Shown here: positions 1 to 62,500 of the stretch, one piece after another
How the letters are laid out: every line of letters begins with the position of its first letter
How positions within the stretch are numbered: position 1 is the first letter of the stretch
NCBI GenBank assembly: GCA_035304485.1
Contig: DATGPZ010000202.1
Location: forward strand, 1-62,500
Source: Acidimicrobiia bacterium
GTDB taxonomy: Bacteria; Actinomycetota; Acidimicrobiia; Spongiisociales; ZC4RG35
Length of the DNA: 62,500 nucleotides
Direction of reading: 5' to 3'
The notes under the pieces: generated by a model
The model's input: only the letters and a program-made list of their open reading frames with translations
The model's database searches: none
What the model was told of the DNA's origin: nothing
Position numbers and translations under genes: made by a program

Positions 1-543
1 TCGGTGTGCGCTGCGGCGGAGATGTCGAAGGGATTCGACCCGCCGCCGATGCAGCGGCTGTTGGACCGGTCGATTCGACCGGGTCTCGGAGTCGACACCG
101 AGCGACTGGCCCCGGGTGACATCTTCGCTCCGATGCGAGCCGCGATCTCGCTCCAGCATGCCCGCTACTTCGACCTCAAGCTGGCGGGCAAGGGCGGATT
201 ACCGAACCTCCTCAACACCCGGGAGGTGATTCGCTATGCGACCACAGACGGTGCGCGGGCCGTCGGACTGGCGGAGGTGACGGGAACGCTCACGCCAGGC
301 AAGACCGCCGACGTGATCGTGCTTCGCGCCGACCGCCCCAACATCGCACCGGTCAACGACCCGATCGGGGCGGTGGTATGGGGGATGGACACCTCCAACA
401 TCGACTGGGTCTTCGTCGCCGGCGTGCCCCGTCTCCGATCGGGCCACCTGGACGCCGACATCGATCGTGTACGTCGACTCGCCACCGAGGCGAGTAGTCG
501 CGTGGCTACTTCGGCGGGATTCGGTTCCGGAGTGCGGGCATGA
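1..543 (+). CDS. Amidohydrolase family protein, C-terminal fragment (gene begins upstream of the window)
   Basis: The tail TGTLTPGKTADVIVLRADRPNIAPVNDPIGAVVWGMD is typical of the metal-dependent TRZ/ATZ-type amidohydrolase/deaminase C-terminus. It is paralogous to the C-terminus of 4697..7165. The TGA overlaps the ATG of the next gene. Confidence 0.75.
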   Translation, partial: SVCAAAEMSKGFDPPPMQRLLDRSIRPGLGVDTERLAPGDIFAPMRAAISLQHARYFDLKLAGKGGLPNLLNTREVIRYATTDGARAVGLAEVTGTLTPGKTADVIVLRADRPNIAPVNDPIGAVVWGMDTSNIDWVFVAGVPRLRSGHLDADIDRVRRLATEASSRVATSAGFGSGVRA

Positions 544-1571
544 CCGCCACAGTTCGCAGAGCCTCTCGATTCGTCACCTCGCTGGTGGTGGGCTCCCGCT
601 ACATGCCCGTCTACCTGGCGCTCCTCGTGCTGGTGATCGTCGCCTGGATCTGGAGCCCGTCGACTCTGAGCAGTGTCTCGTTGCGAGCCATCGCCCCCTA
701 TGGGGCCCTTCTCGGCATAACCGCCCTGGGGCAGATGCTGGTCGTGATGACCGGTGGAATCGACCTGAGCACACCGGGCACGGTCACCTTGGCTGCGGCG
801 ATCATGGTGGGCGTTGGCCAGCAATCCGACGAGCGCATCGGAGTCGCCATCCTGACCGCCGTCGGTGTGGCAGCCCTGATCGGACTCGTCAACGGGATCC
901 TCATCGGCGGTCTCCAGCTCAACGCCCTGATCGTGACTCTCGCCATGGGCCAGGTCGTGATCGGCATCGTCAACCGGTATGGCCGCAGCTTTCCCGTCCA
1001 GAGCCCGGTGCCCCCGGCCTGGTCCGACTGGACGTTCACCCGCATCCTCGGCATCAGCCCCGTCTTCTGGATCGGAGCCTTGCTGACTCTGGGGCTCATG
1101 CTGGCGTTCCGCTACACAGCCGTCGGGCGACGTTTCCAGGTCGTGGGGGCCAACCCCGTCGCCTCCCATGTGGTCGGTATCCGCGTGAACCTCAACCGCA
1201 TCCTCGTCTACGTGGCGGCCGCGGTTCTGTACGCGGCGGCGGGGGTGGCCTACGCGGGGCTCCTTCGGACTCCGGGGGTGGCCGCCGCCAATCAGTATCT
1301 TCTCGGTCCGATCGCGGCGGTGGTCATCGGAGGAGCGTCGCTGACCGGTGGGCTCGCCAGCTCTCTGTCCACCTTCGTCGCCGCGATCTTTCTCACCGGC
1401 CTCAATCAGATGCTGCTGACTCTCGGTATGCCGAAGGATCTCCAATTCGTGGTGTTCGGCCTCGTGATCGTCGGGGGAATGCTGGTTTCGGGGGACCGGA
1501 TCATCAAGGCGGTGGAGCGTGTGCTCCGTTTCCGACGAAGACCGAGTCGACCGAAAGAGCAAGCGACCTGA
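540..1571 (+). CDS. ABC transporter permease (ribose/monosaccharide-type, RbsC-like)
   Basis: 343 aa, hydrophobic throughout with multiple TM segments. It has a GGIDLS motif and a GGASLTGG block typical of this permease family, and an ATGA overlap with the upstream gene. Confidence 0.85.
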   Translation: MTATVRRASRFVTSLVVGSRYMPVYLALLVLVIVAWIWSPSTLSSVSLRAIAPYGALLGITALGQMLVVMTGGIDLSTPGTVTLAAAIMVGVGQQSDERIGVAILTAVGVAALIGLVNGILIGGLQLNALIVTLAMGQVVIGIVNRYGRSFPVQSPVPPAWSDWTFTRILGISPVFWIGALLTLGLMLAFRYTAVGRRFQVVGANPVASHVVGIRVNLNRILVYVAAAVLYAAAGVAYAGLLRTPGVAAANQYLLGPIAAVVIGGASLTGGLASSLSTFVAAIFLTGLNQMLLTLGMPKDLQFVVFGLVIVGGMLVSGDRIIKAVERVLRFRRRPSRPKEQAT

Positions 1572-1665
1572 CATTCCCTGACCGGTCGGAAAGGAGATCG
1601 AAGCAGAGTGGCGGAACTCGAATGAACAACGAACCCATGGCAGAGATGCCGGTATGGAGGAGGAC

Positions 1666-3072
1666 ATGAAATCACTGAAACTGATCTGCGTGCTGGCGGT
1701 GCTCGCCCTGGTGGCGGCGGCGTGTGGCACTGCAGAGGACACGACGACCACGTCGGAGGAGGCCCCGGCAACGACGGCCGCGGCAGCTCCGACGACTGAG
1801 GCTCCGGCGACCACAGCTGCGGGTGGGGGTGAGACGACGACGACCGCGGCGGAAAGCGGAGGAGGGGACAATCCGCTGGCGGAGTACGGCGAGGATCCTT
1901 CGGCGGCGGACATGGCGTTGGTCGACAAGGCCCTGGGGCCGGTGGACCCGTCGGACGAGGAATCCTGGAACATCATCCTGGCCTCGGTGGCACGAGCCCA
2001 TCAGGATCTGGACCAGGCGACCATCGACAAGGCTCTCGAATGCTGGCGCGAGCAGCGCTGCGAGACGGGAAGCGGCGGCGAGCTCGTCATGGGTTATGCC
2101 GACGGTGGCGGTAACGACGTCAACGTCTGGCGCTCCGTCAGCCACATGGAGGCGGTCCTGCAGGCACTGACGTATCCCGAGATCGGCACGATCATCTCGA
2201 CGGCCGCCAACTTCAACGAAGACCCGGCCGTCCACGAGAACGACATCCGGTTCCTGATCCAGAGCGGGGTCGACTTCATCGTCGGTTACCCGGACATGGG
2301 GGCGCTACTGGCCCCCGTCGTTCAGGAAGCCGAGGCCGCCGGCATCCCCTACATCGCCTTCTCGGCCGGCTACGTCGGACTGCCCGGCCAGGAAGGTGCG
2401 CTCACCCCCGGTGAGGACTACACGTCGGTGGTGGGCGAGGACCTCTGTGCATTGGGGCAGAGCTTCGCCGACACACTCAACACCGGTGTGGGCGAGGGCC
2501 AGGTGGCTCTCCTCGGTGGTACGCCTGGCAACGCCCTCTCCCTCGGATGGCAGCGCTGCACGATCGACGCCTTGGGCGAGAGCCTGGAGTTGGTCAACCC
2601 ACCAGCGGACGAGAACAGCACGACGGGCGACACCAACTGGTTCAACCCGATCATCCCGGACATCTTCCGTGGCTTGCTGACGGCCAATCCCGACATCCGG
2701 GGCTACGCCTACGAGTATGCCGACGGTGTCCTCTCCGGCTTGCAGGCCTACGACGAGTTGGGGATCCCGGTCGAGAACCTCACCTTGGCCCTACGCACCG
2801 ATGAGCAGAGCCTCTTCTGCGACTGGGTCGAGCGTGACGAGCCGACGTACGAGATCTACTACTCGGCAGGCGGCAACTTCCAGTCGCGAGTTGGTGTCAC
2901 GGCGGCGATGCTGACAGTGGCCGGATACGAGGTTCCGGGTGAGATCACCGTGCCTCACGTGATGCGCGAGGTGACGGCAGACGACTGCGATCCCGACCGT
3001 CCGAACCCGGTGGTGTCGGGCACGTCGCTCGTCCCGGGTGACATCCTGGCCATGATGTTCAGCGGCGGATGA
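1666..3072 (+). CDS. ABC transporter substrate-binding lipoprotein (type I periplasmic-binding fold)
   Basis: Signal peptide plus lipobox MKSLKLICVLAVLALVAAACG, followed by a Thr/Ala/Glu-rich linker and a soluble domain. It lies between the permease and ATPase genes. GGAGGAGG precedes the ATG at 1666; the alternative ATG is at 1654. Confidence 0.7.
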   Translation: MKSLKLICVLAVLALVAAACGTAEDTTTTSEEAPATTAAAAPTTEAPATTAAGGGETTTTAAESGGGDNPLAEYGEDPSAADMALVDKALGPVDPSDEESWNIILASVARAHQDLDQATIDKALECWREQRCETGSGGELVMGYADGGGNDVNVWRSVSHMEAVLQALTYPEIGTIISTAANFNEDPAVHENDIRFLIQSGVDFIVGYPDMGALLAPVVQEAEAAGIPYIAFSAGYVGLPGQEGALTPGEDYTSVVGEDLCALGQSFADTLNTGVGEGQVALLGGTPGNALSLGWQRCTIDALGESLELVNPPADENSTTGDTNWFNPIIPDIFRGLLTANPDIRGYAYEYADGVLSGLQAYDELGIPVENLTLALRTDEQSLFCDWVERDEPTYEIYYSAGGNFQSRVGVTAAMLTVAGYEVPGEITVPHVMREVTADDCDPDRPNPVVSGTSLVPGDILAMMFSGG

Positions 3073-4700
3073 CCCGACGCGGTCCTGTGGGAGAGTCGAC
3101 GACCACCGCACCGGTTCTCGAACTGACGGGCGTGTCCCGTCAGTTCGGGGCGGTGCGGGCGTTGACCGATGTCAGCTTCGAATGCCGCGCCGGCGAGATC
3201 CATGCCCTCGTCGGCGAGAACGGATCGGGGAAGTCGACTCTCCTCGGGATCGCCTCCGGTTTCGTGGAACCGGACCGAGGCACCATCCACATCGGAGGAC
3301 AGCGCCTGCGGACGGACTCGCCCGCACTGGCCCGCAAGCTCGGGCTGGCGATGGCCTACCAGGACGGTTCCTCGGTCGGGATGGAACCGGTCAAGAACAA
3401 CTTCTATATGGCGGCGCCTCCTGGAAAACGCCCTCCGTACTGGCAGAGGAAGAAGTGGGCCCGGCGTCTATTGGCGGAGTTCGATCTCGACGTCGAGTTG
3501 TTCCCCGACGTGCCGGCAGGAATGCTCACGATGGCCGAGCGGCAGCTGTTCGAGGTGGCCAAGGCCCTCGTGACCGAACCGAAGGTGCTGCTCTTGGACG
3601 AGCCGACGACGGCCCTCGGTCCCGACGAGGTGGAAGCCCTTCATCGCACCATCTTGGCCTGCAAGGCCAAGGGCGTGGGCGTGGTCTATGTCAGCCATCG
3701 GCTCCCCGAGGTCCTCGAGGTGGCCGATCGGGTCACGGTGCTGCGGGACGGGCAGAACCAGGGAACGTTCGACGCCCGCACCACCACCGAGGCCGAGTTG
3801 GTGGAGCACATCGTGGGCCGGCCCTTCGAGGCCGCCTTCCCTCCCGCCCGGCCTTCGTTCGGCGAGCCGGAAGTGGTCCTGACGGTAGAAGGGCTCCAAG
3901 GCCAGTCATTCGGGCCGGTTTCCTTCGAGCTCCAGCGAGGTGAGATCGTCGGTGTGGCCGGGGCGGAAGGCAACGGCCAGCCGCAGTTGTTCGACTGCCT
4001 CGCCGGCCGGACGCCTCCGCGAGCCGGCCGGGTGGTCTGTGCCGGACGCGAACTGACCCTGGTGTCGACCCACGAACCGGTGGCGGCGGGGATGATGCTG
4101 CTGCCGGGAGACCGAAAACGTGAGGCACTGATGGGCGTGCTGGGCGTGCGGGTGAACGCCACCGTGCAGTCCCTGCGAAAGTTCACCTGGCTGGTTTTCC
4201 TGCGCCGTCGGACCGAGCGCCGCGCGGTGGACGACCTCGTCGAACGCCTGAAGATCCGCACACCGTCCCTCGAACAACCCGTCGAGTTCCTCTCCGGCGG
4301 AAACCAGCAGAAGGTGTCGGTGGCGAGGTCCTTCTTGAAGGAGCCCGCCGTCATACTCGCCTACGAGCCGACCCAGGGCGTCGACGTCGGGTCGCGGTTC
4401 GACATCTACGAGGCTCTCCGTGATCGCAGCGACGCCGGGGCCGCCATCCTCGTCAAGTCGAGCGATCCCATCGAGCTGTCCGGCCTGTGTGATCGGGTGC
4501 TGGTCATGTCGCGGGGAACGATCGTGGAAGAGATCCCCCGTGACGAACTCGACGAGGTCCGGATCGTCGAAGCGATCGTTCGCGGCCCGGGCATGTCCAA
4601 AGCCGCCCGATCCCCGCTCGGTGCCGCGATGCCGAAGGCGCCGTCGGCATCCAATGGCGACGCCGCGGTGCCACCGCGGGAAGGGAGCCATTCGACGTGA
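3069..4700 (+). CDS. ABC transporter ATP-binding protein with two fused ATPase domains (RbsA/MglA-like)
   Basis: Walker A GENGSGKST, Walker B LLLDEPT, a second signature LSGGNQQK and a second Walker B-like ILAYEPT. ATGA overlap with the binding-protein gene. Confidence 0.9.
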   Translation: MTRRGPVGESTTTAPVLELTGVSRQFGAVRALTDVSFECRAGEIHALVGENGSGKSTLLGIASGFVEPDRGTIHIGGQRLRTDSPALARKLGLAMAYQDGSSVGMEPVKNNFYMAAPPGKRPPYWQRKKWARRLLAEFDLDVELFPDVPAGMLTMAERQLFEVAKALVTEPKVLLLDEPTTALGPDEVEALHRTILACKAKGVGVVYVSHRLPEVLEVADRVTVLRDGQNQGTFDARTTTEAELVEHIVGRPFEAAFPPARPSFGEPEVVLTVEGLQGQSFGPVSFELQRGEIVGVAGAEGNGQPQLFDCLAGRTPPRAGRVVCAGRELTLVSTHEPVAAGMMLLPGDRKREALMGVLGVRVNATVQSLRKFTWLVFLRRRTERRAVDDLVERLKIRTPSLEQPVEFLSGGNQQKVSVARSFLKEPAVILAYEPTQGVDVGSRFDIYEALRDRSDAGAAILVKSSDPIELSGLCDRVLVMSRGTIVEEIPRDELDEVRIVEAIVRGPGMSKAARSPLGAAMPKAPSASNGDAAVPPREGSHST

Positions 4701-7165
4701 TCGAGCAGATCACCACCACCCGCGTCGACCGGGTTCGCCAGCTCGTGCGGAAGGTGGCGCGGAACGCGCGTGACAAGGAGAAGTGGCGCAAGGTCGTCCG
4801 GTTCCGCCTCTGGATGCCCGTGGCGCTCCAGATTCTCCTGATCGTGTTGCTCCTCGCCTATACGGGGTCACGTTTCCCCGGTTTCATCAACCAGGTCAAC
4901 GTCTACAACATCCTGCTCCTGGCCATGCCACTGGCGGTGGCCGCCATCGCCCAGACGCACGCCATCCTGGTCGGCTACCTCGACCTGTCGGTCGGGGCGA
5001 TGATCAGCTTCGGCGTCGTCGTCGCCTCCTTCCTCATCGGGTCGGAAGCCGGTGTCGGGCAGATCCTCCTGGGCATCGGCGCCATCCTCGGATGCGGCGC
5101 GATCCTCGGCCTGGTGAATGCCGGGCTGATTCGCGGAGTCAAGATCCCCTCGATCGTCGCCACCCTGGCCACTCTCTCGATCCTCGACGGCATCTCCCTC
5201 AGTCTCCGTCCCACCGCCCAGGGTGCCATCAGCTCCGATCTCGTCTCCGTTCTCACTGCGACGGTGGGGCCCGTGCCGATCGCCTTCGTCGTCATCGTGA
5301 TCGGAGCCGGGGTGCTCGACCTGTGGTTGCACGCCTCCGGATCGGGGTTGGCGGTGCGGGCTGTGGGCTTCGACGAGCGCTCCGCCAAGCGAGGAGGAAT
5401 TCGCACCAACTGGGTCCGGGTTCGGGCCCTGCTCATCGCATCGGTGCTCGCCGCGGTCGCCGCCTTCTTCGTCATGGCGAGATCCCCGATCGGCAACGCC
5501 CAGATCGGCGCTCCCTTCGCCCTCAACAGCATCACGGCCGCAGTCCTCGGCGGGGCCTCCCTGGCCGGCGGCCGGGCGACCTTCGTCGGCAGCACGGTCG
5601 CCTCGGTGCTCCTCGCACTGATAATCACGGTGCTTCCCTTCCTGGGACTCACCCCGACCGACGGATCCATGATCATCGGTGTCTTGGTCCTGTTGGGGAT
5701 CGTCCTCTTCCAGGCGGGGGATTTGAAGGAGCTGGTCAAGCGCAACTTCCGCCGCGCCCGCCGCCTGGTCCTGGGAAGCCGCATCGGAGAGCAAGCCCAG
5801 CTCCCCGCGTTCTACCCGGAAGGCACCGACTTCAACGTCGTGCCCACCAGCCGTCTGCTGATCCGAGGTGGCACGGTCCTCACGCTCGACGGCGAGCTCG
5901 GGGACATGCCGGGCGCCGACCTCTTGATCGAAGGGGACCGTATCGCAGCCATCCGACCCGGGATCGAGGCTGACGACGCGGAGGTGATCGACGCCACGGG
6001 AATGATCGTGATGCCCGGTTTCGTCGACACCCACCGCCATATCTGGGAGGGAGTCCTGCGCAACATAGGCACCGACGTGCCGCTGGAAGGGCGGACCAGC
6101 TACATCACCTTCGTCCTCCACAAGCTGGCTCCGGCCTTCCGGCCCGAAGACGCCTACCTCGGCAATCTCGTGTCGGCATTGGGAGCAATCGACGCCGGTA
6201 TCACCACTCTCCTCGACTGGTCCCACATCCAGGGCTCGCCCGCCCATACCGACGCCGTGGTCCAGGCCCTGAACGACTCGGGCATTCGGGCCGTGTTCGC
6301 CTACGGGTTCCCGTGGTGGGGCAAATGGGAGGAGCGTCAGCCGAGCTGGTTCGTACGCTGTGCCACCGAGCACTTCTCGAGCAAAGACCAGCGCCTCACC
6401 TTGGCCCTGGCGGCTCCCGGTCCCGAGTTCACCGACTTCGAGGTGGCCCGTGACCACTGGAAGCTGGCCCGGGAGGCCGGTGCCCGCATAACGACCCACG
6501 TCGGCGTCGGCAGCTACGGGCAGGACGGCAAGGTCCAGGAGATGGGGGAGGCAGGGCTGCTCGGCCCGGACACGACCTACATCCACTGCACCACGCTCAA
6601 CGACACCGAGATCCAGATGATCGTCGACAGCGGTGGGACGGTATCGATCGCCACTCCCGTGGAGATGATGATGGGACATGGGATGCCCCCGGTCCAGAAG
6701 TTCCTCGACCGAGGCCTCAAACCGAGTCTCAGCGTCGACGTCGAGACCAATGTGCCCTCCGACATGTTCAACCAGATGCGTTCCGTCCTCGGGTTGCAAC
6801 GTTCGCTGGCTCGCTCGGCCGGCAAGGATCCGGTCGGGATGCGGGAGGTGCTCGAGTGGGCCACGGTCGAGGGAGCCCGGGCCAACGGCCTGCTCGACCG
6901 CACCGGCACCCTGACGCCAGGAAAGCAAGCCGACGTGATCCTGTTGCGCACCGATCGGATGAACGTGACGCCGTTGCATGATCCCGTGGGAGCCGTGGTC
7001 ACCAGCATGGACACCGGAAACGTGGACACGGTGATCGTGGCCGGTCACGTCCTGAAACGGCACGGGAAGCTGTTGCACGTCGACTGGTCGACGGTGAGGC
7101 GGATGTCGGAGGAGTCACGGGACCATGTCCTGGACAAGTCCGGGTTCAAACCACCTCGGATCTGA
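4697..7165 (+). CDS. Fusion protein: N-terminal ABC permease (RbsC-like) plus C-terminal amidohydrolase/deaminase domain
   Basis: A single 822-codon ORF. Residues ~40-345 are polytopic and resemble 540..1571 (GGASLAGG block). Residues ~390-822 carry the metal-binding HxH motif FVDTHRHIWEG and TGTLTPGKQADVILL, paralogous to 1..543. GTGA overlap with the ATPase gene. Confidence 0.8.
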   Translation: MIEQITTTRVDRVRQLVRKVARNARDKEKWRKVVRFRLWMPVALQILLIVLLLAYTGSRFPGFINQVNVYNILLLAMPLAVAAIAQTHAILVGYLDLSVGAMISFGVVVASFLIGSEAGVGQILLGIGAILGCGAILGLVNAGLIRGVKIPSIVATLATLSILDGISLSLRPTAQGAISSDLVSVLTATVGPVPIAFVVIVIGAGVLDLWLHASGSGLAVRAVGFDERSAKRGGIRTNWVRVRALLIASVLAAVAAFFVMARSPIGNAQIGAPFALNSITAAVLGGASLAGGRATFVGSTVASVLLALIITVLPFLGLTPTDGSMIIGVLVLLGIVLFQAGDLKELVKRNFRRARRLVLGSRIGEQAQLPAFYPEGTDFNVVPTSRLLIRGGTVLTLDGELGDMPGADLLIEGDRIAAIRPGIEADDAEVIDATGMIVMPGFVDTHRHIWEGVLRNIGTDVPLEGRTSYITFVLHKLAPAFRPEDAYLGNLVSALGAIDAGITTLLDWSHIQGSPAHTDAVVQALNDSGIRAVFAYGFPWWGKWEERQPSWFVRCATEHFSSKDQRLTLALAAPGPEFTDFEVARDHWKLAREAGARITTHVGVGSYGQDGKVQEMGEAGLLGPDTTYIHCTTLNDTEIQMIVDSGGTVSIATPVEMMMGHGMPPVQKFLDRGLKPSLSVDVETNVPSDMFNQMRSVLGLQRSLARSAGKDPVGMREVLEWATVEGARANGLLDRTGTLTPGKQADVILLRTDRMNVTPLHDPVGAVVTSMDTGNVDTVIVAGHVLKRHGKLLHVDWSTVRRMSEESRDHVLDKSGFKPPRI

Positions 7166-7244
7166 TCGACTACGGTGGGGGAGAAGGGACGTTGGGTTTC
7201 GAGCAGCCCGGAACGGGTAGCCGAACATCGGGAGTGATGACGTC

Positions 7245-7409
7245 ATGGAGCAGGCTGTTCTGACGCTGGGAATGTGGGTGCACGTGGTGCTCAACGCATT
7301 GGTGAGCTACCGCCACACACCGAATCCGATCTGGGGCGAACTGCGGGTCGCCGGGGTGGTACTCGTCACCGCCGCCGTCTGGGTGATCCTTTCGATGGTG
7401 GTGAACTAG
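7245..7409 (+). CDS. Small hypothetical membrane protein (54 aa, two predicted TM helices), below the ORF-track length cut-off
   Basis: Hand translation gives MEQAVLTLGMWVHVVLNALVSYRHTPNPIWGELRVAGVVLVTAAVWVILSMVVN. Third codon positions are mostly G/C, GGAG lies ~10 nt upstream, and the ORF fills an otherwise empty 312-bp gap. Confidence 0.35.
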   Translation: MEQAVLTLGMWVHVVLNALVSYRHTPNPIWGELRVAGVVLVTAAVWVILSMVVN

Positions 7410-7477
7410 GCGAGCCGGCCGTGGATGCGGCCGTAGACTCTCCCGCATGGGCTGCAGGCCGGTTGCGGCGCTCTGAA

Positions 7478-8827
7478 ATGCAGGTGCCGCCCGAAACGCG
7501 ATACGTCAAATTGGACGCGGGATACGTCGGGTACCAGACGTTCGGCCATGGCCCACCCGCCTGTCTGTTCGTGACCAATTGGCTCCAGAACCTGGACGTC
7601 ATGTGGGCGGAGCCGACCATCGCTCGCTACTTCCGGCGTCTTTCCTCGTTCAGTCAGGTTGTCTGCTTCGACAAGCGAGGTTCGGGGATATCGGACCCCG
7701 TTCCCCTCGACTCCATACCCTCTCTCGAGACGTGGATGGACGACGCCGTCCGGGCGCTGGACGCCTCCGGGGTCGGAAGGGCAGCGGTGATCGGCGACAC
7801 CGAAGGTGGTCCCATGGCGATGATGCTCGCCGCCACCTTCCCGGAGAGGGTGACGCACCTGGTCCTGGTGAACACCTTCGCCCGCTGGCGCCGGGCCGAC
7901 GACTACCCGATCGGGATGCCGGACGGGACCTGGCACAAGCTGGTGGACCGATACGAGCAGCACTGGGGTCAGACCTCTGAGATCCTCTCCCTGACCGCCC
8001 CTTCGATGAGCAACGACGGACGGTTTCGCGATTGGTTTCTCCGATACCAACGTCTGTCGATGCCGCCGGCTGCGGCCACCGCCATGTACCGGTGGGTCAC
8101 GACCCTGGATGTGAGGCCGCTCCTGCCCCTGATCCGTGTCCCCACGTTGGTGATCCACCGAAAGACATCGCCCCACTACCGGCTCCCCTTCGGCCAGTAT
8201 CTCGCCGATCACATCCCGGGGGCGACGCTGGTGGAGATCCCGGGAGGTGACGGGTTCCCGTTCAACGCCGGAGACGTCACTCCGATCCTCGACGAGATCG
8301 AGCGCTTCCTGACCGGGAGCCGCAGCGAACCGGTCCTCGACCGGATGCTGGCCACGATCCTCTTCACCGACATCGTCGACTCGACCCGGATCGCAGCCGA
8401 CAGGGGAGACGCAGCATGGCTCGAGTTGCTCCGCCGGCACGACGAGATCGTGAGCGAGCACCTCGACCGCTATCGGGGACGGCAAGTGAACTACACGGGC
8501 GATGGGGTCGTCGCCGTGTTCGACGGTCCGGCCCGGGCCGTGGTCTGCGCGGCGCGCCTCCGAGAAGCGCTCGCCCAGATCGGGATCACGGTGCGCATCG
8601 GCCTCCATACGGGAGAATTCGAGCTGAAAGACGACCAGATCGCCGGCCTCGCCGTCCATCTGGCGGCCCGAATCATGGCGGCCGCCGGACCGGGCAGGAT
8701 CTTCACATCCGGGACGGTTCGGGATCTGGTGCTCGGCTCGGGGATCGAGTTCGGGGCCGCCGGCGAGCACGAACTCAAAGGCGTTCCGGGCCGCTGGCCC
8801 CTGTTCGAGCTGTTGTCGATCCCGTAG
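7478..8827 (+). CDS. Alpha/beta-hydrolase domain fused to a class III adenylate/guanylate cyclase domain
   Basis: The N-terminal half has an alpha/beta-hydrolase pattern (FDKRGSGISD, GDTEGG at the nucleophile-elbow position). The C-terminal half shows ILFTDIVDSTR...YTGDGVVAVF...RIGLHTGE...GLAVHLAARI, a typical class III cyclase. The start is placed at the ATG at 7478 (MQVPPETRYV) rather than the Arg/Gly-rich extension from 7274. Confidence 0.85.
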   Translation: MQVPPETRYVKLDAGYVGYQTFGHGPPACLFVTNWLQNLDVMWAEPTIARYFRRLSSFSQVVCFDKRGSGISDPVPLDSIPSLETWMDDAVRALDASGVGRAAVIGDTEGGPMAMMLAATFPERVTHLVLVNTFARWRRADDYPIGMPDGTWHKLVDRYEQHWGQTSEILSLTAPSMSNDGRFRDWFLRYQRLSMPPAAATAMYRWVTTLDVRPLLPLIRVPTLVIHRKTSPHYRLPFGQYLADHIPGATLVEIPGGDGFPFNAGDVTPILDEIERFLTGSRSEPVLDRMLATILFTDIVDSTRIAADRGDAAWLELLRRHDEIVSEHLDRYRGRQVNYTGDGVVAVFDGPARAVVCAARLREALAQIGITVRIGLHTGEFELKDDQIAGLAVHLAARIMAAAGPGRIFTSGTVRDLVLGSGIEFGAAGEHELKGVPGRWPLFELLSIP

Positions 8828-8875
8828 ATGACGAGGAGAGACCGGTCTCGACCGTCGTGCAGGTAGCCTTCGCAG

Positions 8876-10162
8876 GTGGCTAGACCCTGGTCTCCCGCGA
8901 CGAAACGACTGGCGGTGGTCGGTGTCGTGCTGGCGGCCCTCTTCGTCGTCTATCTCGGTCGCAGTCTCTTCACACCGCTCGTCCTGGCGCTGCTGCTGGC
9001 CCTGGCCCTCAGTCCCGTCGTCGACTTCTTCCGCAACCGGCTGAAGCTGCGTCACGGGCTGGCGGTGGCCCTGGCTTATCTCCTGTTCATCGTGGTGGTG
9101 GTCGTGGTGCCGCTCCTGTTCGTGCCTGCTCTGGTGCGATCAGCCGCCGACCTGGACCTCGCCGCCATCGTCACAGGGATCACCGACTGGGCCATCGAGA
9201 CCCTCGAGTCGTTCCGCACGATCGAGATCTTCGGCAACGAGATGGATCTGAGCTCTTCGATCGATCCGCTGCTCGAGAACCTGCAGCGCAGCGGTCGAGG
9301 CTTCGATTTCGATCTCGCCACCGTCTTCGATGAGGCGTGGTCGATCACCTCGGCGGTCTTCACCAGCGTGGTGGGCCTGTTCACGACCGGCCTCCTCGCC
9401 CTGGTCATGTCGGTGTATCTGTCCGGGTCGTTCGACCGTGGTGCCCGTGACTTCATGTACTCGCTGGTGCCCGACGGTTACACCGAAGAGGTACGGGTGC
9501 TCGGGGCCCGAATCGCCCGAGTGTGGACGGGTTACCTGACCGGTCAGTTGACGGTCGCCGTCGTGGTGGGGATCTTCACGGGTCTGGTCATGTTCGCGGT
9601 CGGCCTGCCCGGTGCTCTCGTGATCGGGGTGGTGGGCGGTCTCCTCAACATCATCCCCACCTTCGGGCCCATCTTCGCCTCGGTGGTGGCGGCCATCGTT
9701 GCCCTCGTCCAGGGCTCGGATCGCTTCGATGTCAGCAACTTCGTCTTCGCCCTCATCGTGGTCGGCGCTTACGCCATCATCCAGCAGCTCGAGAGCAACC
9801 TCATCACGCCCCGGATACTGGGAGGTGCGGTTGCCGTGTCGCCCCTCGCGATCCTCATCGGGATCTTGATCGGCTTCAGCGCCGCGGGGGTGCTCGGTGC
9901 GATCGTCGCTGTTCCCGTCGTGGCCACAGGCCGCGAGCTCCTCCGCTATGTCATCGCCAAACTCAAAGACGAGGAGCCCTTTCCTGAAGGAGCGCCTCCG
10001 CCGCGGCGGACCTGGCGAAACAGGATCGATTCATGGCGGGAAAGGATGGCGGGCGCCTCGGCTGGAGATGCGGCGTCCGGGGAACTCGCCGAGTCACCGG
10101 ACGGGCCTGCGCACGAAGAGGACCGCCGAGGCAGCGGCGATGGCACCCGCGTGCCCGAATAG
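8876..10162 (+). CDS. AI-2E family (PerM/UPF0118) transporter
   Basis: 428 aa, ~8 TM segments with a large central loop. The motif NIIPTFGPIFA...ALVQG...IIQQLESNLITPRI is characteristic of the family. Confidence 0.8.
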   Translation: MARPWSPATKRLAVVGVVLAALFVVYLGRSLFTPLVLALLLALALSPVVDFFRNRLKLRHGLAVALAYLLFIVVVVVVPLLFVPALVRSAADLDLAAIVTGITDWAIETLESFRTIEIFGNEMDLSSSIDPLLENLQRSGRGFDFDLATVFDEAWSITSAVFTSVVGLFTTGLLALVMSVYLSGSFDRGARDFMYSLVPDGYTEEVRVLGARIARVWTGYLTGQLTVAVVVGIFTGLVMFAVGLPGALVIGVVGGLLNIIPTFGPIFASVVAAIVALVQGSDRFDVSNFVFALIVVGAYAIIQQLESNLITPRILGGAVAVSPLAILIGILIGFSAAGVLGAIVAVPVVATGRELLRYVIAKLKDEEPFPEGAPPPRRTWRNRIDSWRERMAGASAGDAASGELAESPDGPAHEEDRRGSGDGTRVPE

Positions 10163-10348
10163 AGCGAGCCAGATCTCGGTGCCGGCGGCCGTGTCGACCA
10201 CGAGGCCGACCAGGGCACCCGCGAAGAAACCGATCCAGGATGTGACCACCCCCCGAATCAAGCTCTGGTTTCGTTCACCGGTCACGGTGGCGCCGGCGAG
10301 TCCCGCCAGCAGCCCGACGACGGTCACGGACACGATTGGCATCAACAT
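10094..10348 (-). CDS. GlsB/YeaQ/YmgE family small membrane protein
   Basis: 84 aa from MLMPIVSVTVVGLLAGLAG, Gly/Ala-rich with 3 TM helices. The start is chosen at the internal Met; the upstream part of the tracked ORF is Arg/Pro-rich. Confidence 0.6.
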   Translation of the reverse strand: MLMPIVSVTVVGLLAGLAGATVTGERNQSLIRGVVTSWIGFFAGALVGLVVDTAAGTEIWLALFGHAGAIAAASAVLFVRRPVR

Positions 10349-10479
10349 GTCTAGCTCCTCGATTCCATGGGTTTCATGTCTCCGAGTCGACCAGACCGGT
10401 GGTCGCCTGTGAATGGGGGACATCCCTCGGCTTGCCCGGGCCGCATCGCCGGGAGTGAGGGTCGGGTCGCGGCCGCTCC

Positions 10480-11166
10480 GTGTGTGGGAGAGTCGGGATG
10501 AGGGGGTGGGCGCGGCTTTTAGGACCGTGGTGGCGGTGGTCGATCTTCGCCGTGGTGGTGTTGCCCGTCACCCTGGTGGCGTTGCGGGACCCGGTTCCGG
10601 CACTCGAGGTGTCGATATCGGAGTGGTTCCGAGGGCTCTCGTCGCCGACCTTGGACCCGCTGATGATGATGGCCGACACCGTGGGAAGCGTTGGCGTCAT
10701 CGGGGTCGGTGTGACCCTGGTAGTGGCTCTGCTCCTGCTCCGCGGCTCGTTGCGGGCGGCCCTGGCGCTGCTAGCCGCCGGGATCTCCGGCTATCTGGTG
10801 AACCTCGCCCTCAAATGGGCGATCGACCGGCCGCGTCCCAACGGACCCCAAGCCTGGGGCGGATATCCGAGCGGCCACATGCTGCTCACCACGGTCCTGG
10901 TCGTGTCGATGGTCCTCTTGATGCGTGCCTCCCGGTGGAGGAGGCTGGCAGGTGGGGCTGCTGCCGTCGTGCTCGCCGTGATGGGCTTCAGTCGCCTCTA
11001 CCTGGGAGAGCACTATCCGATCGACGTGGTAGGAGGGTTGGGGATCGGGCTCTCGATCGTCTGGGCCGCGGACCTGGCCATCGGATTCGACCGAGCATCC
11101 GCCACCGACGCCGTCAGCCCTCGTCCCGAAGACGCCAGATCTCCTCGGCGCGTTGGAACTCCGTGA
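10480..11166 (+). CDS. PAP2 superfamily phosphatase (membrane)
   Basis: The three PAP2 motifs are present: KWAIDRPRP, PSGH and SRLYLGEHYPIDVVGG. Confidence 0.8.
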   Translation: MCGRVGMRGWARLLGPWWRWSIFAVVVLPVTLVALRDPVPALEVSISEWFRGLSSPTLDPLMMMADTVGSVGVIGVGVTLVVALLLLRGSLRAALALLAAGISGYLVNLALKWAIDRPRPNGPQAWGGYPSGHMLLTTVLVVSMVLLMRASRWRRLAGGAAAVVLAVMGFSRLYLGEHYPIDVVGGLGIGLSIVWAADLAIGFDRASATDAVSPRPEDARSPRRVGTP

Positions 11167-11836
11167 GGGCACGAGGCCCGTTGCGGAGGAGGAGTCGATA
11201 GAACGCCGGGCGGTCGATGTCGCGGTACTCGACCTGTTCAGTGACATAGGGGCCGACAGTCCCCGAGGTCGGCCGATGGCGCCGTCCTTTCTCGAAGCGA
11301 TCCAGGAAGGCAGCGATGTTGCGGGCGCTGGTCCAATCCGATTTGTAGACGATCGTGCCACCCCGGGCGATCACCCAACTCATGTTCGGGAGCAGCCCAT
11401 AGGCATGATGGGCCGTTCCGTCCAGGTCGTCGACCAGGATCGTGCGGCGGATCCCGACCTCGTCGCGGAGCCGCCGGGCGGCGGCGAGCTTGGAAGCGAA
11501 GTCAGTGTGAGGCCCGACGATCTCCCCGGGGTGCGCCTCTCGGGTGTAGATGAAGAACCAAGCCAGGTCTGACCGATCCTGAGCCAGATCACACAGCAGA
11601 GGACCCTCTGCCGAGCAATACGGTCAAGTGAACGAGCCGAATTCCAGGACCACCGTCCGTTCAGCCCAGACCTCGGAGAGGTCCACCTGCGCCTCGTCGG
11701 CGAGGCGAACCGCGGTGAACGCAGGAGCGGGTTGGCCGGCGTGGAGGTGGTTCGGAAAAGCGGAGAACTCCTCCAATTCCCTGCCCGACTCTACGTATTC
11801 GTCGAACCGCTCGTAGTTGTAGGAGTCGACCTGCAT
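11114..11836 (-). CDS. Deiodinase-like thioredoxin-fold oxidoreductase with an in-frame TGA (candidate selenocysteine) at 11624..11626
   Basis: ORFs 11624..11836 and 11114..11383 share one frame, and the segment between them is open when translated by hand. The junction reads VVLEFGSFT-[TGA]-PYC, which is the FGSxT-U-P deiodinase signature plus a UxxC motif. A SECIS-like hairpin follows directly. Confidence 0.7.
11588..11619 (-). promoter_or_regulatory. Candidate bacterial SECIS hairpin immediately 3' of the in-frame UGA
   Basis: mRNA: UGACCGUAUUGCUCGGCAGAGGGUCCUCUGCUGUGUGAU. Upper stem is GCAGAG/CUCUGC (positions 16-21/26-31 from the U of UGA) with apical loop GGUC (22-25). The lower stem extends to A8-U39 with one U.U mismatch. 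Confidence 0.6.
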
Positions 11837-11862
11837 GGCGGTCGACTATACGACGGCATCCG

Positions 11863-12168
11863 TCAGGCGGGCGGTGCTTCCGGGTTCTGTGGGAGGAACA
11901 CGAACGAGAGACCCTGATCCCCGCTCTGGACGTCCATGATCGAATCGGACAGTGGCTCTGCCAGTATCGGGTCGAGATAGATCTCGGTGCCGGCGTGCTC
12001 GGCGCGGTGATCTGACGCATCGGCCGACTCCACGAACTCCAGCCGCAGGGCCAGATCTCCACTGGGCTGACGTTCCGCACTGATCCGTGTGTCGTGCCCT
12101 TCCGGGATTCCCTCGGCCTCACGGATCGACGCGAGAGCGGCGGCGGCGTTGTCTGACAATTTGAGCAA
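11863..12168 (-). CDS. HesB/IscA-like small protein (cysteine-less variant)
   Basis: 101 aa. The start MLKLSDNAAAALASI and the pattern LRLEFVES...EIYLDP...MDV resemble the IscA/HesB fold, but no Cys is present. It lies 26 nt upstream of the deiodinase-like gene on the same strand. Confidence 0.5.
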   Translation of the reverse strand: MLKLSDNAAAALASIREAEGIPEGHDTRISAERQPSGDLALRLEFVESADASDHRAEHAGTEIYLDPILAEPLSDSIMDVQSGDQGLSFVFLPQNPEAPPA

Positions 12169-12208
12169 TGCAGTTCCTTTCGCTGCTCCCTTCCAGCCTA
12201 GGCAGCGC

Positions 12209-12649
12209 TCAGGACTGTGCCACGGGACCGGTCTCGGCCAGATTCCAGTTGAACACCACGAACGGCTCCGGGTCTGCGGCTCCCGCCGCCCGGTAGGTGG
12301 CCGAGGCGGCGGCGTTGTCCGGGTCGACGCCTACCCACATCCCGTAGCAACCGCCTGCTCGGGCCACTTCTGCCAGGGCTCGCACCAGGGCAGTGCCGAT
12401 CCCCTGCCGACGATGGGCGGAGTCGACGCCCAGTTCGTAGAGGAACATCTCGGTCCCCTTGTCTGGATGGGTCGTTTCGACTCCCGACACGAAACCGACC
12501 GGACGATCGTCGTCCACCGCCAACAGGAGGTGATGCCCGGCAGCGTTCAGGAACCGTGAGGCCCATTCCGGGGTGGGAGGGTCGTCGAACAAGTGGGCGG
12601 CGTCGAGGATGCGTTGGTCGTCGCCGGATGAGAGCTTTTCGATTCGCAT
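12209..12649 (-). CDS. GNAT family N-acetyltransferase
   Basis: The acetyl-CoA motif RRQGIGTALVRAL is followed by the GNAT beta-strand pattern. The start is placed at MRIEKL. Confidence 0.8.
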   Translation of the reverse strand: MRIEKLSSGDDQRILDAAHLFDDPPTPEWASRFLNAAGHHLLLAVDDDRPVGFVSGVETTHPDKGTEMFLYELGVDSAHRRQGIGTALVRALAEVARAGGCYGMWVGVDPDNAAASATYRAAGAADPEPFVVFNWNLAETGPVAQS

Positions 12650-12762
12650 CGGGAGATGATGCTCTACCCGACGCCGATGCGCGGCCGATTGCGGCATCCC
12701 TCAGTGACACTCGCCCTCATCCAACCCCCGCCCAGTGGATTCCCGGGGCCCCGTTAGGATCG

Positions 12763-13764
12763 GTGCCCGTGACCGACCTCGCCGATCGACATGCCGACAC
12801 CGACCTGGAGTTCGACGCATACCGAGCCGAGCTGACCGGCTATTGCTATCGAATGCTGGGTTCCCCCTTCGAGGCCGAGGACGCTGTGCAGGAGACGCAC
12901 CTGCGGGCATGGCGCAACCGGCACCGTTTCGACCCGGACCGTGGTGCCTGGAAGACGTGGCTGTACGCGATCGCCACCAACGTCTGCCTCGACATGCTGC
13001 GCGGCGCCAAGCGTCGAGCACGGGCGATGGACATGGGTCCGGCCTCGGAGGGCGGAGGACCGGACTTCGGTCGTCCGTTGTCTGAGGATCACTGGGTCCT
13101 GCCGGTGGCGGACCAGCAGGTGCTTTCCGGCGGGGAAGACCCGGCTGCGGTCGTCGAGGTGCGCGAGTCGGTTCGCCTGGCATTCATCGCTGCCCTCCAA
13201 TGGCTCCCGCCCCGGCAGCGCTCGATTCTCGTTCTCCGTGACGTGCTCAATTGGAGCGCTCAGGAGGTCGCGCAGCTCCTGGACACGAGTCCGACGGCGG
13301 TCAACAGTGCTCTCCAGCGTGCCCGCATGACCATCGACGACCGTCTCCCGGAACCCTCGACCGAGGCATTCGATCCATCGGACGACCGGCAGCGCGAGTT
13401 GTTGGAAGAGTACGTGTCCGCCTTCGAGAGTCACGACATACCCCGCTTGGTCTCGCTGCTGCGAGAGGACGCCATCAACTCGATGCCTCCGTTCCCGTGG
13501 TGGGTGCGGGGCCGGGATGTCATCGGCCGGCTCTTCGATACTGGAGACGGGTGCCGGGGGGACCGTCTCGTCCCCACGATCGCAAACGGTGCGCCGGCGT
13601 TCGGTCAATACAAGCAAGTCGACGGGCGTCACCGGCCGTTCGGACTCGTCGTGCTCGGGGTCGTGGACGGCCAGATCGTCGAGAGCACGACGTTCCTCGG
13701 TGTCGAGCGCCTCTTCCCCTGCTTCGGGTTGCCGTCGGCCCTCGGCGAGTCCGAGCGGACCTGA
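12763..13764 (+). CDS. ECF sigma factor with C-terminal SnoaL/NTF2-like extension (SigJ/SigG type)
   Basis: Region 2 YRMLGSPFEAEDAVQETHLRAWRN...WLYAIATNVCLD, region 4 LPPRQRSILVLRDVLNWSAQEVAQLL, and a ~130-aa C-terminal extension. A GTG start near 12763/12769 is preferred over the Arg-rich 12556 extension, which overlaps the GNAT gene. Confidence 0.85.
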   Translation: MPVTDLADRHADTDLEFDAYRAELTGYCYRMLGSPFEAEDAVQETHLRAWRNRHRFDPDRGAWKTWLYAIATNVCLDMLRGAKRRARAMDMGPASEGGGPDFGRPLSEDHWVLPVADQQVLSGGEDPAAVVEVRESVRLAFIAALQWLPPRQRSILVLRDVLNWSAQEVAQLLDTSPTAVNSALQRARMTIDDRLPEPSTEAFDPSDDRQRELLEEYVSAFESHDIPRLVSLLREDAINSMPPFPWWVRGRDVIGRLFDTGDGCRGDRLVPTIANGAPAFGQYKQVDGRHRPFGLVVLGVVDGQIVESTTFLGVERLFPCFGLPSALGESERT

Positions 13765-13839
13765 CGGCTCATCCCCGGGCGGAGCAGGCCCGGACCTCGG
13801 AGCGTCGTGCGACGGGAAATTGGTTTGGTCCCTGATAGA

Positions 13840-13849
13840 TAGGTACCTA
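13840..13849. promoter_or_regulatory. Perfect 10-bp palindrome TAGGTACCTA, candidate MarR operator
   Basis: It sits in a locally AT-rich patch 10 bp upstream of the GTG start of the MarR gene at 13860. Confidence 0.3.
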
Positions 13850-13859
13850 ACCTTTCGGC

Positions 13860-14324
13860 GTGAAGCAATCTCTCGACAACGCCCCGTTGGGTCGGTTGGT
13901 GGCGATGGCAGGCCATCTGGCCACACGCCGCTGGGGTGAATACCTGGCCGAGACCTACGGGATCACGGCCGGGGGAGCGGCGGTTCTGATGGTCCTATGG
14001 GCCGATGGCGAGTCGAAGCACTCGCACCTGGCAGCCCGTTGCGCCATTCGGCCCGCCACGCTCACCGGAGTGGTCGACACGTTGGAGAGAGCGGGATTGG
14101 TGGAACGGGTCCCCGCTCCCGAGGATCGACGCGTGACCCTGGTCGCTCTGACCGAATCCGGAGCCGCGATCGCCGAGGAGCTCCATGTGAGGGCTCACTC
14201 GCGCCAAGGACTCAGACCCATCACCAGTATCGACGCCGACCCAGCCAAGGAGCAGGTGATCAGGGACTTTCTGGTCGAAATGATCACCCGCCTGTCCGAT
14301 CCGAAGGAGACGAATGGAATCTGA
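13860..14324 (+). CDS. MarR family transcriptional regulator
   Basis: 154 aa with a winged-helix core (LTGVVDTLERAGLVERVPAPEDRRVTLVALTESG). It is first in an operon with the ABC exporter. Confidence 0.85.
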   Translation: MKQSLDNAPLGRLVAMAGHLATRRWGEYLAETYGITAGGAAVLMVLWADGESKHSHLAARCAIRPATLTGVVDTLERAGLVERVPAPEDRRVTLVALTESGAAIAEELHVRAHSRQGLRPITSIDADPAKEQVIRDFLVEMITRLSDPKETNGI

Positions 14325-15357
14325 AGTCTTGGTGAGCGACCTGGTCAAGCGCTACCCCAAGTCCGAGACCAATGCCGTCGACGGGCTGGGTTTCGAGGTG
14401 TTGTTTGGCGAGATCTTCGGCCTTCTCGGGCCGAACGGCGCCGGCAAATCGACCACCATCGGAGTCCTGACCACGCGTGTAAAGCCGACGAGCGGGCGAG
14501 CCGAGATCGCGGGCGTCGACGTCACCGAGGATCCCGTCAGGGTCAAACGTCTTCTGGCGGTGGTTCCGCAGCAAGTCAACCTCGATCGCTCGCTCACGCC
14601 TCGCCAGAACCTGGTGTTCCACGCCACCTACCACGGTTACTCGGGTCAAGATGCCAAGCGTCGGGCAGCGGAGCTGCTGGCGGAGTTCGGGCTCGAGGAG
14701 CAAGCCGACACCAAAGTCGACTGGTATTCGGGTGGAATGGCCCAACGCCTGATGGTGGCGCGATCCATGATGCACGAACCACGGGTTCTGTTCCTCGACG
14801 AGCCGACGACGGGCCTCGATCCTCAGTCGCGTCTCTTCCTCTGGGAACGGGTGCGGGCGTTGCGCGAACGGGGAACGACGGTCGTCCTGACCACTCACGA
14901 CATGGATGAGGCGGCCGAGATGTCGGATCGGGTGGGCATCGTCGACCACGGCAAGTTGCTGGCGCTCGATACGCCAGCGGCACTCACCAAGGGCTTGTCG
15001 GGGAAGGCAGTGCTCGAACTGGAAGTGGAACTCGCCGAATCGGACACGAGCGAAGGTTTGTTGGCCGCCCTGGGTGAGATTCCCGGTGTCGAGAACGTCG
15101 AGGAGGTTGCCGCCGGACCGATCCTGCCTCCTGGAATGCCCTCAGGAATCCCGCCCGGGCAATTTCCACAGCCTCCAGCCGGTGGCGGCTCCGGACCGGT
15201 GACACTCCGGCTGTACGTGGAACGTGCGCCAGCCTCTCTCCTCGGTGCGGTTGCTTCCGTGTTGACGACCCGTTCCGCCCAGATGCACGGTGTCCAGGTG
15301 AGCGAGCCGAGCCTCGAAGACGTGTTCATCGAGCTCACGGGAAGGAGCCTTCGATGA
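14314..15357 (+). CDS. ABC transporter ATP-binding protein (DrrA/ABC-2 type exporter)
   Basis: Walker A GPNGAGKST, signature YSGGMAQRL and Walker B LFLDEPTTGLD. Confidence 0.9.
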   Translation: MESEVLVSDLVKRYPKSETNAVDGLGFEVLFGEIFGLLGPNGAGKSTTIGVLTTRVKPTSGRAEIAGVDVTEDPVRVKRLLAVVPQQVNLDRSLTPRQNLVFHATYHGYSGQDAKRRAAELLAEFGLEEQADTKVDWYSGGMAQRLMVARSMMHEPRVLFLDEPTTGLDPQSRLFLWERVRALRERGTTVVLTTHDMDEAAEMSDRVGIVDHGKLLALDTPAALTKGLSGKAVLELEVELAESDTSEGLLAALGEIPGVENVEEVAAGPILPPGMPSGIPPGQFPQPPAGGGSGPVTLRLYVERAPASLLGAVASVLTTRSAQMHGVQVSEPSLEDVFIELTGRSLR

Positions 15358-16142
15358 CGACCGAAACCCGTTCGACGGCCTGGCAAGCCTTCCGGGCGAT
15401 CTTGTGGCGGGACATCTTCGTGACCGGCAAGGAGGTCGGGGTGTTCGTGGCCCAGGTCGCCCTCCAGCCGTTCTTCATGCTGTTCATCTTCGCCAAGGTG
15501 TTGGGCGCCGGTGGCTATGTGGCCGCCGACTACGGCCAGTTGCTACTTCCGGGGATCGTTGGCCTGACGGCCTTCTTGACCGCTCTCCAGACCGTCTCGT
15601 TCCCGTTGATCATGGAATTCAGCTTCACGAAGGAGATAGAGGACCGTCTGCTGGCGCCGCTACCGGTCGGCATGGTGGCTATCGAGAAGATGGTGGTGGC
15701 GGTCCTGCGAGGCCTGGTTGCGGCCGCGATCATGTTCCCGGTCGGCGCCTGGGTCCTGGGAGACGCTCCTTGGAATCCGGCCGGCTTGGGGCTGCTGGTG
15801 GTAGCCGTGCTGCTCGGATGCTGGCTGGGAGCGGCGATGGGCCTCTCGATGGGCACCCTGGTCCCACCCAACCGCATCAGTGTGATGTTCGCGGTGATCC
15901 TGACCCCGCTCATGTTCACCGGCGCCGTCCAGTACCCATGGAGTTCCCTGGAGTCCTTGCCCTGGTTCCAGATAGTGACCTTGTTCAATCCGCTCACCTA
16001 TCTGGCGGAGGCGGTGAGGGGAGCGGTGGTTCCCGAGGTTCCCCACATCGACCCGTTGATCTCGGTAGCGGCGATGATGTTGACGGCGCTCGTCTTCAGC
16101 TGGATCGGTATCCGAGGATTCCTGCGTAGGGCCGTCGGCTAG
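15354..16142 (+). CDS. ABC-2 type transporter permease
   Basis: 262 aa with 6 TM segments. ATGA overlap with the ATPase gene. Confidence 0.85.
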   Translation: MTTETRSTAWQAFRAILWRDIFVTGKEVGVFVAQVALQPFFMLFIFAKVLGAGGYVAADYGQLLLPGIVGLTAFLTALQTVSFPLIMEFSFTKEIEDRLLAPLPVGMVAIEKMVVAVLRGLVAAAIMFPVGAWVLGDAPWNPAGLGLLVVAVLLGCWLGAAMGLSMGTLVPPNRISVMFAVILTPLMFTGAVQYPWSSLESLPWFQIVTLFNPLTYLAEAVRGAVVPEVPHIDPLISVAAMMLTALVFSWIGIRGFLRRAVG

Positions 16143-16411
16143 TCCTCCAGGCGCATCGACCGCCTCCACCATCGGAGGGTGGCCGGGGCGTCCTCCACTT
16201 CGTCGCGAAACGGCAACTCGCCGCGCTGTCGTGCCGCCAGCACGCATTCGGTGTGAGCGTGACGACGCCGGGCGGTATCGCCTTCGGGTGCGATCAGCAT
16301 GTGCTCCGAAAGCGCAGTTAGGCGACCGTCACAGAAGGGGCATCGATAGACCGAGGCCGAGAGGTTCCGTGCCGGACGGACAGTCCACCAGCGTGGCTCG
16401 CTCAAGACCAT
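16139..16411 (-). CDS. Hypothetical small protein with a putative zinc-binding CPFC...HTEC motif
   Basis: The C-terminal 90 aa of ORF 16139..16579 read MVLSEPRWWTVRPARNLSASVYRCPFCDGRL...HAHTECVLAARQRG. The upstream part of the ORF is Arg-rich and unlikely to be coding. Confidence 0.4.
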   Translation of the reverse strand: MVLSEPRWWTVRPARNLSASVYRCPFCDGRLTALSEHMLIAPEGDTARRRHAHTECVLAARQRGELPFRDEVEDAPATLRWWRRSMRLED

Positions 16412-16577
16412 CAAGAGTAGATGGCACGCCATGCGATTACTTCCGCCCACGCTTCCCGGAGGATCGACTCGTCGCCTCCGCGATGAGTGACCGGCGACTC
16501 GGTCGTTGTACCTTCTGTATCCGTTCGCCTCGACGTGACAAGATCGACGCGAGCAACCGAGCCGACAGGAGGTCGCC

Positions 16578-16991
16578 ATGGATTATCAACTTCAACTCGT
16601 CCTGATTCCAGTCTCCGACGTGGATCGGGCCAAGGAGTTCTACACCGAGCGGGCAGGATTCGACCTGGACGTGGATCACCAGGCGGGTGATGAGTTCCGG
16701 GTGGTGCAATGCACCCCACCCGGCTCTGCCTGCTCGGTCGCCTTCGGGATCGGCATCAACGACTCCGAACCGGGATCCACCCAGGGTCTGCATCTCGTGG
16801 TCGAGGACATCGAGGTGGCGCACGAGGAACTCATCCGCCGCGGCGTGGAAGTGAGCGATGTCCGGCACATGGGTGCCGGCGGCTGGGAGGCCGGGGTCCA
16901 TCCTGACCGCGACGACTACGCCAGCTTCGCGGACTTCGCCGACCCCGACGGCAACACCTGGGTGCTCCAGGAGGTGGGACACAACCGATGA
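16578..16991 (+). CDS. VOC/glyoxalase-bleomycin resistance family protein
   Basis: LVLIPVSDVDRAKEFYTERAGFDLDVDH plus a second beta-alpha-beta-beta-beta module. Its stop overlaps the sigma-factor start (ATGA). Confidence 0.8.
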   Translation: MDYQLQLVLIPVSDVDRAKEFYTERAGFDLDVDHQAGDEFRVVQCTPPGSACSVAFGIGINDSEPGSTQGLHLVVEDIEVAHEELIRRGVEVSDVRHMGAGGWEAGVHPDRDDYASFADFADPDGNTWVLQEVGHNR

Positions 16992-17923
16992 CCGAGGCCG
17001 CTCCGGTCGACCTGGAGGCGGCCTTCCATCGGTATCGGAGGCGACTCCACGTCCACTGCTATCGAATGCTGGGGTCTTTCCATGAAGCGGACGATGCGGT
17101 ACAGGAGACGTGGCTGCGGGCGTGGCGGGGCCGTGGGCGCTTCGACGGGAGGAACCTATCGGCCTGGTTGTACCGAATCGCCACCAACGTCTGCCTCGAT
17201 CAGATCCGAGCCCACAGGAGACGGTCGCCAGCCCTCGGCGGAATGGACGAGGTGCCTTGGTTGCAGCCTTACCCGGATCACCTGCTGGACGAGGTGGCGG
17301 CGGACCCGGAGGGGGAAGTGGTGGAACGAGAGACGATCGAACTCCTCTTCGTCGCCGCCCTTCAAGCACTTCCGGCCCGTCAGCGGGCGGTCCTCATCGC
17401 CCGTGACGTTCTGGACTGGTCGGCGGCCGAGACCGCAGGGCTCCTCGGCACGACCGTCACCGCAATCAACAGTGCGCTCCAGAGGGCCCGCGCCGGTATT
17501 CGGGAGATCCTGCCCGGGCGTCGCTCCGAGTGGGCGAGGGAGGCCTCCCCTGAGGAGGAGGAGTTGCTGGAACGGTTCATACGGGCTCACGAGGAACTCG
17601 ATCACGTCGCCGCTTTGGCGATCGCCTCCGAAGACATTCGGGTGACCATGCCGCCCGACTTGGCGCGGTTCGACGGGATCCAGAGGCTGCGTCCTTTGCT
17701 CGACCGTGCCTTCGGCGAGGGTCGGGACGGAGATTGGCGGTTGGTCGCCACACGGGCCAACCGGATGCCCGCGGCCGCAAGCTATCTGCGTCGCCCTGGT
17801 GACACGCGGTTTCGGCCCTTCAAGCTCGACGTGCTCCGGGTCGATCAGGGGAAAGTGGTCGAGATCACGACCTTCGGAGCGGCGCTGTTCCCGATGTTCG
17901 GCCTGGAATCCCGACTCGGTTGA
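16988..17923 (+). CDS. ECF sigma factor with C-terminal SnoaL/NTF2-like extension (SigJ/SigG type), paralog of 12763..13764
   Basis: YRMLGSFHEADDAVQETWLRAWRG...WLYRIATNVCLD, LPARQRAVLIARDVLDWSAAETAGLL, and a C-terminal extension ending in a KVVEITTFG-type strand. Confidence 0.85.
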   Translation: MTEAAPVDLEAAFHRYRRRLHVHCYRMLGSFHEADDAVQETWLRAWRGRGRFDGRNLSAWLYRIATNVCLDQIRAHRRRSPALGGMDEVPWLQPYPDHLLDEVAADPEGEVVERETIELLFVAALQALPARQRAVLIARDVLDWSAAETAGLLGTTVTAINSALQRARAGIREILPGRRSEWAREASPEEEELLERFIRAHEELDHVAALAIASEDIRVTMPPDLARFDGIQRLRPLLDRAFGEGRDGDWRLVATRANRMPAAASYLRRPGDTRFRPFKLDVLRVDQGKVVEITTFGAALFPMFGLESRLG

Positions 17924-17978
17924 GCGAGGCGATGGCCCTCGCCAGGCTGGAGGGCCCTCCTAACATCCTCGCTGGGTC

Positions 17979-18989
17979 ATGAACGACTTCTCTCCCGACG
18001 CCGGCCCGATCCGGTTCCCTGATCCCCGTCCCAACCCCCTGCGAATGGTCGTCGCCCGTCTGATCGGGGCGGTGCTGCTGGTGGTGGTGATCGCCGGAGT
18101 CGTGGTGATCGGCGAGGAGGGCTACCGCGATGTGGTCGACGGTGATGTCTCGGCCCTCGACGCCCTCTACTACGCCACGGTATCGGTCACGACCACCGGA
18201 TACGGCGACATAGTCCCGGTCACCCCCGGAGCGAGGCTCGTGAACGTGGTGCTCATAACGCCGATGCGGGTGGCGTTTCTGATCCTGGTGGTGTCGACCA
18301 CGGTGGAGGTCCTCGCCTCCAGTACCCGCTACCTGTTCCGAATACGACGATGGAGGCGCACTATGGAGGACCACTACGTCATCTGCGGATACGGGACGAA
18401 GGGCAGGAGCGCGGCCTCCACCCTCATCTCGCAAGGAACGCCGATCGATCGGATCGTGGTCGTGGAGGTCGACCCCCGAGCCGCCGACGAGGCAACGGCG
18501 GCGGGCCATGCTGTAGTGCTGGGCGACTGCACTCGCGAGGAAGTGCTGCGGCGGGCCCGGGTCGAGGAGGCGAATGGAGTGATCATCGCCGTTAGCCGGG
18601 ACGACGCAGCCGTCCTCGCCACCCTCACGGTGAGGGTCCTCAATCAGCGTGTGCGGGTGGTGGCGTCCGTGCGGGAAGAGGAGAATCTGAAGCTCCTGCG
18701 CCGAAGCGGAGCATCTCTGGTGATCACTTCGGACGAGGCCACCGGGCGCCTGCTCGGGATGGCGATCGAAAGGCCCCACCATGCCGCCTTGATCGAAGAT
18801 CTCCTCCTGATCGGCGAAGGTGTCGACCTGGGGGAGCGACCTGTGGACGAAGATCTCGTGGGCAAGCAGGCACCCGACGGAACCATCGGTGTGATCCGGG
18901 GCGGACGGATTCTCGCTCCCGACGTGACGCTGCTGGGCAGCGATCGCCTCTTGTACCTGGAGAGGGACGCGACGGCACCCGAGAGCTGA
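17979..18989 (+). CDS. Two-TM potassium channel with C-terminal RCK/TrkA-N domain
   Basis: Selectivity filter TTTGYGD, followed by the Rossmann-like segment HYVICGYGTKGRS. Confidence 0.85.
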   Translation: MNDFSPDAGPIRFPDPRPNPLRMVVARLIGAVLLVVVIAGVVVIGEEGYRDVVDGDVSALDALYYATVSVTTTGYGDIVPVTPGARLVNVVLITPMRVAFLILVVSTTVEVLASSTRYLFRIRRWRRTMEDHYVICGYGTKGRSAASTLISQGTPIDRIVVVEVDPRAADEATAAGHAVVLGDCTREEVLRRARVEEANGVIIAVSRDDAAVLATLTVRVLNQRVRVVASVREEENLKLLRRSGASLVITSDEATGRLLGMAIERPHHAALIEDLLLIGEGVDLGERPVDEDLVGKQAPDGTIGVIRGGRILAPDVTLLGSDRLLYLERDATAPES

Positions 18990-19034
18990 AGTCGGCGACG
19001 CGCGGGCGGGCGCGCGTTCTATCTTTGGAGAAGG

Positions 19035-20048
19035 ATGCGGGTCCTTCTCACGGGAGCCTCCGGGTTCGTGGGAGCCCACACGGCCGCCGCCCTCATTGGC
19101 GCCGGCCACGCAGTGCGGGCCTTCGTGCGGTCCCGGGAGCGTTTGAGCCGAGCCCTGGAACCGCTCGGTGCGGAGATCGCCGAGACGGTAGAAGGGGATG
19201 TCACTGATGCTGCGCGGGTTCGTGGCGCCATGGACGGTTGTGATGCCGTCATCCACGCCGCCAACATCTTCACCTACTCGTCCAGGTTCCGAAGGGAGAT
19301 GGACGCGGTCAACGTCGGTGGCACCGAACTGGTGCTGACGACGGCCGCTGAGATGGGCCTCGACCCGATCGTCTACGTCTCGAGCTACACGGTGCTGGTT
19401 GGAGGCGAAGGTCCGATTCCGGCCGACGCTCCGGTCCAGACCGAACGCAATCAGCCGTACATCGACTCGAAGCGCGGAGGGGAACGGATCGCCCGTCGCT
19501 TCCAAGGTCAGTCCGTCCCGGTGGTGACCACGTATCCGGGGTCGGTATGGGGTCCTCATGATCCCGGGGCAGGAGAGATGGTGAAGATCGCTCGATTGAT
19601 GCTCGCCTCACCCTTCACCTTCGGCCTGGACGGCCACATAGGAATCGTCGATGTCTCCTGGCTGGCGCGTCTCCATGCGTCCCTGATCGAGCCGGGGCGC
19701 GGTGCTCGTCGCGTGCTCGCACCAGGCATCACCTTGAGCTGGCGCCAGTTGGCGCAGCGTCTGGCGGAGGCGACCGGTCGACGCCCGCCCCGGTTCCTGC
19801 CGACACCGCACCCGATTGCGGACCTGTTCGGCCGAGGGGCCCAGTTGGCTTCTCGCATCGTGGGTGTCGACATTCCCATTCATCAAGAAGGCCCATGGCT
19901 GGTTCGACACTGGCAGCCCGGCGACGACCGTTTGTCACGTGACCTCGCCGGCCCACTCCCACCGGTCGACGAGACGATCGTCCGGGCCGCCGAATGGATG
20001 CTCGAGGCAGGCCACATCCGGTCGAGAAAGGTCGTCGCCACCGCTTGA
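19035..20048 (+). CDS. NAD(P)-dependent epimerase/dehydratase (extended SDR)
   Basis: N-terminal MRVLLTGASGFVGAH glycine-rich NAD motif and a YIDSK (YxxxK) catalytic motif. GGAGAAGG RBS upstream. Confidence 0.8.
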   Translation: MRVLLTGASGFVGAHTAAALIGAGHAVRAFVRSRERLSRALEPLGAEIAETVEGDVTDAARVRGAMDGCDAVIHAANIFTYSSRFRREMDAVNVGGTELVLTTAAEMGLDPIVYVSSYTVLVGGEGPIPADAPVQTERNQPYIDSKRGGERIARRFQGQSVPVVTTYPGSVWGPHDPGAGEMVKIARLMLASPFTFGLDGHIGIVDVSWLARLHASLIEPGRGARRVLAPGITLSWRQLAQRLAEATGRRPPRFLPTPHPIADLFGRGAQLASRIVGVDIPIHQEGPWLVRHWQPGDDRLSRDLAGPLPPVDETIVRAAEWMLEAGHIRSRKVVATA

Positions 20049-20089
20049 CGCCGGCGCACCGACTCACGGACTGTGCCTAGCATTCGGCG

Positions 20090-20914
20090 ATGCCGACAGA
20101 CCGATCCGCCACGATCGACGACCTGCGACGCCGCTTCGCAGAACTCCATGAGAGCGGCCACTTCGTCATTCCCAATCCGTGGGATCTGGGATCTGCCCGC
20201 CTCCTCGAAGCCCTCGGTTTCCAGGCTCTGGCGACCACCAGTTCCGGGCTCGCCGCAGCCTTGGGGAAGCTCGATCAGTCGCTCGACTTCGAGGAGTTGG
20301 AAGCCCATGTGACGAGCCTCGTCGCCGCTGTTGGGGTGCCGGTTTCGGTCGATGCGGAGAACGGCTACGGGTCCGACCCGGCCGCGGTGGCGGAGAACGT
20401 CGCCCGCCTGGCGCAGGCGGGAGCGGCCGGAGTCTCCATCGAGGACTACGACCCCGATTCGGGCTTGTATTCGCCCTCCGAAGCCGCGGAGAGAGTCGCC
20501 GCCGCCGCAGAGGTCTGCCGTTCCACTGGGATGGTCCTGACGGCCCGAGCAGAGAACCACCTCTACGGGGTCGACGATCTCGATGACACGATCGCCCGGC
20601 TCGATGCCTACCGCGAGGCGGGTGCCGACGTCGTCTACGCCCCGAGACTCTCTCGAATCGACGACATTCGACGGGTGGTCGACGAGGTCGGCGCCCCTTT
20701 GAACGTCCTCCTGACTCCCGATTGTCCGCCGATCGGCGAGATGGCGGCGGTCGGGGTTCGTCGCTTCTCCACCGGCGGCGCTCTCGCCTTCGCCTCATAC
20801 GGTTCCATGGTCGAGGCAGCCCAGGAGCTGCTGGCCGGTGGTGAACGGAGCTACCACTCCCGTGTCCTGGCCCCGGATGTGCGTCAACGGGCTTTCGTCG
20901 GCCGCTCCGCGTGA
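20090..20914 (+). CDS. Isocitrate lyase/PEP mutase superfamily protein (2-methylisocitrate lyase-like)
   Basis: PNPWDLGSARLLEALGFQALATTS...VSVDAENGYG...AGAAGVSIED is the typical ICL/PEPM barrel pattern. Confidence 0.75.
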   Translation: MPTDRSATIDDLRRRFAELHESGHFVIPNPWDLGSARLLEALGFQALATTSSGLAAALGKLDQSLDFEELEAHVTSLVAAVGVPVSVDAENGYGSDPAAVAENVARLAQAGAAGVSIEDYDPDSGLYSPSEAAERVAAAAEVCRSTGMVLTARAENHLYGVDDLDDTIARLDAYREAGADVVYAPRLSRIDDIRRVVDEVGAPLNVLLTPDCPPIGEMAAVGVRRFSTGGALAFASYGSMVEAAQELLAGGERSYHSRVLAPDVRQRAFVGRSA

Positions 20915-20964
20915 CCCGGAAAGGCTCAACTGGCGCGGCGTTTTCGCCGAAACAATGAGTCGAG

Positions 20965-22332
20965 ATGTTCGTCGATGAGCCCCGGGTCGACCCGGCTCCG
21001 TTGCGTGGTGCGGGCAGCGGTTCTCCTCTTTTCCATCCGGGACTCGAGGACTTGCTCGAGCGCCTCGGCATCGGGACGGAGGCACCACCGGACGAGCGCG
21101 CATGGTCTGAGCTTCTCCAGATTCTCGACGGGATGCATCGGGAATTGGACGATCTGCGGGCCGCCGAGAGTGATCTGATACGCGAGCGCTCCAGTTACGA
21201 GAATCTGTTCCGCATCGCCCCGGTCCCGTTGATGCAACAGGACTACACCCTCGTCGAGAAGTGGATGCGTGAACTGAAGCAGCGTGGCGTCCTGTCGCTC
21301 CGGAGCTATATCGACGACGACATCGAACGCATTCGTGAGATCGCTCCGCTGATCCGGATGACGGCGGCGAATCCCGCCGCTCAAAGGGCAGTCGGGCTAC
21401 CCCAAGAGGAGATGTTGGGCCCGATCGAGCCCAAGATCGTGAATCCGGGGTCGGAGCCGAGCTGGATCGCCCAGCTGTCGGCCGTGTGGGACCGGAGGCC
21501 CGTCGCCCACGCCGCCTTCACCGCTATCACCGCCGGAGGCAAGACCTATGACGCCGAATCCTTGCTGGCGGCACCGATGGTCGACGGTGAGCCGGATTTC
21601 TCCCGGGCCGTGCTGACGATCATCGACGTGACTCCCCACCGGAACGAACGGAGGCGGATGGAGGAGCTGATCGAGGCGAAGGACCGGTTCCTCGCCTCGG
21701 TCAGCCACGAGTTGCGGACCCCGCTCACTGCCATACTCGGGTTTGCCCGTCTGCTCGAGGAGGGCGGCCTCGGTGAAGAAGACACCGAGGTGATGATCGG
21801 CTCGATCGCCCAGCACGCCCAGGAGCTGTCCGACATCGTCGAAGACCTCCTGGTGGCAGCCCGGGCCGAATCGAGTCAGGTCAATGTGACCCCGGAGCGG
21901 GTCGACGTGATCGAGCAGACCCGTGGGCTACTGGCGGCCGCAGGCACGTTCGAAGGCATGGCCGAGCTCCATACGCGCGAGGAGACGGCTCTTGCCCTGG
22001 CCGACCCAAGTCGTCTCCGCCAGATCCTCCGCAACCTGCTGACGAATGCCGAACGCTACGGCGGGGAGAGGGTTCGGGTGCACGTGCGCACGAACGGTCG
22101 ATCCGTGATCTTGGACGTCGCCGATGATGGCAATGGGCTACCGGCCGACCAGTGGGAGCGGATCTTCGAGCCCTACCACAGAGTCCATACGAGCCCGGGG
22201 CTTCCCGGTTCGGTCGGAATCGGACTCGCCATCTCGCGGCAGCTGACGGAATTGATGGGCGGATCGCTCGACTACCGGTACGAGAGAGGGTGGAGCGTGT
22301 TCCGTCTGGAGCTTCCCCGAGCGGACGGCTAG
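20965..22332 (+). CDS. Cytoplasmic sensor histidine kinase (PAS-like N-terminal region, HisKA, HATPase_c)
   Basis: H-box FLASVSHELRTPLTAILGF, N-box LRNLLTNAERYG, G-boxes DDGNGL and GSVGIGLAISRQL. No TM segment and no adjacent response regulator. Confidence 0.8.
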   Translation: MFVDEPRVDPAPLRGAGSGSPLFHPGLEDLLERLGIGTEAPPDERAWSELLQILDGMHRELDDLRAAESDLIRERSSYENLFRIAPVPLMQQDYTLVEKWMRELKQRGVLSLRSYIDDDIERIREIAPLIRMTAANPAAQRAVGLPQEEMLGPIEPKIVNPGSEPSWIAQLSAVWDRRPVAHAAFTAITAGGKTYDAESLLAAPMVDGEPDFSRAVLTIIDVTPHRNERRRMEELIEAKDRFLASVSHELRTPLTAILGFARLLEEGGLGEEDTEVMIGSIAQHAQELSDIVEDLLVAARAESSQVNVTPERVDVIEQTRGLLAAAGTFEGMAELHTREETALALADPSRLRQILRNLLTNAERYGGERVRVHVRTNGRSVILDVADDGNGLPADQWERIFEPYHRVHTSPGLPGSVGIGLAISRQLTELMGGSLDYRYERGWSVFRLELPRADG

Positions 22333-22349
22333 ATACCAGGATCAGCGTC

Positions 22350-22826
22350 TCACCGACGCCGGGAGCGCCGAAGAGGACCAGAGGCCTCGTATGCGCCGAC
22401 CGTGACGACACCGTAGGCGATGTGGGGGACGATGTCGGCGATCCAGCCCTCCGCTCCCCACTTGCGGGGGTCGGTGATGCCCGAGACGATCGACGGCACG
22501 TTGCCGGCCAGCATGGCTGCCAACGCCACCAGAGCCATCCGCGTCCACACGGGCAGGGTGCGCAATCCGGGGGAGCCGAAGGCATAGAGGACTGCCGTGC
22601 TCGATCCGGCTGCGTACCCCAACAGTGCGCCCAAGGCATCGGCGCGGTTGTCGGCTTCGTCGTCTGAGCCCAGTGGAGTGCCGAGCGACGCCGTGAGCTG
22701 CCGAGCGGTGTCGGCGGGAAGTCGGCTGGCTGGGCGGCCTCTCACCAGCATGTCGAGGTAGGTGATGCTGTTGAGGGCCATGGTCCCCGCCGCCCCGGCC
22801 AATAGACCGCGCCACATAGTTCCCAA
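22350..22826 (-). CDS. Hypothetical membrane protein
   Basis: 158 aa with ~4 hydrophobic segments. Coding-like composition with no competing recognisable gene. Confidence 0.5.
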   Translation of the reverse strand: MGTMWRGLLAGAAGTMALNSITYLDMLVRGRPASRLPADTARQLTASLGTPLGSDDEADNRADALGALLGYAAGSSTAVLYAFGSPGLRTLPVWTRMALVALAAMLAGNVPSIVSGITDPRKWGAEGWIADIVPHIAYGVVTVGAYEASGPLRRSRRR

Positions 22827-22886
22827 GTCGAACCTCTCGACGTCGATGGGCGGCTCCTACCCGAGAGAAGAGCCGGCAAACACATC

Positions 22887-23255
22887 TCAGGCCCGTGCTT
22901 CCGTCTGCTCGTGGGAACGACGCCGATCCACGACCGATCGGTGGAGGCGGAAGGTCTCCTCGTGACTGCGGGTGTCGTCGACGTGGGTGAGGAACTCTGC
23001 TGCCAGGCGAGCGAACTCGCTCTTGTCGGCTCCCGCCGCCAGTCGCAAATTGAACTCGTTGGCTCGTCTCCACCGCCACACCTGGTACATGTGACAGCGT
23101 GGTTCCTCGGCCCAGACCGGGCTGTAGGTGCCGAGATACTCGAGGCCCTCCGGTGCCGCTTTGGCGAGGGCGTCTTCGTTTTCTGCCAGCCAGGCGGCGA
23201 GAGCATCCACCGCGTCCGGTTTGACGAAGAACCCCCATTCGTAGATGAGTGCCAT
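22887..23255 (-). CDS. Hypothetical protein
   Basis: 122 aa with balanced composition (MALIYEWGFFVKPDAVDALAAWLAEN...). I do not recognise a family. Confidence 0.4.
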   Translation of the reverse strand: MALIYEWGFFVKPDAVDALAAWLAENEDALAKAAPEGLEYLGTYSPVWAEEPRCHMYQVWRWRRANEFNLRLAAGADKSEFARLAAEFLTHVDDTRSHEETFRLHRSVVDRRRSHEQTEARA

Positions 23256-23329
23256 GTTCGTCTCCTCGCGTTCTCACCCAACGTATCGGGTTCGCCTCGG
23301 CAATGCCTGCCGGACCGTCCTGGATCGAG

Positions 23330-24709
23330 TCAGGGCTGGAGCAACAGGGGGTATTCCCGTATGTCGACCCGGGTTCCGTCCTCGGCGGAGTCCGTCCACA
23401 CCACCAAGGACCCGATCTGGGTCCGATCCACCTGATAGTCGATCGTGAAGTCGAAGCCGGCCCAGTCGACACCGGAGCCCGACATGGCGAGTCCCTCCTC
23501 GATGATTCGGCCCTCGCCGTCGGTCAAGACGTACTGGAAGGTGGCTTCGAACACGCGCGCCTGGCCGGTCACCCGGAGCGGATCGGAGGCGATTCCGCCA
23601 TACAACGGGGTTTCGACGGAGATACTGGCCTGGTGATCCAGGTAGTCACCTCGGGTCACCGGCCGGTCGACGATGGCTCCGTTGTCGGTACGAACGGAGA
23701 CCGCCGCCCCTTCGTGGAGGAAGCGGACGGAATCTATGGTTTCGAAACGCGTGAGGGTGAAGACCACCTGAGCCACCGCCTGCGAGCTGGTGCCGAGATC
23801 GACGGACAGGTCGACCGTGGCGACACCTCCATCGAGGGCGACCGAGTTGAGGTCTACACCGTCGGGGATGAACGTGGTCACCGTCGGGATCGACGACGAT
23901 TCGTCAGAGCTCGGGCCGGCCAGCAGACTGGCGAGCGACGCCTGCGCCGTAGTGGAACTCTTGGCCACCCGACGGTGGAACGGGGCCAGGAAGGGCCCGC
24001 TCCGGCCGGGATGGCCGTCCTCGTCGACGAAGAAGTAGGGCGCGACCACCATCACAGGTGGAGGCGTTCTGGGTGCGAGCTCCAAAGCTCGGCCCAAGAA
24101 CGATGCCATCTGATCGCGTTCGACCAGGTCCGAGGGGCAGTAGCGGTCGTTGTCGGGAGGATTGCATCCCGTCGTGACCCCGGCGGTCCCGAGGCGGTCG
24201 ATGTCAGTTTCGAAGACCGTCTCGTCGTCGTCGACGAACAGGTCGTCGTCACCACCATCGGTGTAGCCGAAGCCCCGCACCAAGAAAGCCGCCATCTGCC
24301 CTCGAGTGACCGGGTCGTCGGGGCAGAAGTTGTCGTTGTCCGGCGGATTGCAGCCACGGGTGATCCCCGCCGCCGCGAGAGCCGCGATGTCGGCCTCGAA
24401 GATCGAATCGTCGTCATCGGTGAAGGGATCATCGGCCGAGGCATCGAGGCCGAGAGCCCGATTCAGGAACGCCGCCATCTGACCACGAGTGATCGACTCT
24501 CCCGGGCAATAGCGATCGTTGTCCGGCGGATTGCAGCCACGGGTCACGCCCTCGGCGGCGATTGCCTCGATGTAGCCCTCGTGCACGTCCCCGTCGTCAT
24601 CGGTGAACGTCCCACCCGGGGGCATGTCCTCTTGAGCCGCGGCCGTTGCGGTGACGACCATCGCCACGACCAAGCCGACCCACACTCGTAGCGCCTTCCT
24701 GCGGAGCAT
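23330..24709 (-). CDS. Secreted protein: three SLH-like Cys-containing repeats, a GerMN-like domain and a Gmad2-like Ig domain
   Basis: Signal peptide MLRRKALRVWVGLVVAMVVTATAAAQE. Three ~60-aa repeats (F.DDD....E.DI..L..AG(I/V)T.GCNPPDND.(Y/F)CP...(V/I)TRGQMAAFL). Then LASLLAGPS...VDLNSVALDGGVATVDLS (GerMN-like) and a C-terminal VFEATFQYVLTD block (Gmad2-like). The start is at the ATG at 24709. Confidence 0.7.
   Translation of the reverse strand: MLRRKALRVWVGLVVAMVVTATAAAQEDMPPGGTFTDDDGDVHEGYIEAIAAEGVTRGCNPPDNDRYCPGESITRGQMAAFLNRALGLDASADDPFTDDDDSIFEADIAALAAAGITRGCNPPDNDNFCPDDPVTRGQMAAFLVRGFGYTDGGDDDLFVDDDETVFETDIDRLGTAGVTTGCNPPDNDRYCPSDLVERDQMASFLGRALELAPRTPPPVMVVAPYFFVDEDGHPGRSGPFLAPFHRRVAKSSTTAQASLASLLAGPSSDESSSIPTVTTFIPDGVDLNSVALDGGVATVDLSVDLGTSSQAVAQVVFTLTRFETIDSVRFLHEGAAVSVRTDNGAIVDRPVTRGDYLDHQASISVETPLYGGIASDPLRVTGQARVFEATFQYVLTDGEGRIIEEGLAMSGSGVDWAGFDFTIDYQVDRTQIGSLVVWTDSAEDGTRVDIREYPLLLQP
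24064..24607 (-). repeat. Three tandem in-frame coding repeats (~180 bp each) encoding the SLH-like modules
   Basis: The peptide block GCNPPDND(R/N)(Y/F)CP...TRGQMAAFL recurs three times within the CDS. Confidence 0.7.
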
Positions 24710-24770
24710 GGCCTCTCTCCCTCCTCTGCTGTTTCCGACTGTAGGGCTCTGCCCGATCGAAGACGTCCGC

Positions 24771-25820
24771 TCACCTCGGTCTGGCTCGGCTGGAAGGGCG
24801 GGTAGCGACACGGGCGGCGAGGCCCGTGCGGGCCAGGGCCGGGGTCGGGAAGGACGCTCCCTCCGCCAGTCCGGCGAACAACTCGCCGAGAGTCTGCCGG
24901 GCGTCGTGCTCAGGTTGCCATCGGAGATCCCGATGGGCACGCGCGGAGCTCATCCGAGGTACGTCCACCGCCATGTCGAGCCACCCCTCCGGGGTCGGCT
25001 GCAGACGGGCACGCCACGAGGCGGCGACTGCGCCTCGCAAGAGGGGAAACGGGAGGTGGCGGAGATCGGTTCCTAGCACGTCGGCCACTGCCGCCGTATC
25101 CAGCATCGGCTCCGAGTGGAGATTGAATGCTCCTGCTCGGGACGAGTGCAGGGCGAGGTGGAAGGCAGTGGCGACGTCGTCTGTGTGGACGGCCTGGAAG
25201 GTGAGGGTCGCAGGCATGGGGAGCAGAGGCAAGGCACCGTGACGCAGCGTCGCTCGTGGCAACCATCGGGGGAAAAAGAGGCGATGGATACCGGAGGCAG
25301 CGTTGCGCTTGAAGATCAGAGCGGGACGCATCCTCACCACACGCATCTCGGGATACCGCTTCTCCGCCTCGTCGAGGATCCATTCCACAGCGGCCTTGTC
25401 GCGCGAGTAGAACGACGTGGGAGTGCCACCTATGGCCCAGCCTTCGTCCACCGGCATTTCCTTGGACCCCGGGGCATAAGCTCCGATGGAGGAGGCGTAG
25501 AGGAGGGTCGGGACACCGGCCCGCCCTGCCGACTCGAACACCCTCCGGGAACCGAGGATGTTGGTTCTCCACAGTCGGGCGTCGTCGTGGGAGGGCTGGA
25601 TCGCCCACGCCAGATGGACGACGGCGTCGGCTCCTTCGAACTCCCGGTCCAGGTCGGCACTGGCGATGTCGAGGCCGCGCCACGACACGTCCGGAAAGGG
25701 CATCACCTTTCCGATGCGGCGAGCAATGCCCACCACTGATCGAACCTCGGGATCCCGCTCCAGGCGGGCGAGCAAACTGGTTCCGACGTTCCCGCTCGCT
25801 CCTGTCACCACGACCCGCAT
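24771..25820 (-). CDS. NAD-dependent epimerase/dehydratase family protein
   Basis: MRVVVTGASGNVGTSLLARL glycine-rich motif and YSRDK (YxxxK). The start is placed at the internal Met (25820). Confidence 0.8.
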   Translation of the reverse strand: MRVVVTGASGNVGTSLLARLERDPEVRSVVGIARRIGKVMPFPDVSWRGLDIASADLDREFEGADAVVHLAWAIQPSHDDARLWRTNILGSRRVFESAGRAGVPTLLYASSIGAYAPGSKEMPVDEGWAIGGTPTSFYSRDKAAVEWILDEAEKRYPEMRVVRMRPALIFKRNAASGIHRLFFPRWLPRATLRHGALPLLPMPATLTFQAVHTDDVATAFHLALHSSRAGAFNLHSEPMLDTAAVADVLGTDLRHLPFPLLRGAVAASWRARLQPTPEGWLDMAVDVPRMSSARAHRDLRWQPEHDARQTLGELFAGLAEGASFPTPALARTGLAARVATRPSSRARPR

Positions 25821-25884
25821 GGGGGCTCGCGTACCCGGCCCAGTCACCGGCAAACCGGTCGTGAGCCGATGTCGTCCGAGCGGC

Positions 25885-25921
25885 ATATTCAACAATCGGG
25901 GTTATATTCAAATCGCTTGAA
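25885..25921. promoter_or_regulatory. AT-rich direct repeat (ATATTCAA twice) plus inverted repeat TTCAA-N5-TTGAA in a divergent promoter region
   Basis: The sequence cATATTCAAcaatcggggttATATTCAAatcgcTTGAAc lies 30-70 bp upstream of the ArsR-like regulator start (25953). It is an unusually AT-rich island in a ~67% GC context. Confidence 0.3.
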
Positions 25922-25952
25922 CATAGACGGGCGGACCGGTAGAAAGTCCGCC

Positions 25953-26528
25953 ATGGACGCCGTCTACGAAATCGAGGACGTGCTGGTCCTCGACAAGATC
26001 AACCACCCCCTGCGGCTCCGGATGCTGTACCAGCTAGGGGACGAGGCCCGCACCGTCAAAGAGCTGGCGGAGCGTCTGGATGTGCCCGTCACCCGGCTCT
26101 ATTACCACTTGGACCAGCTCCAGTCGGTGGGGTTGATCGAAGTCGTCGACACCCGCAAGTCGGGGGCACGGCTGCAGCGGGTGTATCGGGCGGTGGCCAC
26201 CCGTTTCCAGCCGGGCCGGAGCCTGTTCCAGGCGCCCGACCCGCCTCGCGTCGCCGAGGTGGTGGCATCGACGGTTCTCGATGGTGCACGGCTCGACGCC
26301 ACCGCTGGGGTGCTCAGCCATCTCGGCGACCAGCAGGGAGAGCCCGTTCCCGGCACGCTCGGCAGAACGATGGTGCCGATCAGCCGGGAAGCGGCTCTCG
26401 AGTTCACCCGCAAGCTGGAGGATCTGGTCGCCGAGCTCGAGACCAGAGAGGACCCCGACGGCGAGGAGTACGCCTTCTCGTTCGTCTTCTTTCCGATGGT
26501 CGCACCAGTGAGAGGAGAAACCCCATGA
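25953..26528 (+). CDS. ArsR-family-like winged-helix transcriptional regulator with C-terminal extension
   Basis: HPLRLRMLYQLGDEARTVKELAERLDVPVTRLYYHLDQLQSVGLIEV is a classic ArsR/SmtB HTH. ATGA overlap with the downstream ABC ATPase. Confidence 0.7.
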   Translation: MDAVYEIEDVLVLDKINHPLRLRMLYQLGDEARTVKELAERLDVPVTRLYYHLDQLQSVGLIEVVDTRKSGARLQRVYRAVATRFQPGRSLFQAPDPPRVAEVVASTVLDGARLDATAGVLSHLGDQQGEPVPGTLGRTMVPISREAALEFTRKLEDLVAELETREDPDGEEYAFSFVFFPMVAPVRGETP

Positions 26529-27475
26529 CCGAGTGGACATTCACGGCGGAAGCCGTCTCCAAGTCTTACGACGGCGGCAAGACCTACGCCAATCGCGACG
26601 TCTCGATCCGGGTCGAGCCGGGCGAGGTGTACGGTCTCCTCGGGCCGAACGGAGCGGGGAAGTCGACGCTCGTCAAACAGATCATCGGGCTCCTCAAGCC
26701 CGATTCAGGGAGTATTCGGTTGGGTCCGCACGACCTGGTCGCCGATCCCGCGGCGGCGCGTCAGCTGTGCTCCTACCTTCCCCAGGCGCCGATGCCGATC
26801 GAGGCTTTCCGGATGAAAGAGGCGGTGCGCCTGAGTGGCGAGATCCGAGGCGGCCGTCGCCGAGATGTGGAGGCCCGTGGCGCCGAGCTGATCGAGTCAC
26901 TCCAGATCCAGGAGTGGGAGAGCACCCTCGGCGCCAGGTTGTCGGGCGGCGTTCGTCGCCTGGTCGGTTTCGTGATGGTCACCGTCGTGCCGGGGCGGTT
27001 GGTCATCCTCGACGAACCGACCAACGACGTCGATCCGCTGCGAAGACGCCTTCTATGGGACGAGATTCGCCGTCTCGGGTCGATGGGCGTGTCCGTGATC
27101 CTGGTGACCCACAACGTGCTGGAGGCGGAGAAGTCGGTGGATCGCCTGGCGGTTATCGCCGACGGGCAGGTGCTGGCGGAGGGCACCCCGTCGTCACTCA
27201 AGCAGGCCGATCGTGGGCGTCTCCGACTCCAGGTGATGCTGGCTCCCGGGGTCCCGACACCGCCCGTGCCGGACTACGTGAGGGAACATTCGCGAGTGGG
27301 AAACAACCTCATCGGCGTCATCGACGAGACGAGGGCCGGAGAGGCGATCCAATGGGCGCAGGCGATCATGGAGGCGGGTACGGCCGAAGAGTACGCCCTA
27401 GGAGCCACCACACTGGAGGACGCCTACATTCGGCTCACCGGCCACGTGTCACAGGAGCCCGAGGTGGCCGCATGA
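26525..27475 (+). CDS. ABC transporter ATP-binding protein (ABC-2 exporter type)
   Basis: Walker A GPNGAGKST, signature LSGGVRRL and Walker B ILDEPTNDVD. Confidence 0.9.
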   Translation: MTEWTFTAEAVSKSYDGGKTYANRDVSIRVEPGEVYGLLGPNGAGKSTLVKQIIGLLKPDSGSIRLGPHDLVADPAAARQLCSYLPQAPMPIEAFRMKEAVRLSGEIRGGRRRDVEARGAELIESLQIQEWESTLGARLSGGVRRLVGFVMVTVVPGRLVILDEPTNDVDPLRRRLLWDEIRRLGSMGVSVILVTHNVLEAEKSVDRLAVIADGQVLAEGTPSSLKQADRGRLRLQVMLAPGVPTPPVPDYVREHSRVGNNLIGVIDETRAGEAIQWAQAIMEAGTAEEYALGATTLEDAYIRLTGHVSQEPEVAA

Positions 27476-28257
27476 CGGTGTCGGTGGTTTCGCCGACGGC
27501 GACCCTCAGGTCGGGGCCGGGGGAGTGGTGGCGAAGCTTCAGCGCCATGCTGAGGTGGCAGCTGGCATCGATGCGTCTCGTCCTGCCGGTGATGGTGATG
27601 GTCCAACTCCTGACCGCCTCCGGGATCTCGGTGGGACTGAGCATCTTCTTCGACGACATCGACCCCCGGCGGGCGCTGTATCTCGGCTCTGGGGCCTCGA
27701 TCGTCAGCCTCATCCTGGTCGGGCTGGTGGTCGCCCCCCAGTTGGTGGCCGCCGAGAAAGAGGCTGGCACCTACGAGTACACCTGGTCCTTGCCGGTGCC
27801 GCGCTCGGCGGCGGCAGGAGCCTGGGTTGTCGTGTCGGCGATCGTGAGTCTCCCGGCCATGGTCCTTGGATTGTTCGTCGCTGCCTGGCGGCTCGGCCTC
27901 GACTACGAGCTGGACTGGTCGATTCTCCCAGCGGTCGCTCTGGTGGTCGTGTGTGGAACCCTGATCGGCTACGCCTTCGCTCACGCCATCGAGAACACCA
28001 ACCTGACCCAGATCCTGACCCAGATCCTGGCGTTCGGGATATTCGGATTCACACCGATCACCTACCCGCTGGAGAACCTGCCGCAGTGGATGGGGTCGAT
28101 CCATCAGGTCTTGCCCTTCTATCACATGGGCGTGATCGTCCGGGCCGGGCTCACCGACGGGCTCGTGAGCGGAGTCGCCAGGTCCTATGCGATCGTCCTC
28201 ATCTGGGCGGTAGCGTCGGCGTTGGTGACCGCGGCTCATCTGGGGAGACGGCGATGA
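27472..28257 (+). CDS. ABC-2 type transporter permease (first of two tandem paralogs)
   Basis: MTVSVVSPTATLRSGPGEWWRSFSAMLRWQL..., 6 TM segments. ATGA overlap with the ATPase. Only the C-terminal 261 aa of tracked ORF 26533..28257 are used. Confidence 0.75.
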   Translation: MTVSVVSPTATLRSGPGEWWRSFSAMLRWQLASMRLVLPVMVMVQLLTASGISVGLSIFFDDIDPRRALYLGSGASIVSLILVGLVVAPQLVAAEKEAGTYEYTWSLPVPRSAAAGAWVVVSAIVSLPAMVLGLFVAAWRLGLDYELDWSILPAVALVVVCGTLIGYAFAHAIENTNLTQILTQILAFGIFGFTPITYPLENLPQWMGSIHQVLPFYHMGVIVRAGLTDGLVSGVARSYAIVLIWAVASALVTAAHLGRRR

Positions 28258-29039
28258 GCATTTCGACTACGCGACCACCGGCGATCGTTCGACGCGGGCC
28301 CCGCTTCTGGTGGACCTCCTACTGGTCGATGCTGCGCTGGGTCCTGACCCAACACCGGTTCCTGTTCGGCGTCGTGTTGGGGGCTCAAGTCCTGATGGGA
28401 GTGGGTGCGGCCATCATGTATCGGTTCTACATCGGGGAGGTCGATGGGACCTTCGCCGCCTACCTCGTGTCTGGGATACCGGCCCTGTCGATCATCCCTG
28501 TGGGCTTCGTGATGGTCCCCATCCTCGTGATACAGGAGAAGGCTCGAGGAACCCACGAATACACCTGGTCCTTGCCGGTGGCTCGCCTGGCGCCGGTGGC
28601 CGCCACGTTCACGGTGTTCGCGGCGATATCGATCCCGGTGGCTGCGGTCGCCACCTGGGTGGCGGCGGGTCGGTTCGGGGTGGATCTCTCGCTCAGCGCC
28701 GCCGCCTTGCCGGTGGCGGTGCTCGTGTCGCTGATGGGCACCTCGGTCGGCTATGGCATGGCCATGGCGATTCCCGAGCCCCGCATCACGAACCTACTGG
28801 TGAACGTGATCGTCTTCCTGGTTCTCATGTTCTCGCCGATCGTGGTTCCGATCGAGCGGTTCCCCGACTGGGCCGAGGCGGCCCATCGCGTGCTGCCCTT
28901 TTTCCACATGGCGAACGCCATCCGGTCCAGCGTCGTGGAGGGCCTCGGTACTGGAACTGCAGAATCGCTGGCGGTGATGGGGATCTGGCTCGTACTGGGA
29001 TGGGGGGCGGTGGCCTGGGTGGTGGGCCGTCGGGACTGA
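28254..29039 (+). CDS. ABC-2 type transporter permease (second paralog)
   Basis: MSISTTRPPAIVRRGPRFWWTSYWSMLRWVL... It shares the (Y/H)EYTWSLPV motif with the preceding permease. ATGA overlap. Confidence 0.75.
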   Translation: MSISTTRPPAIVRRGPRFWWTSYWSMLRWVLTQHRFLFGVVLGAQVLMGVGAAIMYRFYIGEVDGTFAAYLVSGIPALSIIPVGFVMVPILVIQEKARGTHEYTWSLPVARLAPVAATFTVFAAISIPVAAVATWVAAGRFGVDLSLSAAALPVAVLVSLMGTSVGYGMAMAIPEPRITNLLVNVIVFLVLMFSPIVVPIERFPDWAEAAHRVLPFFHMANAIRSSVVEGLGTGTAESLAVMGIWLVLGWGAVAWVVGRRD

Positions 29040-29072
29040 ACGATTCGGACCGCGCCGTGCCACGATGAGAGG

Positions 29073-29870
29073 GTGCAGCGATCGAGGCTCCGCGACATCC
29101 CGGATCTGCCTTCGGCCTTCGACGCCCTGGCCGGGGAGCTAGACGGCCGCAAGCCGGCGATCTTCCTCGACTTCGACGGCGTTCTGGCGCCGATCGTTGC
29201 TCATGCCTCCGATGCGCAACCGGCTCCCGGAGCGACGGAAGCCGTCGCCGCGCTCGCCTCCCGTTTCCCGGTGGCGGTGGTGAGTGGACGGGATCGGGCC
29301 GACATCGAGTCGCTCCTCGTCGTGGAAGGCGTCTACTACGCAGGATCCCATGGGTTCGACATCTCAGGGCCCGACGGCTTTCGGGAGGTGAAGGGGGAGC
29401 GGTTCCGGCCTGATCTCCATCGGGCGGCCGCGCAGATGCGCGACGAGGTCGACCATCTGGCGGGTGTGTGGGTAGAGGAGAAGCGTTTCGCCGTCGCCAT
29501 CCACTACCGGGAGGGAGCGGAGGAGGTAGCGGCCGAGGTGCAGGATGCTGCGGATCGGGTCGCCTCGGACTTCGACGAGCTTCGGATCTCCGGCGGGAAG
29601 AAGATCGTCGAGATCCGCCCCGACATCGACTGGAACAAGGGGCGCGCAGTGTCCTGGCTGATCGAGGTCCTGGATGTGGGCGGTGCTGCCTGGCGGCCTC
29701 TCTACATCGGCGACGACGAGACCGACGAGGACGTCTTCGCTGCCTTCGCCGACGGTTCGGGCGTCGGGATCGTGGTCGGCACCGACCACAGGCCGACCCT
29801 GGCCGAGTATTCACTGCGGGATGTCGGTGAGGTGGTCCGGTTCTTGGACGCCCTGGCCGACAGGATCTGA
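29073..29870 (+). CDS. otsB: Trehalose-6-phosphate phosphatase
   Basis: HAD motifs FLDFDGVLAPIV (DxDG), SGR, GSHG and YIGDDETDEDVF, with the length typical of OtsB. Confidence 0.8.
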   Translation: MQRSRLRDIPDLPSAFDALAGELDGRKPAIFLDFDGVLAPIVAHASDAQPAPGATEAVAALASRFPVAVVSGRDRADIESLLVVEGVYYAGSHGFDISGPDGFREVKGERFRPDLHRAAAQMRDEVDHLAGVWVEEKRFAVAIHYREGAEEVAAEVQDAADRVASDFDELRISGGKKIVEIRPDIDWNKGRAVSWLIEVLDVGGAAWRPLYIGDDETDEDVFAAFADGSGVGIVVGTDHRPTLAEYSLRDVGEVVRFLDALADRI

Positions 29871-29947
29871 GGATCCAATCCAGCGACGATTCGGGGCCTC
29901 GCACCGGGTTTTGGATCGCCCGAGATCCGCCATAGCCTTGGCCGAGA

Positions 29948-30550
29948 ATGCAGCCGCGTTCCCTCCTGTTGGTGCTGGTTTGCGTCCTACTGGCGGCCTG
30001 CGACGGTGGGGCGGCCGCCGCCGACCTGCAGGGCGCAACCGTCGCTGAGCCGACCCCCAAACCCTCGTTCACCCTCACCGACACCGAGGGCCGGCCCTAC
30101 GACTTCGTCGCAGAGACCGAGGGCAAGATCACCCTGCTCTACTTCGGCTACACCCACTGTCCTGACATCTGTCCTGTCCATCTGGCCCAGATCGCCGAGG
30201 CATTCGACCAACTACCGCGAGTGGCGGCCGAATCAGAGGTCGTGTTCGTGACCGTCGATCCCGAAAGAGACACACCCGAGGTACTTCGGCGATTCTTGGA
30301 TCGCTTCGACCGTCGGTTCGTGGGTTTGACGGGCACGCCCGATGAGCTGAAGGCGGCCCAGGAGGCGGTCGGTGTGACACCGGCGTTCAAAGACGGTGGG
30401 GGGGAGGACTACACGGTCCAGCACGCCGGCCAGGTGTTCGCCTGGGGGCCCGACGGGCTCCTCTACGCCCAGTATCCGTTCGGCACCCGTCAGCAGACGT
30501 GGGTGAACGATCTCCAGCTCCTGGCAAAGATCGAGAGCCGACCAGGATGA
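29948..30550 (+). CDS. SCO1/SenC family copper chaperone (thioredoxin fold)
   Basis: Lipoprotein-like signal LLLVLVCVLLAACDG, the copper-binding CPDICP motif and a downstream conserved His (VQHAGQ). Confidence 0.85.
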   Translation: MQPRSLLLVLVCVLLAACDGGAAAADLQGATVAEPTPKPSFTLTDTEGRPYDFVAETEGKITLLYFGYTHCPDICPVHLAQIAEAFDQLPRVAAESEVVFVTVDPERDTPEVLRRFLDRFDRRFVGLTGTPDELKAAQEAVGVTPAFKDGGGEDYTVQHAGQVFAWGPDGLLYAQYPFGTRQQTWVNDLQLLAKIESRPG

Positions 30551-30981
30551 CTGCCCGAATTGCCCTGCTCGTGGTCGCACTCGGGGTCACGGCCTGTGCC
30601 GCGACCACCGATAGTCGGAGCATCGACGTGAGCAACGCCCGGATCGGTGAGCCGGCCGGTGTCCACGCCGCCGCCTACATGACGCTGAAGAGCGACGCCG
30701 ACGACCGCCTCGTGGCGGCCGCGACCGACGTGGCCCGGGAAGTGCAATTGCACGTCACGGCGACGGAAGACGATGGGAGCGTGAGGATGGAGCCGACCGG
30801 GGCGATCGCCCTCCCCGCCGGTCAGGAGGTGGTCCTGGAACCGGGTGGGACCCATCTCATGCTGATGGACGTCGAGCCCTTGGAGGCGGGCGACACCGTG
30901 ACATTGGAACTGGAGTTCGAGAGATTCGGTACTCTTCCGGTGACCGCCACCGTCGTCGAGCTGGCGGAGGTGTTCGAGTGA
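30547..30981 (+). CDS. PCu(A)C-type periplasmic copper chaperone
   Basis: Signal MTARIALLVVALGVTACA and the Met/His copper motif GGTHLMLMD. ATGA overlap with the SCO gene. Confidence 0.7.
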   Translation: MTARIALLVVALGVTACAATTDSRSIDVSNARIGEPAGVHAAAYMTLKSDADDRLVAAATDVAREVQLHVTATEDDGSVRMEPTGAIALPAGQEVVLEPGGTHLMLMDVEPLEAGDTVTLELEFERFGTLPVTATVVELAEVFE

Positions 30982-31784
30982 TCTCCTGGTGGTGTGTTGC
31001 GCTCCAAGAGCCGTGGAGCTGGCGTTGGATCGCCTATCCGGGGATCTGGGTGGCGATGGCTGCGCCCCTGGTGGCGTACTTCCGCACGATCTCACGTAGC
31101 GATCGCCCGACGACGCGCCGCCAGAAGGTGCAGTTCCTGGTAGGGATGCTGATCCTGTGGATCGCCACGGACTGGCCTTTGGGGACCCTGGGTGCCGGGT
31201 ATCTGGCATCGGCCCACATGGCGCAGTTCCTGCTGTACACCCTCGGCGCCGCCCCATTGCTCATGTTGGGCACTCCCGAGTGGATGGCAGAGAGAATCAT
31301 CTCTCGCCTGCGTCTGGGGAGGGTGGCTCGCTGGCTGGGAGGGTCGCTGGTGGGAGCAGGTGTGATCTACAACCTGATGCTCGTGTCGACGCACGCCCCT
31401 GGGGTCGTCTCGCTGTTCCGCACCAGCCAGGTCGGGTCGTTCGTGATGGACGTTCTGTGGCTGGTGGCAGGGTTGATCCTCTGGTTTCCCGTGCTGGCGC
31501 CCATTGCTCGGCTCCGCAGCACCAGTCTCCCCGGCCGAATGGCCTACCTGTTCATCACGACCAGCCTGGTGGCCGTCATTCCGGCCAGTTTCCTGACGTT
31601 CACGACGATGCCGATCTACAGCATCTACGAGCTCGCTCCTCGCATCGGATCCCTCACGGCCCGTGCCGACCAGCAGTTGGCGGGCATCGTGATGAAGCTG
31701 GGTTCGATTCCGATCGTCTGGGGCACGATCGCAGTGCTCTGGTTCCGCTGGGCCGCCACAGAGCGCGTCGACTCAGTCGTGTGA
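30978..31784 (+). CDS. Cytochrome c oxidase assembly factor CtaG-like membrane protein
   Basis: 268 aa polytopic protein with the block HMAQFLLYTLGAAPLLMLGTP typical of Caa3_CtaG. GTGA overlap with the PCuAC gene. Confidence 0.65.
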   Translation: MISWWCVALQEPWSWRWIAYPGIWVAMAAPLVAYFRTISRSDRPTTRRQKVQFLVGMLILWIATDWPLGTLGAGYLASAHMAQFLLYTLGAAPLLMLGTPEWMAERIISRLRLGRVARWLGGSLVGAGVIYNLMLVSTHAPGVVSLFRTSQVGSFVMDVLWLVAGLILWFPVLAPIARLRSTSLPGRMAYLFITTSLVAVIPASFLTFTTMPIYSIYELAPRIGSLTARADQQLAGIVMKLGSIPIVWGTIAVLWFRWAATERVDSVV

Positions 31785-31948
31785 CGACTGGCGGAGGAGC
31801 CGCGATTCTCGAGGTAGACGTGTCCGCTCCCTCTCACCGTGTGACGTGTGAGCGCTTTACTGGTGGCCGGGCTCGGATGAGATCGGCCGAGCTCGAAGAC
31901 CGTTTGCGGGTCACGGTCGGCCTGCCCGCTCTGTCCTAGCATCGCCGG

Positions 31949-32569
31949 ATGCGCCGAAAGCTCATCGTCAGCAACTTCCAGACTCTCGACGGATACTACG
32001 AATCGGCTGACAAGACCTTCCATCGCTTCTTCGAATACTTCCTCCCCGAGTACGGGCGGAACGACGCCTTCGACATCCACAACCGGGATCTGCTCCGAGC
32101 CTCTGACACCCTGATCATCAGCGGCCGTGAATCGTTCCTGGGCAACAAGCACTACTGGACGAGCGTGCCCGACGATCCCGAGGCGACCGAAGTTCGGCGG
32201 GATTTCGCCGATCTCATGCGCACGGTAGAGAAGGTCGTGGTCTCCAACACGATCCAGCCCGAAGATCTGGTTCCTTGGGACGACACGACGCGGATCGTTC
32301 GTGGTGGAGACCTCGTCCCCGAGATGATCGCTCTGAAAGAGCGGCCAGGGAGGGACATCCTCATCCTCCAAGGACGGCAATTGTGGAACGAGCTCCTCTT
32401 GCACGGTCTGGTCGACGAGCTGCAGATCACCATCTTCCCGGTCATCGGTGGTGAGGGGATACCGCTCTTCACCGGTCGGCCACCGGTTTCTCTCCGGCTC
32501 GTCTCTACCGAGACCTACGAGGGTTCAGGGAACATCCTCGCCGTCTACCAGCCGGTCTCGGCGGAGTAG
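31949..32569 (+). CDS. Dihydrofolate reductase-like (RibD C-terminal domain) family protein
   Basis: [18 protein letters not shown] ... [19 protein letters not shown] is the typical RibD_C pattern. Confidence 0.7.
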
Positions 32570-32775
32570 GAAGGGCTCCAGAGCGAGTATCGGCCCATTC
32601 GTGTCGGATCACGGAGTGGGGATCCGGTCCCGTTCTGGGTGTGGTCCCTCGGTGCAGCCAGGGCCGAATGGCCGCTGCACTCGCGGCAGGCGTGTGTCAC
32701 CATGGAAAGAGGAAGCAAGGAGGCGGTGAATTGGACGAAACCCCTCGCCCCAGTGATCACCGGGGTTCGGAGGTG

Positions 32776-33153
32776 ATGACGACAGAAGAGTGCGACCGAC
32801 TACTCGCGGAGACGCCGATCGGTCGGGTCGCCTTCCTGTCCGACGGCGACCCCCACATCCTGCCGGTCAACTATCGCTATCACCAGAACACGATCGTGAT
32901 TCGGACCACGGCGGGCTCCAAGATGGAAGCGGCCGAGATGCGTAGTCGATTCGCCTTCGAGATCGACGGCTGGGACGAGAGCTCTCGCACCGGATGGAGT
33001 GTCCTGGCGCATGGATGGGGCGAAACGGTGGAGGATGCCGACGAAATCGCAGAACTACGGCAACTGGGCCTGGAGCCGTGGGCCGATGGAGAGGGGACCG
33101 ACCTGTGGATCCGGATACGGCTCGACGACATCACCGGACGCCGTGTGTCATGA
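32776..33153 (+). CDS. Pyridoxamine 5'-phosphate oxidase-like (split-barrel flavin/F420-binding) family protein
   Basis: MTTEECDRLLAETPIGRVAFLSDGDPHILPVNYRYHQNTIVIRT is the classic N-terminus of this family. GGAGG precedes the ATG. Confidence 0.7.
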   Translation: MTTEECDRLLAETPIGRVAFLSDGDPHILPVNYRYHQNTIVIRTTAGSKMEAAEMRSRFAFEIDGWDESSRTGWSVLAHGWGETVEDADEIAELRQLGLEPWADGEGTDLWIRIRLDDITGRRVS

Positions 33154-33219
33154 GTGCTCGTGGCGGCGGGCGTCGGGGGCCTCTACGCTGACGCGAAGAA
33201 AGGACAGAGTTTGAGCATC

Positions 33220-33669
33220 ATGGTCCCACTCGATACCTCCGAGGTGTCGAGATCTGCACTCCCGAAGGCGGAAGAGCTGGCCATCGCCCTCGGGAAGTCC
33301 CTCCTGTTGGTGACGGTCGCCGACCGCGACACGGTCGATGCGATCCAGGAGCTGGCCTTCGCCGAGGGTGACGACCCGATCGATGTACTCGAGCTCAACC
33401 TGCGGAGTCGGGCTCGCGGCGTCGACGTCCCTGCAACCACCGATCTCCTCCACGGCTCCGATCCGGCCGCCGCGATCCTGGATCGATCGGAACGCGACGA
33501 CGTCGAGATGATCGTCATGGCTACCCACGGCCGGACCGGCATGTCGCGGTGGCGTCTCGGAAGTGTCGCAGAACGGGTAGTCCGCAATTCACGAGTTCCG
33601 GTCCTGGTGGTGCCCGCCCCCTGGCGGTTGAAAGCACCCGTCGAGGCGGAAGCCGCCGCCCGCTCCTGA
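33220..33669 (+). CDS. Universal stress protein (UspA family)
   Basis: C-terminal ATP motif IVMATHGRTGMSRWRLGSVAERVVRNSRVPVLVV. Confidence 0.75.
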   Translation: MVPLDTSEVSRSALPKAEELAIALGKSLLLVTVADRDTVDAIQELAFAEGDDPIDVLELNLRSRARGVDVPATTDLLHGSDPAAAILDRSERDDVEMIVMATHGRTGMSRWRLGSVAERVVRNSRVPVLVVPAPWRLKAPVEAEAAARS

Positions 33670-33742
33670 GCGCGCCATCGAAGCCGCTTCCGACACATCT
33701 CATGGCAGAGCCCTCGGATGAGAGCGTGTTAGCGTTGGCATC

Positions 33743-36700
33743 GTGTCTGGAGACGCCTCGGTGAACGAGGATTTCCTCCTCGAGCAGGTCCTGGACCGCA
33801 TCGGCGACGGCTCTCCGGCCCTGGCATCTTTTGCCCGGGTCTATCTGCAGCGACTGCCCTACGACGCTGGGATGGCTCCGGAACCGGCCTACCGCGAGGT
33901 GATCTCGCTATTCGATTTCATCCGTTCCCGGGGCCCGCGGATCGACGTTCGTGTCTTCGATCCGGACGAGGCGACCCACGGATACTCCTCTCCAGGGACG
34001 GTGGTCGAGGTGCACGTCGACGACACTCCGTTCCTGGTCGACTCGATCACGGCCGAGCTGCTCGCCAACGAGATCGAGGTCGTGCGAGTGCTCCACCCGG
34101 TCATCGGTGTGGAACGGGACGCGACCGGAGAGCTGATAGCGGTCACCCGGCCGGGTGAATCGGAGTTTCGGGAATCGGTGCAGCACTACGTGCTCGACCG
34201 TCAGCTCGACGAGTCCGAACGCCGTCACATCGAGCGCCGGATTCGCACCGTGGTGGAAGACGTGCTGGCGGCAGTGGCCGATTTCGAGGAGATGGTGGCG
34301 GTCACCACCAAGATGGCCGAGGCGGCGGCGCGAGCTGCAGGCCACTACTCGGATGAAGAGATCCAGGAGGCGATCGCCTTCTTGGAGTGGCTGACCCAAG
34401 ACAACTTCGTCTTCCTCGGGTACCGAGAGTACCGAATCGTGCCGGTCGATGGTGAGCCCGGTCTGGTCGTCGAGCCCGACTCCGGGCTCGGCATTCTCTC
34501 CGATCCATCCACTTCTCGCGCCGCCGAACCCGTACCCCTCTCCAGCCTCCCCGAAGAAGTGCAGGCACGTTATCGGGAAGGGGATTTGTTGGTCTTGTCG
34601 AAGACCAACCGGCTCTCGACCGTCCACCATCGGGCTCGCATGGACTATGTCGGCGTCCGTCTGCTGTCCGACGACGGCCGCACGATTGGTGAGCTCCGAT
34701 TGTTGGGCCATCTCACTTCACGAGCCCACATGGAGAGTGTGACCCGGATCCCGATCTTGCGACGGAAGCTCGCCGCCGTGGCCGAGTCCGACGATCTGGT
34801 GGAGGGTTCACACGACCAGAAGGCAGTCGTGACTCTGGTGGAGACCTTCCCCAAAGACGAGTTGTTCGGGCTGCCGACCGAGGACCTGCGCAAGGTCGTC
34901 TTGGGCCTACTGGCGTTGCAAGAGAGGGCGCGGGTACGACTCTTCGTGCGGCGGGATCTGCTCGATCGAGGTGTCCGCATCCTGGTCGCCTTACCGCGGG
35001 AGCGCTTCACCGCTGAGTTGCGGCGCCGGCTACAGGACCTCTTCGTGGAGCGCTTCGGGGGGTCGGATGCCGACCACCACCTCAGCCTCGACCGCAGCGA
35101 CCTCGCCCGGCTGCATTTCACGGTGTGGGTGGAGGGGCCTGCCGCGCCCGAGGTCGACTTCGAGGCTCTCGAGGCAGAGGTGCTGGAGCTGACCCGCAGC
35201 TGGAACGAGCGCGTCGCCGACGAGATACTGGCTCGCGGAGGGGAACGGGCCCTGGTCGACAAGTGGGCCCGACGGCTCCCCGACTACTACAAGGCCTCGA
35301 CCGCCCCCGTGATAGCCGCTGGGGACATCTCGAACCTCGAACGCCTGGAGGCGTCGGGTCGAGCGGCGTTGGTGGCTCTGCAGAACGAACGCAGCGGCCC
35401 CGATGTCCTCACCCGCATCACCCTCTACTCCCGGGGCGGCAAACGTCCCCTCTCGGAGTTGGCTCCTGCGCTCGAGAACATGGGTCTGACCGTCGTGGAG
35501 GAGGTCCCAACCCGAGTCGCCGGCGAAGACGAGCTGTTCATGCACGATTTCGGGGTTCTAGATGCCGACGGCCACATGCTCGACGTAGCCGACTGCGGCG
35601 ACCGGGTGGCGGCGGCCATCGAGGCGGTTTGGGCGGGAGGAGCCGAAACCGACGCTTTGGACGCACTCGTCCTGTCGGCTGGGCTGGATCACCGACAAGT
35701 CGAGGTGATCCGCGCCTATCAGACGTACTGGCGGAGGGTCAGCCCTGTCTTCACGCTCAACTACGTGAAGGACGCATTGGCCAGCCATCCCCGCGTCACC
35801 GCCGGCCTCGCTCGGCTCTTCGCACTCCGCTTCGATCCTGATCAGGACGGGACCGAGTACGCCGATGAGCGAGACGCCCTTCTCGAGTTGCTGGATGAGG
35901 TGCCTTCCCTCGACGAGGATCGAATTCTGCGGGGGCTTCTGCGGCTGATCGATGCCACAGTGCGCACCAACGCATACCATCCGCACCGGCGGGCGCTGGC
36001 TCTGAAACTGCGGTCCGCCGATGTCCCCGATGTCCCCGATCCCCGGCCCCATGTGGAGACGTTCGTGATCTCTCCCGAGGTGGAAGGGATCCATCTCCGC
36101 GCCGGTCTCCGGGCGCGGGGAGGCATTCGCTGGTCGGAGCGCAAGGAGGACTACCGAACCGAGGTTCTGGGCCTGATGAAGGCGCAGGTCACGAAGAACG
36201 CCGTGATCGTCCCGACTGGCGCCAAGGGAGGCTTTGTCGTACGCCGCCCGGGCACCGCCACGCCGGAAGAAGTGCAGGACGCCTACGAGGACTACATCCG
36301 GGCCCTGTTGGACGTGACCGACGACCTCGTCGATGGCGAGGTGGTGCGCCCCGACTGGGTCCGTGCCCACGACGGTGACGATCCGTATCTCGTAGTGGCG
36401 GCCGACCGGGGCACGGCCCGCCTCTCGGACACCGCCAACCGTATCGCTGCCGAGTACGGGTTCTGGCTCGACGACGCATTCGCGTCCGGCGGTGCCACCG
36501 GCTACGACCACAAGGGCCTCGGTATCACGGCGCGGGGTGCGTGGAAATCACTCGAGCGCCACTTCTTCGAGCTGGGGATCGACCCGAACCGGGATTCGTT
36601 CACTGCTGTCGGAATCGGCGACATGTCGGGGGATGTGTTCGGCAATGGCATGCTGCAGTCGCGGTCGATTCGCCTGGTGGCCGCCTTCGACCACCGGCAC

Positions 36701-38497
36701 ATCTTCCTCGACCCCGATCCCGACCCCGAGCGGGCGTATGAGGAACGTCGCCGCCTGTTCGAGCTACCGGGATCGAGCTGGGATGACTACGACCGGAGCG
36801 CAATCTCGGCAGGTGGTGGGGTCTACCCGCGGAGTGCCAAGAAGATCGAACTGTCGGAAGAGGCTCGCAGGGTCCTCGATGTCGAGGCGGTCACGGTCAC
36901 GCCCGCGGAGCTGATCCAGATGGTTCTCCAGGCCCCGGTCGACCTCATCTGGAACGGAGGCATCGGAACCTATGTGAAGGCGAGCGACGAGACCCACGAG
37001 GAAGTGGGGGATCGGAGCAACGATGCCGTCCGTGTCGACGGCACCGACCTCCGGGCCCGGGTCGTCGTCGAAGGGGGAAATCTCGGCCTCACCCACAGGG
37101 CGCGGATCGAGTACGCCCGCAAAGGAGGCCTCGTCAACGCCGACTTCATCGACAATTCGGCCGGCGTGCATTGTTCCGACCGGGAGGTGAACCTGAAGAT
37201 CCTCCTTCGCCTCGCCGAGGAGCGAGGAGAGATCGACCGGCCAGGGAGGGACGAACTGCTGGCGGAATCGGCCGAAGCGGTCGTAGCGGCGATCCTGGCG
37301 GACAATCTCGCTCAGGCCCATCGGCTGGCGCTCGACGAAGCCGAATCTGCCCAGCGGATCGACGCTTACGAGCAGCTCATCGCCGACCTCGAGACACGGG
37401 GCTACCTCGACCGGGATGAGGACGGCCTTCCCGATTCCGGGGAGATGGACAGGAGAGCGCGTGAACGGATCGGCCTCACCCGCCCTGAACTGGCGGTGGT
37501 TCTGGCCCACTCGAAGCGGGCATTGGCCGACGACATCGCCGCTTCGCACCTCCCGGATTCCCCCGAGATGCTCGAAGATGTTCGGGCCTATTTCCCTCCC
37601 GGCGTGATCGAGCGATTCGGCCACCTGGTGGATGAGCATCCACTTCGCCGAGAACTCACGGCCACTGTCGCCGCAAATGCGTTGATCAACTCCCAAGGCC
37701 CGACCTTCGTCGCCCGGCTGGTGCGTCGCCAGGGTGTCACCGCAGCGGAAGTCGTCTCTGCCTACAGAACCGCACGCTATGTGGCGGGACCGGAGGTTCG
37801 ATCGGAGATGGAGAGCCAGTTCGGGAAGGTCGCACCGGAGGTGTGGCGGGAAGCCATCGTGTCGGACTCGAGGTTGGTGGGGACCTTGACTCGCTGGTTC
37901 CTGCGACGCGGATCGCTGGCATCATGCGAGATCGAGGCGATGGCCGACGGACTGCGGATCCTCGAAGAGCACGCACTGGAGTGGGGCTCGCTGCATCGCC
38001 GCGCCGAGAGGAGAGCTCGCTACGAGCGGCTCCGATCGGCCGGGCTCCCGAGTGAGCTCGCCCTGAGAACCGCCGTGTCCGACGAATTGGTCCACGCTCC
38101 CGACATCTACGAAGTGGCCGAAGCCGCCCACAGGTCGCTGACCGATGTGGCTTCGGTCTTCCATCGTTTCGGTAGATCCGCGGGGCTCGACGAGCTGGAG
38201 CGCCTGGCGGCGACATCGGCCCTGGCCGATCATTGGCAGCGGTGGGCACTCCAGACCCTCGAGGACGACCTCTTGAGAGCGAGGCGGGCCCTGGCCGAGG
38301 CGGCGCTGGCGCTGTCGGAATCCGAGTCGGCCGAGTCAGCGGTCGAGAGGTTTCTCGCCTCACGCGGCGACGAGCTGCGGCGAGTCCACGAGCTGATCGA
38401 CTCGCTCGCCGCCGTCTCCGTCGAAGACGTGAGCCCATTGGTCGTTGCGTTGCGCCAGGTCGAACGGCTGGTGAGTCCGACTGGAATCAGCCCTTGA
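33743..38497 (+). CDS. gdh: NAD-specific glutamate dehydrogenase, large (~180 kDa) class
   Basis: 1584 aa. The catalytic core [40 protein letters not shown] and GITARGAW...[15 protein letters not shown] are characteristic of the Bac_GDH family. Confidence 0.9.
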
Positions 38498-39905
38498 CGA
38501 CACCGAGGGGTCGAAGCCGAGCCACTGGCGAGGCGAGCTTCGCCCGATGACAGACATCGGCCACTTCGTCGACGTCTTTGTAGGCGTACGGTGCTTCCTC
38601 GGAGAGCAACGATATGGATCCTGCCCGCACGTCGACGCCGGTGAGCTCGAGTTCCGATCGTACGTCCCTGCCCGACCGCGTGCCTTTTGCCTGGCGGCGG
38701 CTCATCACCCGACCCGCCCCGTGCGCCGCCGAGTCGAAAGCGGGATTGCCCTCGACACCGCGCAAGACCCACGATGCGGTCCCCATCGAGCCCGGTACCA
38801 GGACCGGCTGGCCGTGGGGGCGCAGATCAGGGGGGAGATCGGGGTGGCCAGGGCCGAACGCACGAGTGGCACCTTTGCGGTGGACGCACACCGAGCGTCC
38901 TCGATGTTCCTCCAGCTTGGCGAGGTTGTGGGCGACGTCGAATACCAGGTCGATCCCGGCCTCAGACGAGGGGAAGGCGGACGCGAACGCCTCCCGCGTG
39001 GCATGGGCGAGGATGTGACGGTTGGCCCAGGCGAAGTTGGCCGCCGCGGCCAGCACACCCAGGTATTCCTCCCCTTCGGGGGACCGAACCGGTACACAGG
39101 CCAGTTGGCGATCCGGAACCGAGATGCCGTGGCGCTGCATCGCCTTCCCCATCACACGGAGTTGGTCGGTGCAGACCTGGTGCCCCAGTCCACGAGAGCC
39201 GCAGTGGATCATCACCACCACCATCCCCTCGGCTAGCCCGAATGCGGCTGCGGTGTCGGTGTCCTCCACTCGGTCGACCACCTGCACCTCCAGGAAATGG
39301 TTGCCGGACCCGAGGCTCCCGAGTTGGCCGCTGCCGCGCGCCAATGCGCGCTCGCTCACCGCTTCTGGACGGGCGCCGGCCGACACCCCGCCCTCCTCAC
39401 AGCGTTGCAGGTCGCGTTCGTCTCCGTATCCGGCCTCTAGCGCCGCCTCCGCACCGCGCGCCAGTACCTCGGGGACGAGAGAAGCCGGCGCGATACTGCC
39501 CATTCCAGGACCCTTGGGGATGCGCTTCTCCAACTCGTCCATCAGCCGGTTCCCGTACCGATCGAAGTCGGTCTCGTCGTACGGAGAGGCCAGCAGACGT
39601 ACGCCGCAACAGATGTCGAACCCGACACCGCCCGGCGAGACGACGCCACCTGCCTCGATGTCCGTGGCCGCCACCCCTCCGATCGGAAAGCCATAACCCC
39701 AGTGGATGTCGGGCATTGCGAAGGAAGCGTCGACGACTCCGGGTAGATGGGCGACGTTGGCGACCTGGCGGGCTGCCTGGTCTTCCTCCACCAGCTCCAT
39801 CAGACGATCGCTGGCGAAGATCCGACCCGGGACCCGCATTCCTCCCGTTCGGGGGATCTCCCACGTGACCTCGTCGATCCGTCGGAACTCGATTCGCTCA
39901 GACAT
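38487..39905 (-). CDS. rtcB: RNA-splicing ligase RtcB
   Basis: 472 aa with [31 protein letters not shown] and PGSMGT blocks typical of RtcB. Confidence 0.9.
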
Positions 39906-40305
39906 CGAAGTACACCCTCCCGTGCCATTGCCCTCCTTCTTCGCCCACGACCAGACCGTGGTAGGTGACCGCCTTGATGGAGGGCCCGGTCATTTCGACC
40001 AGACTCAGAGGGACCGCGCTGCCGTGCATCCGGATGTTCGACCCGTCGAGGGACTCCACATCGAAGCTGGTGAAGTGGAGCTCCCTCGTCTCGGCGATGA
40101 ACAGCCACTCGGAGAGTACGTCGACGATGAGGTCCTCGATCGTCTCCGATTCCACCACGACGGTCACCTCTTCGACCGGTTCTGCGGCCGTCTCGCCCAT
40201 CGACTCGAACATCGCCAGCGCCAGTTCGACGATCAGGCGGGGAAGATTCGGAGCCTCGGCTTCGACGCCGGTGTCGGCGGTGTGGGGGAGTTGTCGACGC
40301 GACAT
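39898..40305 (-). CDS. Archease (RtcB activator)
   Basis: 135 aa. The N-terminal [13 protein letters not shown] and C-terminal [10 protein letters not shown] motifs fit archease. It overlaps the rtcB start by 8 nt. Confidence 0.8.
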
Positions 40306-40340
40306 TCGCCTCCTCAGGAGGTGAACACCGAGCCTAGAGG

Positions 40341-40814
40341 TCAGCTCACCTCTGTACCGGGTTCCGACTCTGCGTCGGGCTCAGGTTCATCGTCGGGGAT
40401 CTTCACGACCAGTACGTCGCATGGGGCGTCATGGATCACCGCCTGGCTCGTCGAACCGAGCACCAGCGAAGCGAAGCCGCCCCGTCCTCTGGTACCGATC
40501 ACGATGAGATCGGCATCGACCTCGGCGGCGTAGTCGACGATCTCGGAGGCCGGGTAGCCCCGCCGCTCCACTTGCTTCCACACCGCAGGCACGTCCGCCA
40601 GCGTGGCGGCGAGCGTCTCCCAGGTGTGACCGTGGTCTGCTCGCTCGATCTCCTCGTCGTCGAAGGGGTAGAAACCCTGGACGGGATACACGGTCGAGGG
40701 CGGCTGAAAGACGTGGACGAGGTGGACCTCGCCGAACGTCTCGGACAGGGCGATCGCCCGTTCGGTCACGTGACGTGCTGCGGGTGAACTGTCGACCGCG
40801 GCGACTATCGGCAT
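40341..40814 (-). CDS. Universal stress protein (UspA family)
   Basis: LIVIGTRGRGGFASLVLGSTSQAVIHDAPCDVLVV ATP-binding motif. It lies 35 nt upstream of archease on the same strand. Confidence 0.8.
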   Translation of the reverse strand: MPIVAAVDSSPAARHVTERAIALSETFGEVHLVHVFQPPSTVYPVQGFYPFDDEEIERADHGHTWETLAATLADVPAVWKQVERRGYPASEIVDYAAEVDADLIVIGTRGRGGFASLVLGSTSQAVIHDAPCDVLVVKIPDDEPEPDAESEPGTEVS

Positions 40815-41067
40815 TTGTCGATCCTCCTCGTGTCAGGGTCGCGGTGCCACTCGGCACGGCCCCTCGATTGAATTGAAGCCGAATCGGGGAACAAGCCCGA
40901 ATGCGGCTCGAATGATCTCACGTCCCCAGCATGGTCGAGTTCGCGTGGATGGCGGAAGGGGCTTTAGGCCCGAACGGAGGGGAAGTTCTCGGTGTGCAGG
41001 TGTGGCATCGTCGCGTCGACGTCTCTACCGTCGGCAGGATGGAGTTGCGAGATCTGCGAGGACCGAG

Positions 41068-42087
41068 ATGCGGATAGGTGTTCTCACCGCGGGCGGCGAC
41101 TGTCCGGGGCTCAACGCCGCAATCCGGGGCGTGGTCGCCCGAGTGGTCGCCGCCGGTGAAGAGGTGGTCGGGATCCAGAAGGGATGGCGAGGCCTGATGG
41201 AGGGCCTGGCCCGCCCCCTGGGTCGAGATCAGGTCCGGGGCATCCTGTATGAGGGGGGCACCATCCTCGGCACCTCCCGTATGGATCCCTACGTGCACGG
41301 GGACGGTTACGCCTCGGTTCGAGCCACGGTAGAGGCAGAAGGAATCGACCTGCTGGTCGTCATCGGAGGAGACGGCTCCCTTCGCACCGCCGCTCGCCTG
41401 GAGAAGGAGGGCTTGCCGGTGGTGGGTATCCCCAAGACCATCGACAACGACATACCCGGGACGGAGGTCACCTTCGGGTTCCACACGGCGGTTCAGGTCG
41501 TTACCGATGCCATCGATCGTCTGACGACCACGGCCGAATCGCACAACCGGGTCATGGTCGTGGAGGTGATGGGTCGAACCGCTGGTTGGATCGCAGCCTG
41601 TGCCGGTCTGGCGGGGGGAGCGGAGGCGATTCTCGTCCCCGAGGTCGACTACGACCTGGACGACCTGGCGGACCGGCTCCGGGCTCGCCACAGCTCAGGT
41701 CACGACTATTCGATCGTCGTGGTGGCGGAAGGCACACCCGACCCTCAGGGGGAGGAGGAGACGAGCGGGGTCGACGCCTACGGTTTCGCCCGTCTCGGCG
41801 GGGTCGGCAACGTCATCGCTCATGAACTGGAGCGGCGCACCGGATACGAGTGTCGGGTGACCACCCTCGGATACCTCCAGCGCGGTGGAACCCCGACCGC
41901 CTACGACCGGATCCTCGCCACCCGGCTCGGCATCGCGGCCGGCGAACTGGCACTCGAGGGGCGGACCGGGGTCATGGTGGCGGTGCGAGGAGACCGGATC
42001 GAACCGGTGCCTCTCGACGTGGTCTCGGCTCCTCCCAGAGCTCTCGATCTGGAGCGCTACCAGGAAGCGGCCTGGTTCTTCGCCTGA
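41068..42087 (+). CDS. pfkA: 6-phosphofructokinase (actinobacterial PfkA family; ATP versus PPi dependence not decidable by eye)
   Basis: MRIGVLTAGGDCPGLNAAIRGVV, VIGGDGSLR, PKTIDNDI, VMGRTAGWIA and GYLQRGG. The start is at the ATG at 41068. Confidence 0.9.
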   Translation: MRIGVLTAGGDCPGLNAAIRGVVARVVAAGEEVVGIQKGWRGLMEGLARPLGRDQVRGILYEGGTILGTSRMDPYVHGDGYASVRATVEAEGIDLLVVIGGDGSLRTAARLEKEGLPVVGIPKTIDNDIPGTEVTFGFHTAVQVVTDAIDRLTTTAESHNRVMVVEVMGRTAGWIAACAGLAGGAEAILVPEVDYDLDDLADRLRARHSSGHDYSIVVVAEGTPDPQGEEETSGVDAYGFARLGGVGNVIAHELERRTGYECRVTTLGYLQRGGTPTAYDRILATRLGIAAGELALEGRTGVMVAVRGDRIEPVPLDVVSAPPRALDLERYQEAAWFFA

Positions 42088-42091
42088 ACGA

Positions 42092-42769
42092 TCAGGACAC
42101 CGCCACCGGCCAATCGGAAGGTGGGAAGCTGTATTCGCGTGCGGCTCGGTGTCGCACCAGATGGGCGGCGGCTGCCGAACGGTGCCGCACTCCCAACTTC
42201 GAGAGGAGGTTCGAGACGTAGTTCTTGACGGTCTTCTCGGCCAGGAACAGCTCCTCGGCGATCTCCCGGTTCGTCTTGCCTTCGGCGATCAACTCGAGGA
42301 TCGATACCTCCCGAGGTGTGAGGTCTCCCAGGCCGTCCGATTCGGGGTCCACATCCGGCACGTCGTCGAACGCCTGACGGCCTCCGACCACGCGGTAGAT
42401 CTTCTCGATCAGCTGCAGGTCGCCGGTTCGCTTGAGGACGAATCCGTCGGCTCCGTTCGCCTTCGCGTCTCGGAGTAGTCGGGTGTCGGCGTAGGCGGTC
42501 AGGATGAGGATCTTCGTCTCGGGTGAGATGGTCTTGATGGGGCGACAAGCGTCGAGTCCCGAGCCATCCGGCAGGTCCACGTCCAGTGTCACGACGTCGG
42601 GCTCCTCGAACGCCACCCGGCGGATGCCATCGGCCACCGTTCCCGCTTCTCCAACGACCTCGAGTTCGGGCTCTCGTTCCACGACTGCCTTGAGGCCGTC
42701 TCGCACCAGCGGATGGTCGTCGACCACCACGACCCGGATACGGCTTCGATCTGGGTTTCCCGTCGCCAT
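42092..42769 (-). CDS. LuxR/NarL-family response regulator
   Basis: Receiver domain RIRVVVVDDHPLVRDGL...TLDVDLPDGSG...ILILTA. LuxR HTH LTPREVSILELIAEGKTNREIAEELFLAEKTVKNYVSNLLSKLG. Only the C-terminal 225 aa of the tracked ORF are used. Confidence 0.9.
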   Translation of the reverse strand: MATGNPDRSRIRVVVVDDHPLVRDGLKAVVEREPELEVVGEAGTVADGIRRVAFEEPDVVTLDVDLPDGSGLDACRPIKTISPETKILILTAYADTRLLRDAKANGADGFVLKRTGDLQLIEKIYRVVGGRQAFDDVPDVDPESDGLGDLTPREVSILELIAEGKTNREIAEELFLAEKTVKNYVSNLLSKLGVRHRSAAAAHLVRHRAAREYSFPPSDWPVAVS

Positions 42770-42771
42770 CG

Positions 42772-43200
42772 CTACATCTCCGTTGAGGGCAGGCGGCTCT
42801 CGCTGATCGCCCACAGGAGATCTTTGATGCTGACGACTCCGACCAGGCGGTCGTTCGTCATCACCGGCATGTGCCGGTAGCCGGCCGCCATCATCCATTG
42901 AGCGGCTTCCTCGACCTCCACGTCGGGTGCGATGGAATCGGGTCTCGGGGTCATCACCGCCTCGACGGCGGTGCGGTCGGCTCGGACGCCTTCGGCCATC
43001 GAGCGGACGAGGTCCCTCTCGGTCACGATCCCGGCCAGCTTGCCGTTGTCCATCACCACCAGCGACCCAACGTCGCTTTCGACCATCTGGGCGGCAGCGT
43101 CCTTCAGGGTGGTGTCCGGAGAACAGGTACCGACCTCTCCGCCGATGAGTTCCTCGACGATCACGGTGCTCCTTTCGTGGTCGCACCCATCGTCTGTCAT
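42772..43200 (-). CDS. CBS domain pair protein
   Basis: Two CBS motifs: VGSLVVMDNGKLAGIVTERDLV and YRHMPVMTNDRLVGVVSIKDLL. Its stop lies 2 nt before the response-regulator start. Confidence 0.85.
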   Translation of the reverse strand: MTDDGCDHERSTVIVEELIGGEVGTCSPDTTLKDAAAQMVESDVGSLVVMDNGKLAGIVTERDLVRSMAEGVRADRTAVEAVMTPRPDSIAPDVEVEEAAQWMMAAGYRHMPVMTNDRLVGVVSIKDLLWAISESRLPSTEM

Positions 43201-43297
43201 CCCCGAAGGCGTGTCCCGGGGACAAGGTCCCTGGTATCAGGGCCGAAAGACCTGTTCGACCGGGTCGGGTTTCCGCTGGCCTCTGCACCGGCCTAGA

Positions 43298-43318
43298 TTG
43301 CTTAGCTATGGTAAGTAA
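43298..43318. promoter_or_regulatory. Imperfect inverted repeat TTGCTTA-N7-TAAGTAA overlapping the MarR start codon, candidate operator
   Basis: An AT-rich patch at the 5' end of the MarR gene (ATG at 43308). 6 of 7 arm positions are complementary. Confidence 0.2.
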
Positions 43319-43739
43319 CGTCGACGAGGTGGTCCTGGCCGATCGACTGCGCCTCGCCATCGGTCGCCTCGCCAGGCGTCTCCGCCAGCATTCCGTGGGT
43401 GGCCTCACTCCGTCCCAGAGGTCGGTGCTCGCCACCCTCGACCGTCACGGCCCGATGACGATGAGCCGGTTGGCGGAGATCGAAACGATCTCGGCACCAT
43501 CCGTGACGGGGATCATCAGCCGGTTGGCCGAGAAGGAACTGGTGGAGCGCCGCCCCAACCCCGAAGACGGGAGATCGGCCATCGTCGCCCTGACCGCGGC
43601 GGGCCGGGAGATGCTGGAAGCAGGCCGCCGGGAGCGAACCGCCTACCTCCTGGAGCACATAACCAGGTTGAGCGAGGAAGACCGTCGGATCGTGGCCCAG
43701 GCGATCGAGATCCTCGACCGACTGCAGGAGGAGATTTGA
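43308..43739 (+). CDS. MarR family transcriptional regulator
   Basis: LTPSQRSVLATLDRHGPMTMSRLAEIETISAPSVTGIISRLAEKELVERRPNPEDGRS is a typical MarR winged helix. Confidence 0.85.
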   Translation: MVSNVDEVVLADRLRLAIGRLARRLRQHSVGGLTPSQRSVLATLDRHGPMTMSRLAEIETISAPSVTGIISRLAEKELVERRPNPEDGRSAIVALTAAGREMLEAGRRERTAYLLEHITRLSEEDRRIVAQAIEILDRLQEEI

Positions 43740-44968
43740 GGTCACCCGCTCTCCTACGGCGGACGTTCTCCGCCTTCTCGGTCAGGAACTTCCGGCTGTA
43801 TTTCGTGGGTCAGGTCGTGTCGGTCTCGGGCACCTGGATGCAGCGAGTGGCGCAATCCTGGCTGGTGCTCGAATTGACCGGTAGCGGATCCGCGGTCGGG
43901 GGAGTGACTGCCTTCCAATTCCTGCCCATCCTCCTGCTCGCTCCGATGGGTGGGCTCGTGGCCGACCGGATGGACAAGCGCCGTGTCCTCTACCTGAGCC
44001 AGTCTCTCGCCGGGCTGACTGCGTTGATCCTCGGAACTCTGGTCCTGACGGGGAAGGTGGAGCTGTGGATGGTGTATGCCCTTGCCCTCACCCTCGGCCT
44101 CGTCGATGCCTTCGACAATCCAGCCCGGAACGCCCTGGTGATGGAGATCGTGGGCCGGTCGCGCCTGACGAATGCGGTAGGCCTCAATTCGGTCCTGATC
44201 AACGGGGCCCGGATCTTGGGGCCGGCTGTCGGCGGTGTCCTGATCGTCACGGTCGGGATCGCCGCCTGCTTTCTCATCAACGCCGCCTCGTACCTCGGGT
44301 TGATCGTCGCCCTGATGCTCATGCGGGAAGACCAGATGGAACGCCCTGTCCCCGAGCGCCGGAAGAAAGGCCAGCTAAGGGAGGCCTTTCGTTACGTCAG
44401 GAGCGAACCGGTGTTGGCGGTCCCTTTGGCGATGATGGCGGTGGTCGGCCTGTTCACCAACGAATTCGAAGTGACGCTGCCGCTGATGGCCCGGTTCACC
44501 TTCGGAGGGGATGCCGACACCTTCGGCCTGATGTTCGCAGCCATGGGGGTGGGTGCTGTCATCGGAGGCCTGTGGACCGCGACCCGGGGGGAGAGACCGG
44601 GTCGAGCGTTGATCCGGTTGTGCTACGGCCTGGCTGTAGCCGTGGCGGCGGCTGCTTTCGCCCCCTGGCTGTGGCTGGAAGTCGTCACGCTCGTGGCGGT
44701 GGGAATCACCTCCACCAGCTTTCTCACGTTGGGCAACTCCGTCCTACAGCTCGAGTGCACGCCGGCCATGCGGGGCCGGGTCGTCGCCTTGCGGGCGGTG
44801 GCGATCCTCGGCGCTCGCCCGCTCGGTGCGCCGCTCGTGGGTTGGATCGGTGAACACCTGGGACCGCGCGTCGGCTTGGCCGTGGGAGCAGCGGCCGCTC
44901 TGTTGGTAGGCGTTTGGGCGCAGGCGCGCGTCAAGCGCTACGACAGCGAACGTGCTCAGGCGGCTTGA
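43736..44968 (+). CDS. MFS transporter (EntS/DHA3-like)
   Basis: 410 aa with 12 TM segments and the motif GGLVADRMDKRRVL (MFS motif A). Overlaps the MarR stop. Confidence 0.85.
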   Translation: MRSPALLRRTFSAFSVRNFRLYFVGQVVSVSGTWMQRVAQSWLVLELTGSGSAVGGVTAFQFLPILLLAPMGGLVADRMDKRRVLYLSQSLAGLTALILGTLVLTGKVELWMVYALALTLGLVDAFDNPARNALVMEIVGRSRLTNAVGLNSVLINGARILGPAVGGVLIVTVGIAACFLINAASYLGLIVALMLMREDQMERPVPERRKKGQLREAFRYVRSEPVLAVPLAMMAVVGLFTNEFEVTLPLMARFTFGGDADTFGLMFAAMGVGAVIGGLWTATRGERPGRALIRLCYGLAVAVAAAAFAPWLWLEVVTLVAVGITSTSFLTLGNSVLQLECTPAMRGRVVALRAVAILGARPLGAPLVGWIGEHLGPRVGLAVGAAAALLVGVWAQARVKRYDSERAQAA

Positions 44969-44991
44969 TCTTTCGCCGGGTGGTTCTGCCG

Positions 44992-45282
44992 TCAGAGGAC
45001 TTTCTCGTAGAGGACGTTCAGGTTCTCGTACTTCGGGCTGCCGTCCACCATCTCGGCGAGTCGCTTCGCCCAGCTCTGGGTCTCCGGTCGGGCGTTGCTC
45101 GCCTCGGCGTGGTCCCAGGAGTCGAAATCGACCTGGATCACGTACTTGTTGGGCTTGTCCCGGAAGCGCAGCAAGCGGATGCCGGTCAACCCGTCGGGGA
45201 AAGAGCTGGAGTCGTCCCGAACGAGATTGAGGAGTGCGTCGCCGTCGGTGGCCTCGACAACGATGTGCTGGGTGAACTTCAC
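44992..45282 (-). CDS. Small hypothetical protein (possibly dimeric alpha-beta barrel/ABM-like)
   Basis: 96 aa from the GTG at 45282 (VKFTQHIVVEATDGDALLNLV...), with a GGGAG RBS upstream. The longer tracked ORF extension is Pro/Arg/Ser-rich. Confidence 0.45.
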   Translation of the reverse strand: MKFTQHIVVEATDGDALLNLVRDDSSSFPDGLTGIRLLRFRDKPNKYVIQVDFDSWDHAEASNARPETQSWAKRLAEMVDGSPKYENLNVLYEKVL

Positions 45283-45418
45283 GGCGAAACCTCCCGGTCG
45301 ATTCGTTGGGCACCGGCAAGGTTGGAGCCTAACCAGCGAGCGTGGCGGATTGCGAGGAGGGCAGGGATATGGAACGCCAGCCTGATAGCGTCGTGCGAGA
45401 ACCGTAGAGAGGAGCGAG

Positions 45419-46024
45419 ATGACGGAGCTTGACGAGTCGTCATCGGGGCTCAGGACGAGCCTGCGAAGAGGGATCGCCCGCACGTGGTGGACGTTCGTCT
45501 TTCGCGGCCTGGTCGCCGTCGGGTTCGGGTTGGCCGCACTCGTGTGGCCCGAGATCACGCTGCTGGCGCTGGTGCTCTTGTTCGGGGCCTTCTCCCTCGT
45601 CGATGGGGTGGTGGCCGTCCTGGCCGGTTTCACGGGACGAGAATCGATCCGCTGGTGGCTCGTGATCTGGGGGCTGGTGGCGGTTGCCGCCGGGGTGATC
45701 GTCTTCGTATGGCCGGGGATCAGCGCCTTGGTGCTCGTCTACGTGGTGGCGGCGTGGGCGATCGTGACGGGCGCGACCGAGATCGCGGCCGCCATCACCT
45801 GGCGGCGCGAGATCGACAACGAGTGGGTGTTGATCGTCGCCGGTGTGCTGTCGATACTGGTGGGCGGGATCCTGGCGATCCAGCCGGGCTCGGGCGCCCT
45901 GGCGTTGGTATGGCTGATCGGAGCTCACGCGGTGGTGCTCGGAGTCCTGCTGGTGATCGTGGGCTTCCGCGTCCGCGAACTGGGTCGTCACCTCCCCGGC
46001 GGTTCCGAATCGCCGATCGAGTGA
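45419..46024 (+). CDS. HdeD/DUF308 family membrane protein
   Basis: Repeated WW..(L/V).G(I/L/A)..(I/V)..G pattern across 6 TM segments (WWTFVFRGLVAVGFGLAALVWP ...). Confidence 0.7.
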   Translation: MTELDESSSGLRTSLRRGIARTWWTFVFRGLVAVGFGLAALVWPEITLLALVLLFGAFSLVDGVVAVLAGFTGRESIRWWLVIWGLVAVAAGVIVFVWPGISALVLVYVVAAWAIVTGATEIAAAITWRREIDNEWVLIVAGVLSILVGGILAIQPGSGALALVWLIGAHAVVLGVLLVIVGFRVRELGRHLPGGSESPIE

Positions 46025-46031
46025 AGAGGTC

Positions 46032-48833
46032 ATGACCTCCGCCGATCCGATCGGCCCGGAGTCGGTGGACGCACCGTGGTCCCAGGCGCCCGGCCGAGTG
46101 GCCGAACTCCTGTCCACCGACCTCGAATCGGGATTGACTGCCGACCAGGCGCAGGAGCGCCTCGAGAGATTCGGACGAAACGAGCTCACACAAGAGGATC
46201 CACTTCCGGAGTGGCGCAAGTTTCTCGCCCAGTTCTCCGACCCCCTCATCTATCTGCTGCTGGCGGCGGTGGCGGTCTCGCTCGCCGTCTGGGTGCTCGA
46301 GGGATCCGAAGGAATCCCCTTCGAAGCGATCGTGATCGCCGTCATCGTTCTCTTGAACGCGATCCTGGGATACGTGCAGGAGGCTCGGGCCGCCCAAGCG
46401 GTGGCCGCCTTGCAGCGGATGGCAGCGCCCACCGCCACCGTTGTGAGGGATGGCCGCCAGCAGGAGATCGAGACCGCGCTGGTGGTCCCGGGTGACATCC
46501 TGTTGCTCAACGAAGGGGACGCCGTCAGCGCCGACGCCCGGCTGATCGAATCGGCTTCGCTGACCGTCGCCGAGGCCGCACTCACCGGAGAGTCGGAACC
46601 GGTAGCGAAGGTCGTCACCCCAGTCGACGAATCGACCGACTTGGGGGACCGGGCGAGCATGGTCTTCAGCGGCACCGCCGTCACCCGGGGACGCGGAAAG
46701 GCGGTGGTGACGGCCACCGGCATGCGTACCGAGATGGGTCAGATCGCCCGACTGCTCGGACGTACGGAAGAAGACGTGACCCCGCTTCAGGCCGAGGTGT
46801 CCCACGTCGGTCGGGCGCTGGGCATCGCTGTGATCGTGATCACGGCGATCGTGGTAGGCGCCATTCTCCTCACGAGCGAGATCACATCCGCCTCCGATGT
46901 GGTGGACATCTTTCTCGTCGGTGTCTCCCTGGCGGTTGCGGCCGTGCCCGAAGGCCTCCCGGCGATCCTGTCGGTCGTTTTGGCCCTGGGTGTGCAGCGG
47001 ATGGCACGTAGGAACGCCATCGTGAAGCGACTCTCCTCGGTCGAGACTCTCGGCTCCGCCTCGGTCGTGTGCACGGACAAGACCGGCACCCTCACCCGAA
47101 ACGAGATGACGATCGAGACGGTGGTCACCCCGAACCAGGAGGTGGAAGTGACCGGCTCCGGCTACCGGCCGGAGGGCGAGTTCCTGGTCGATGGGAAGCG
47201 GCTCGAAGATCCGGCCCTCATCGAGGAAGTGGCGATGGTGGTGGGCGGAGGGAGCCTGGCCTCCGACGCCTCCATCAGGTTCGAGGACGGCGAGTGGGTG
47301 GCGTTCGGCGACCCGACGGAAGCCGCCTTCCTGGTGGCAGAAGCCAAGCTCGGGGTCGACGCCGACCGGCGCCGCCGGTTCCGCCGCGTCGGCGAGATTC
47401 CCTTCACCTCCGAACGCAAGCTGATGACGACCTTCGAGGCCGACGCCGATCGGGACGGCCGCATCGATGTCGTCAGCAAGGGTGCTCCCGACGTGCTGTT
47501 GGCTCGTTGCGCACTCGAACGCGTCGGCGGCGAGGTCGTCCCCCTGACCGACGAGCGACGTCGCTTCCACCTGACGACGGTGGATCGCTTGGCCGATCGG
47601 GCCCTCCGGACCCTGGCGGTTGCCTATCGCACCCTTCCCGACACCGAGCCTCCGGGCGACGAGGAGGGTGTCGAAGAGGGATTGGTGTATGTCGGGATGG
47701 TCGGGATCATCGACCCGCCACGCGACGAGGCGCGAGACGCCATCCGCGAGGCGACCGCCGCCGGGGTTCGGGTGATCATGATCACCGGCGATCACCCCCG
47801 CACTGCGGCGCGTATCGCCTCCGATCTCGGGATCGGGAGCGGTGAGTCTCCCTTGACCGGGGCGGAAATCGAGGCCATGGACGACGACCAGCTACGCGAA
47901 GCGGTGAGAGAGGTGTCGGTCTTCGCTCGGGTGGCACCGGTCCACAAGCTGAGGATCGTCGATGCCCTCCAGGACCTCGATCAGATCGTGGCGATGACCG
48001 GCGACGGCGTCAACGACGCCCCTGCCCTCAAGTCCGCTGACATCGGCGTGGCGATGGGGATCACCGGCACCGACGTCAGCAAGGAGGCGGCCGACATGAT
48101 CCTCACGGACGACAACTTCGCCACGATCATCAGCGCCATCCGCGAGGGGAGGGGGATCTTCGCCAACATCCGCAAGTTCTTGCGGTTCCTCCTGTCGTCC
48201 AACATCGGCGAGGTGATGACGATGTTCTTTGGGGTCGTCCTGGCGGGGGTGATCGGGCTCGAAGACGCGGGTGGCGCAGTCGCGGTCCCGCTTCTGGCGA
48301 CCCAGATCCTCTGGATCAACCTCCTCACCGACACCGGTCCTGCCCTGGCGATGGGAGTCGATCCGCCTCCTCCCGACGTCATGCGTCGACCACCTCGCAG
48401 GCTCGCCGACCGGATCATCGATCGGCGGATGTGGAGCGGGATCGTCTTCGTGGGTTTCGTGATGGCGGCAGTGAGCCTGGTCGCCCTCGACCTGCGTCTG
48501 CCCGGCGGCCTGTTCGAGGGTCGAGAGAGCGTCGAGCACGCCCGGACCATGGCTTTCACCACCCTGGTGTTCGCCCAGTTGTTCAACACGTTCAACTCAC
48601 GCTCGGACCGGGACAGCGCCTTCGATCACCTCTTCACCAACCCGCTGCTCTGGGGGGCGATCGGTCTCTCGATCGTCCTCCAGGTGGCAGTGGTCCAACT
48701 GCAGTTCCTGAATGAGCCGTTCGGAACCACCCCGCTACCGCTCCTCGACTGGGCGGTGTGTGTCGCTCTGGCCAGCGTCGTCCTGTGGGCGGACGAGCTG
48801 AAGAAGCTGGTCACCCGCGCCTCGTCGGGATAA
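46032..48833 (+). CDS. Cation-transporting P-type ATPase (type II, Ca2+-ATPase-like)
   Basis: TGES, phosphorylation site CTDKTGTLT, MITGDHP, MTGDGVNDAPALK and PEGLP in TM4. Confidence 0.9.
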   Translation: MTSADPIGPESVDAPWSQAPGRVAELLSTDLESGLTADQAQERLERFGRNELTQEDPLPEWRKFLAQFSDPLIYLLLAAVAVSLAVWVLEGSEGIPFEAIVIAVIVLLNAILGYVQEARAAQAVAALQRMAAPTATVVRDGRQQEIETALVVPGDILLLNEGDAVSADARLIESASLTVAEAALTGESEPVAKVVTPVDESTDLGDRASMVFSGTAVTRGRGKAVVTATGMRTEMGQIARLLGRTEEDVTPLQAEVSHVGRALGIAVIVITAIVVGAILLTSEITSASDVVDIFLVGVSLAVAAVPEGLPAILSVVLALGVQRMARRNAIVKRLSSVETLGSASVVCTDKTGTLTRNEMTIETVVTPNQEVEVTGSGYRPEGEFLVDGKRLEDPALIEEVAMVVGGGSLASDASIRFEDGEWVAFGDPTEAAFLVAEAKLGVDADRRRRFRRVGEIPFTSERKLMTTFEADADRDGRIDVVSKGAPDVLLARCALERVGGEVVPLTDERRRFHLTTVDRLADRALRTLAVAYRTLPDTEPPGDEEGVEEGLVYVGMVGIIDPPRDEARDAIREATAAGVRVIMITGDHPRTAARIASDLGIGSGESPLTGAEIEAMDDDQLREAVREVSVFARVAPVHKLRIVDALQDLDQIVAMTGDGVNDAPALKSADIGVAMGITGTDVSKEAADMILTDDNFATIISAIREGRGIFANIRKFLRFLLSSNIGEVMTMFFGVVLAGVIGLEDAGGAVAVPLLATQILWINLLTDTGPALAMGVDPPPPDVMRRPPRRLADRIIDRRMWSGIVFVGFVMAAVSLVALDLRLPGGLFEGRESVEHARTMAFTTLVFAQLFNTFNSRSDRDSAFDHLFTNPLLWGAIGLSIVLQVAVVQLQFLNEPFGTTPLPLLDWAVCVALASVVLWADELKKLVTRASSG

Positions 48834-48871
48834 CGAGGTTCCACCTCCAGGACAGCGGGTAGACGGGCGCC

Positions 48872-49267
48872 ATGGATACTCAGGAAGCTCGCGCAAAGCT
48901 GGAAGCGGAAAGGGACCGACTGGTGGCCCTACGGGACCGCCAGGAGGCTTCGGCCGGTCTGGACGACACCCTGGCGGAAGCCACCGGCACCCTCTCCAAC
49001 GTGGACCAACACCCTGGTGACGTCGGCAGCGAGACCTTCGAGCGCACCAAGGAGCTGGCGGTCGAGGACCAAATCGATGAGCGCCTGGCCGATGTCGACG
49101 ACGCTCTGGCCCGAATCGAGCGCGGCGAATTCGGTCGTTGCGAAGTATGCCGCCGGGAGATCGACGCCGAGCGGCTCCAGGCCCGCCCCGACGCCCGGTA
49201 CTGCAAGGAACATCAGCAGGAGGCCGACGACGCGGCGTCGAACGAGCGCGACTTGGGCGAGCGCTAG
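48872..49267 (+). CDS. DksA/TraR family C4-type zinc-finger protein
   Basis: Coiled-coil N-terminus and the zinc finger GRCEVCRREID...ARYCKEH. Confidence 0.75.
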   Translation: MDTQEARAKLEAERDRLVALRDRQEASAGLDDTLAEATGTLSNVDQHPGDVGSETFERTKELAVEDQIDERLADVDDALARIERGEFGRCEVCRREIDAERLQARPDARYCKEHQQEADDAASNERDLGER

Positions 49268-50481
49268 GGGCTCCAGGCGGTCCGCCATACCCGCCACAGG
49301 GAAGCAGGATCGCTGAAGGGGTCTCCGTGGACGAGGAAGAAGTCGGCCGGCCCTCCCTCGGCGATGACGCCCGCCTCGGCCACGCCCAACAACTCGCCCC
49401 CTCGCCAGGTCGCCGCGGCCATGGCTTCGGATGGTTCGATGCCGGCGTGAACGAGACTCTCCACCTCCCACGCCAACTGGTTGGCCCGCAAGGAGCCTCC
49501 CCCGAAGTCGCTGCCGGTGGCCAATGCCACTCCTGCCCGGTGGGCGATCCGGACCGATTCCTCGGCCTGACGAATTCTGGCTTCGATCGTGGCGCGTCCC
49601 CCCTCCGCAGTGAATCGCTCGTGGTTGGTCGTGTCAGCGAAAGACAGCCACGACCGCATTACGGCCAGCGTCGTCACGAGGAATGTGCCGCCGTCGGCCA
49701 TCGTCCGGGCTAGGTCTTCGTCCAGTTCAAACCCGTGCTCTATCGAGTCGACTCCGGCGAGGACCGCGGCCCGTGCACCAGCCAGCCGGCTGGAATGCGC
49801 TGCCACCGTGCCTCCGTTGGCGTGGGCCGCCTCGACCACCTTTCGCACCTCGTGCTCGGTCCAAGGCGACGTGTCAGGGTCAGGCCCATCCATGTACAGC
49901 TTGATGAGGTCGGCCCCATCTGCGAGCTGAGCCAGGGCCGCCTCCAACAGCTCGTCTCCATCGGCCGCCGTCACCGTCTCGGGTATCGGCTGTGAGCCTT
50001 CCTTGAAGATCCAGGATCCGGCCGCCCGGATGTGTGGTCGGTCGAAGCGACCTTCCCACCGATCGCGAACAGTCAGCGCCAGAGCCCGCTCTCGCCCGTC
50101 CTCGGGATCAAGTCCGATCGGCGAACCGACGTCGCGCATCCACCGGACGCCGGCATCCAAGGCGATCTTTCCGTTGTGCTCGGCCACCGCCAGTAGATCG
50201 GAAGGAGGGTCGCTGAAGCGTCGAATCCAGTTGGCCCCACCAGGCCCGGTCACGTGGCTGTGGCAATCCACGAGGCCCGGAACGAATGTGGCACCGTCGC
50301 AATCCACGATGCGAGCAGTCTCGGGAGGGAGGCGTTCCCCACTCGGTGCGATCCAGGCGATGACGTCGCCTATCACCAGGATGTCCGTGCCGAGCCTCAG
50401 GAGCCCAGCGCGCGTGTCCGCCAAGGCTCCGTTGCTGTACAGGACTGGGTGGTTGCGGGCGCTCTCCGCCATCTTGGTCAT
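49264..50481 (-). CDS. Amidohydrolase family protein (imidazolonepropionase/prolidase-like)
   Basis: GLVDCHSHV metal-binding HxH motif, AAHS, IEHG and a C-terminal ADFFLV segment. The start is approximate. Confidence 0.8.
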   Translation of the reverse strand: MTKMAESARNHPVLYSNGALADTRAGLLRLGTDILVIGDVIAWIAPSGERLPPETARIVDCDGATFVPGLVDCHSHVTGPGGANWIRRFSDPPSDLLAVAEHNGKIALDAGVRWMRDVGSPIGLDPEDGRERALALTVRDRWEGRFDRPHIRAAGSWIFKEGSQPIPETVTAADGDELLEAALAQLADGADLIKLYMDGPDPDTSPWTEHEVRKVVEAAHANGGTVAAHSSRLAGARAAVLAGVDSIEHGFELDEDLARTMADGGTFLVTTLAVMRSWLSFADTTNHERFTAEGGRATIEARIRQAEESVRIAHRAGVALATGSDFGGGSLRANQLAWEVESLVHAGIEPSEAMAAATWRGGELLGVAEAGVIAEGGPADFFLVHGDPFSDPASLWRVWRTAWSP

Positions 50482-50586
50482 GGTCTCGATTCTGGCACCC
50501 GGCGCGAGAGCCCGAATGACTAGTCCACGGGAGGGTGTTCGGGATGGGCCTCCAGCCCGAAGGCGCTCGGGGCCGATGGTCACCAC

Positions 50587-51555
50587 ATGGACCGACTGTC
50601 ACGTCTGGAAGGCCCCGCGCCCGGCATCGCTGCGGTGGTGGCGAGCGGAATCGGCTCTGCGGTGGTCTTCGTGGTGATTGGGCCCTTCCTCCCAATGCAT
50701 CGCGCCGACGTCGAGGTGGTGGTCTTTCTCGTCACGTTCGGAGTGATCCTCACCATCGCCCTGGCCTATAGCTGGGGCATCGATCACGTGTGGCGGCGGA
50801 CCCACCGGGAGGCGGAGCGGGCCGTGGCCGGCTACAAGAGTGAATTCGCCGCCCGGCTGAGCCACGAGCTGCGTACCTCCCTCACTGGCATCGTCGGGTA
50901 CGCGCAGCTCGTCGATCCCGCCGAGTCGGGTGATGACAATGCGGAGGCGCTGAGGACGGTGATCCAGCAATCGGTCCAGCTGAGCCGCGTGGTCGACGAT
51001 CTGACCGTATCCGGTCGGATCGAGGCAGATGAGCTCCGTCTGCAGACCATGGAGGTCGAGATGCTGGCGACGGTCCAGGCGACCGTGGACTTCTCCTCGC
51101 TGGGAGGTGACCCCGTGTTCGTCGACTGTGACGACGCCGTCGTCCTCGCTGATCCCGAGGCGCTGCGTCACGTCCTGCGGAACTTGATCGGAAATGCTCT
51201 ACGGCACGGTCTCCCACCCGTCGAGATCCGGGGTCGACAGTTCGGTGAACGTTATCTCTGCCAGGTCGTGGACCATGGGCCGGGCCTGGGTGAGGGCGTG
51301 GACCCATTGGCGAAGGGGGACGACATCTGCCTGGGCCTGTACGTGGCCCGGCGGCTCGCAGAAGCGATGGGCGGTGAACTGACCCATCGACGTGTGCGAG
51401 GCGAGACGCATTTCATCCTGATGGTTCCCATGGCGGAGGCCCGTCCCGACCCTGGCTCGTCCCTCCGTCACCTCAGATCAGCCATAGCCCGACTCGACAA
51501 GGAGGACCGCCGGCATGTTCAAGCGACGCGCGGAGCGGCGTCAGCAGCACTGTGA
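50587..51555 (+). CDS. Membrane-anchored sensor histidine kinase
   Basis: Two N-terminal TM helices, H-box FAARLSHELRTSLTGIVGY, N-box LRNLIGNALRHG and a G-box region. No adjacent response regulator. Confidence 0.8.
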   Translation: MDRLSRLEGPAPGIAAVVASGIGSAVVFVVIGPFLPMHRADVEVVVFLVTFGVILTIALAYSWGIDHVWRRTHREAERAVAGYKSEFAARLSHELRTSLTGIVGYAQLVDPAESGDDNAEALRTVIQQSVQLSRVVDDLTVSGRIEADELRLQTMEVEMLATVQATVDFSSLGGDPVFVDCDDAVVLADPEALRHVLRNLIGNALRHGLPPVEIRGRQFGERYLCQVVDHGPGLGEGVDPLAKGDDICLGLYVARRLAEAMGGELTHRRVRGETHFILMVPMAEARPDPGSSLRHLRSAIARLDKEDRRHVQATRGAASAAL

Positions 51556-51688
51556 GCATCCCAACGCCAACCGGACGACCAACTTCGGTCTGGAACGGGT
51601 GACCTGTCCGGACTGCGGCTGGATCGAGGTCAGGAACCTGCCCGAGGAGGTGGTCGTGTCCGAGAAGCTGGGGGTCGCGGCTCGTTGA
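51515..51688 (+). CDS. Small hypothetical zinc-ribbon-like protein (57 aa), below the ORF-track cut-off
   Basis: Hand translation gives MFKRRAERRQQHCEHPNANRTTNFGLERVTCPDCGWIEVRNLPEEVVVSEKLGVAAR. GGAGG lies 9 nt upstream, third positions are G/C-rich, and a strong hairpin follows. Confidence 0.4.
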   Translation: MFKRRAERRQQHCEHPNANRTTNFGLERVTCPDCGWIEVRNLPEEVVVSEKLGVAAR

Positions 51689-51720
51689 CATGCCCGATTC
51701 GAGGTGGTCGGTAGGAACAC

Positions 51721-51757
51721 AGAGAGGGCCGGACCCTTTGGGGGTCCGGCCCTCTCT
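51721..51757. terminator. Strong GC-rich hairpin (16-bp stem) between convergent genes, likely bidirectional terminator
   Basis: AGAGAGGGCCGGACCC-tttgg-GGGTCCGGCCCTCTCT forms a perfect inverted repeat. It lies between the small ORF or kinase (+) and the membrane gene (-). Confidence 0.6.
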
Positions 51758-51777
51758 CGTCGGTCGCCGTGTCGTCT

Positions 51778-52314
51778 TCAGAGAAGCACGGCCTTGTTGC
51801 GGATGCGGAGGAAGACGAAGCCGATGAAGACCAGCGTCAGTCCGATCGCAACTGCCATCGCCGACAGGGCATAGGACAGGATTCCCACGCTCAGGGCGGT
51901 GGTGAGGGTGGTGGCATCGAGCCAGGAGGCCCGGGCCTCGTTGGGGACCATCACCTGCTCGCCGGATTCGTCGAGGACCGGTTGACCGTTCTCGTCGACG
52001 GCGGGGACCATCCGTTCCATCTCGGAGTAGTAGAGGCCGCCGGTCCGGTCCAGCTGATGGTGGGTGATGATGTCGGCCTGCGCCCACATCGTGAACGGGC
52101 CCCGGACGGCCGTTTCAGGGATGGCCGCATCTTCGGGAGTGACGATCTTCTGGGCTGCCGCCTGATCCCAGGTGTACCAGGCTCCGAAGACACCGCCGGC
52201 AATGGCACCGAACCCGACGGTGAGCGCCAGGACGGCGGCGGTGAGGAGCAGCCAGCTCTTCTTGAGTGTGGTCGCCTGTTCTGGGGCGACTCGGTCGGTG
52301 ACGATGGCAGTCAT
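51778..52314 (-). CDS. Hypothetical bitopic membrane protein (N- and C-terminal TM helices, extracytoplasmic middle)
   Basis: MTAIVTDRV...WLLLTAAVLALTVGFGAIAGGVFGAW ... ILSYALSAMAVAIGLTLVFIGFVFL. A GAAAGGAAGG RBS lies 6 nt before the ATG at 52314. Confidence 0.6.
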   Translation of the reverse strand: MTAIVTDRVAPEQATTLKKSWLLLTAAVLALTVGFGAIAGGVFGAWYTWDQAAAQKIVTPEDAAIPETAVRGPFTMWAQADIITHHQLDRTGGLYYSEMERMVPAVDENGQPVLDESGEQVMVPNEARASWLDATTLTTALSVGILSYALSAMAVAIGLTLVFIGFVFLRIRNKAVLL

Positions 52315-52428
52315 CGGTAGCCTTCCTTTCTCGTTTGGCAAACTGCCGATGCCGTGATCATCGGTGAAGGCACCCTGTGTCGCCGAGAGTCCAAGGTCCC
52401 TCCGGGAGTCGGAGAAGTCCCCTTCCCT

Positions 52429-53610
52429 CTAGGGACCAATGTCCCCGGCCGAGGAGGACCGCAAGCGGACGATCCGCACGGCGAAGTCTCCGACCCAGAT
52501 CGCCGCCAGGACGATGGCCACCTCGGTGAGGCCGGTGGGGAGAGCGGCTCCCGCCAGATTGGCGCAGACCAATGGCAACCACGGCCGGTGGGTCATTCGC
52601 TGAGAGTTCTCGGACAGAGGCGGACCGGCGAGTACCGGCAGGAGGTAACCGAGAGAGCCCGCGAGAACCTGTCCGATGCCGGCCAATACCACCGCTCCGG
52701 TCCACGGGGCGAAGTGCATCGCCGCACCGCCGACGAGGAGGGACACACCGTCCACGGCGGCCCAGGCGATCAGCCACAGGGTGCCCGCCGTGATCTGGAG
52801 GAAGGGCGAGCGGTTGCGCCCTTTCGCCCAGAGTCGGAGGACGATTCCTCCCAGGACGAGCGACGCGCCGGCTCCCACGAGCAGTGTGCCCGCTCCTACG
52901 AGCCAGTGCTGCCCTGTCAGAGCGCCGGCCATCGTCAGCACGCCGAGGGAGGATGCCCACCAGGCGACGCTCGCTTCTCTGCCCGAGACGGCTCGGTGGT
53001 GGGCCACGGTGGGCAGGAACGTGGGGAGCGTCCCGACGATGGTGAGCCCGACGAACCCTGCCAGGTTCAGATGCGCATGCACCAGCCGGATCGTGGGGTA
53101 GGCGTCTCCGGCCCGGCCACTGCCGAGGACCATCCCCAGGGCCACCCCCACCATGGCGGTGGCGAAGGCGGTGAGGTAGAAGCGGGAAGAGAGGTCGAAC
53201 CTCCGCAGCAACGAGGCTCGGACCGCGGAGGCGATCGACCACCCGAGCAACCCCAGGGAGGCGACGACGAGGGAGCCTGCCAGCCACACCAGCCACTCGA
53301 TCCCGGAGGCTACGCCCAGGAGGATCCCGGCCACGCCGACAGCTGCCGTCCACCGCTGCAGCGAGGTCGTTCTGCCCGGGGGTGCCGGGGCGGCTGCCCA
53401 GGTGATCGTGAACATCTGGCTGGCGCCCGAGATGGCCAGGAAGACGGATCCGGCCAGGAACGAGTGGAGAGGACCCCACCAGGAACCACCGCGTACCAGA
53501 ACGGCGATGGCCCAGCCTGCGGCGACCGCCCCGAACACCCCCGCCAGCCGAAAGGCCGCCCGCGCCAGTGTGTGTGATTCGACCACGCGGCGATTGCGGT
53601 CGGGTCTCAT
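52429..53610 (-). CDS. Polytopic membrane protein with conserved His motif (IRLVHAHLNLAGFVG), family uncertain
   Basis: 393 aa from MRPDRNRR with ~10-12 TM segments. ATGA overlap with the upstream CopD-like gene. Confidence 0.55.
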   Translation of the reverse strand: MRPDRNRRVVESHTLARAAFRLAGVFGAVAAGWAIAVLVRGGSWWGPLHSFLAGSVFLAISGASQMFTITWAAAPAPPGRTTSLQRWTAAVGVAGILLGVASGIEWLVWLAGSLVVASLGLLGWSIASAVRASLLRRFDLSSRFYLTAFATAMVGVALGMVLGSGRAGDAYPTIRLVHAHLNLAGFVGLTIVGTLPTFLPTVAHHRAVSGREASVAWWASSLGVLTMAGALTGQHWLVGAGTLLVGAGASLVLGGIVLRLWAKGRNRSPFLQITAGTLWLIAWAAVDGVSLLVGGAAMHFAPWTGAVVLAGIGQVLAGSLGYLLPVLAGPPLSENSQRMTHRPWLPLVCANLAGAALPTGLTEVAIVLAAIWVGDFAVRIVRLRSSSAGDIGP

Positions 53611-54059
53611 GGCACGAGGGTGACGGCCAGGGCCACCACCGCCAGAGACACGATGCTCCCGATCATCCCCACCCAGCGGACTGCACGGGCCGAGGATCGG
53701 ACGGCTGACATGCCATGCACGGCTGCCAGGGCAAAGCTGACCAGGGCCAACCCGATCTTGACTCCCAGGGTCGTGCCGTAGCCACCGACCGTGAAGCCGG
53801 CGAGTGTGACGCCCCGGTGGTAGGTGAGTGCGAGCCCACTCGCCAGGAGGACCGGGACCAGGCCCACCGCCGCCAGACGGCCGAACCTCGAGCCGAGCGC
53901 CGACACGAGCCGGCGGCGATCGTCGTCGCTCATCAGCCGCGAGGTCACCGGACGGACCACCAGACTCAGGGTCAGCTGACCGCCGACCCAGAGGACGGCC
54001 GCGCCCACGTGGAGGAAACGTATCAGGCTCCAGATGTCGTATCTCAAGCTGGTCTCCAT
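53607..54059 (-). CDS. CopD-like 4-TM membrane protein
   Basis: 150 aa. IRFLHVGAAVLWVGGQL is the hallmark first helix of CopD-domain proteins. Confidence 0.5.
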   Translation of the reverse strand: METSLRYDIWSLIRFLHVGAAVLWVGGQLTLSLVVRPVTSRLMSDDDRRRLVSALGSRFGRLAAVGLVPVLLASGLALTYHRGVTLAGFTVGGYGTTLGVKIGLALVSFALAAVHGMSAVRSSARAVRWVGMIGSIVSLAVVALAVTLVP

Positions 54060-55096
54060 ACCGGGCGGACCCACCCCAGGGCCGCCACCCACACGACGAC
54101 GGCTCCCACTGCAGCCAGGATCGGGCCTGTCCGGCCGCCGGTGAGCCAGGGAAGGGCCACTCCGGCCAGCATGATGGCGACACCGGCCTGGTGGGCGAGG
54201 AGAGGCAACTCGATAGGGCGGCCCTCGGCGAGCCCCCACACCAGGACGGTCGAGACGTAGCCCAGCAGCAGGGCATGCAGGTAGATCACCACGCCGGCCC
54301 GCCCGGTTGTGGAATGGATGGCGCTGCCGCCGATCCCTACCGCCACCAATCCCGCCGCGGCCACGACGAGCCATGCCACCGCAGCCCTGAGCGCCGAACG
54401 GTGGCGCTGCCAGACCGCCCGGGCCAGGGCGGCCACCCCGACGAACGTGACGAACGCGGCCACCCTCGAGATCGGTCCCAAGCCGGTGAACTCAGGTCCA
54501 CCGGCCACGCCGAGTGGGAAGAGCAACCAGGCCGAGCCCCCGATCGACCAGGTGACCAAGCGAGTCGTGCGACCGTCGAGTGCCTCTCGCCGAGCCAGAA
54601 CGCCGAGCGTCCCCAGCACCAACGACCAGGCGAAGGTGGAGAGGAAGGCATGGACGGCGAGCGAGCGGGCGAGTTGAGTTCCCGAGTCGGTGGCCTGCAG
54701 GAATCCGAGGACGAGCACGCCGAACGACGCCACGATGACGTAGGCCAGCGACCAGCGGAACACCGGTCGTGTCCCTCTCCAGACGGTGAAGGTGGCTCCG
54801 TACCAGACTGCCATCACCGCCGCCGAGGCAGCGATCGAAACCGGCCCATACCCCTGAGCGAGGAAGGCGGCCGTCATCGGCACCAGGAGACCCGCTCCCC
54901 AGATCAACCAGCGACGCCCGGTTCCGGCCGCCACCAGGACTGCCAGACCCGCCCAACCGAAATACAGAGCGTGGGAATGGGCGTGCAATAGATGATCGAA
55001 CGGAACACCCGTCGGAATGCCGGCCAGTCCGAGCCGCAGCCACACACCGAATCCGGTTGCGACCAGGAACACGAGCGGAATGATCCGCTTCATCAC
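54044..55096 (-). CDS. Polytopic membrane protein, tentatively NnrS-like (His motif HLLHAHSHALYFGW)
   Basis: 350 aa with ~10 TM segments. The histidine-rich helix resembles, from memory, the HAHxxxFG motif of NnrS. It lies next to nirK, as nnrS often does. Confidence 0.45.
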   Translation of the reverse strand: MMKRIIPLVFLVATGFGVWLRLGLAGIPTGVPFDHLLHAHSHALYFGWAGLAVLVAAGTGRRWLIWGAGLLVPMTAAFLAQGYGPVSIAASAAVMAVWYGATFTVWRGTRPVFRWSLAYVIVASFGVLVLGFLQATDSGTQLARSLAVHAFLSTFAWSLVLGTLGVLARREALDGRTTRLVTWSIGGSAWLLFPLGVAGGPEFTGLGPISRVAAFVTFVGVAALARAVWQRHRSALRAAVAWLVVAAAGLVAVGIGGSAIHSTTGRAGVVIYLHALLLGYVSTVLVWGLAEGRPIELPLLAHQAGVAIMLAGVALPWLTGGRTGPILAAVGAVVVWVAALGWVRPVWRPA

Positions 55097-55171
55097 CCGC
55101 TTTTATAGTTCTTCCGAACTTCACCGTGAAAATCTGAGCCTGTCAACGGTCCTACATCTAGGCTCGGGAAC

Positions 55172-56530
55172 ATGGCCGGTTATCTGCTCCCCGAAGAGGC
55201 TGTGACCAACGTCGACGCGTACCGCGCCGCCGGAGGGGGCGAGGGAATCGCCCGTGCGTTCCGTATCGGCCCCGAGGCGACCCTGAAAGAAGTGGAGGCG
55301 TCACGGCTGCGAGGCCGTGGTGGCGCTGGATTCCCGACCGGCATCAAGTGGAAGGGAGTGGCGGGCGCCGATCCCGCTCAGCGCCGGTTCCTCGTCTGCA
55401 ACGCCGCTGAAGGCGAGCCTGGGACGTTCAAGGATCGGGCTCTCCTGCGATTCAACCCCCACCAGGTCCTGGAAGGGATCGCCATCGCCGCCTTCGCCAT
55501 CGGAGCCGAGGAGGCATACATCGGCATCAAAGACAAATACGGTCTCGAGATCGAATTACTCGAGACGGCCGCTACCGAGCTCGCCGAAGCCGGAATGTTG
55601 GGGGAGGTACCCATCAGGGTGGTCACAGGACCCGACGACTATCTACTCGGGGAGGAAAAAGGGCTCCTGGAGGCGATCGAAGGGCGGCCACCTTTTCCGC
55701 GCTGGTACCCGCCCTACATCCTCGGCTTGCACACAGGGATGCCCTCCGGCGTCGGAGCGGCGTCGTCCGGATGGGACGAGCAGACCAATCCCACCGTGGT
55801 GAACAACGTCGAGACGCTGGCCAACGTCCCTCCGATCCTGGCGCGGGGCGCCGACTGGTTTCGCTCTCTGGGCACCGAGGACAGTCCTGGCCACATGTTG
55901 TTCACGATCTCCGGCGACGTTCGCCGAGAGGCAGTGGCCGAACTGGCACTCGGGACGCCCCTCGCCGTGTTGGTGCACGGCATCGGCGAAGGGCTCGAAG
56001 CCGGTCGTCGGGTCAAGGCGGTCTTTCCGGGTGTCTCCAACGGGCCGCTTCCCGATCGCCTGCTCGACACGCCGATGGACTTCAGGTCCATGCAGGCGGT
56101 CGGATCCGGTCTGGGATCCGGAGGGATGATCGTCTACGACGACACCGCCTGCATCGTGGCGGTGGCGGCGGTGCTCTCACGCTTTCTCGCCATCGAATCC
56201 TGCGGGCAATGCCCACCATGCAAACTCGGCACGGATGCCTTGGCCGACCGCTTCTTCGCCATCGACGCCGGAGAGGGCACCGCGTTCACTCTCGACGAGA
56301 TGACCGCCTGGATCGGCCGGGTGACCGATGCCAACCGGTGCGGTCTCGGGGCAGGGGAAAGGGCTCTGGCCGCCGGTGTCTTCCAGTCGTACTCCGACGA
56401 GGTCGTGGCCCACCTCGGATCAGCCTGTTGGTCGGACCGCGACATACTCGTGCCGAAGATGAACGATTGGGACCCAGATCGTGGCCGATTCAGCTACGAC
56501 GAGGGATACTTCGCATGGAGGCGTGCGTGA
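55172..56530 (+). CDS. NuoF-like NADH-binding FMN/4Fe-4S flavoprotein (Complex I 51-kDa family), stand-alone
   Basis: GRGGAGFPTGIKW, NAAEGEPGTFKDR, YLLGEEKGLLEAIEG, ESCGQCPPCKLG and a fourth Cys in NRCGLG. Confidence 0.85.
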   Translation: MAGYLLPEEAVTNVDAYRAAGGGEGIARAFRIGPEATLKEVEASRLRGRGGAGFPTGIKWKGVAGADPAQRRFLVCNAAEGEPGTFKDRALLRFNPHQVLEGIAIAAFAIGAEEAYIGIKDKYGLEIELLETAATELAEAGMLGEVPIRVVTGPDDYLLGEEKGLLEAIEGRPPFPRWYPPYILGLHTGMPSGVGAASSGWDEQTNPTVVNNVETLANVPPILARGADWFRSLGTEDSPGHMLFTISGDVRREAVAELALGTPLAVLVHGIGEGLEAGRRVKAVFPGVSNGPLPDRLLDTPMDFRSMQAVGSGLGSGGMIVYDDTACIVAVAAVLSRFLAIESCGQCPPCKLGTDALADRFFAIDAGEGTAFTLDEMTAWIGRVTDANRCGLGAGERALAAGVFQSYSDEVVAHLGSACWSDRDILVPKMNDWDPDRGRFSYDEGYFAWRRA

Positions 56531-56832
56531 CGAACGAAACTGCAGTGACCTCGGTTCTGCCCCGACCGGCTCCCGGCACCGTGGCCCGGGCGACTCCACC
56601 TCCCCGACCGGTCGAGGAGGCCTTGCGCCTGGTCGATGAGGGGGAGAAGCCGGCGGAGGTGTCTCGCCGGTTGGCCGGATCGTTCGGGGTCGAGGATCTG
56701 AGAGCAGCCCAGATCTGGTGGGTGCGGCGAATGCCGAAGGTTCGCTGGAACGACCATCGGGCGGGCGCCGTACTCCGTGCCCTGGAAGAAGCCGTCAAGC
56801 GCTTGGACCCGAAACTGCCCTCTGCCTCCTGA
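56527..56832 (+). CDS. Hypothetical small protein (possible helix-turn-helix)
   Basis: GTGA overlap with the NuoF-like stop; the alternative ATG is at 56515. The EEALRLVDEGEKPAEVSRRLAGSFGV segment looks HTH-like. Composition is only moderately coding-like. Confidence 0.35.
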   Translation: MTNETAVTSVLPRPAPGTVARATPPPRPVEEALRLVDEGEKPAEVSRRLAGSFGVEDLRAAQIWWVRRMPKVRWNDHRAGAVLRALEEAVKRLDPKLPSAS

Positions 56833-56928
56833 TCTTCCCGGAGGTCCTTTTCAACGAGGACTTTGGACCCTGGTCCAGAGGATGGTGATCCATTTTCGTG
56901 GTGTGCACGACCGCGAGAGAGGATTGCC

Positions 56929-58548
56929 ATGACCCAGGTCATCGATCGTCCACCCGTCTCCGACCGCCCACCTTCGAGGGCTGAGAAGGCGGTCCCGGAG
57001 CACCCGCACTACGTGCTCGGGACGCTGGTGGCTTTGGGGGTACTCGGGACGCTGGCGGCCGTGATCCTGGCCGTCGTTTCCCTGGGCATAACCGCGGGGC
57101 GCAACTCCGTCGACGATGCGCTCGTCGCCGAGCGCGTGGACGAGTATCTGGCTGAGGCCGGAGCGAGCGCGGCCACCGGCGACGTGATTCCCGCTCTCGT
57201 ACCCAAGGCGAATCTGCCGGTTGCGTCCGAGGTGGCCGTTGCCACCGCCCCGTCCATGCCCCCTCCGACCGGGCGAACCACACCTGCCATCGTGGAGGTG
57301 GAGTTCGAGGTGGTGGAAGGTGTCAACACGATCGACCCCGCTAGCGGTGTGGAGACCGAGACCTGGGGCTACCGTCTGGTCGACGGCGGTGGCGACCAGA
57401 TCGTGGCCGGAACGCCGGGTCCCGTGATTCGGGCACGTGTAGGCGACGTTCTGCGATTCACGATCACGAATCCGGAGGGCAACAGCCACCCCCACAACGT
57501 CGACTTCCACGCCGTCACCGGTTCCGGTGGTGGTGCCGAGGCGACCACGGTCGCTCCGGGAGAGACGAAGACGATCGAAGCCCGACTGCTCTATCCCGGC
57601 TTCTTCATGTATCACTGCGCCTACGACGACGTCCCCGCTCACATCAGCCACGGGATGTACGGGGGGATCCTGGTGGAGCCCGAAGAGCCGCTTCCTCAGG
57701 TCGAGCACGAGTGGTACATGGTCCAGTCCGAGTACTACACGGCTTCGAAGGAACCCGGGGTCGTCGAGTTCGATCGTCGAGCGGTCACAGACGAAGACCC
57801 GTCCTATGTGGTGTTCAACGGAGCGGTCGGTTCGCTGACCGGCGACAACGCTCTCCAAATGGAGGTGGGGGAGAGGGCGCGGATCTATTTCATCAACGCG
57901 GGCCTGAACCTCGACTCGAACTTCCATCCGATCGGTTCTCACTGGGACAAGGTCTACCCGGAGGCCACGCTGCTGTCGCCGCCTCTACGCGGCTCCCAGA
58001 CCACACTGGTCCCGGCCGGCGGCGGGACCGTGGTCGAGCTCGTCGGCCAAGTCCCGGAGACGATCGTCCTCGTCGACCATGCGCTGGCGAGAGCTTTCGA
58101 CAAGGGCGCCGTCGGTCAGATCGTCGTCGAAGGCGACGAGAACCCGGAGATCTATGAAGCGATCGGCCAGGACACCGAATCCGAGGGCGGAGGCACCCAT
58201 CAGATGGGGCCGAGCGAATCCGAAGACACTCCCTCGGCCGGTGAGCAGGTCTCGATCCTCCCGGGCAGCTCGACGTTCCAGGATGCCGATGCCCCCGATG
58301 AGTTCGCCGAATCGGAGAGCCCCGGCGACTACTCCGTCAACGTGCTGACCGTGCCGGCTGGGACCACCGTGACCTGGACGAACGAGGACGGCATGATGCA
58401 CACGGTCACAGCCGCCGACGGCAGCTTCGACTCGGGCTTCCTGAACGAAGGAGACACTTTCTCCTACACGTTCGATGAGCCGGGGGAGTACGAGTACTTC
58501 TGCAGTCCCCACCCGTGGATGCGGGCGAAGGTGATCGTCGAGGGCTGA
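56929..58548 (+). CDS. nirK: Copper-containing nitrite reductase (NirK) with N-terminal TM anchor and C-terminal cupredoxin domain
   Basis: T1/T2 copper ligands and catalytic Asp in HNVDFH. YHCAYDDVPAHISHGM supplies the T2 His and the T1 Cys, His and Met. FHPIGSHWD and VDHAL supply later His residues. The C-terminal ~100 aa have cupredoxin ligands (MMHTV ... YFCSPHPWM). TM helix YVLGTLVALGVLGTLAAVILAVVSLGI. Confidence 0.85.
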   Translation: MTQVIDRPPVSDRPPSRAEKAVPEHPHYVLGTLVALGVLGTLAAVILAVVSLGITAGRNSVDDALVAERVDEYLAEAGASAATGDVIPALVPKANLPVASEVAVATAPSMPPPTGRTTPAIVEVEFEVVEGVNTIDPASGVETETWGYRLVDGGGDQIVAGTPGPVIRARVGDVLRFTITNPEGNSHPHNVDFHAVTGSGGGAEATTVAPGETKTIEARLLYPGFFMYHCAYDDVPAHISHGMYGGILVEPEEPLPQVEHEWYMVQSEYYTASKEPGVVEFDRRAVTDEDPSYVVFNGAVGSLTGDNALQMEVGERARIYFINAGLNLDSNFHPIGSHWDKVYPEATLLSPPLRGSQTTLVPAGGGTVVELVGQVPETIVLVDHALARAFDKGAVGQIVVEGDENPEIYEAIGQDTESEGGGTHQMGPSESEDTPSAGEQVSILPGSSTFQDADAPDEFAESESPGDYSVNVLTVPAGTTVTWTNEDGMMHTVTAADGSFDSGFLNEGDTFSYTFDEPGEYEYFCSPHPWMRAKVIVEG

Positions 58549-58580
58549 ACACCCTTCCTGCCACAGCACTCTTGCGGTCC

Positions 58581-58613
58581 TCGAAGGGCTCCGGCTATGC
58601 CGGGGCCCTTCGG
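58581..58613. terminator. GC-rich hairpin (about 14-bp stem, 3-nt loop) between convergent nirK and the thioesterase gene
   Basis: tcGAAGGGCTCCGGC-tat-GCCGGGGCCCTTCgg, with one G.U position. Confidence 0.5.
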
Positions 58614-58633
58614 TTCTACATCGCTGAGGGCGG

Positions 58634-59047
58634 TCAATCGCGTGGCCAGAGGACCGACTGGGTCTGGAGCGTCTTCGCCACCAGATCGCCGTGGCCGACC
58701 GAGCAGTCGGTCTCCACGACGATGGTGCTGCGACCGCGGTGCAGGATCGATGCCCGGGCCAAGACCGTCCCCGAGCGGACGGCGGCGAGGAAGTTGGTCT
58801 TGGATTCGATGGTGCTCGTGCCGGCCGCACCCTCCGGTAGCGCCAGGTAGGCACAGGTGGCGCCGGCGGTGTCCGCCAGGCTCATGATCACCCCACCGTG
58901 CAGGATGCCTTCTGCCGTGCACAACTCGGGCGCCCAATCCAGCTCCAGCAGAACCCCTTCGGGGCCGGCATCCCGGGCTCGGATTCCGAGGGTGGCGGCC
59001 AGCGGCATGGATGAATGCAAGAACTGGTTGAGGTCTGACATCGACAT
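58634..59047 (-). CDS. PaaI/hotdog-fold thioesterase
   Basis: LGIRARD...GILHGGVIMSLADTAGA is the typical PaaI family core. Confidence 0.8.
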   Translation of the reverse strand: MSMSDLNQFLHSSMPLAATLGIRARDAGPEGVLLELDWAPELCTAEGILHGGVIMSLADTAGATCAYLALPEGAAGTSTIESKTNFLAAVRSGTVLARASILHRGRSTIVVETDCSVGHGDLVAKTLQTQSVLWPRD

Positions 59048-59089
59048 CCCTCGATCCGGATCGGGAGGCGCCAGGATAGGCTCGCGTGC

Positions 59090-59842
59090 ATGATCCGGCT
59101 CCTCGAAGGGTCTTCGGCGATCCCGCTGGACGACTTGGTCGATTTCTGCCTCGAGTCACATCGCCTGGACCGGCGGCTCGTGATGCTGAACATGGTCGTC
59201 TCGCTCGACGGCGCCACCGCCGTCAGGGGGCGGTCCGGGCCTCTGTCCGACTCCGACGACCAGGCCCTGTTCCAGGCGTTCCGGGCCGCCAGTGACGTGA
59301 TCCTGGTGGGAGCGGGCACCGTGCGGGCGGAAGACTACGGGCCGGTCCGCCTCACCGAGGCCGCTCGTCGAGCCCGCGAACGCAGGGGGCTGAGCCCGAT
59401 ACCCGAGATGGCGGTGGTCTCGGCCAGCCTTCGCCTCGAGCCGACGGCCCGCCTCTTCTCCGATCCGGCCCAGCGACCGCTCGTGTTCACGGCCCGGGCG
59501 GCGGTTCCGCGTGCCGACACGCTGGGAGATCGTGCCCGGGTGGTACCGATGGGCCGGGAGGAGGCGAATCTGGCGGAAGTGATCGAGCATCTGCTGGAGC
59601 TCGGGCATCGGACCATCCTCTGCGAAGGGGGGCCGACCCTGAATTCCGGTCTCATCGGTGCCGGGCTGGTGGATGAGCTGGACCTCGCACTGTCGCCCGT
59701 GATCGTGGGGGGTTCCAGCTTCCCGCTCGTTGCCGAAACACCGCCCGTGCCACTGGGTTTCCGGCTCGAGCGGGTCATGTCAGGGGATCGGATGCTCTTC
59801 CTGCGTTACCTGCGAGAGGAACGCTCACACCTTCAGGCGTGA
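59090..59842 (+). CDS. RibD C-terminal domain pyrimidine reductase family protein
   Basis: VVSLDGATAV..., DVILVGAGTVRAEDY, ILCEGGPTLNSGLI and DELDLALSPVIVGG. Confidence 0.7.
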   Translation: MIRLLEGSSAIPLDDLVDFCLESHRLDRRLVMLNMVVSLDGATAVRGRSGPLSDSDDQALFQAFRAASDVILVGAGTVRAEDYGPVRLTEAARRARERRGLSPIPEMAVVSASLRLEPTARLFSDPAQRPLVFTARAAVPRADTLGDRARVVPMGREEANLAEVIEHLLELGHRTILCEGGPTLNSGLIGAGLVDELDLALSPVIVGGSSFPLVAETPPVPLGFRLERVMSGDRMLFLRYLREERSHLQA

Positions 59843-62129
59843 CCGTGAAGACTTCTCCTCGCACGGTGACGTCGAGCTTTCCCTCATCGGTGGAGAGGGC
59901 GATTCGCTCGTGGTCCAAGTCCACCGACAGACGCACTCCCCGTACCAGCAGTTTGAAGACGATCGCCCGCCATTCCTCGGGGAGACGGGGGTCGAAGCTG
60001 ATGTCGCCTCCCGTGTCACGCATGCCGGCCATCCCGTAGATGACCGCCATCCACACTCCACCGGCCGATGCCAGATGGATCCCGTCGGTCGTGTTGCCGT
60101 GCAGGTCCGCCAAGTCGGTGAAGAGCGCCGTGCGGAAGTAGCGCATCGCCAGTTCGGCGTGGCCGATCTCGGCCGCCATGATCGACTGCACGCAGGCCGA
60201 CAGTGACGAGTCGCCGGTCGTCAGAGGGTCGTAGTACTCGAAGTTGGCGCGTTTGAGCTCGGGTGAGAACTGATCGCCGAGGAGGAACATCGCCATCACC
60301 ACGTCGGCCTGCTTGAGCACCTGGTAGCGGTAGATGACGAGGGGATGGAAATGCAGCAGCAGCGGGTACCGATCGGCGGGAACGGCGTCGAAATCCCATC
60401 GTTCCTTGGCCAGGAAACTCTCGTCCTGTTTCGTGATTCCGTAGCCAGGGTCGTAGCCGACGTACATGTCGTCGGCGGCACGACGCCACTCTTCGATCTC
60501 CTCGTCGGCCAGCTGCACCTTGGCGCGTAACCTCTCCCAGCGGCTGGGTTGTTCGGATCGCATCCGTTCCACGCAAGTGACGGCATAGCGCAGGTTCATC
60601 TGCGCCATCAGGTTGGTGTAGGCGTTGTCGTCGACCAGAGCCGTGTATTCGTCCGGCCCCGTCACGCCGTAGATGTGGAAGGCGCCGTCGCGGTGAAAAC
60701 CGAGATCCGCCCACATCCTCGCTGTCTCGATCAGGATCTCGACGCCGAAATCCCAGAGGAGCTCATCGTCGCCCGTCACTTCCACGTATTTGCGGATGGC
60801 ATAGGCGATGTCGGCGTCGATGTGGTACTGGGCGGTCCCTGCCGCGTAGTAGGCGCTCGCTTCCTCGCCGTTGATGGTTCGCCAGGGGAACAGTGCCCCC
60901 CGCAGTGACAGCACGCGCGCCCGCTCTCGGGCTTCGTCCAGCATGTCGTACCGGAAGCGGAGGAGGGACGCCGCCACCTTGGGTGAGGTGTAGATCAGGA
61001 ACGGGAGGACGAATATCTCCGTGTCCCAGAAGTAGTGACCCTCGTAGGCCTGGCCGGTCACACCCTTGGCCGGGATGCCGGTCCGGTCGATCTGAGCGGA
61101 GGCCTGGTGGAGGTTGAAGAGAATCCACCTGACTGCCTGCTGGACCGCCTTGTCGGTGCCTATGTGGACGTCGGCCACGTCCCAGAAGGAGCTCCAAGCG
61201 GCTTCCTGGGCGTGCGCCATCGCCTCGAAGCCGGCGGCTGCGGCCAGCGCCGACGAGTCTTCGGCATCGTCGATACCGCGGTCGGAACTCGTGTGATACG
61301 ACGTGAAGGCCTCGATCGTGACCTGTTCGCCGGCGTCCAGCTCGATGGAGAAGGTCGCTTGGGGGCGGTCGGGATGCTCGTAGAGCTCCACCTCGTGGGG
61401 ACGGTCGATCCGGTGAGCCTTCGAGACGGCCAGGTTGAGTCGAGACCGAACCGTCTCATAGGCGACGGAGAGCGTTTCGGGCGAGAGCCGCAGCCCGGTT
61501 GGCTCCAGGACACGCCGTCCGAAGTTCTTCGCCCGTCGGGGATCCAGCTCGGGAGTCGCCGGCTCCAGGTAGTCGGTGTCCTGGCGGTTGGTGAGCTCGG
61601 AAACGACGACGACGTTGGCGGGCGCGTCCACCGTGATGGCGAGGCGGCAAGCGATCAGGTCCGGTTGGACGATGGAGACGAGCCTGCTCGCCTCGACGTC
61701 GACTCCGATCCCGCCGAGCGTCTCCCAGTGGTAGCGGTGGGTGAGTATCCCCGTCTTGAAGTCCAGGCGGCGTTCCCAGTTGCTGATCTGGGCGTCGTCG
61801 AAGTCGAGCACCTCTCCGTTGACCGCCAATCGCAGAAGGGTCGGATCGGGCACGTAGACGATCGTCTGGCCCGTGGTGGCGAAACCATAGGCCGGCTCGG
61901 GATAGATGATCGGCCATGTCTCGTAGAAGCCGTTGATGAGGGCGCCGCCCTGGTGGACGGGAGCCCCCTGGTGGAACGTCCCCCGGACCCCGAGGCGACC
62001 GTTGCCGAGGGCCAGCACGGTCTCGAGCAGGGAGGTCAGCTCTCGGGTGTAGGCGGTTTCGACGATCGCCCAGCGGTCGATGGGATAGAGATCGTGGGGA
62101 AGTTCCGGTGCGATCTCGGTCTTCTTCAT
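59775..62129 (-). CDS. Glycoside hydrolase family 65 phosphorylase (trehalose/maltose/kojibiose phosphorylase type)
   Basis: 784 aa with EGHYFWDTEIFVLPF, YHIDADIAYAI and the usual GH65 N-terminal, central and C-terminal domain order. ATGA overlap with the upstream beta-PGM gene. Confidence 0.9.
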   Translation of the reverse strand: MKKTEIAPELPHDLYPIDRWAIVETAYTRELTSLLETVLALGNGRLGVRGTFHQGAPVHQGGALINGFYETWPIIYPEPAYGFATTGQTIVYVPDPTLLRLAVNGEVLDFDDAQISNWERRLDFKTGILTHRYHWETLGGIGVDVEASRLVSIVQPDLIACRLAITVDAPANVVVVSELTNRQDTDYLEPATPELDPRRAKNFGRRVLEPTGLRLSPETLSVAYETVRSRLNLAVSKAHRIDRPHEVELYEHPDRPQATFSIELDAGEQVTIEAFTSYHTSSDRGIDDAEDSSALAAAAGFEAMAHAQEAAWSSFWDVADVHIGTDKAVQQAVRWILFNLHQASAQIDRTGIPAKGVTGQAYEGHYFWDTEIFVLPFLIYTSPKVAASLLRFRYDMLDEARERARVLSLRGALFPWRTINGEEASAYYAAGTAQYHIDADIAYAIRKYVEVTGDDELLWDFGVEILIETARMWADLGFHRDGAFHIYGVTGPDEYTALVDDNAYTNLMAQMNLRYAVTCVERMRSEQPSRWERLRAKVQLADEEIEEWRRAADDMYVGYDPGYGITKQDESFLAKERWDFDAVPADRYPLLLHFHPLVIYRYQVLKQADVVMAMFLLGDQFSPELKRANFEYYDPLTTGDSSLSACVQSIMAAEIGHAELAMRYFRTALFTDLADLHGNTTDGIHLASAGGVWMAVIYGMAGMRDTGGDISFDPRLPEEWRAIVFKLLVRGVRLSVDLDHERIALSTDEGKLDVTVRGEVFTVTPEGVSVPLAGNAGRASDPLT

Positions 62130-62500
62130 GGCACCAACTCCGCGAGGTCGTCGACTACGACGTCGGCGCCGGCGTTGGAGAGGGCCTCCCCATCTCCGTG
62201 CCGGGCGACGCCGATCACCGCGCCGAAGCCGCCGGCGACTCCTGCTTCCACGCCGGCGACGGCATCCTCGATCACCACCGCTCGACTCGGCTCGGTGCCG
62301 AGCCGACGGACAGCCTCGAGAAAGGTGTCGGGGGCGGGCTTTCCAGGGATCGACTCGGCCGCCGCCACCACTCCGTCGATCCGCACCGGGAAGCGGTCGA
62401 GGATCCCCGCCGCCTCCAGCACCTGTTCGGCGTTGGCCGAGGACGACACGACGGCCATTGGGATCCCCAGTGCGTCGAGGTGGTCCAAGAGTGCCACCGA
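62126..62500 (-). CDS. pgmB: Beta-phosphoglucomutase (HAD superfamily), 3' part only; the gene continues beyond the window end
   Basis: VVSSSANAEQVLEAAGI...GKPAPDTFLEAVRRLG...VVIEDAVAGVEAG are HAD motifs III/IV. The operon partner is a GH65 phosphorylase. Confidence 0.75.
   Translation of the reverse strand, partial: SVALLDHLDALGIPMAVVSSSANAEQVLEAAGILDRFPVRIDGVVAAAESIPGKPAPDTFLEAVRRLGTEPSRAVVIEDAVAGVEAGVAGGFGAVIGVARHGDGEALSNAGADVVVDDLAELVP

What the first reader, a model, noticed from the sequence alone, without database searches (positions are those of the whole stretch)
11114..11836. In-frame TGA at the catalytic residue of a deiodinase-like thioredoxin-fold gene: candidate selenoprotein that ORF callers split in two
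Minus-strand ORFs 11624..11836 and 11114..11383 are in the same frame. My hand translation of 11384..11623 is uninterrupted and protein-like: PYCSAEGPLLCDLAQDRSDLAWFFIYTREAHPGEIVGPHTDFASKLAAARRLRDEVGIRRTILVDDLDGTAHHAYGLLPN. The only break in the 241-codon frame is the TGA at 11624..11626. The junction reads VVLEFGSFT-[TGA]-PYC. This matches the FGSxT-U-P signature of iodothyronine deiodinases (vertebrate DIO1-3: FGS(C/A)TUP(P/S)F) and forms a U-x-x-C redox motif. The C-terminal AYG..P......I..G.IVYK block also fits that family. A stop exactly at the redox-active position, followed by 170 in-frame codons with coding composition, is the pattern of a Sec codon rather than a random nonsense mutation. 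The competing tracked ORF 11380..11592 is in another frame and is low-complexity Ser/Pro/Gly/Thr-rich.
Basis: partly seen in the sequence, partly recalled or inferred. Interest (0 to 1): 0.85.

Follow-up and report, generated by a model that had tools for sequence, protein, structure and literature searches.

The report
Deiodinase-like selenoprotein gene with SECIS
The "stop" codon that splits this gene is almost certainly read as selenocysteine, making it one intact 240-residue redox enzyme of a bacterial deiodinase-like family known since 2005 that gene callers routinely truncate.

Summary
The minus-strand frame 11836..11114 is open except for one TGA at 11624-11626, inside VVLEFGSFT-TGA-PYC.

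- **Family:** the read-through protein passes Pfam T4_deiodinase (42.7 bits, cut-off 27). The TGA aligns with the catalytic Sec of mouse Dio3 and Dio2.
- **Conservation:** all 80 orthologous loci fetched from different species genomes carry TGA at this codon. One natural Cys form has TGC.
- **Selection:** both halves are under similar purifying selection.
- **SECIS:** a hairpin (11594-11613) follows the TGA. Its GGUC loop lies at nt 22-25 from the U of UGA, as in E. coli fdhF. Rare codons in the hairpin are frozen (GGT and CCT in 68/68 loci). A control motif varies freely and the Cys form lacks the hairpin.
- **Sec machinery in relatives:** tRNA-Sec, selB or selA lie next to the ortholog.

This window has no sel genes or tRNA-Sec, so Sec decoding in this genome is inferred, not shown.

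The "deiodinase-like protein" family (PF00837, UxxC) was described in 2005, so this is a new member of a known kind. Its substrate is unknown. The useful by-products are a large Actinomycetota clade in which nearly every member examined is a Sec form, and systematic mis-annotation.

The parts
11114..11836 (-). Full coding sequence of the deiodinase-like selenoprotein: 240 residues including Sec71, ATG at 11834-11836, true stop TGA at 11114-11116.
   Evidence: Single open frame apart from the Sec codon. PF00837 scores 42.7 bits against a cut-off of 27. tblastn matches to residues 1-238 in relatives. dN/dS is about 0.2-0.3 on both sides of the TGA.
11624..11626 (-). UGA read as selenocysteine (Sec71), the catalytic residue in FGSFT-U-PYC.
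   Evidence: TGA at this codon in 80/80 orthologous loci and TGC in the Cys form L081. It aligns to the Sec-to-Cys position of Dio3 and Dio2.
11594..11613 (-). Bacterial SECIS hairpin CGGCAGAG-GGUC-CUCUGCUG. The conserved 6-bp core is 11596-11611 and the GGUC apical loop is 11602-11605 (nt 22-25 from the U of UGA). It overlaps codons S75-L81.
   Evidence: Local fold of -13.8 kcal/mol against -4.6 for the Cys form. The 71-nt fold has z = -2.24. In 68 clade-A loci the core stem pairs in 68/68 and the loop GGUC is 68/68, with compensatory CG>UA and AU>UA changes. Rare codons GGT and CCT are fixed 68/68. 90.7% of cells pair against 33-59% for slid controls, and 0/500 shuffles reach that. Coordinates were checked.
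11615..11617 (-). Cys74 codon (TGC), the second residue of the U-x-x-C redox pair.
   Evidence: P-[YF]-C follows the TGA in every locus where the junction was read. Coordinates were checked.
11522..11548 (-). Y97-T-R-E100-A-H102-P-G-E motif, equivalent to the deiodinase Y-x-x-E-A-H-P proton-relay segment.
   Evidence: Invariant or nearly invariant in alignments A1 and A3. It aligns to IYIEEAHPS of Dio3 and VYIDEAHPS of Dio2. The relay residues are named in PMC11592359.

Best explanation
One gene (11836..11114, minus strand) encodes a 240-residue cytosolic thioredoxin-fold selenoenzyme of the prokaryotic deiodinase-like family.

Inferred decoding step: during translation the UGA at 11624-11626 is not read as stop. 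The mRNA hairpin 18 nt downstream (11594-11613, GGUC loop) recruits SelB-GTP-Sec-tRNA(Sec), and selenocysteine is inserted as residue 71.

Inferred chemistry: the Sec71 selenolate attacks an electrophilic substrate. A selenenyl intermediate is resolved by Cys74 into an intramolecular Se-S bond, using the U-P-Y-C motif. A thiol reductant such as thioredoxin then regenerates the enzyme. The deiodinase-type proton relay (S68, T70, Y97, E100, H102, H110) assists.

Shown here: the frame, the family membership, conservation of the TGA, the RNA-level constraint on the hairpin, the Cys homolog, and linkage to Sec genes in relatives.

Not shown: actual Sec insertion in this organism, the redox cycle, and the substrate. 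My best guess for the substrate is a peroxide or another small oxidant, and second a halogenated aromatic compound. It is not thyroid hormone.
For: - **Frame and motif:**
- **Family:** PF00837 scores 42.7 bits against a cut-off of 27. By sequence, Dio3 4TR3 gives E = 7e-8 and Dio2 9H48 gives 4.5e-7, with the TGA on the catalytic residue. An AlphaFold model of the natural Cys homolog P0003 (pLDDT 78) has Dio3 and Dio2 as its top two PDB fold hits, followed by Prx-like and ResA/TlpA-like proteins.
- **Codon at the site:** TGA in 80/80 species-level loci spanning 41-71% identity. A natural TGC form exists (L081). The 'W' in database homolog P0006 is a TGA.
- **Truncated homologs:** 117 of the 120 best database homologs are 132-165-aa fragments that start after the TGA.
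- **Selection:** dN is 0.24-0.46 against dS of 1.0 or more upstream, and 0.21-0.42 against dS 0.9-2.1 downstream.
- **SECIS:** frozen synonymous sites (GAG, GGT and CCT in 68/68; GCA in 57/65). Elsewhere in the same genes GGT is used 12% and CCT 5% of the time. The control motif YTREAHPGE shows 1.4-1.75 bits of third-base entropy. Clade B has a different covarying hairpin at the same place, and the Cys form has none.
- **Spacing:** 18 nt from the UGA to the loop, within the published 16-37 nt range (PMC10778597). The loop sequence and position match E. coli fdhF, whose 46-mer I verified in 5413 genomes.
- **Sec machinery next to orthologs:** tRNA-Sec RF01852 at 70.4 bits, about 50 nt upstream in L011. 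selB at 270 bits and selA at 414 bits sit beside the gene in Haloechinothrix aidingensis (L056), and selB at 255 bits in L033. selB lies within 3 kb in 6 loci.
- **Literature:** the family with its UxxC motif is already described.
Against: - No selA, selB, selD, tRNA-Sec or other recognisable selenoprotein gene lies in the 62.5-kb window. Sec decoding in this particular genome is therefore unproven.
- There is no experimental evidence of selenium incorporation for any member of this clade.
- The E. coli-type bulged U is not evident in the conserved 6-bp stem.
- The function is inferred from fold and motifs only. No conserved gene neighbourhood points to a substrate.
- The structure model is of a 53%-identical homolog, not of the window protein itself.
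Confidence: 0.88

Rival explanations
1. The gene is a pseudogene inactivated by a nonsense mutation, or the TGA is a sequencing or assembly error.
For: An in-frame stop splits the frame. Gene callers annotate only fragments.
Against: The same TGA occurs in 80/80 independently assembled genomes of different species. Both halves are under equal purifying selection. All invariant family residues are intact in the window copy.
Confidence: 0.02
2. The UGA is read through or recoded, but not as selenocysteine. Possibilities are a reassigned genetic code (UGA = Trp or Gly) or hairpin-stimulated near-cognate read-through.
For: Two database homologs show W at the site. A hairpin downstream of a stop codon can stimulate read-through in general (background knowledge).
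Against: About four fifths of ordinary ORFs in the window end in TGA. The 'W' checked at DNA level (P0006) is a TGA called under another code; the DNA for the other (P0001) was not available. The only sense-codon homolog has Cys, the usual partner of Sec. The position is the catalytic Sec of deiodinases. The hairpin has the SelB-type GGUC loop at the fdhF distance. tRNA-Sec, selA and selB sit beside orthologs.
Confidence: 0.03
3. The gene is a relic. This lineage has lost the Sec machinery and the protein is now made only as a truncated 70-residue peptide.
For: No sel genes or tRNA-Sec lie in the 62.5-kb window.
Against: The window copy keeps the consensus SECIS exactly, an intact downstream frame and every invariant residue. 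Decay would be expected after loss of the machinery. A 62.5-kb sample of a genome of several megabases would rarely contain the sel genes by chance (inference).
Confidence: 0.05
4. Functional rival: the enzyme is a true reductive dehalogenase acting on halogenated phenolic compounds, with chemistry like animal deiodinases, rather than a peroxidase or thiol oxidoreductase.
For: The closest sequence and fold matches are Dio3 and Dio2. All six proton-relay residues named for deiodinases are conserved at motif level.
Against: The deiodinase-specific loop-D is 9 residues shorter than in Dio3. In the Dio3 alignment the position of Arg275, a proposed substrate-binding residue, is not Arg here. An extra Cys at +3 makes a thioredoxin-like UxxC centre that animal enzymes lack. 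The authors who described the family also expected a different, redox function.
Confidence: 0.2

Closest known systems
Prokaryotic 'deiodinase-like protein' selenoprotein family (Zhang, Fomenko & Gladyshev 2005, Sargasso Sea; listed with PF00837 and motif UxxC in the 2022 and 2026 reviews)
   Same: PF00837 homology, Sec in a UxxC motif, a bacterial in-ORF SECIS with a G-containing small apical loop, existence of Cys homologs, and no known substrate.
   Different: The original members came from marine metagenomes (4 Sec sequences). This copy belongs to a large clade, mostly Actinomycetota (452 matches in species-level genomes). That clade has N-terminal helices outside the Dio3-aligned region, a conserved C-terminal three-helix extension and one highly fixed SECIS. 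I could not compare directly with the original sequences because they are not held here.
Vertebrate iodothyronine deiodinases Dio1-3 (structures 4TR3 for Dio3 and 9H48 for Dio2)
   Same: FGSxT-U active-site motif, the Y-x-x-E-A-H-P segment, the downstream His, thioredoxin/Prx-like fold, and top sequence and fold hits.
   Different: It has no N-terminal membrane anchor. Loop-D is about 9 residues shorter. It has U-P-Y-C instead of U-P-P-F. It carries an extra C-terminal helical extension of about 60 residues. The SECIS is the bacterial in-frame type, not a 3'-UTR element. Identity is 23-24%. Thyroid hormone is not an expected substrate.
E. coli fdhF SECIS (the SelB-binding hairpin of formate dehydrogenase H mRNA)
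   Same: A hairpin immediately 3' of the UGA inside the ORF. The apical tetraloop GGUC occupies nt 22-25 counted from the U of UGA in both.
   Different: The stem sequence differs (GCAGAG/CUCUGC against UGCA/UGCA with a bulged U17). No bulged U is evident in the conserved stem here. SelB binding has not been tested.
TlpA/ResA/DsbE-type thiol-disulfide oxidoreductases and peroxiredoxins
   Same: Thioredoxin fold with a redox pair at the N-terminus of helix 1 (CxxC or UxxC). Weak Pfam Redoxin and AhpC-TSA hits, and many fold hits.
   Different: They rank below the deiodinases in both sequence and fold. They lack the EAHP relay segment and normally use Cys.

Membership tests
Prokaryotic deiodinase-like selenoprotein family | Significant match to Pfam PF00837 (T4_deiodinase) | tested here: met
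   42.7 bits against the gathering cut-off of 27, covering residues 29-166 and spanning the TGA.
Prokaryotic deiodinase-like selenoprotein family | In-frame UGA at the catalytic position, in a UxxC motif | tested here: met
   FGSFT-U-PYC. TGA in 80/80 loci. The UxxC motif is listed for the family.
Prokaryotic deiodinase-like selenoprotein family | Cys-containing homologs at the same position | tested here: met
   L081/P0003 has TGC at the aligned codon.
Prokaryotic deiodinase-like selenoprotein family | Bacterial SECIS directly downstream of the UGA | tested here: met
Prokaryotic deiodinase-like selenoprotein family | Sec-decoding machinery (selA, selB, selC, selD) in the same genome | not testable with these tools
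   None lies in the window, and only the window is available. Relatives do have it beside the ortholog: tRNA-Sec in L011, selB and selA in L056, and selB in L033.
Prokaryotic deiodinase-like selenoprotein family | Selenium actually incorporated into the protein | not testable with these tools
   This needs 75Se labelling or mass spectrometry.
Vertebrate iodothyronine deiodinases (Dio1-3) | FGSxT-Sec active site plus the proton-relay residues (Ser, Thr, Tyr, Glu, His, His) | tested here: met
   S68, T70, U71, Y97, E100, H102 and H110 align with the Dio3 and Dio2 motifs. They are invariant or nearly so. The relay residues are named in PMC11592359.
Vertebrate iodothyronine deiodinases (Dio1-3) | Full-length deiodinase-specific insertion (loop-D / omega-loop) used for thyronine recognition | tested here: not met
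   The HMMER alignment shows a 9-residue gap against Dio3 between EAHP and the downstream His. There are 8 residues from H102 to H110, against 17 in Dio3.
Vertebrate iodothyronine deiodinases (Dio1-3) | N-terminal transmembrane anchor | tested here: not met
   The N-terminus MQVDSYNYERFDEYVESGRELEEF is acidic and polar. That deiodinases are membrane enzymes is stated in the PMC11592359 abstract.
Vertebrate iodothyronine deiodinases (Dio1-3) | Eukaryotic-type SECIS in the 3' UTR | tested here: not met
   The conserved element is an in-ORF hairpin of bacterial type.
Vertebrate iodothyronine deiodinases (Dio1-3) | Reductive deiodination of iodothyronines | not testable with these tools
   This needs an enzyme assay.
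Bacterial SECIS element | Hairpin with 16-37 nt between the UGA and the apical loop | tested here: met
   The spacing is 18 nt. The criterion comes from PMC10778597.
Bacterial SECIS element | Small apical loop containing a conserved G | tested here: met
   The GGUC loop is invariant in 68/68 clade-A loci. The criterion comes from PMC1088965.
Bacterial SECIS element | Structure maintained by selection (covariation, frozen synonymous sites) | tested here: met
   The Cys form lacks the hairpin.
Bacterial SECIS element | Binding by SelB | not testable with these tools
   This needs a binding or reporter assay.
NCBIfam NF038285 'deiodinase_rel' (deiodinase family protein) | Score above the curated cut-off of 250 bits | tested here: not met
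   It scores 59.6 bits, matching only profile positions 178-324 of 347. It is a related but separate family.

The most novel reading that the evidence does not exclude
This clade, mostly Actinomycetota, is made up almost entirely of Sec forms. It keeps the whole deiodinase proton relay but has a shortened loop-D, a UxxC centre and a private C-terminal helical extension. The most novel reading is that it is a genuine bacterial reductive dehalogenase for natural or pollutant halophenols. That would make it a free-living prokaryotic counterpart of animal deiodinases and the first with an assigned substrate.
Probability: 0.15. Interest if true: 0.7.

Novelty: new member of a known kind. Interest (0 to 1): 0.33.

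Why it matters
- **Annotation:** the gene is a correct catch of a selenoprotein that standard pipelines break. In the protein database 117 of the 120 closest homologs are stored as C-terminal fragments labelled 'hypothetical protein', and NCBI's nearest model does not reach its cut-off. Hundreds of genomes, mostly Actinomycetota, therefore under-report their selenoproteomes.
- **SECIS:** the clade offers an unusually clean natural SECIS dataset. It has one fixed GGUC hairpin with compensatory changes, a second hairpin type in a sister clade, and a Cys form without a hairpin.
- **Route to function:** a cultured carrier, Haloechinothrix aidingensis, has selA and selB next to the gene. That gives a practical way to the still-unknown function of bacterial deiodinase-like proteins.
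- **Limit:** none of this changes the current picture of Sec biology.

Tried and rejected
- **Sec machinery in the window:** ARAGORN and Rfam found no tRNA-Sec. Pfam scans of about 40 ORFs and motif scans found no selA, selB or selD.
- **A second selenoprotein in the window:** the ORF after the NuoF-like gene is a multicopper/cupredoxin protein, not formate dehydrogenase. A scan of all in-frame TGAs with coding signal on both sides left only this gene as a redox-motif candidate. The otsA/otsB junction at 29037 is two ordinary genes in one frame.
- **Conserved neighbourhood as a functional clue:** none of the window's neighbours is conserved beside orthologs. De novo clustering was noisy and gave only lineage-specific neighbours.
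- **DNA for P0001:** it was not available. The 'W' question was settled with P0006/L082.
- **Extended lower stem:** the stem predicted for the window RNA that includes the UGA is not conserved in relatives, so I did not count it as part of the element.
- **Upstream ORF:** the 101-aa ORF (11863-12168) is only a sub-threshold HesB/IscA-like match and has no Cys or Sec.
Full report
**1. The observation**

On the minus strand the frame from ATG 11836 to TGA 11114 has 241 codons and one internal stop, TGA at 11624-11626. The local sequence reads ...ERTVVLEFGSFT-TGA-PYCSAEGPLLC....

An in-frame TAG lies a few codons upstream of the ATG, so no longer N-terminus is possible. After the TGA the first possible restart codon is 80 codons downstream, at 11383. 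A restart would therefore skip the most conserved part of the protein.

Codon-position GC is coding-like and equal in all three segments: 0.67/0.39/0.81, 0.72/0.47/0.78 and 0.64/0.51/0.77. The competing ORF 11380..11592 gives 0.45/0.80/0.72, the pattern of an off-frame shadow.

The window is 66% G+C. About four fifths of its ordinary ORFs end in TGA, so TGA is a normal stop in this genome.

**2. What the protein is**

With Cys substituted at the TGA, the protein passes Pfam PF00837 T4_deiodinase (42.7 bits, cut-off 27) across residues 29-166, so the match spans the TGA. Redoxin and AhpC-TSA match weakly.

NCBIfam's 'deiodinase_rel' model scores only 59.6 bits against its cut-off of 250. NCBI's pipeline therefore has no model that would name this protein.

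Against solved structures the only significant sequence hits are mouse Dio3 (4TR3, E = 7e-8) and Dio2 (9H48, E = 4.5e-7). The TGA falls on the catalytic Sec, which is mutated to Cys in those constructs: LEFGSFT[U]PYC against LNFGSCT[C]PPF.

An AlphaFold model of the natural Cys-form homolog P0003 (53% identical; pLDDT 78, pTM 0.74) has Dio3 and Dio2 as its two best PDB fold matches. Prx-like and ResA/TlpA-like thioredoxin-fold proteins follow.

The residues proposed to form the deiodinase proton relay are Dio2 Ser127, Thr129, Tyr157, Glu160, His162 and His182 (PMC11592359). At motif level they correspond to S68, T70, Y97, E100, H102 and H110 here. All are invariant or nearly so in the family.

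The protein differs from animal deiodinases in four ways:
- It has an acidic N-terminus without a membrane anchor.
- Its loop-D is 9 residues shorter.
- It has Cys at +3, giving U-P-Y-C where animals have U-P-P-F.
- It has a conserved C-terminal extension of about 60 residues, modelled as three helices, that lies outside the Dio3-aligned core.

**3. Is the TGA a Sec codon? Comparative evidence**

The protein search found 593 homologs. Of the best 120, 117 are 132-165-aa fragments that begin after the TGA, which is the typical fate of a selenoprotein in gene calling. Several are named 'hypothetical protein' by NCBI.

Three homologs are full length. One has Cys, and its DNA (L081) has TGC. Two have 'W'. 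For P0006 the DNA (L082) shows TGA, so the W comes from a gene call under another genetic code.

A scan of one genome per GTDB species found 452 relatives. I kept the best 80 loci: Acidimicrobiia, Nitriliruptoria, Euzebyales, Gaiellales/Thermoleophilia, Streptosporangiales, the cultured Haloechinothrix aidingensis, and also Ktedonobacterales and others. Identity to the window protein ranges from 41% to 71%.

All 80 loci have TGA at exactly this codon (76, the other 4).

Nei-Gojobori estimates between the window and ten relatives show equal purifying selection on the two sides. Upstream, dN is 0.24-0.46 with dS of 1.0 or more. Downstream, dN is 0.21-0.42 with dS 0.9-2.1.

These results exclude a nonsense pseudogene, an assembly error and a split gene.

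**4. The SECIS element**

Directly after the UGA the RNA folds into CGGCAGAG-GGUC-CUCUGCUG (11613..11594). The local fold is -13.8 kcal/mol. The 71-nt context folds at -28.9 kcal/mol with z = -2.24.

The hairpin is written in the codons for S-A-E-G-P-L-L, which allows a clean test at synonymous sites:

| Site | Observation in the 68 clade-A loci |
|---|---|
| Glu codon in hairpin | GAG in 68/68 |
| Gly codon in hairpin | GGT in 68/68 (12% use elsewhere in the same genes) |
| Pro codon in hairpin | CCT in 68/68 (5% use elsewhere) |
| Ala codon in hairpin | GCA in 57/65 (6.5% use elsewhere) |
| Control motif YTREAHPGE (invariant amino acids) | third-base entropy 1.4-1.75 bits at four-fold sites |

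The six core base pairs are standard pairs in 68/68 loci and the loop is GGUC in 68/68. There are double compensatory changes: C-G to U-A in L009 and L035, and A-U to U-A in L031. The L031 change even costs a Leu-to-Gln substitution.

The tool's own count on all 77 sequences gives 90.7% paired cells against 33-59% when partners are slid. None of 500 shuffles reaches the observed pairing or covariation.

Clade B (eleven loci, mostly Ktedonobacterales and relatives) has a different hairpin at the same place, (G)AUGG-loop-CCAU(C) or CUGG-loop-CCAG, again with covariation. The Cys form L081 uses GCC-GAG-AGC-CCA and has no hairpin, folding at -4.6 kcal/mol.

The distance from the UGA to the loop is 18 nt, inside the published 16-37 nt range (PMC10778597). 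The loop is small and contains G, as required (PMC1088965).

I recalled the E. coli fdhF SECIS from memory and verified the 46-mer at 99-100% identity in 5413 E. coli genomes, under the annotated selenocysteine-containing fdhF. Its GGUC loop lies at nt 22-25 from the U of UGA, exactly as here. The E. coli bulged U17 (from memory) has no obvious counterpart in the conserved stem.

**5. Sec machinery**

The window has no tRNA at all, no Rfam hit, and no selA, selB, selD or formate dehydrogenase among about 40 ORFs scanned. No second read-through candidate with a redox motif turned up. The source could be traced only to short metagenome contigs. Sec competence of this very genome is therefore inferred, not shown.

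In relatives the linkage is direct:
- In L011 (Egibacteraceae) a tRNA-Sec with anticodon TCA lies about 50 nt upstream of the ortholog. It scores 70.4 bits on RF01852 against a cut-off of 47.
- In L056 (Haloechinothrix aidingensis YIM 98757) selB (TIGR00475, 270 bits against 242) lies about 50 nt beyond the ortholog's end, on the opposite strand. selA (TIGR00474, 414 bits against 268) lies next to it.
- selB lies within 3 kb in six loci.
- In at least 12 Nitriliruptoria/Euzebyales loci the gene between the ortholog and selB is a GrdB/PrdB-family homolog with its own conserved in-frame TGA, FLVAT-U-PVC.

**6. Mechanism**

The best-supported reading runs as follows. SelB with Sec-tRNA(Sec) is recruited by the hairpin and inserts Sec71. 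The selenolate, at the N-terminus of helix 1 of a thioredoxin fold, attacks an electrophilic substrate. Cys74 resolves the selenenyl intermediate into a Se-S bond, and a thiol reductant recycles the enzyme. The deiodinase/Prx-type relay supplies protons.

The decoding step rests on strong comparative evidence. The redox cycle and the substrate are inferences from motif and fold.

The short loop-D, the non-conserved Arg275 position and the UxxC centre argue against thyronine-like substrates. The authors who described the family reached the same view.

No conserved neighbourhood narrows the substrate.

**7. Comparison with what is known, and novelty**

'Deiodinase-like protein' was reported as a new bacterial selenoprotein family, with Cys homologs and bacterial SECIS elements, from the Sargasso Sea metagenome in 2005 (PMC1088965). 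The 2022 and 2026 reviews list it with PF00837 and the motif UxxC.

The window gene meets every sequence-level criterion of that family, so it is a new member of a known kind. It is not a member of the animal Dio1-3 group: loop-D, the membrane anchor and the SECIS type were tested and not met.

What this analysis adds is modest:
- The size and taxonomic spread of this clade, in which nearly every member examined is a Sec form.
- Its near-invariant fdhF-like SECIS.
- The co-location with selA, selB, selC and a PrdB-like selenoprotein in relatives.
- The scale of the mis-annotation.

**8. Verdict**

Confidence that this is a functional Sec-encoding gene is about 0.88. Interest is about 0.33: it is a correct and neat find, but of a kind specialists already know.

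Noticed in passing
L007, L008, L013-L017, L020, L022, L027, L028, L033 (e.g. L022 about 3760-4700, + strand); not in the window: Directly downstream of the deiodinase-like gene in Nitriliruptoria/Euzebyales relatives lies a GrdB/PrdB-family homolog. It scores 38.8 bits on PF07355 (cut-off 22) and 83 bits on TIGR04483 PrdB (below cut-off). It has its own conserved in-frame TGA (FLVAT-U-PVCHGSVGLVARA) and about 90 conserved codons after it. In several loci selB follows on the opposite strand, forming a small selenoprotein island.
   Followed up: partly
L056 3755-5533 (-) and 5497-6687 (-); L011 2859-2950 (-): In the cultured Haloechinothrix aidingensis YIM 98757, selB and selA lie immediately beside the ortholog. 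In an Egibacteraceae MAG a tRNA-Sec gene lies about 50 nt upstream of it. This offers a cultured organism for experiments.
   Followed up: yes
window 11863-12168 (-): A 101-aa ORF ends 26 nt upstream of the selenoprotein start on the same strand. It is weakly HesB/IscA-like (PF01521, E = 0.025, below cut-off) and has no Cys. It is not conserved next to orthologs.
   Followed up: partly
window 4697-7165 (+): A single 822-aa ORF combines a branched-chain amino-acid ABC permease domain (BPD_transp_2, residues 69-332) with an amidohydrolase domain (437-785). This is an unusual fusion inside an ABC-transporter cluster at 540-7165.
   Followed up: no
window 7274-8827 (+): A 517-aa protein combines an alpha/beta-hydrolase domain with a C-terminal adenylate/guanylate cyclase catalytic domain.
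   Followed up: no
window 38487-40814 (-): An RtcB RNA ligase (539 bits), an archease and a universal stress protein lie in a row, a likely RNA-repair module.
   Followed up: no
window 33743-38497 (+) and 56863-58548 (+): One ORF is a 1584-aa large NAD-specific glutamate dehydrogenase. The other is a 561-aa multicopper-oxidase-like protein with a C-terminal plastocyanin/azurin-type cupredoxin domain, located next to a NuoF-like gene at 55172-56530.
   Followed up: no
protein database hits P0001 and P0006 (L082): Some JGI gene calls translate the Sec TGA as Trp, apparently because a genetic code with TGA = Trp was applied to short contigs. This produces full-length but wrong 'FGSFTWPYC' proteins.
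   Followed up: yes

Follow-up and report, generated by a model that had tools for sequence, protein, structure and literature searches.

The closest described systems to the element reported here are the SECIS of E. coli fdhF and the SECIS of bacterial deiodinase-like selenoproteins. The minimal SECIS of E. coli comprises nucleotides (nt) 15-31, lies 11 nt from the UGA and carries a bulged U17, with G23 and U24 placed in the apical loop (PMC8659212). The bulged U17 is also needed by E. coli SelB. A 2005 study of the Sargasso Sea metagenome described bacterial deiodinase-like selenoproteins (PF00837), some with Sec and some with Cys, together with their bacterial SECIS elements; bacteria are not expected to have thyroid hormones as substrates (PMC1088965). 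A deiodinase-like family with a UxxC motif is also listed in a 2026 review, which gives generic criteria for bacterial SECIS (bSECIS) elements: a 3-9 nt loop, a 4-16 bp stem, at least one G among loop positions 1 and 2 (most often with G or U after it), a spacing of 16-37 nt and a minimum free energy (MFE) of -7.5 kcal/mol or lower (PMC13188914).

Here we describe a hairpin found in a 62.5 kb stretch of DNA, referred to below as the window, by which the whole of the stretch analysed is meant. The hairpin lies in a coding region, 3' of the in-frame UGA of a deiodinase-like thioredoxin-fold gene with the motif U-P-Y-C, and it is very probably a functional bacterial SECIS.

The deiodinase-like gene and its in-frame UGA

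The deiodinase-like open reading frame (ORF), at 11836..11114 on the minus strand, consists of 240 codons and its translation is unbroken save for one TGA. Around this UGA (11626-11624, minus strand) the frame is open for 70 codons before and 169 after. The features of the gene are given below, with nucleotides of the hairpin and its spacer numbered from the U of the UGA as nt 1.

11114..11836, minus strand: predicted deiodinase-like selenoprotein gene, with ATG at 11836, Sec-UGA at 11626-11624 and stop TGA at 11116-11114
11624..11626, minus strand: in-frame UGA, codon 71, putative Sec; TGA in the homologous codon of 83/83 related loci
11613..11623, minus strand: spacer plus 5' arm of the lower stem, nt 4-14; encodes the Pro-Tyr-Cys of UxxC, with the resolving Cys codon TGC at 11617..11615

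The active-site motif of the window protein is FGSFT-U-PYC, of the redox type UxxC, and the hairpin region that follows encodes Ala-Glu-Gly-Pro-Leu (AEGPLL) of the thioredoxin-fold protein. When the readthrough protein was compared with Pfam, T4_deiodinase (PF00837) matched residues 29-166, spanning the UGA, with 42.7 bits (cut-off 27, E = 5e-11); Redoxin and AhpC-TSA also matched, and their matches cross the UGA position as well. The best sequence matches in the PDB were mouse Dio3 (4TR3) and a Dio2 structure. The 4TR3 alignment covers residues 28-181 of the window protein and its U column sits on the FGSCTCP motif, so that the FGSFT-U-P of the window aligns with the FGSCT-C-P or FGSAT-C-P of the PDB constructs, which is the catalytic Sec position, mutated to Cys there. 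It must be noted that most genes in the window use TGA as a normal stop, and therefore the genetic code is not reassigned.

The protein search returned 593 homologues. Among the 120 listed, 116 were 'hypothetical proteins' of 132-165 residues that start downstream of the UGA and cover the C-terminal 55-68% of the query, which indicates that gene callers restarted after a stop. Full-length entries numbered three among those listed: P0003, with Cys at this position (FGSFTCPYC), and P0001 and P0006, both recorded with W. At the DNA level, 84 related loci were collected, of which 80 came from metagenomes, one (L001) from a Binatia MAG and three through exact protein look-up; one of them (L072) begins downstream of the UGA site, and 83 of the 84 thus contain it. 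TGA stood at the homologous codon in 83/83 of these loci, at protein identities of 36-68% and with the frame open on both sides, and TGG in none. The W of P0001 and P0006 probably stems from alternative-code gene calling, given these counts. Three orthologue loci fetched later (L088, L089 and L091) also have the TGA and the hairpin.

The scan of genome contigs yielded one distant relative only, the Binatia MAG locus mentioned above. It shares 36% identity and has the motif GSVT-U-PPF; the peptide is different, yet a hairpin of 8 bp is found, with GGU in the loop at nt 21-23. The single Cys sequence (P0003/L085) has a TGC codon, the loop letters AGCC, two broken stem pairs and a predicted fold without the hairpin. 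Energies computed with the hairpin imposed on this sequence were set aside, the imposed pairs being non-canonical, and base identities and the MFE fold were used instead. The relatives of the window type form a clade with a conserved C-terminal extension of about 60 residues (TEQVE.RD.D...NGPRA..EF..AE) past the deiodinase domain, and their sources are soil or terrestrial metagenomes, on high-G+C contigs.

Fold of the hairpin and chance expectation

The mRNA-sense sequence of 11626..11588 (minus strand) is UGACCGUAUUGCUCGGCAGAGGGUCCUCUGCUGUGUGAU. RNAfold paired nt 8-12 with 35-39, left U13 and U34 unpaired and paired nt 14-21 with 26-33 around the loop G22 G23 U24 C25, which is exactly the sequence and pairing put forward in the original prediction. 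The energy was -15.9 kcal/mol and the structure represented 64% of the ensemble. The window hairpin has a 4-nt loop on 8 contiguous pairs, of which 6-7 are conserved across 49 orthologue sequences; this conserved stem stands 11-12 nt past the UGA, and the distance from the UGA to the loop is 18 nt (positions 4-21). Its parts are as follows.

11595..11612, minus strand: predicted conserved SECIS core, nt 15-32, with G15.U32, G16-C31, C17-G30, A18-U29, G19-C28, A20-U27 and G21-C26
11605..11602, minus strand: apical tetraloop G22 G23 U24 C25 in the RNAfold structure, which caps the core stem
11588..11594, minus strand: 3' arm of the lower stem, nt 33-39, pairing with nt 8-14 (11613..11619) only in the window and its closest relatives

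The original prediction had cited an E. coli fdhF sequence with a GGUC loop, and had placed G23 and U24 at the same distances from the UGA in both elements. That sequence was correct: the 42-nt fdhF query was recovered at identities of at least 99% in 5413 E. coli records, the listed matches being 100% identical and lying under annotated fdhF, 'selenocysteine-containing'. The register agrees too, with GGUC at nt 22-25 in the two cases. Reading the hairpin as an intrinsic terminator was dropped, because 10900-12400 contained no terminator-like site and the stem is not followed by a run of U.

With respect to folding energy, dinucleotide shuffles gave z = -2.47 for the window hairpin, and 4 of 200 shuffles folded as well. 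In synonymous-codon resampling with the codon usage of the family the energy was not special (z = -1.2), and 12% of the resamples folded at least as well. The better energy than codon-shuffled controls that had been anticipated was therefore not obtained, and after this resampling (p ~0.12) the folding energy was rejected as evidence for a SECIS. Energy alone is no evidence in this G+C-rich gene; what counts is the conservation of nucleotides and the use of rare codons.

A similar caution applies to the generic bSECIS criteria. The window hairpin has every one of the properties listed in the review cited above (PMC13188914), the in-frame position within an ORF included; the loop, stem, spacing and energy properties are also found at 310 of the 1419 TGA triplets (22%) of the window, the G+C content of which is 66%, and for this reason they carry little weight. 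GGUC at nt 22-25 together with at least 6 contiguous closing pairs was found at only one of the 1419 triplets, namely the UGA at 11626-11624, with 8 pairs, the runner-up having 4. A sequence marker composed of TGA, 18 nt and GGTC flanked by at least 6 pairs is a clean one and, in this window, much more specific, with one match against 310 by the generic rules.

Searches of the whole window against Rfam did not bring any family, SECIS or other, to its gathering threshold. At E values up to 10 over 11450-11750 (301 nt), neither a SECIS family nor a family of any other kind covered the hairpin, so that the covariance-model match looked for around the site failed to appear. The hairpin is too short and too lineage-specific for the Rfam SECIS models. 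A sub-threshold match to Glutamine-II (16.9 bits, cut-off 33, within the coding region) and snoRNA noise were treated as chance.

Selection on loop and stem among the relatives

Codon usage was studied in an alignment of 77 distinct genes, and base pairs were counted in 49 distinct 48-nt sequences (alignment A2), many of which are close relatives, so that the cell counts overstate independent events. In the 77-gene alignment, the codons of the loop and the 3' arm were nearly fixed, with GAG in 77/77, GGT in 75/76, CCT in 76/77 and CTG in 73/74. Among 52 conserved columns of at least four-fold degeneracy, a count which leaves out the distant homologue L001, the lowest synonymous entropies were those of +8 (CCT, 100%), +7 (GGT, 99%) and +9 (CTG, 99%), and codons +6 to +9 had a lower entropy than columns that lie beyond the element (Mann-Whitney p = 6e-4). 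Only at -1, +5, +7 and +8, four of the 52 columns, did the most frequent codon end in A or T. Elsewhere in these genes, GGT makes up 10% of the Gly codons and CCT 5% of the Pro codons. Conservation of the peptide cannot yield frozen rare codons and, as read from these codon counts, selection acts on the RNA.

The base-pair counts gave a similar picture. The core GAG-GGUC-CUC was almost invariant among the relatives: the loop was GGUC in 48 of the 49 distinct sequences, with G22 and G23 invariant and U24 present in 48. Pairs 16-31 through 21-26 form in 48 or 49 of the 49; those at 19-28, 20-27 and 21-26 never vary, that at 16-31 is present in 48, and the 15-32 pair is found in most sequences. 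Variation was confined to change that keeps the pairing at 17-30, which is C-G in 47 sequences, U-A in one (L005) and U-G in one, and is canonical in all 49. At 18-29, 30 sequences have A-U, 17 have G-U, and two, L009 and L082, have U-A. The L009 exchange at this pair is synonymous on the 5' side (Ala, GCA to GCT) and replaces Leu by Gln on the 3' side (CTG to CAG), so the base pair was kept at the cost of an amino-acid change. When the alignment was shuffled, none of 500 shuffles attained the real count of two-sided pair changes or the real covariation score, and slid controls were lower.

These results bear on several claims of the original prediction. It had looked for conservation of the hairpin in orthologues carrying TGA, and this was found, with TGA in 83/83, the loop GGUC in 48/49 and synonymous variation suppressed; the compensatory stem changes sought in orthologues were present at 17-30 (L005) and 18-29 (L009, L082). 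The hairpin of about 32 nt that it proposed stood in part: the upper stem (16-21 with 26-31) and the loop are conserved, and the lower stem is not, as only 4 to 7 of the 49 sequences in A2 can form pairs 8-39, 9-38 and 12-35, a range that widens to 3 to 7 with 14-33 included. The lower helices of other clades are in other registers. Its central argument, that the hairpin supports Sec decoding, is strengthened by the conserved loop and stem nucleotides, the rare codons and the covariation.

The same nucleotides could be conserved for the sake of another structure. The RNAalifold consensus on A2 prefers a fold in which nt 2-5 pair with 22-25 and nt 9-12 with 16-19 (-9.8 kcal/mol, 9 pairs), and a structure of this kind, G2-A3-C4-C5 with G22-G23-U24-C25 plus 9-12 with 16-19, might sequester the UGA, perhaps as a regulatory switch competing with the SECIS hairpin. 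Besides being the consensus, it can be formed by nearly all the sequences and it is the single-sequence MFE in about a dozen orthologues. However, its covariation term is only -0.4 and no pair is changed on both sides; the A18-to-U variants (L009 and L082) break its pair 10-18, while in both a second change restores the SECIS pair 18-29; the UGA and the Pro codon would keep its GACC arm constant in any case; and in the window the SECIS hairpin makes up 64% of the ensemble. We consider such a switch very improbable, and the RNAalifold fold was rejected as the functional structure and regarded as a by-product, since it is without covariation and is broken by variants for which the SECIS hairpin compensates.

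It could also be argued that the TGA is a true stop or the lesion of a pseudogene, and that the hairpin is incidental to a conserved Ala-Glu-Gly-Pro-Leu-Leu peptide in a G+C-rich gene. The unexceptional MFE, equalled by 12% of the synonymous recodings, would agree with this, as would the 22% of window TGA triplets that pass the generic SECIS criteria and the fact that over 100 homologues were called as if the TGA ended a gene. Against it, the TGA is retained in 83/83 loci with the frame open on either side, the Pfam and PDB domain alignments run across it and a homologue has Cys at the same position. In addition, peptide conservation leaves unexplained the synonymous sites frozen on rare codons, and a nonsynonymous change from Leu to Gln preserves a base pair. 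With this evidence, a stop or lesion is hardly credible, and the reading of the hairpin as a SECIS is the one followed below.

Proposed decoding of the UGA and comparison with known systems

The search for the Sec machinery in the 62.5 kb window, which employed ARAGORN, Rfam, Pfam on about 53 ORFs and tblastn, did not reveal selA, selB, selC or selD. ARAGORN found no tRNA gene at all in the window, and the Pfam scans of the same ORFs did not find SelA, SelB or SelD; tblastn with E. coli SelA, SelB and SelD gave nothing in the window or in any fetched locus. Scanning the window for in-frame TGA between two coding-like segments did not yield a second convincing candidate.

Indirect support comes from relatives. 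At L004, which encodes a 68% identical protein with the same TGA and hairpin, a tRNA-Sec gene lies 50 nt upstream in divergent orientation, with anticodon TCA according to ARAGORN and 70.4 bits against Rfam RF01852 (cut-off 47). In L003 and in L089-L093, a GrdB-family (PF07355) gene adjoins the orthologue or sits one gene beyond it, and this gene is itself split by an in-frame TGA (LVAT-U-PVCHG). After the TGA of the GrdB-family gene, L089 and L091 have a hairpin whose loop, at nt 21-25, reads GGUCG; in the L003 copy, the GGUCG-loop hairpin is not in the predicted fold.

The mechanism that we propose is based on the E. coli system and on SelB-SECIS structures. SelB, carrying Sec-tRNA(Sec) and GTP, would bind as the ribosome approaches the UGA, its C-terminal winged-helix domains contacting the stem of 6-7 bp and the GGUC tetraloop (nt 15-32) through G23 and U24. 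The spacer of about 11 nt would set Sec-tRNA(Sec) at the A site, and the UGA would then be decoded as Sec, outcompeting RF2. The ribosome would subsequently melt the hairpin and translate it as Ala-Glu-Gly-Pro-Leu. By the same analogy, SelB would bind this element and selenium would be incorporated in the source organism.

A different explanation would be that the hairpin stimulates readthrough or recoding of the UGA without SelB and Sec-tRNA(Sec), for instance by near-cognate insertion of Trp or Cys or as a stop-codon readthrough signal. A C directly after UGA makes for weak termination, which counts in its favor, as do the Sec machinery not seen in the 62.5 kb window and the two homologues (P0001 and P0006) recorded with W at the UGA position. 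Nevertheless, this position is that of the catalytic Sec or Cys of the fold, the pairing of UxxC with CxxC in a Cys homologue is a hallmark of selenoproteins, and loop and spacing match the determinants of SelB binding. Furthermore, a tRNA-Sec gene adjoins one orthologue (L004), and other orthologues have as a neighbor another gene with a TGA, from a known selenoprotein family. Readthrough of this type is accordingly improbable to a high degree, and decoding through SelB and the SECIS is preferred.

The case is worth recording for the abundance of the clade and its uniform truncation in databases, for the exact fdhF loop register and for the GGUC-type loop that it has in common with a neighboring GrdB-family gene in related genomes. 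Databases routinely cut deiodinase-like selenoprotein genes at the UGA; as a result, public annotation lacks residues 1-70 and the active site of an apparently widespread redox enzyme of soil bacteria. It would also be a natural case in which the loop and spacing of fdhF are kept without the bulged U, which bears on the universality of the SelB-SECIS recognition code. We put forward, tentatively and with more doubt than confidence, that a GGUC-type loop at about nt 21-25 may be a common SelB signal for unrelated selenoprotein genes (deiodinase-like and GrdB-family) in high-G+C soil bacteria. If this were true, the E. coli code of G23 and U24 plus spacing would be shared across very distant phyla without bulged U17, such genes might be decodable by E. 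coli SelB, and a rule of loop plus register could recover many selenoprotein genes now truncated in the annotation of soil metagenomes.

In comparison with the known systems, the window element resembles the E. coli fdhF SECIS in its location directly 3' of an in-frame UGA and inside the coding sequence, in a GGUC tetraloop that puts G23 and U24 in the same register and in a minimal upper hairpin of nt 15-31 at 11 nt past the UGA. As in fdhF, a longer lower helix can, in the window, reach back toward the UGA itself. Unlike fdhF, it has no bulged U17, C17 of the window being paired with G30; the loop-closing pair is G-C instead of A-U and the stem sequence is unrelated. The host also differs, being a 66% G+C bacterium (by the source names of the homologues, probably an actinobacterium) and not an enterobacterium, and the element encodes the AEGPLL of a thioredoxin fold in place of part of a molybdopterin enzyme. 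We regard it as a bacterial SECIS that would work like that of fdhF, and it was not filed as strictly 'fdhF-type' because the bulged U17 is absent.

The likeness to the bacterial deiodinase-like family includes PF00837 above the gathering score, the UxxC motif, the existence of Sec and Cys forms and a small G-containing apical loop right after the UGA. In contrast to the Sargasso Sea members, the clade of the window is from soil or terrestrial sources and not marine, and has the C-terminal extension of about 60 residues. With animal Dio1-3 (4TR3, 9H48) the window protein shares the thioredoxin-like fold, and FGS-x-T-U-P aligns column for column, Sec included. The animal SECIS, however, is eukaryotic and located in the 3' UTR, whereas the window hairpin is in the coding region, and the animal enzymes have U-P-P-F, with no resolving Cys three residues on, where the window has U-P-Y-C. 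The SECIS families of Rfam belong to the same functional class as the window hairpin, but do not match it. Given that the deiodinase-like family and its SECIS have already been described, the window gene is a further member of a known family rather than a new kind of system.

Variation and possible alternative pairing around the UGA

The apical loop of the SECIS hairpin, GGUC at nt 22-25 (numbering the mRNA from the U of UGA as 1), was replaced in a single orthologue (L024:254-301) by GGCC, with the Gly codon GGC. The change of U24 to C is either tolerated or an error of sequencing, and this locus would provide a natural test case for the requirement for U24. The Thr codon preceding the UGA (window 11627-11629, minus strand) was ACT in 47 of the 77 genes of the codon alignment and ACC in the other 30. 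It is among only four conserved columns of at least four-fold degeneracy whose commonest codon has A or T in its third position, and this hints at a preference for U before the UGA, as a context effect lying outside the hairpin.

The consensus structure given by RNAalifold was a competing fold:

Window 11602-11625 (mRNA nt 2-25), minus strand: competing fold

This fold joins the GGUC loop to the GACC of the UGA region and nt 9-12 to nt 16-19, and its formation would sequester the UGA. All 49 distinct orthologue sequences can adopt it. It is probably incidental, because no covariation was found in it among these 49 sequences.

Annotation of the homologues and of the window

Among the matches listed (P0001-P0120), 116 of the 120 protein homologues were "hypothetical proteins" of 132-165 residues which begin past the TGA. 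In two full-length entries (P0001 and P0006) the Sec position is occupied by W, probably as the product of gene calling under a code in which TGA means Trp.

Two further features were recorded in and beside the selenoprotein gene of the window:

Window 11671-11724, minus strand: match to the Glutamine-II riboswitch of Rfam, below threshold
Window 11863-12168, minus strand: 101-codon ORF on the same strand as the selenoprotein gene and 26 nt upstream of it

The riboswitch match falls within the region that encodes the N-terminal part of the protein. It scored 16.9 bits, where the gathering score is 33 (E = 0.05 when 301 nt were searched), and is most likely due to chance. The 101-codon ORF, for which Pfam gave no match up to E = 0.01, may be co-transcribed with the selenoprotein gene. 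Elsewhere in the window, a stop-free frame of 873 codons (4544-7162, plus strand) combines a BPD_transp_2 permease domain (residues 120-383) with an Amidohydro_1 domain (residues 488-836), being either a fusion or a pair of genes that share a frame and are not separated by a stop codon.

Gene neighbourhoods of the orthologues

Thiol-redox genes were abundant around the orthologues (L089 and L090, 1-15000; L091-L093). The neighbours in L089-L093 included:

Two Pyr_redox_2/Pyr_redox_dim flavoprotein disulfide reductases
DSBA, AhpC-TSA/Redoxin and FMN_red
An ECF sigma factor with a zf-HC2 anti-sigma factor

Such gene content fits a redox role of the UxxC protein. Unlike these loci, the window has PAP2, GNAT, an ECF-type sigma factor and MarR as neighbours of the selenoprotein gene.

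In another locus, a tRNA-Sec gene was located:

L004:3855-3950, minus strand: tRNA-Sec gene, anticodon TCA (Rfam RF01852, 70.4 bits)

It lies 50 nt upstream of, and divergent to, a deiodinase-like orthologue (L004:4001-4693) which is 68% identical to the selenoprotein gene of the window. No selA, selB or selD was found in the 8.7 kb of sequence covered at L004.

A GrdB-family gene with an in-frame TGA

A GrdB-family (PF07355) gene split by an in-frame TGA adjoins the deiodinase-like orthologue, or lies one gene further on, in six loci:

L089:10517-11479, and L090 at the same coordinates
L091:11665-12636, and also in L092 and L093
L003:2899-3807

No copy was found in the window. The motif at the TGA is LVAT-U-PVCHG, and the gene was called as two ORFs of 230 and 68 aa. 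Downstream of this TGA, L089 and L091 have a hairpin with the loop GGUCG at nt 21-25, almost identical in loop and register to the SECIS of the deiodinase-like gene.
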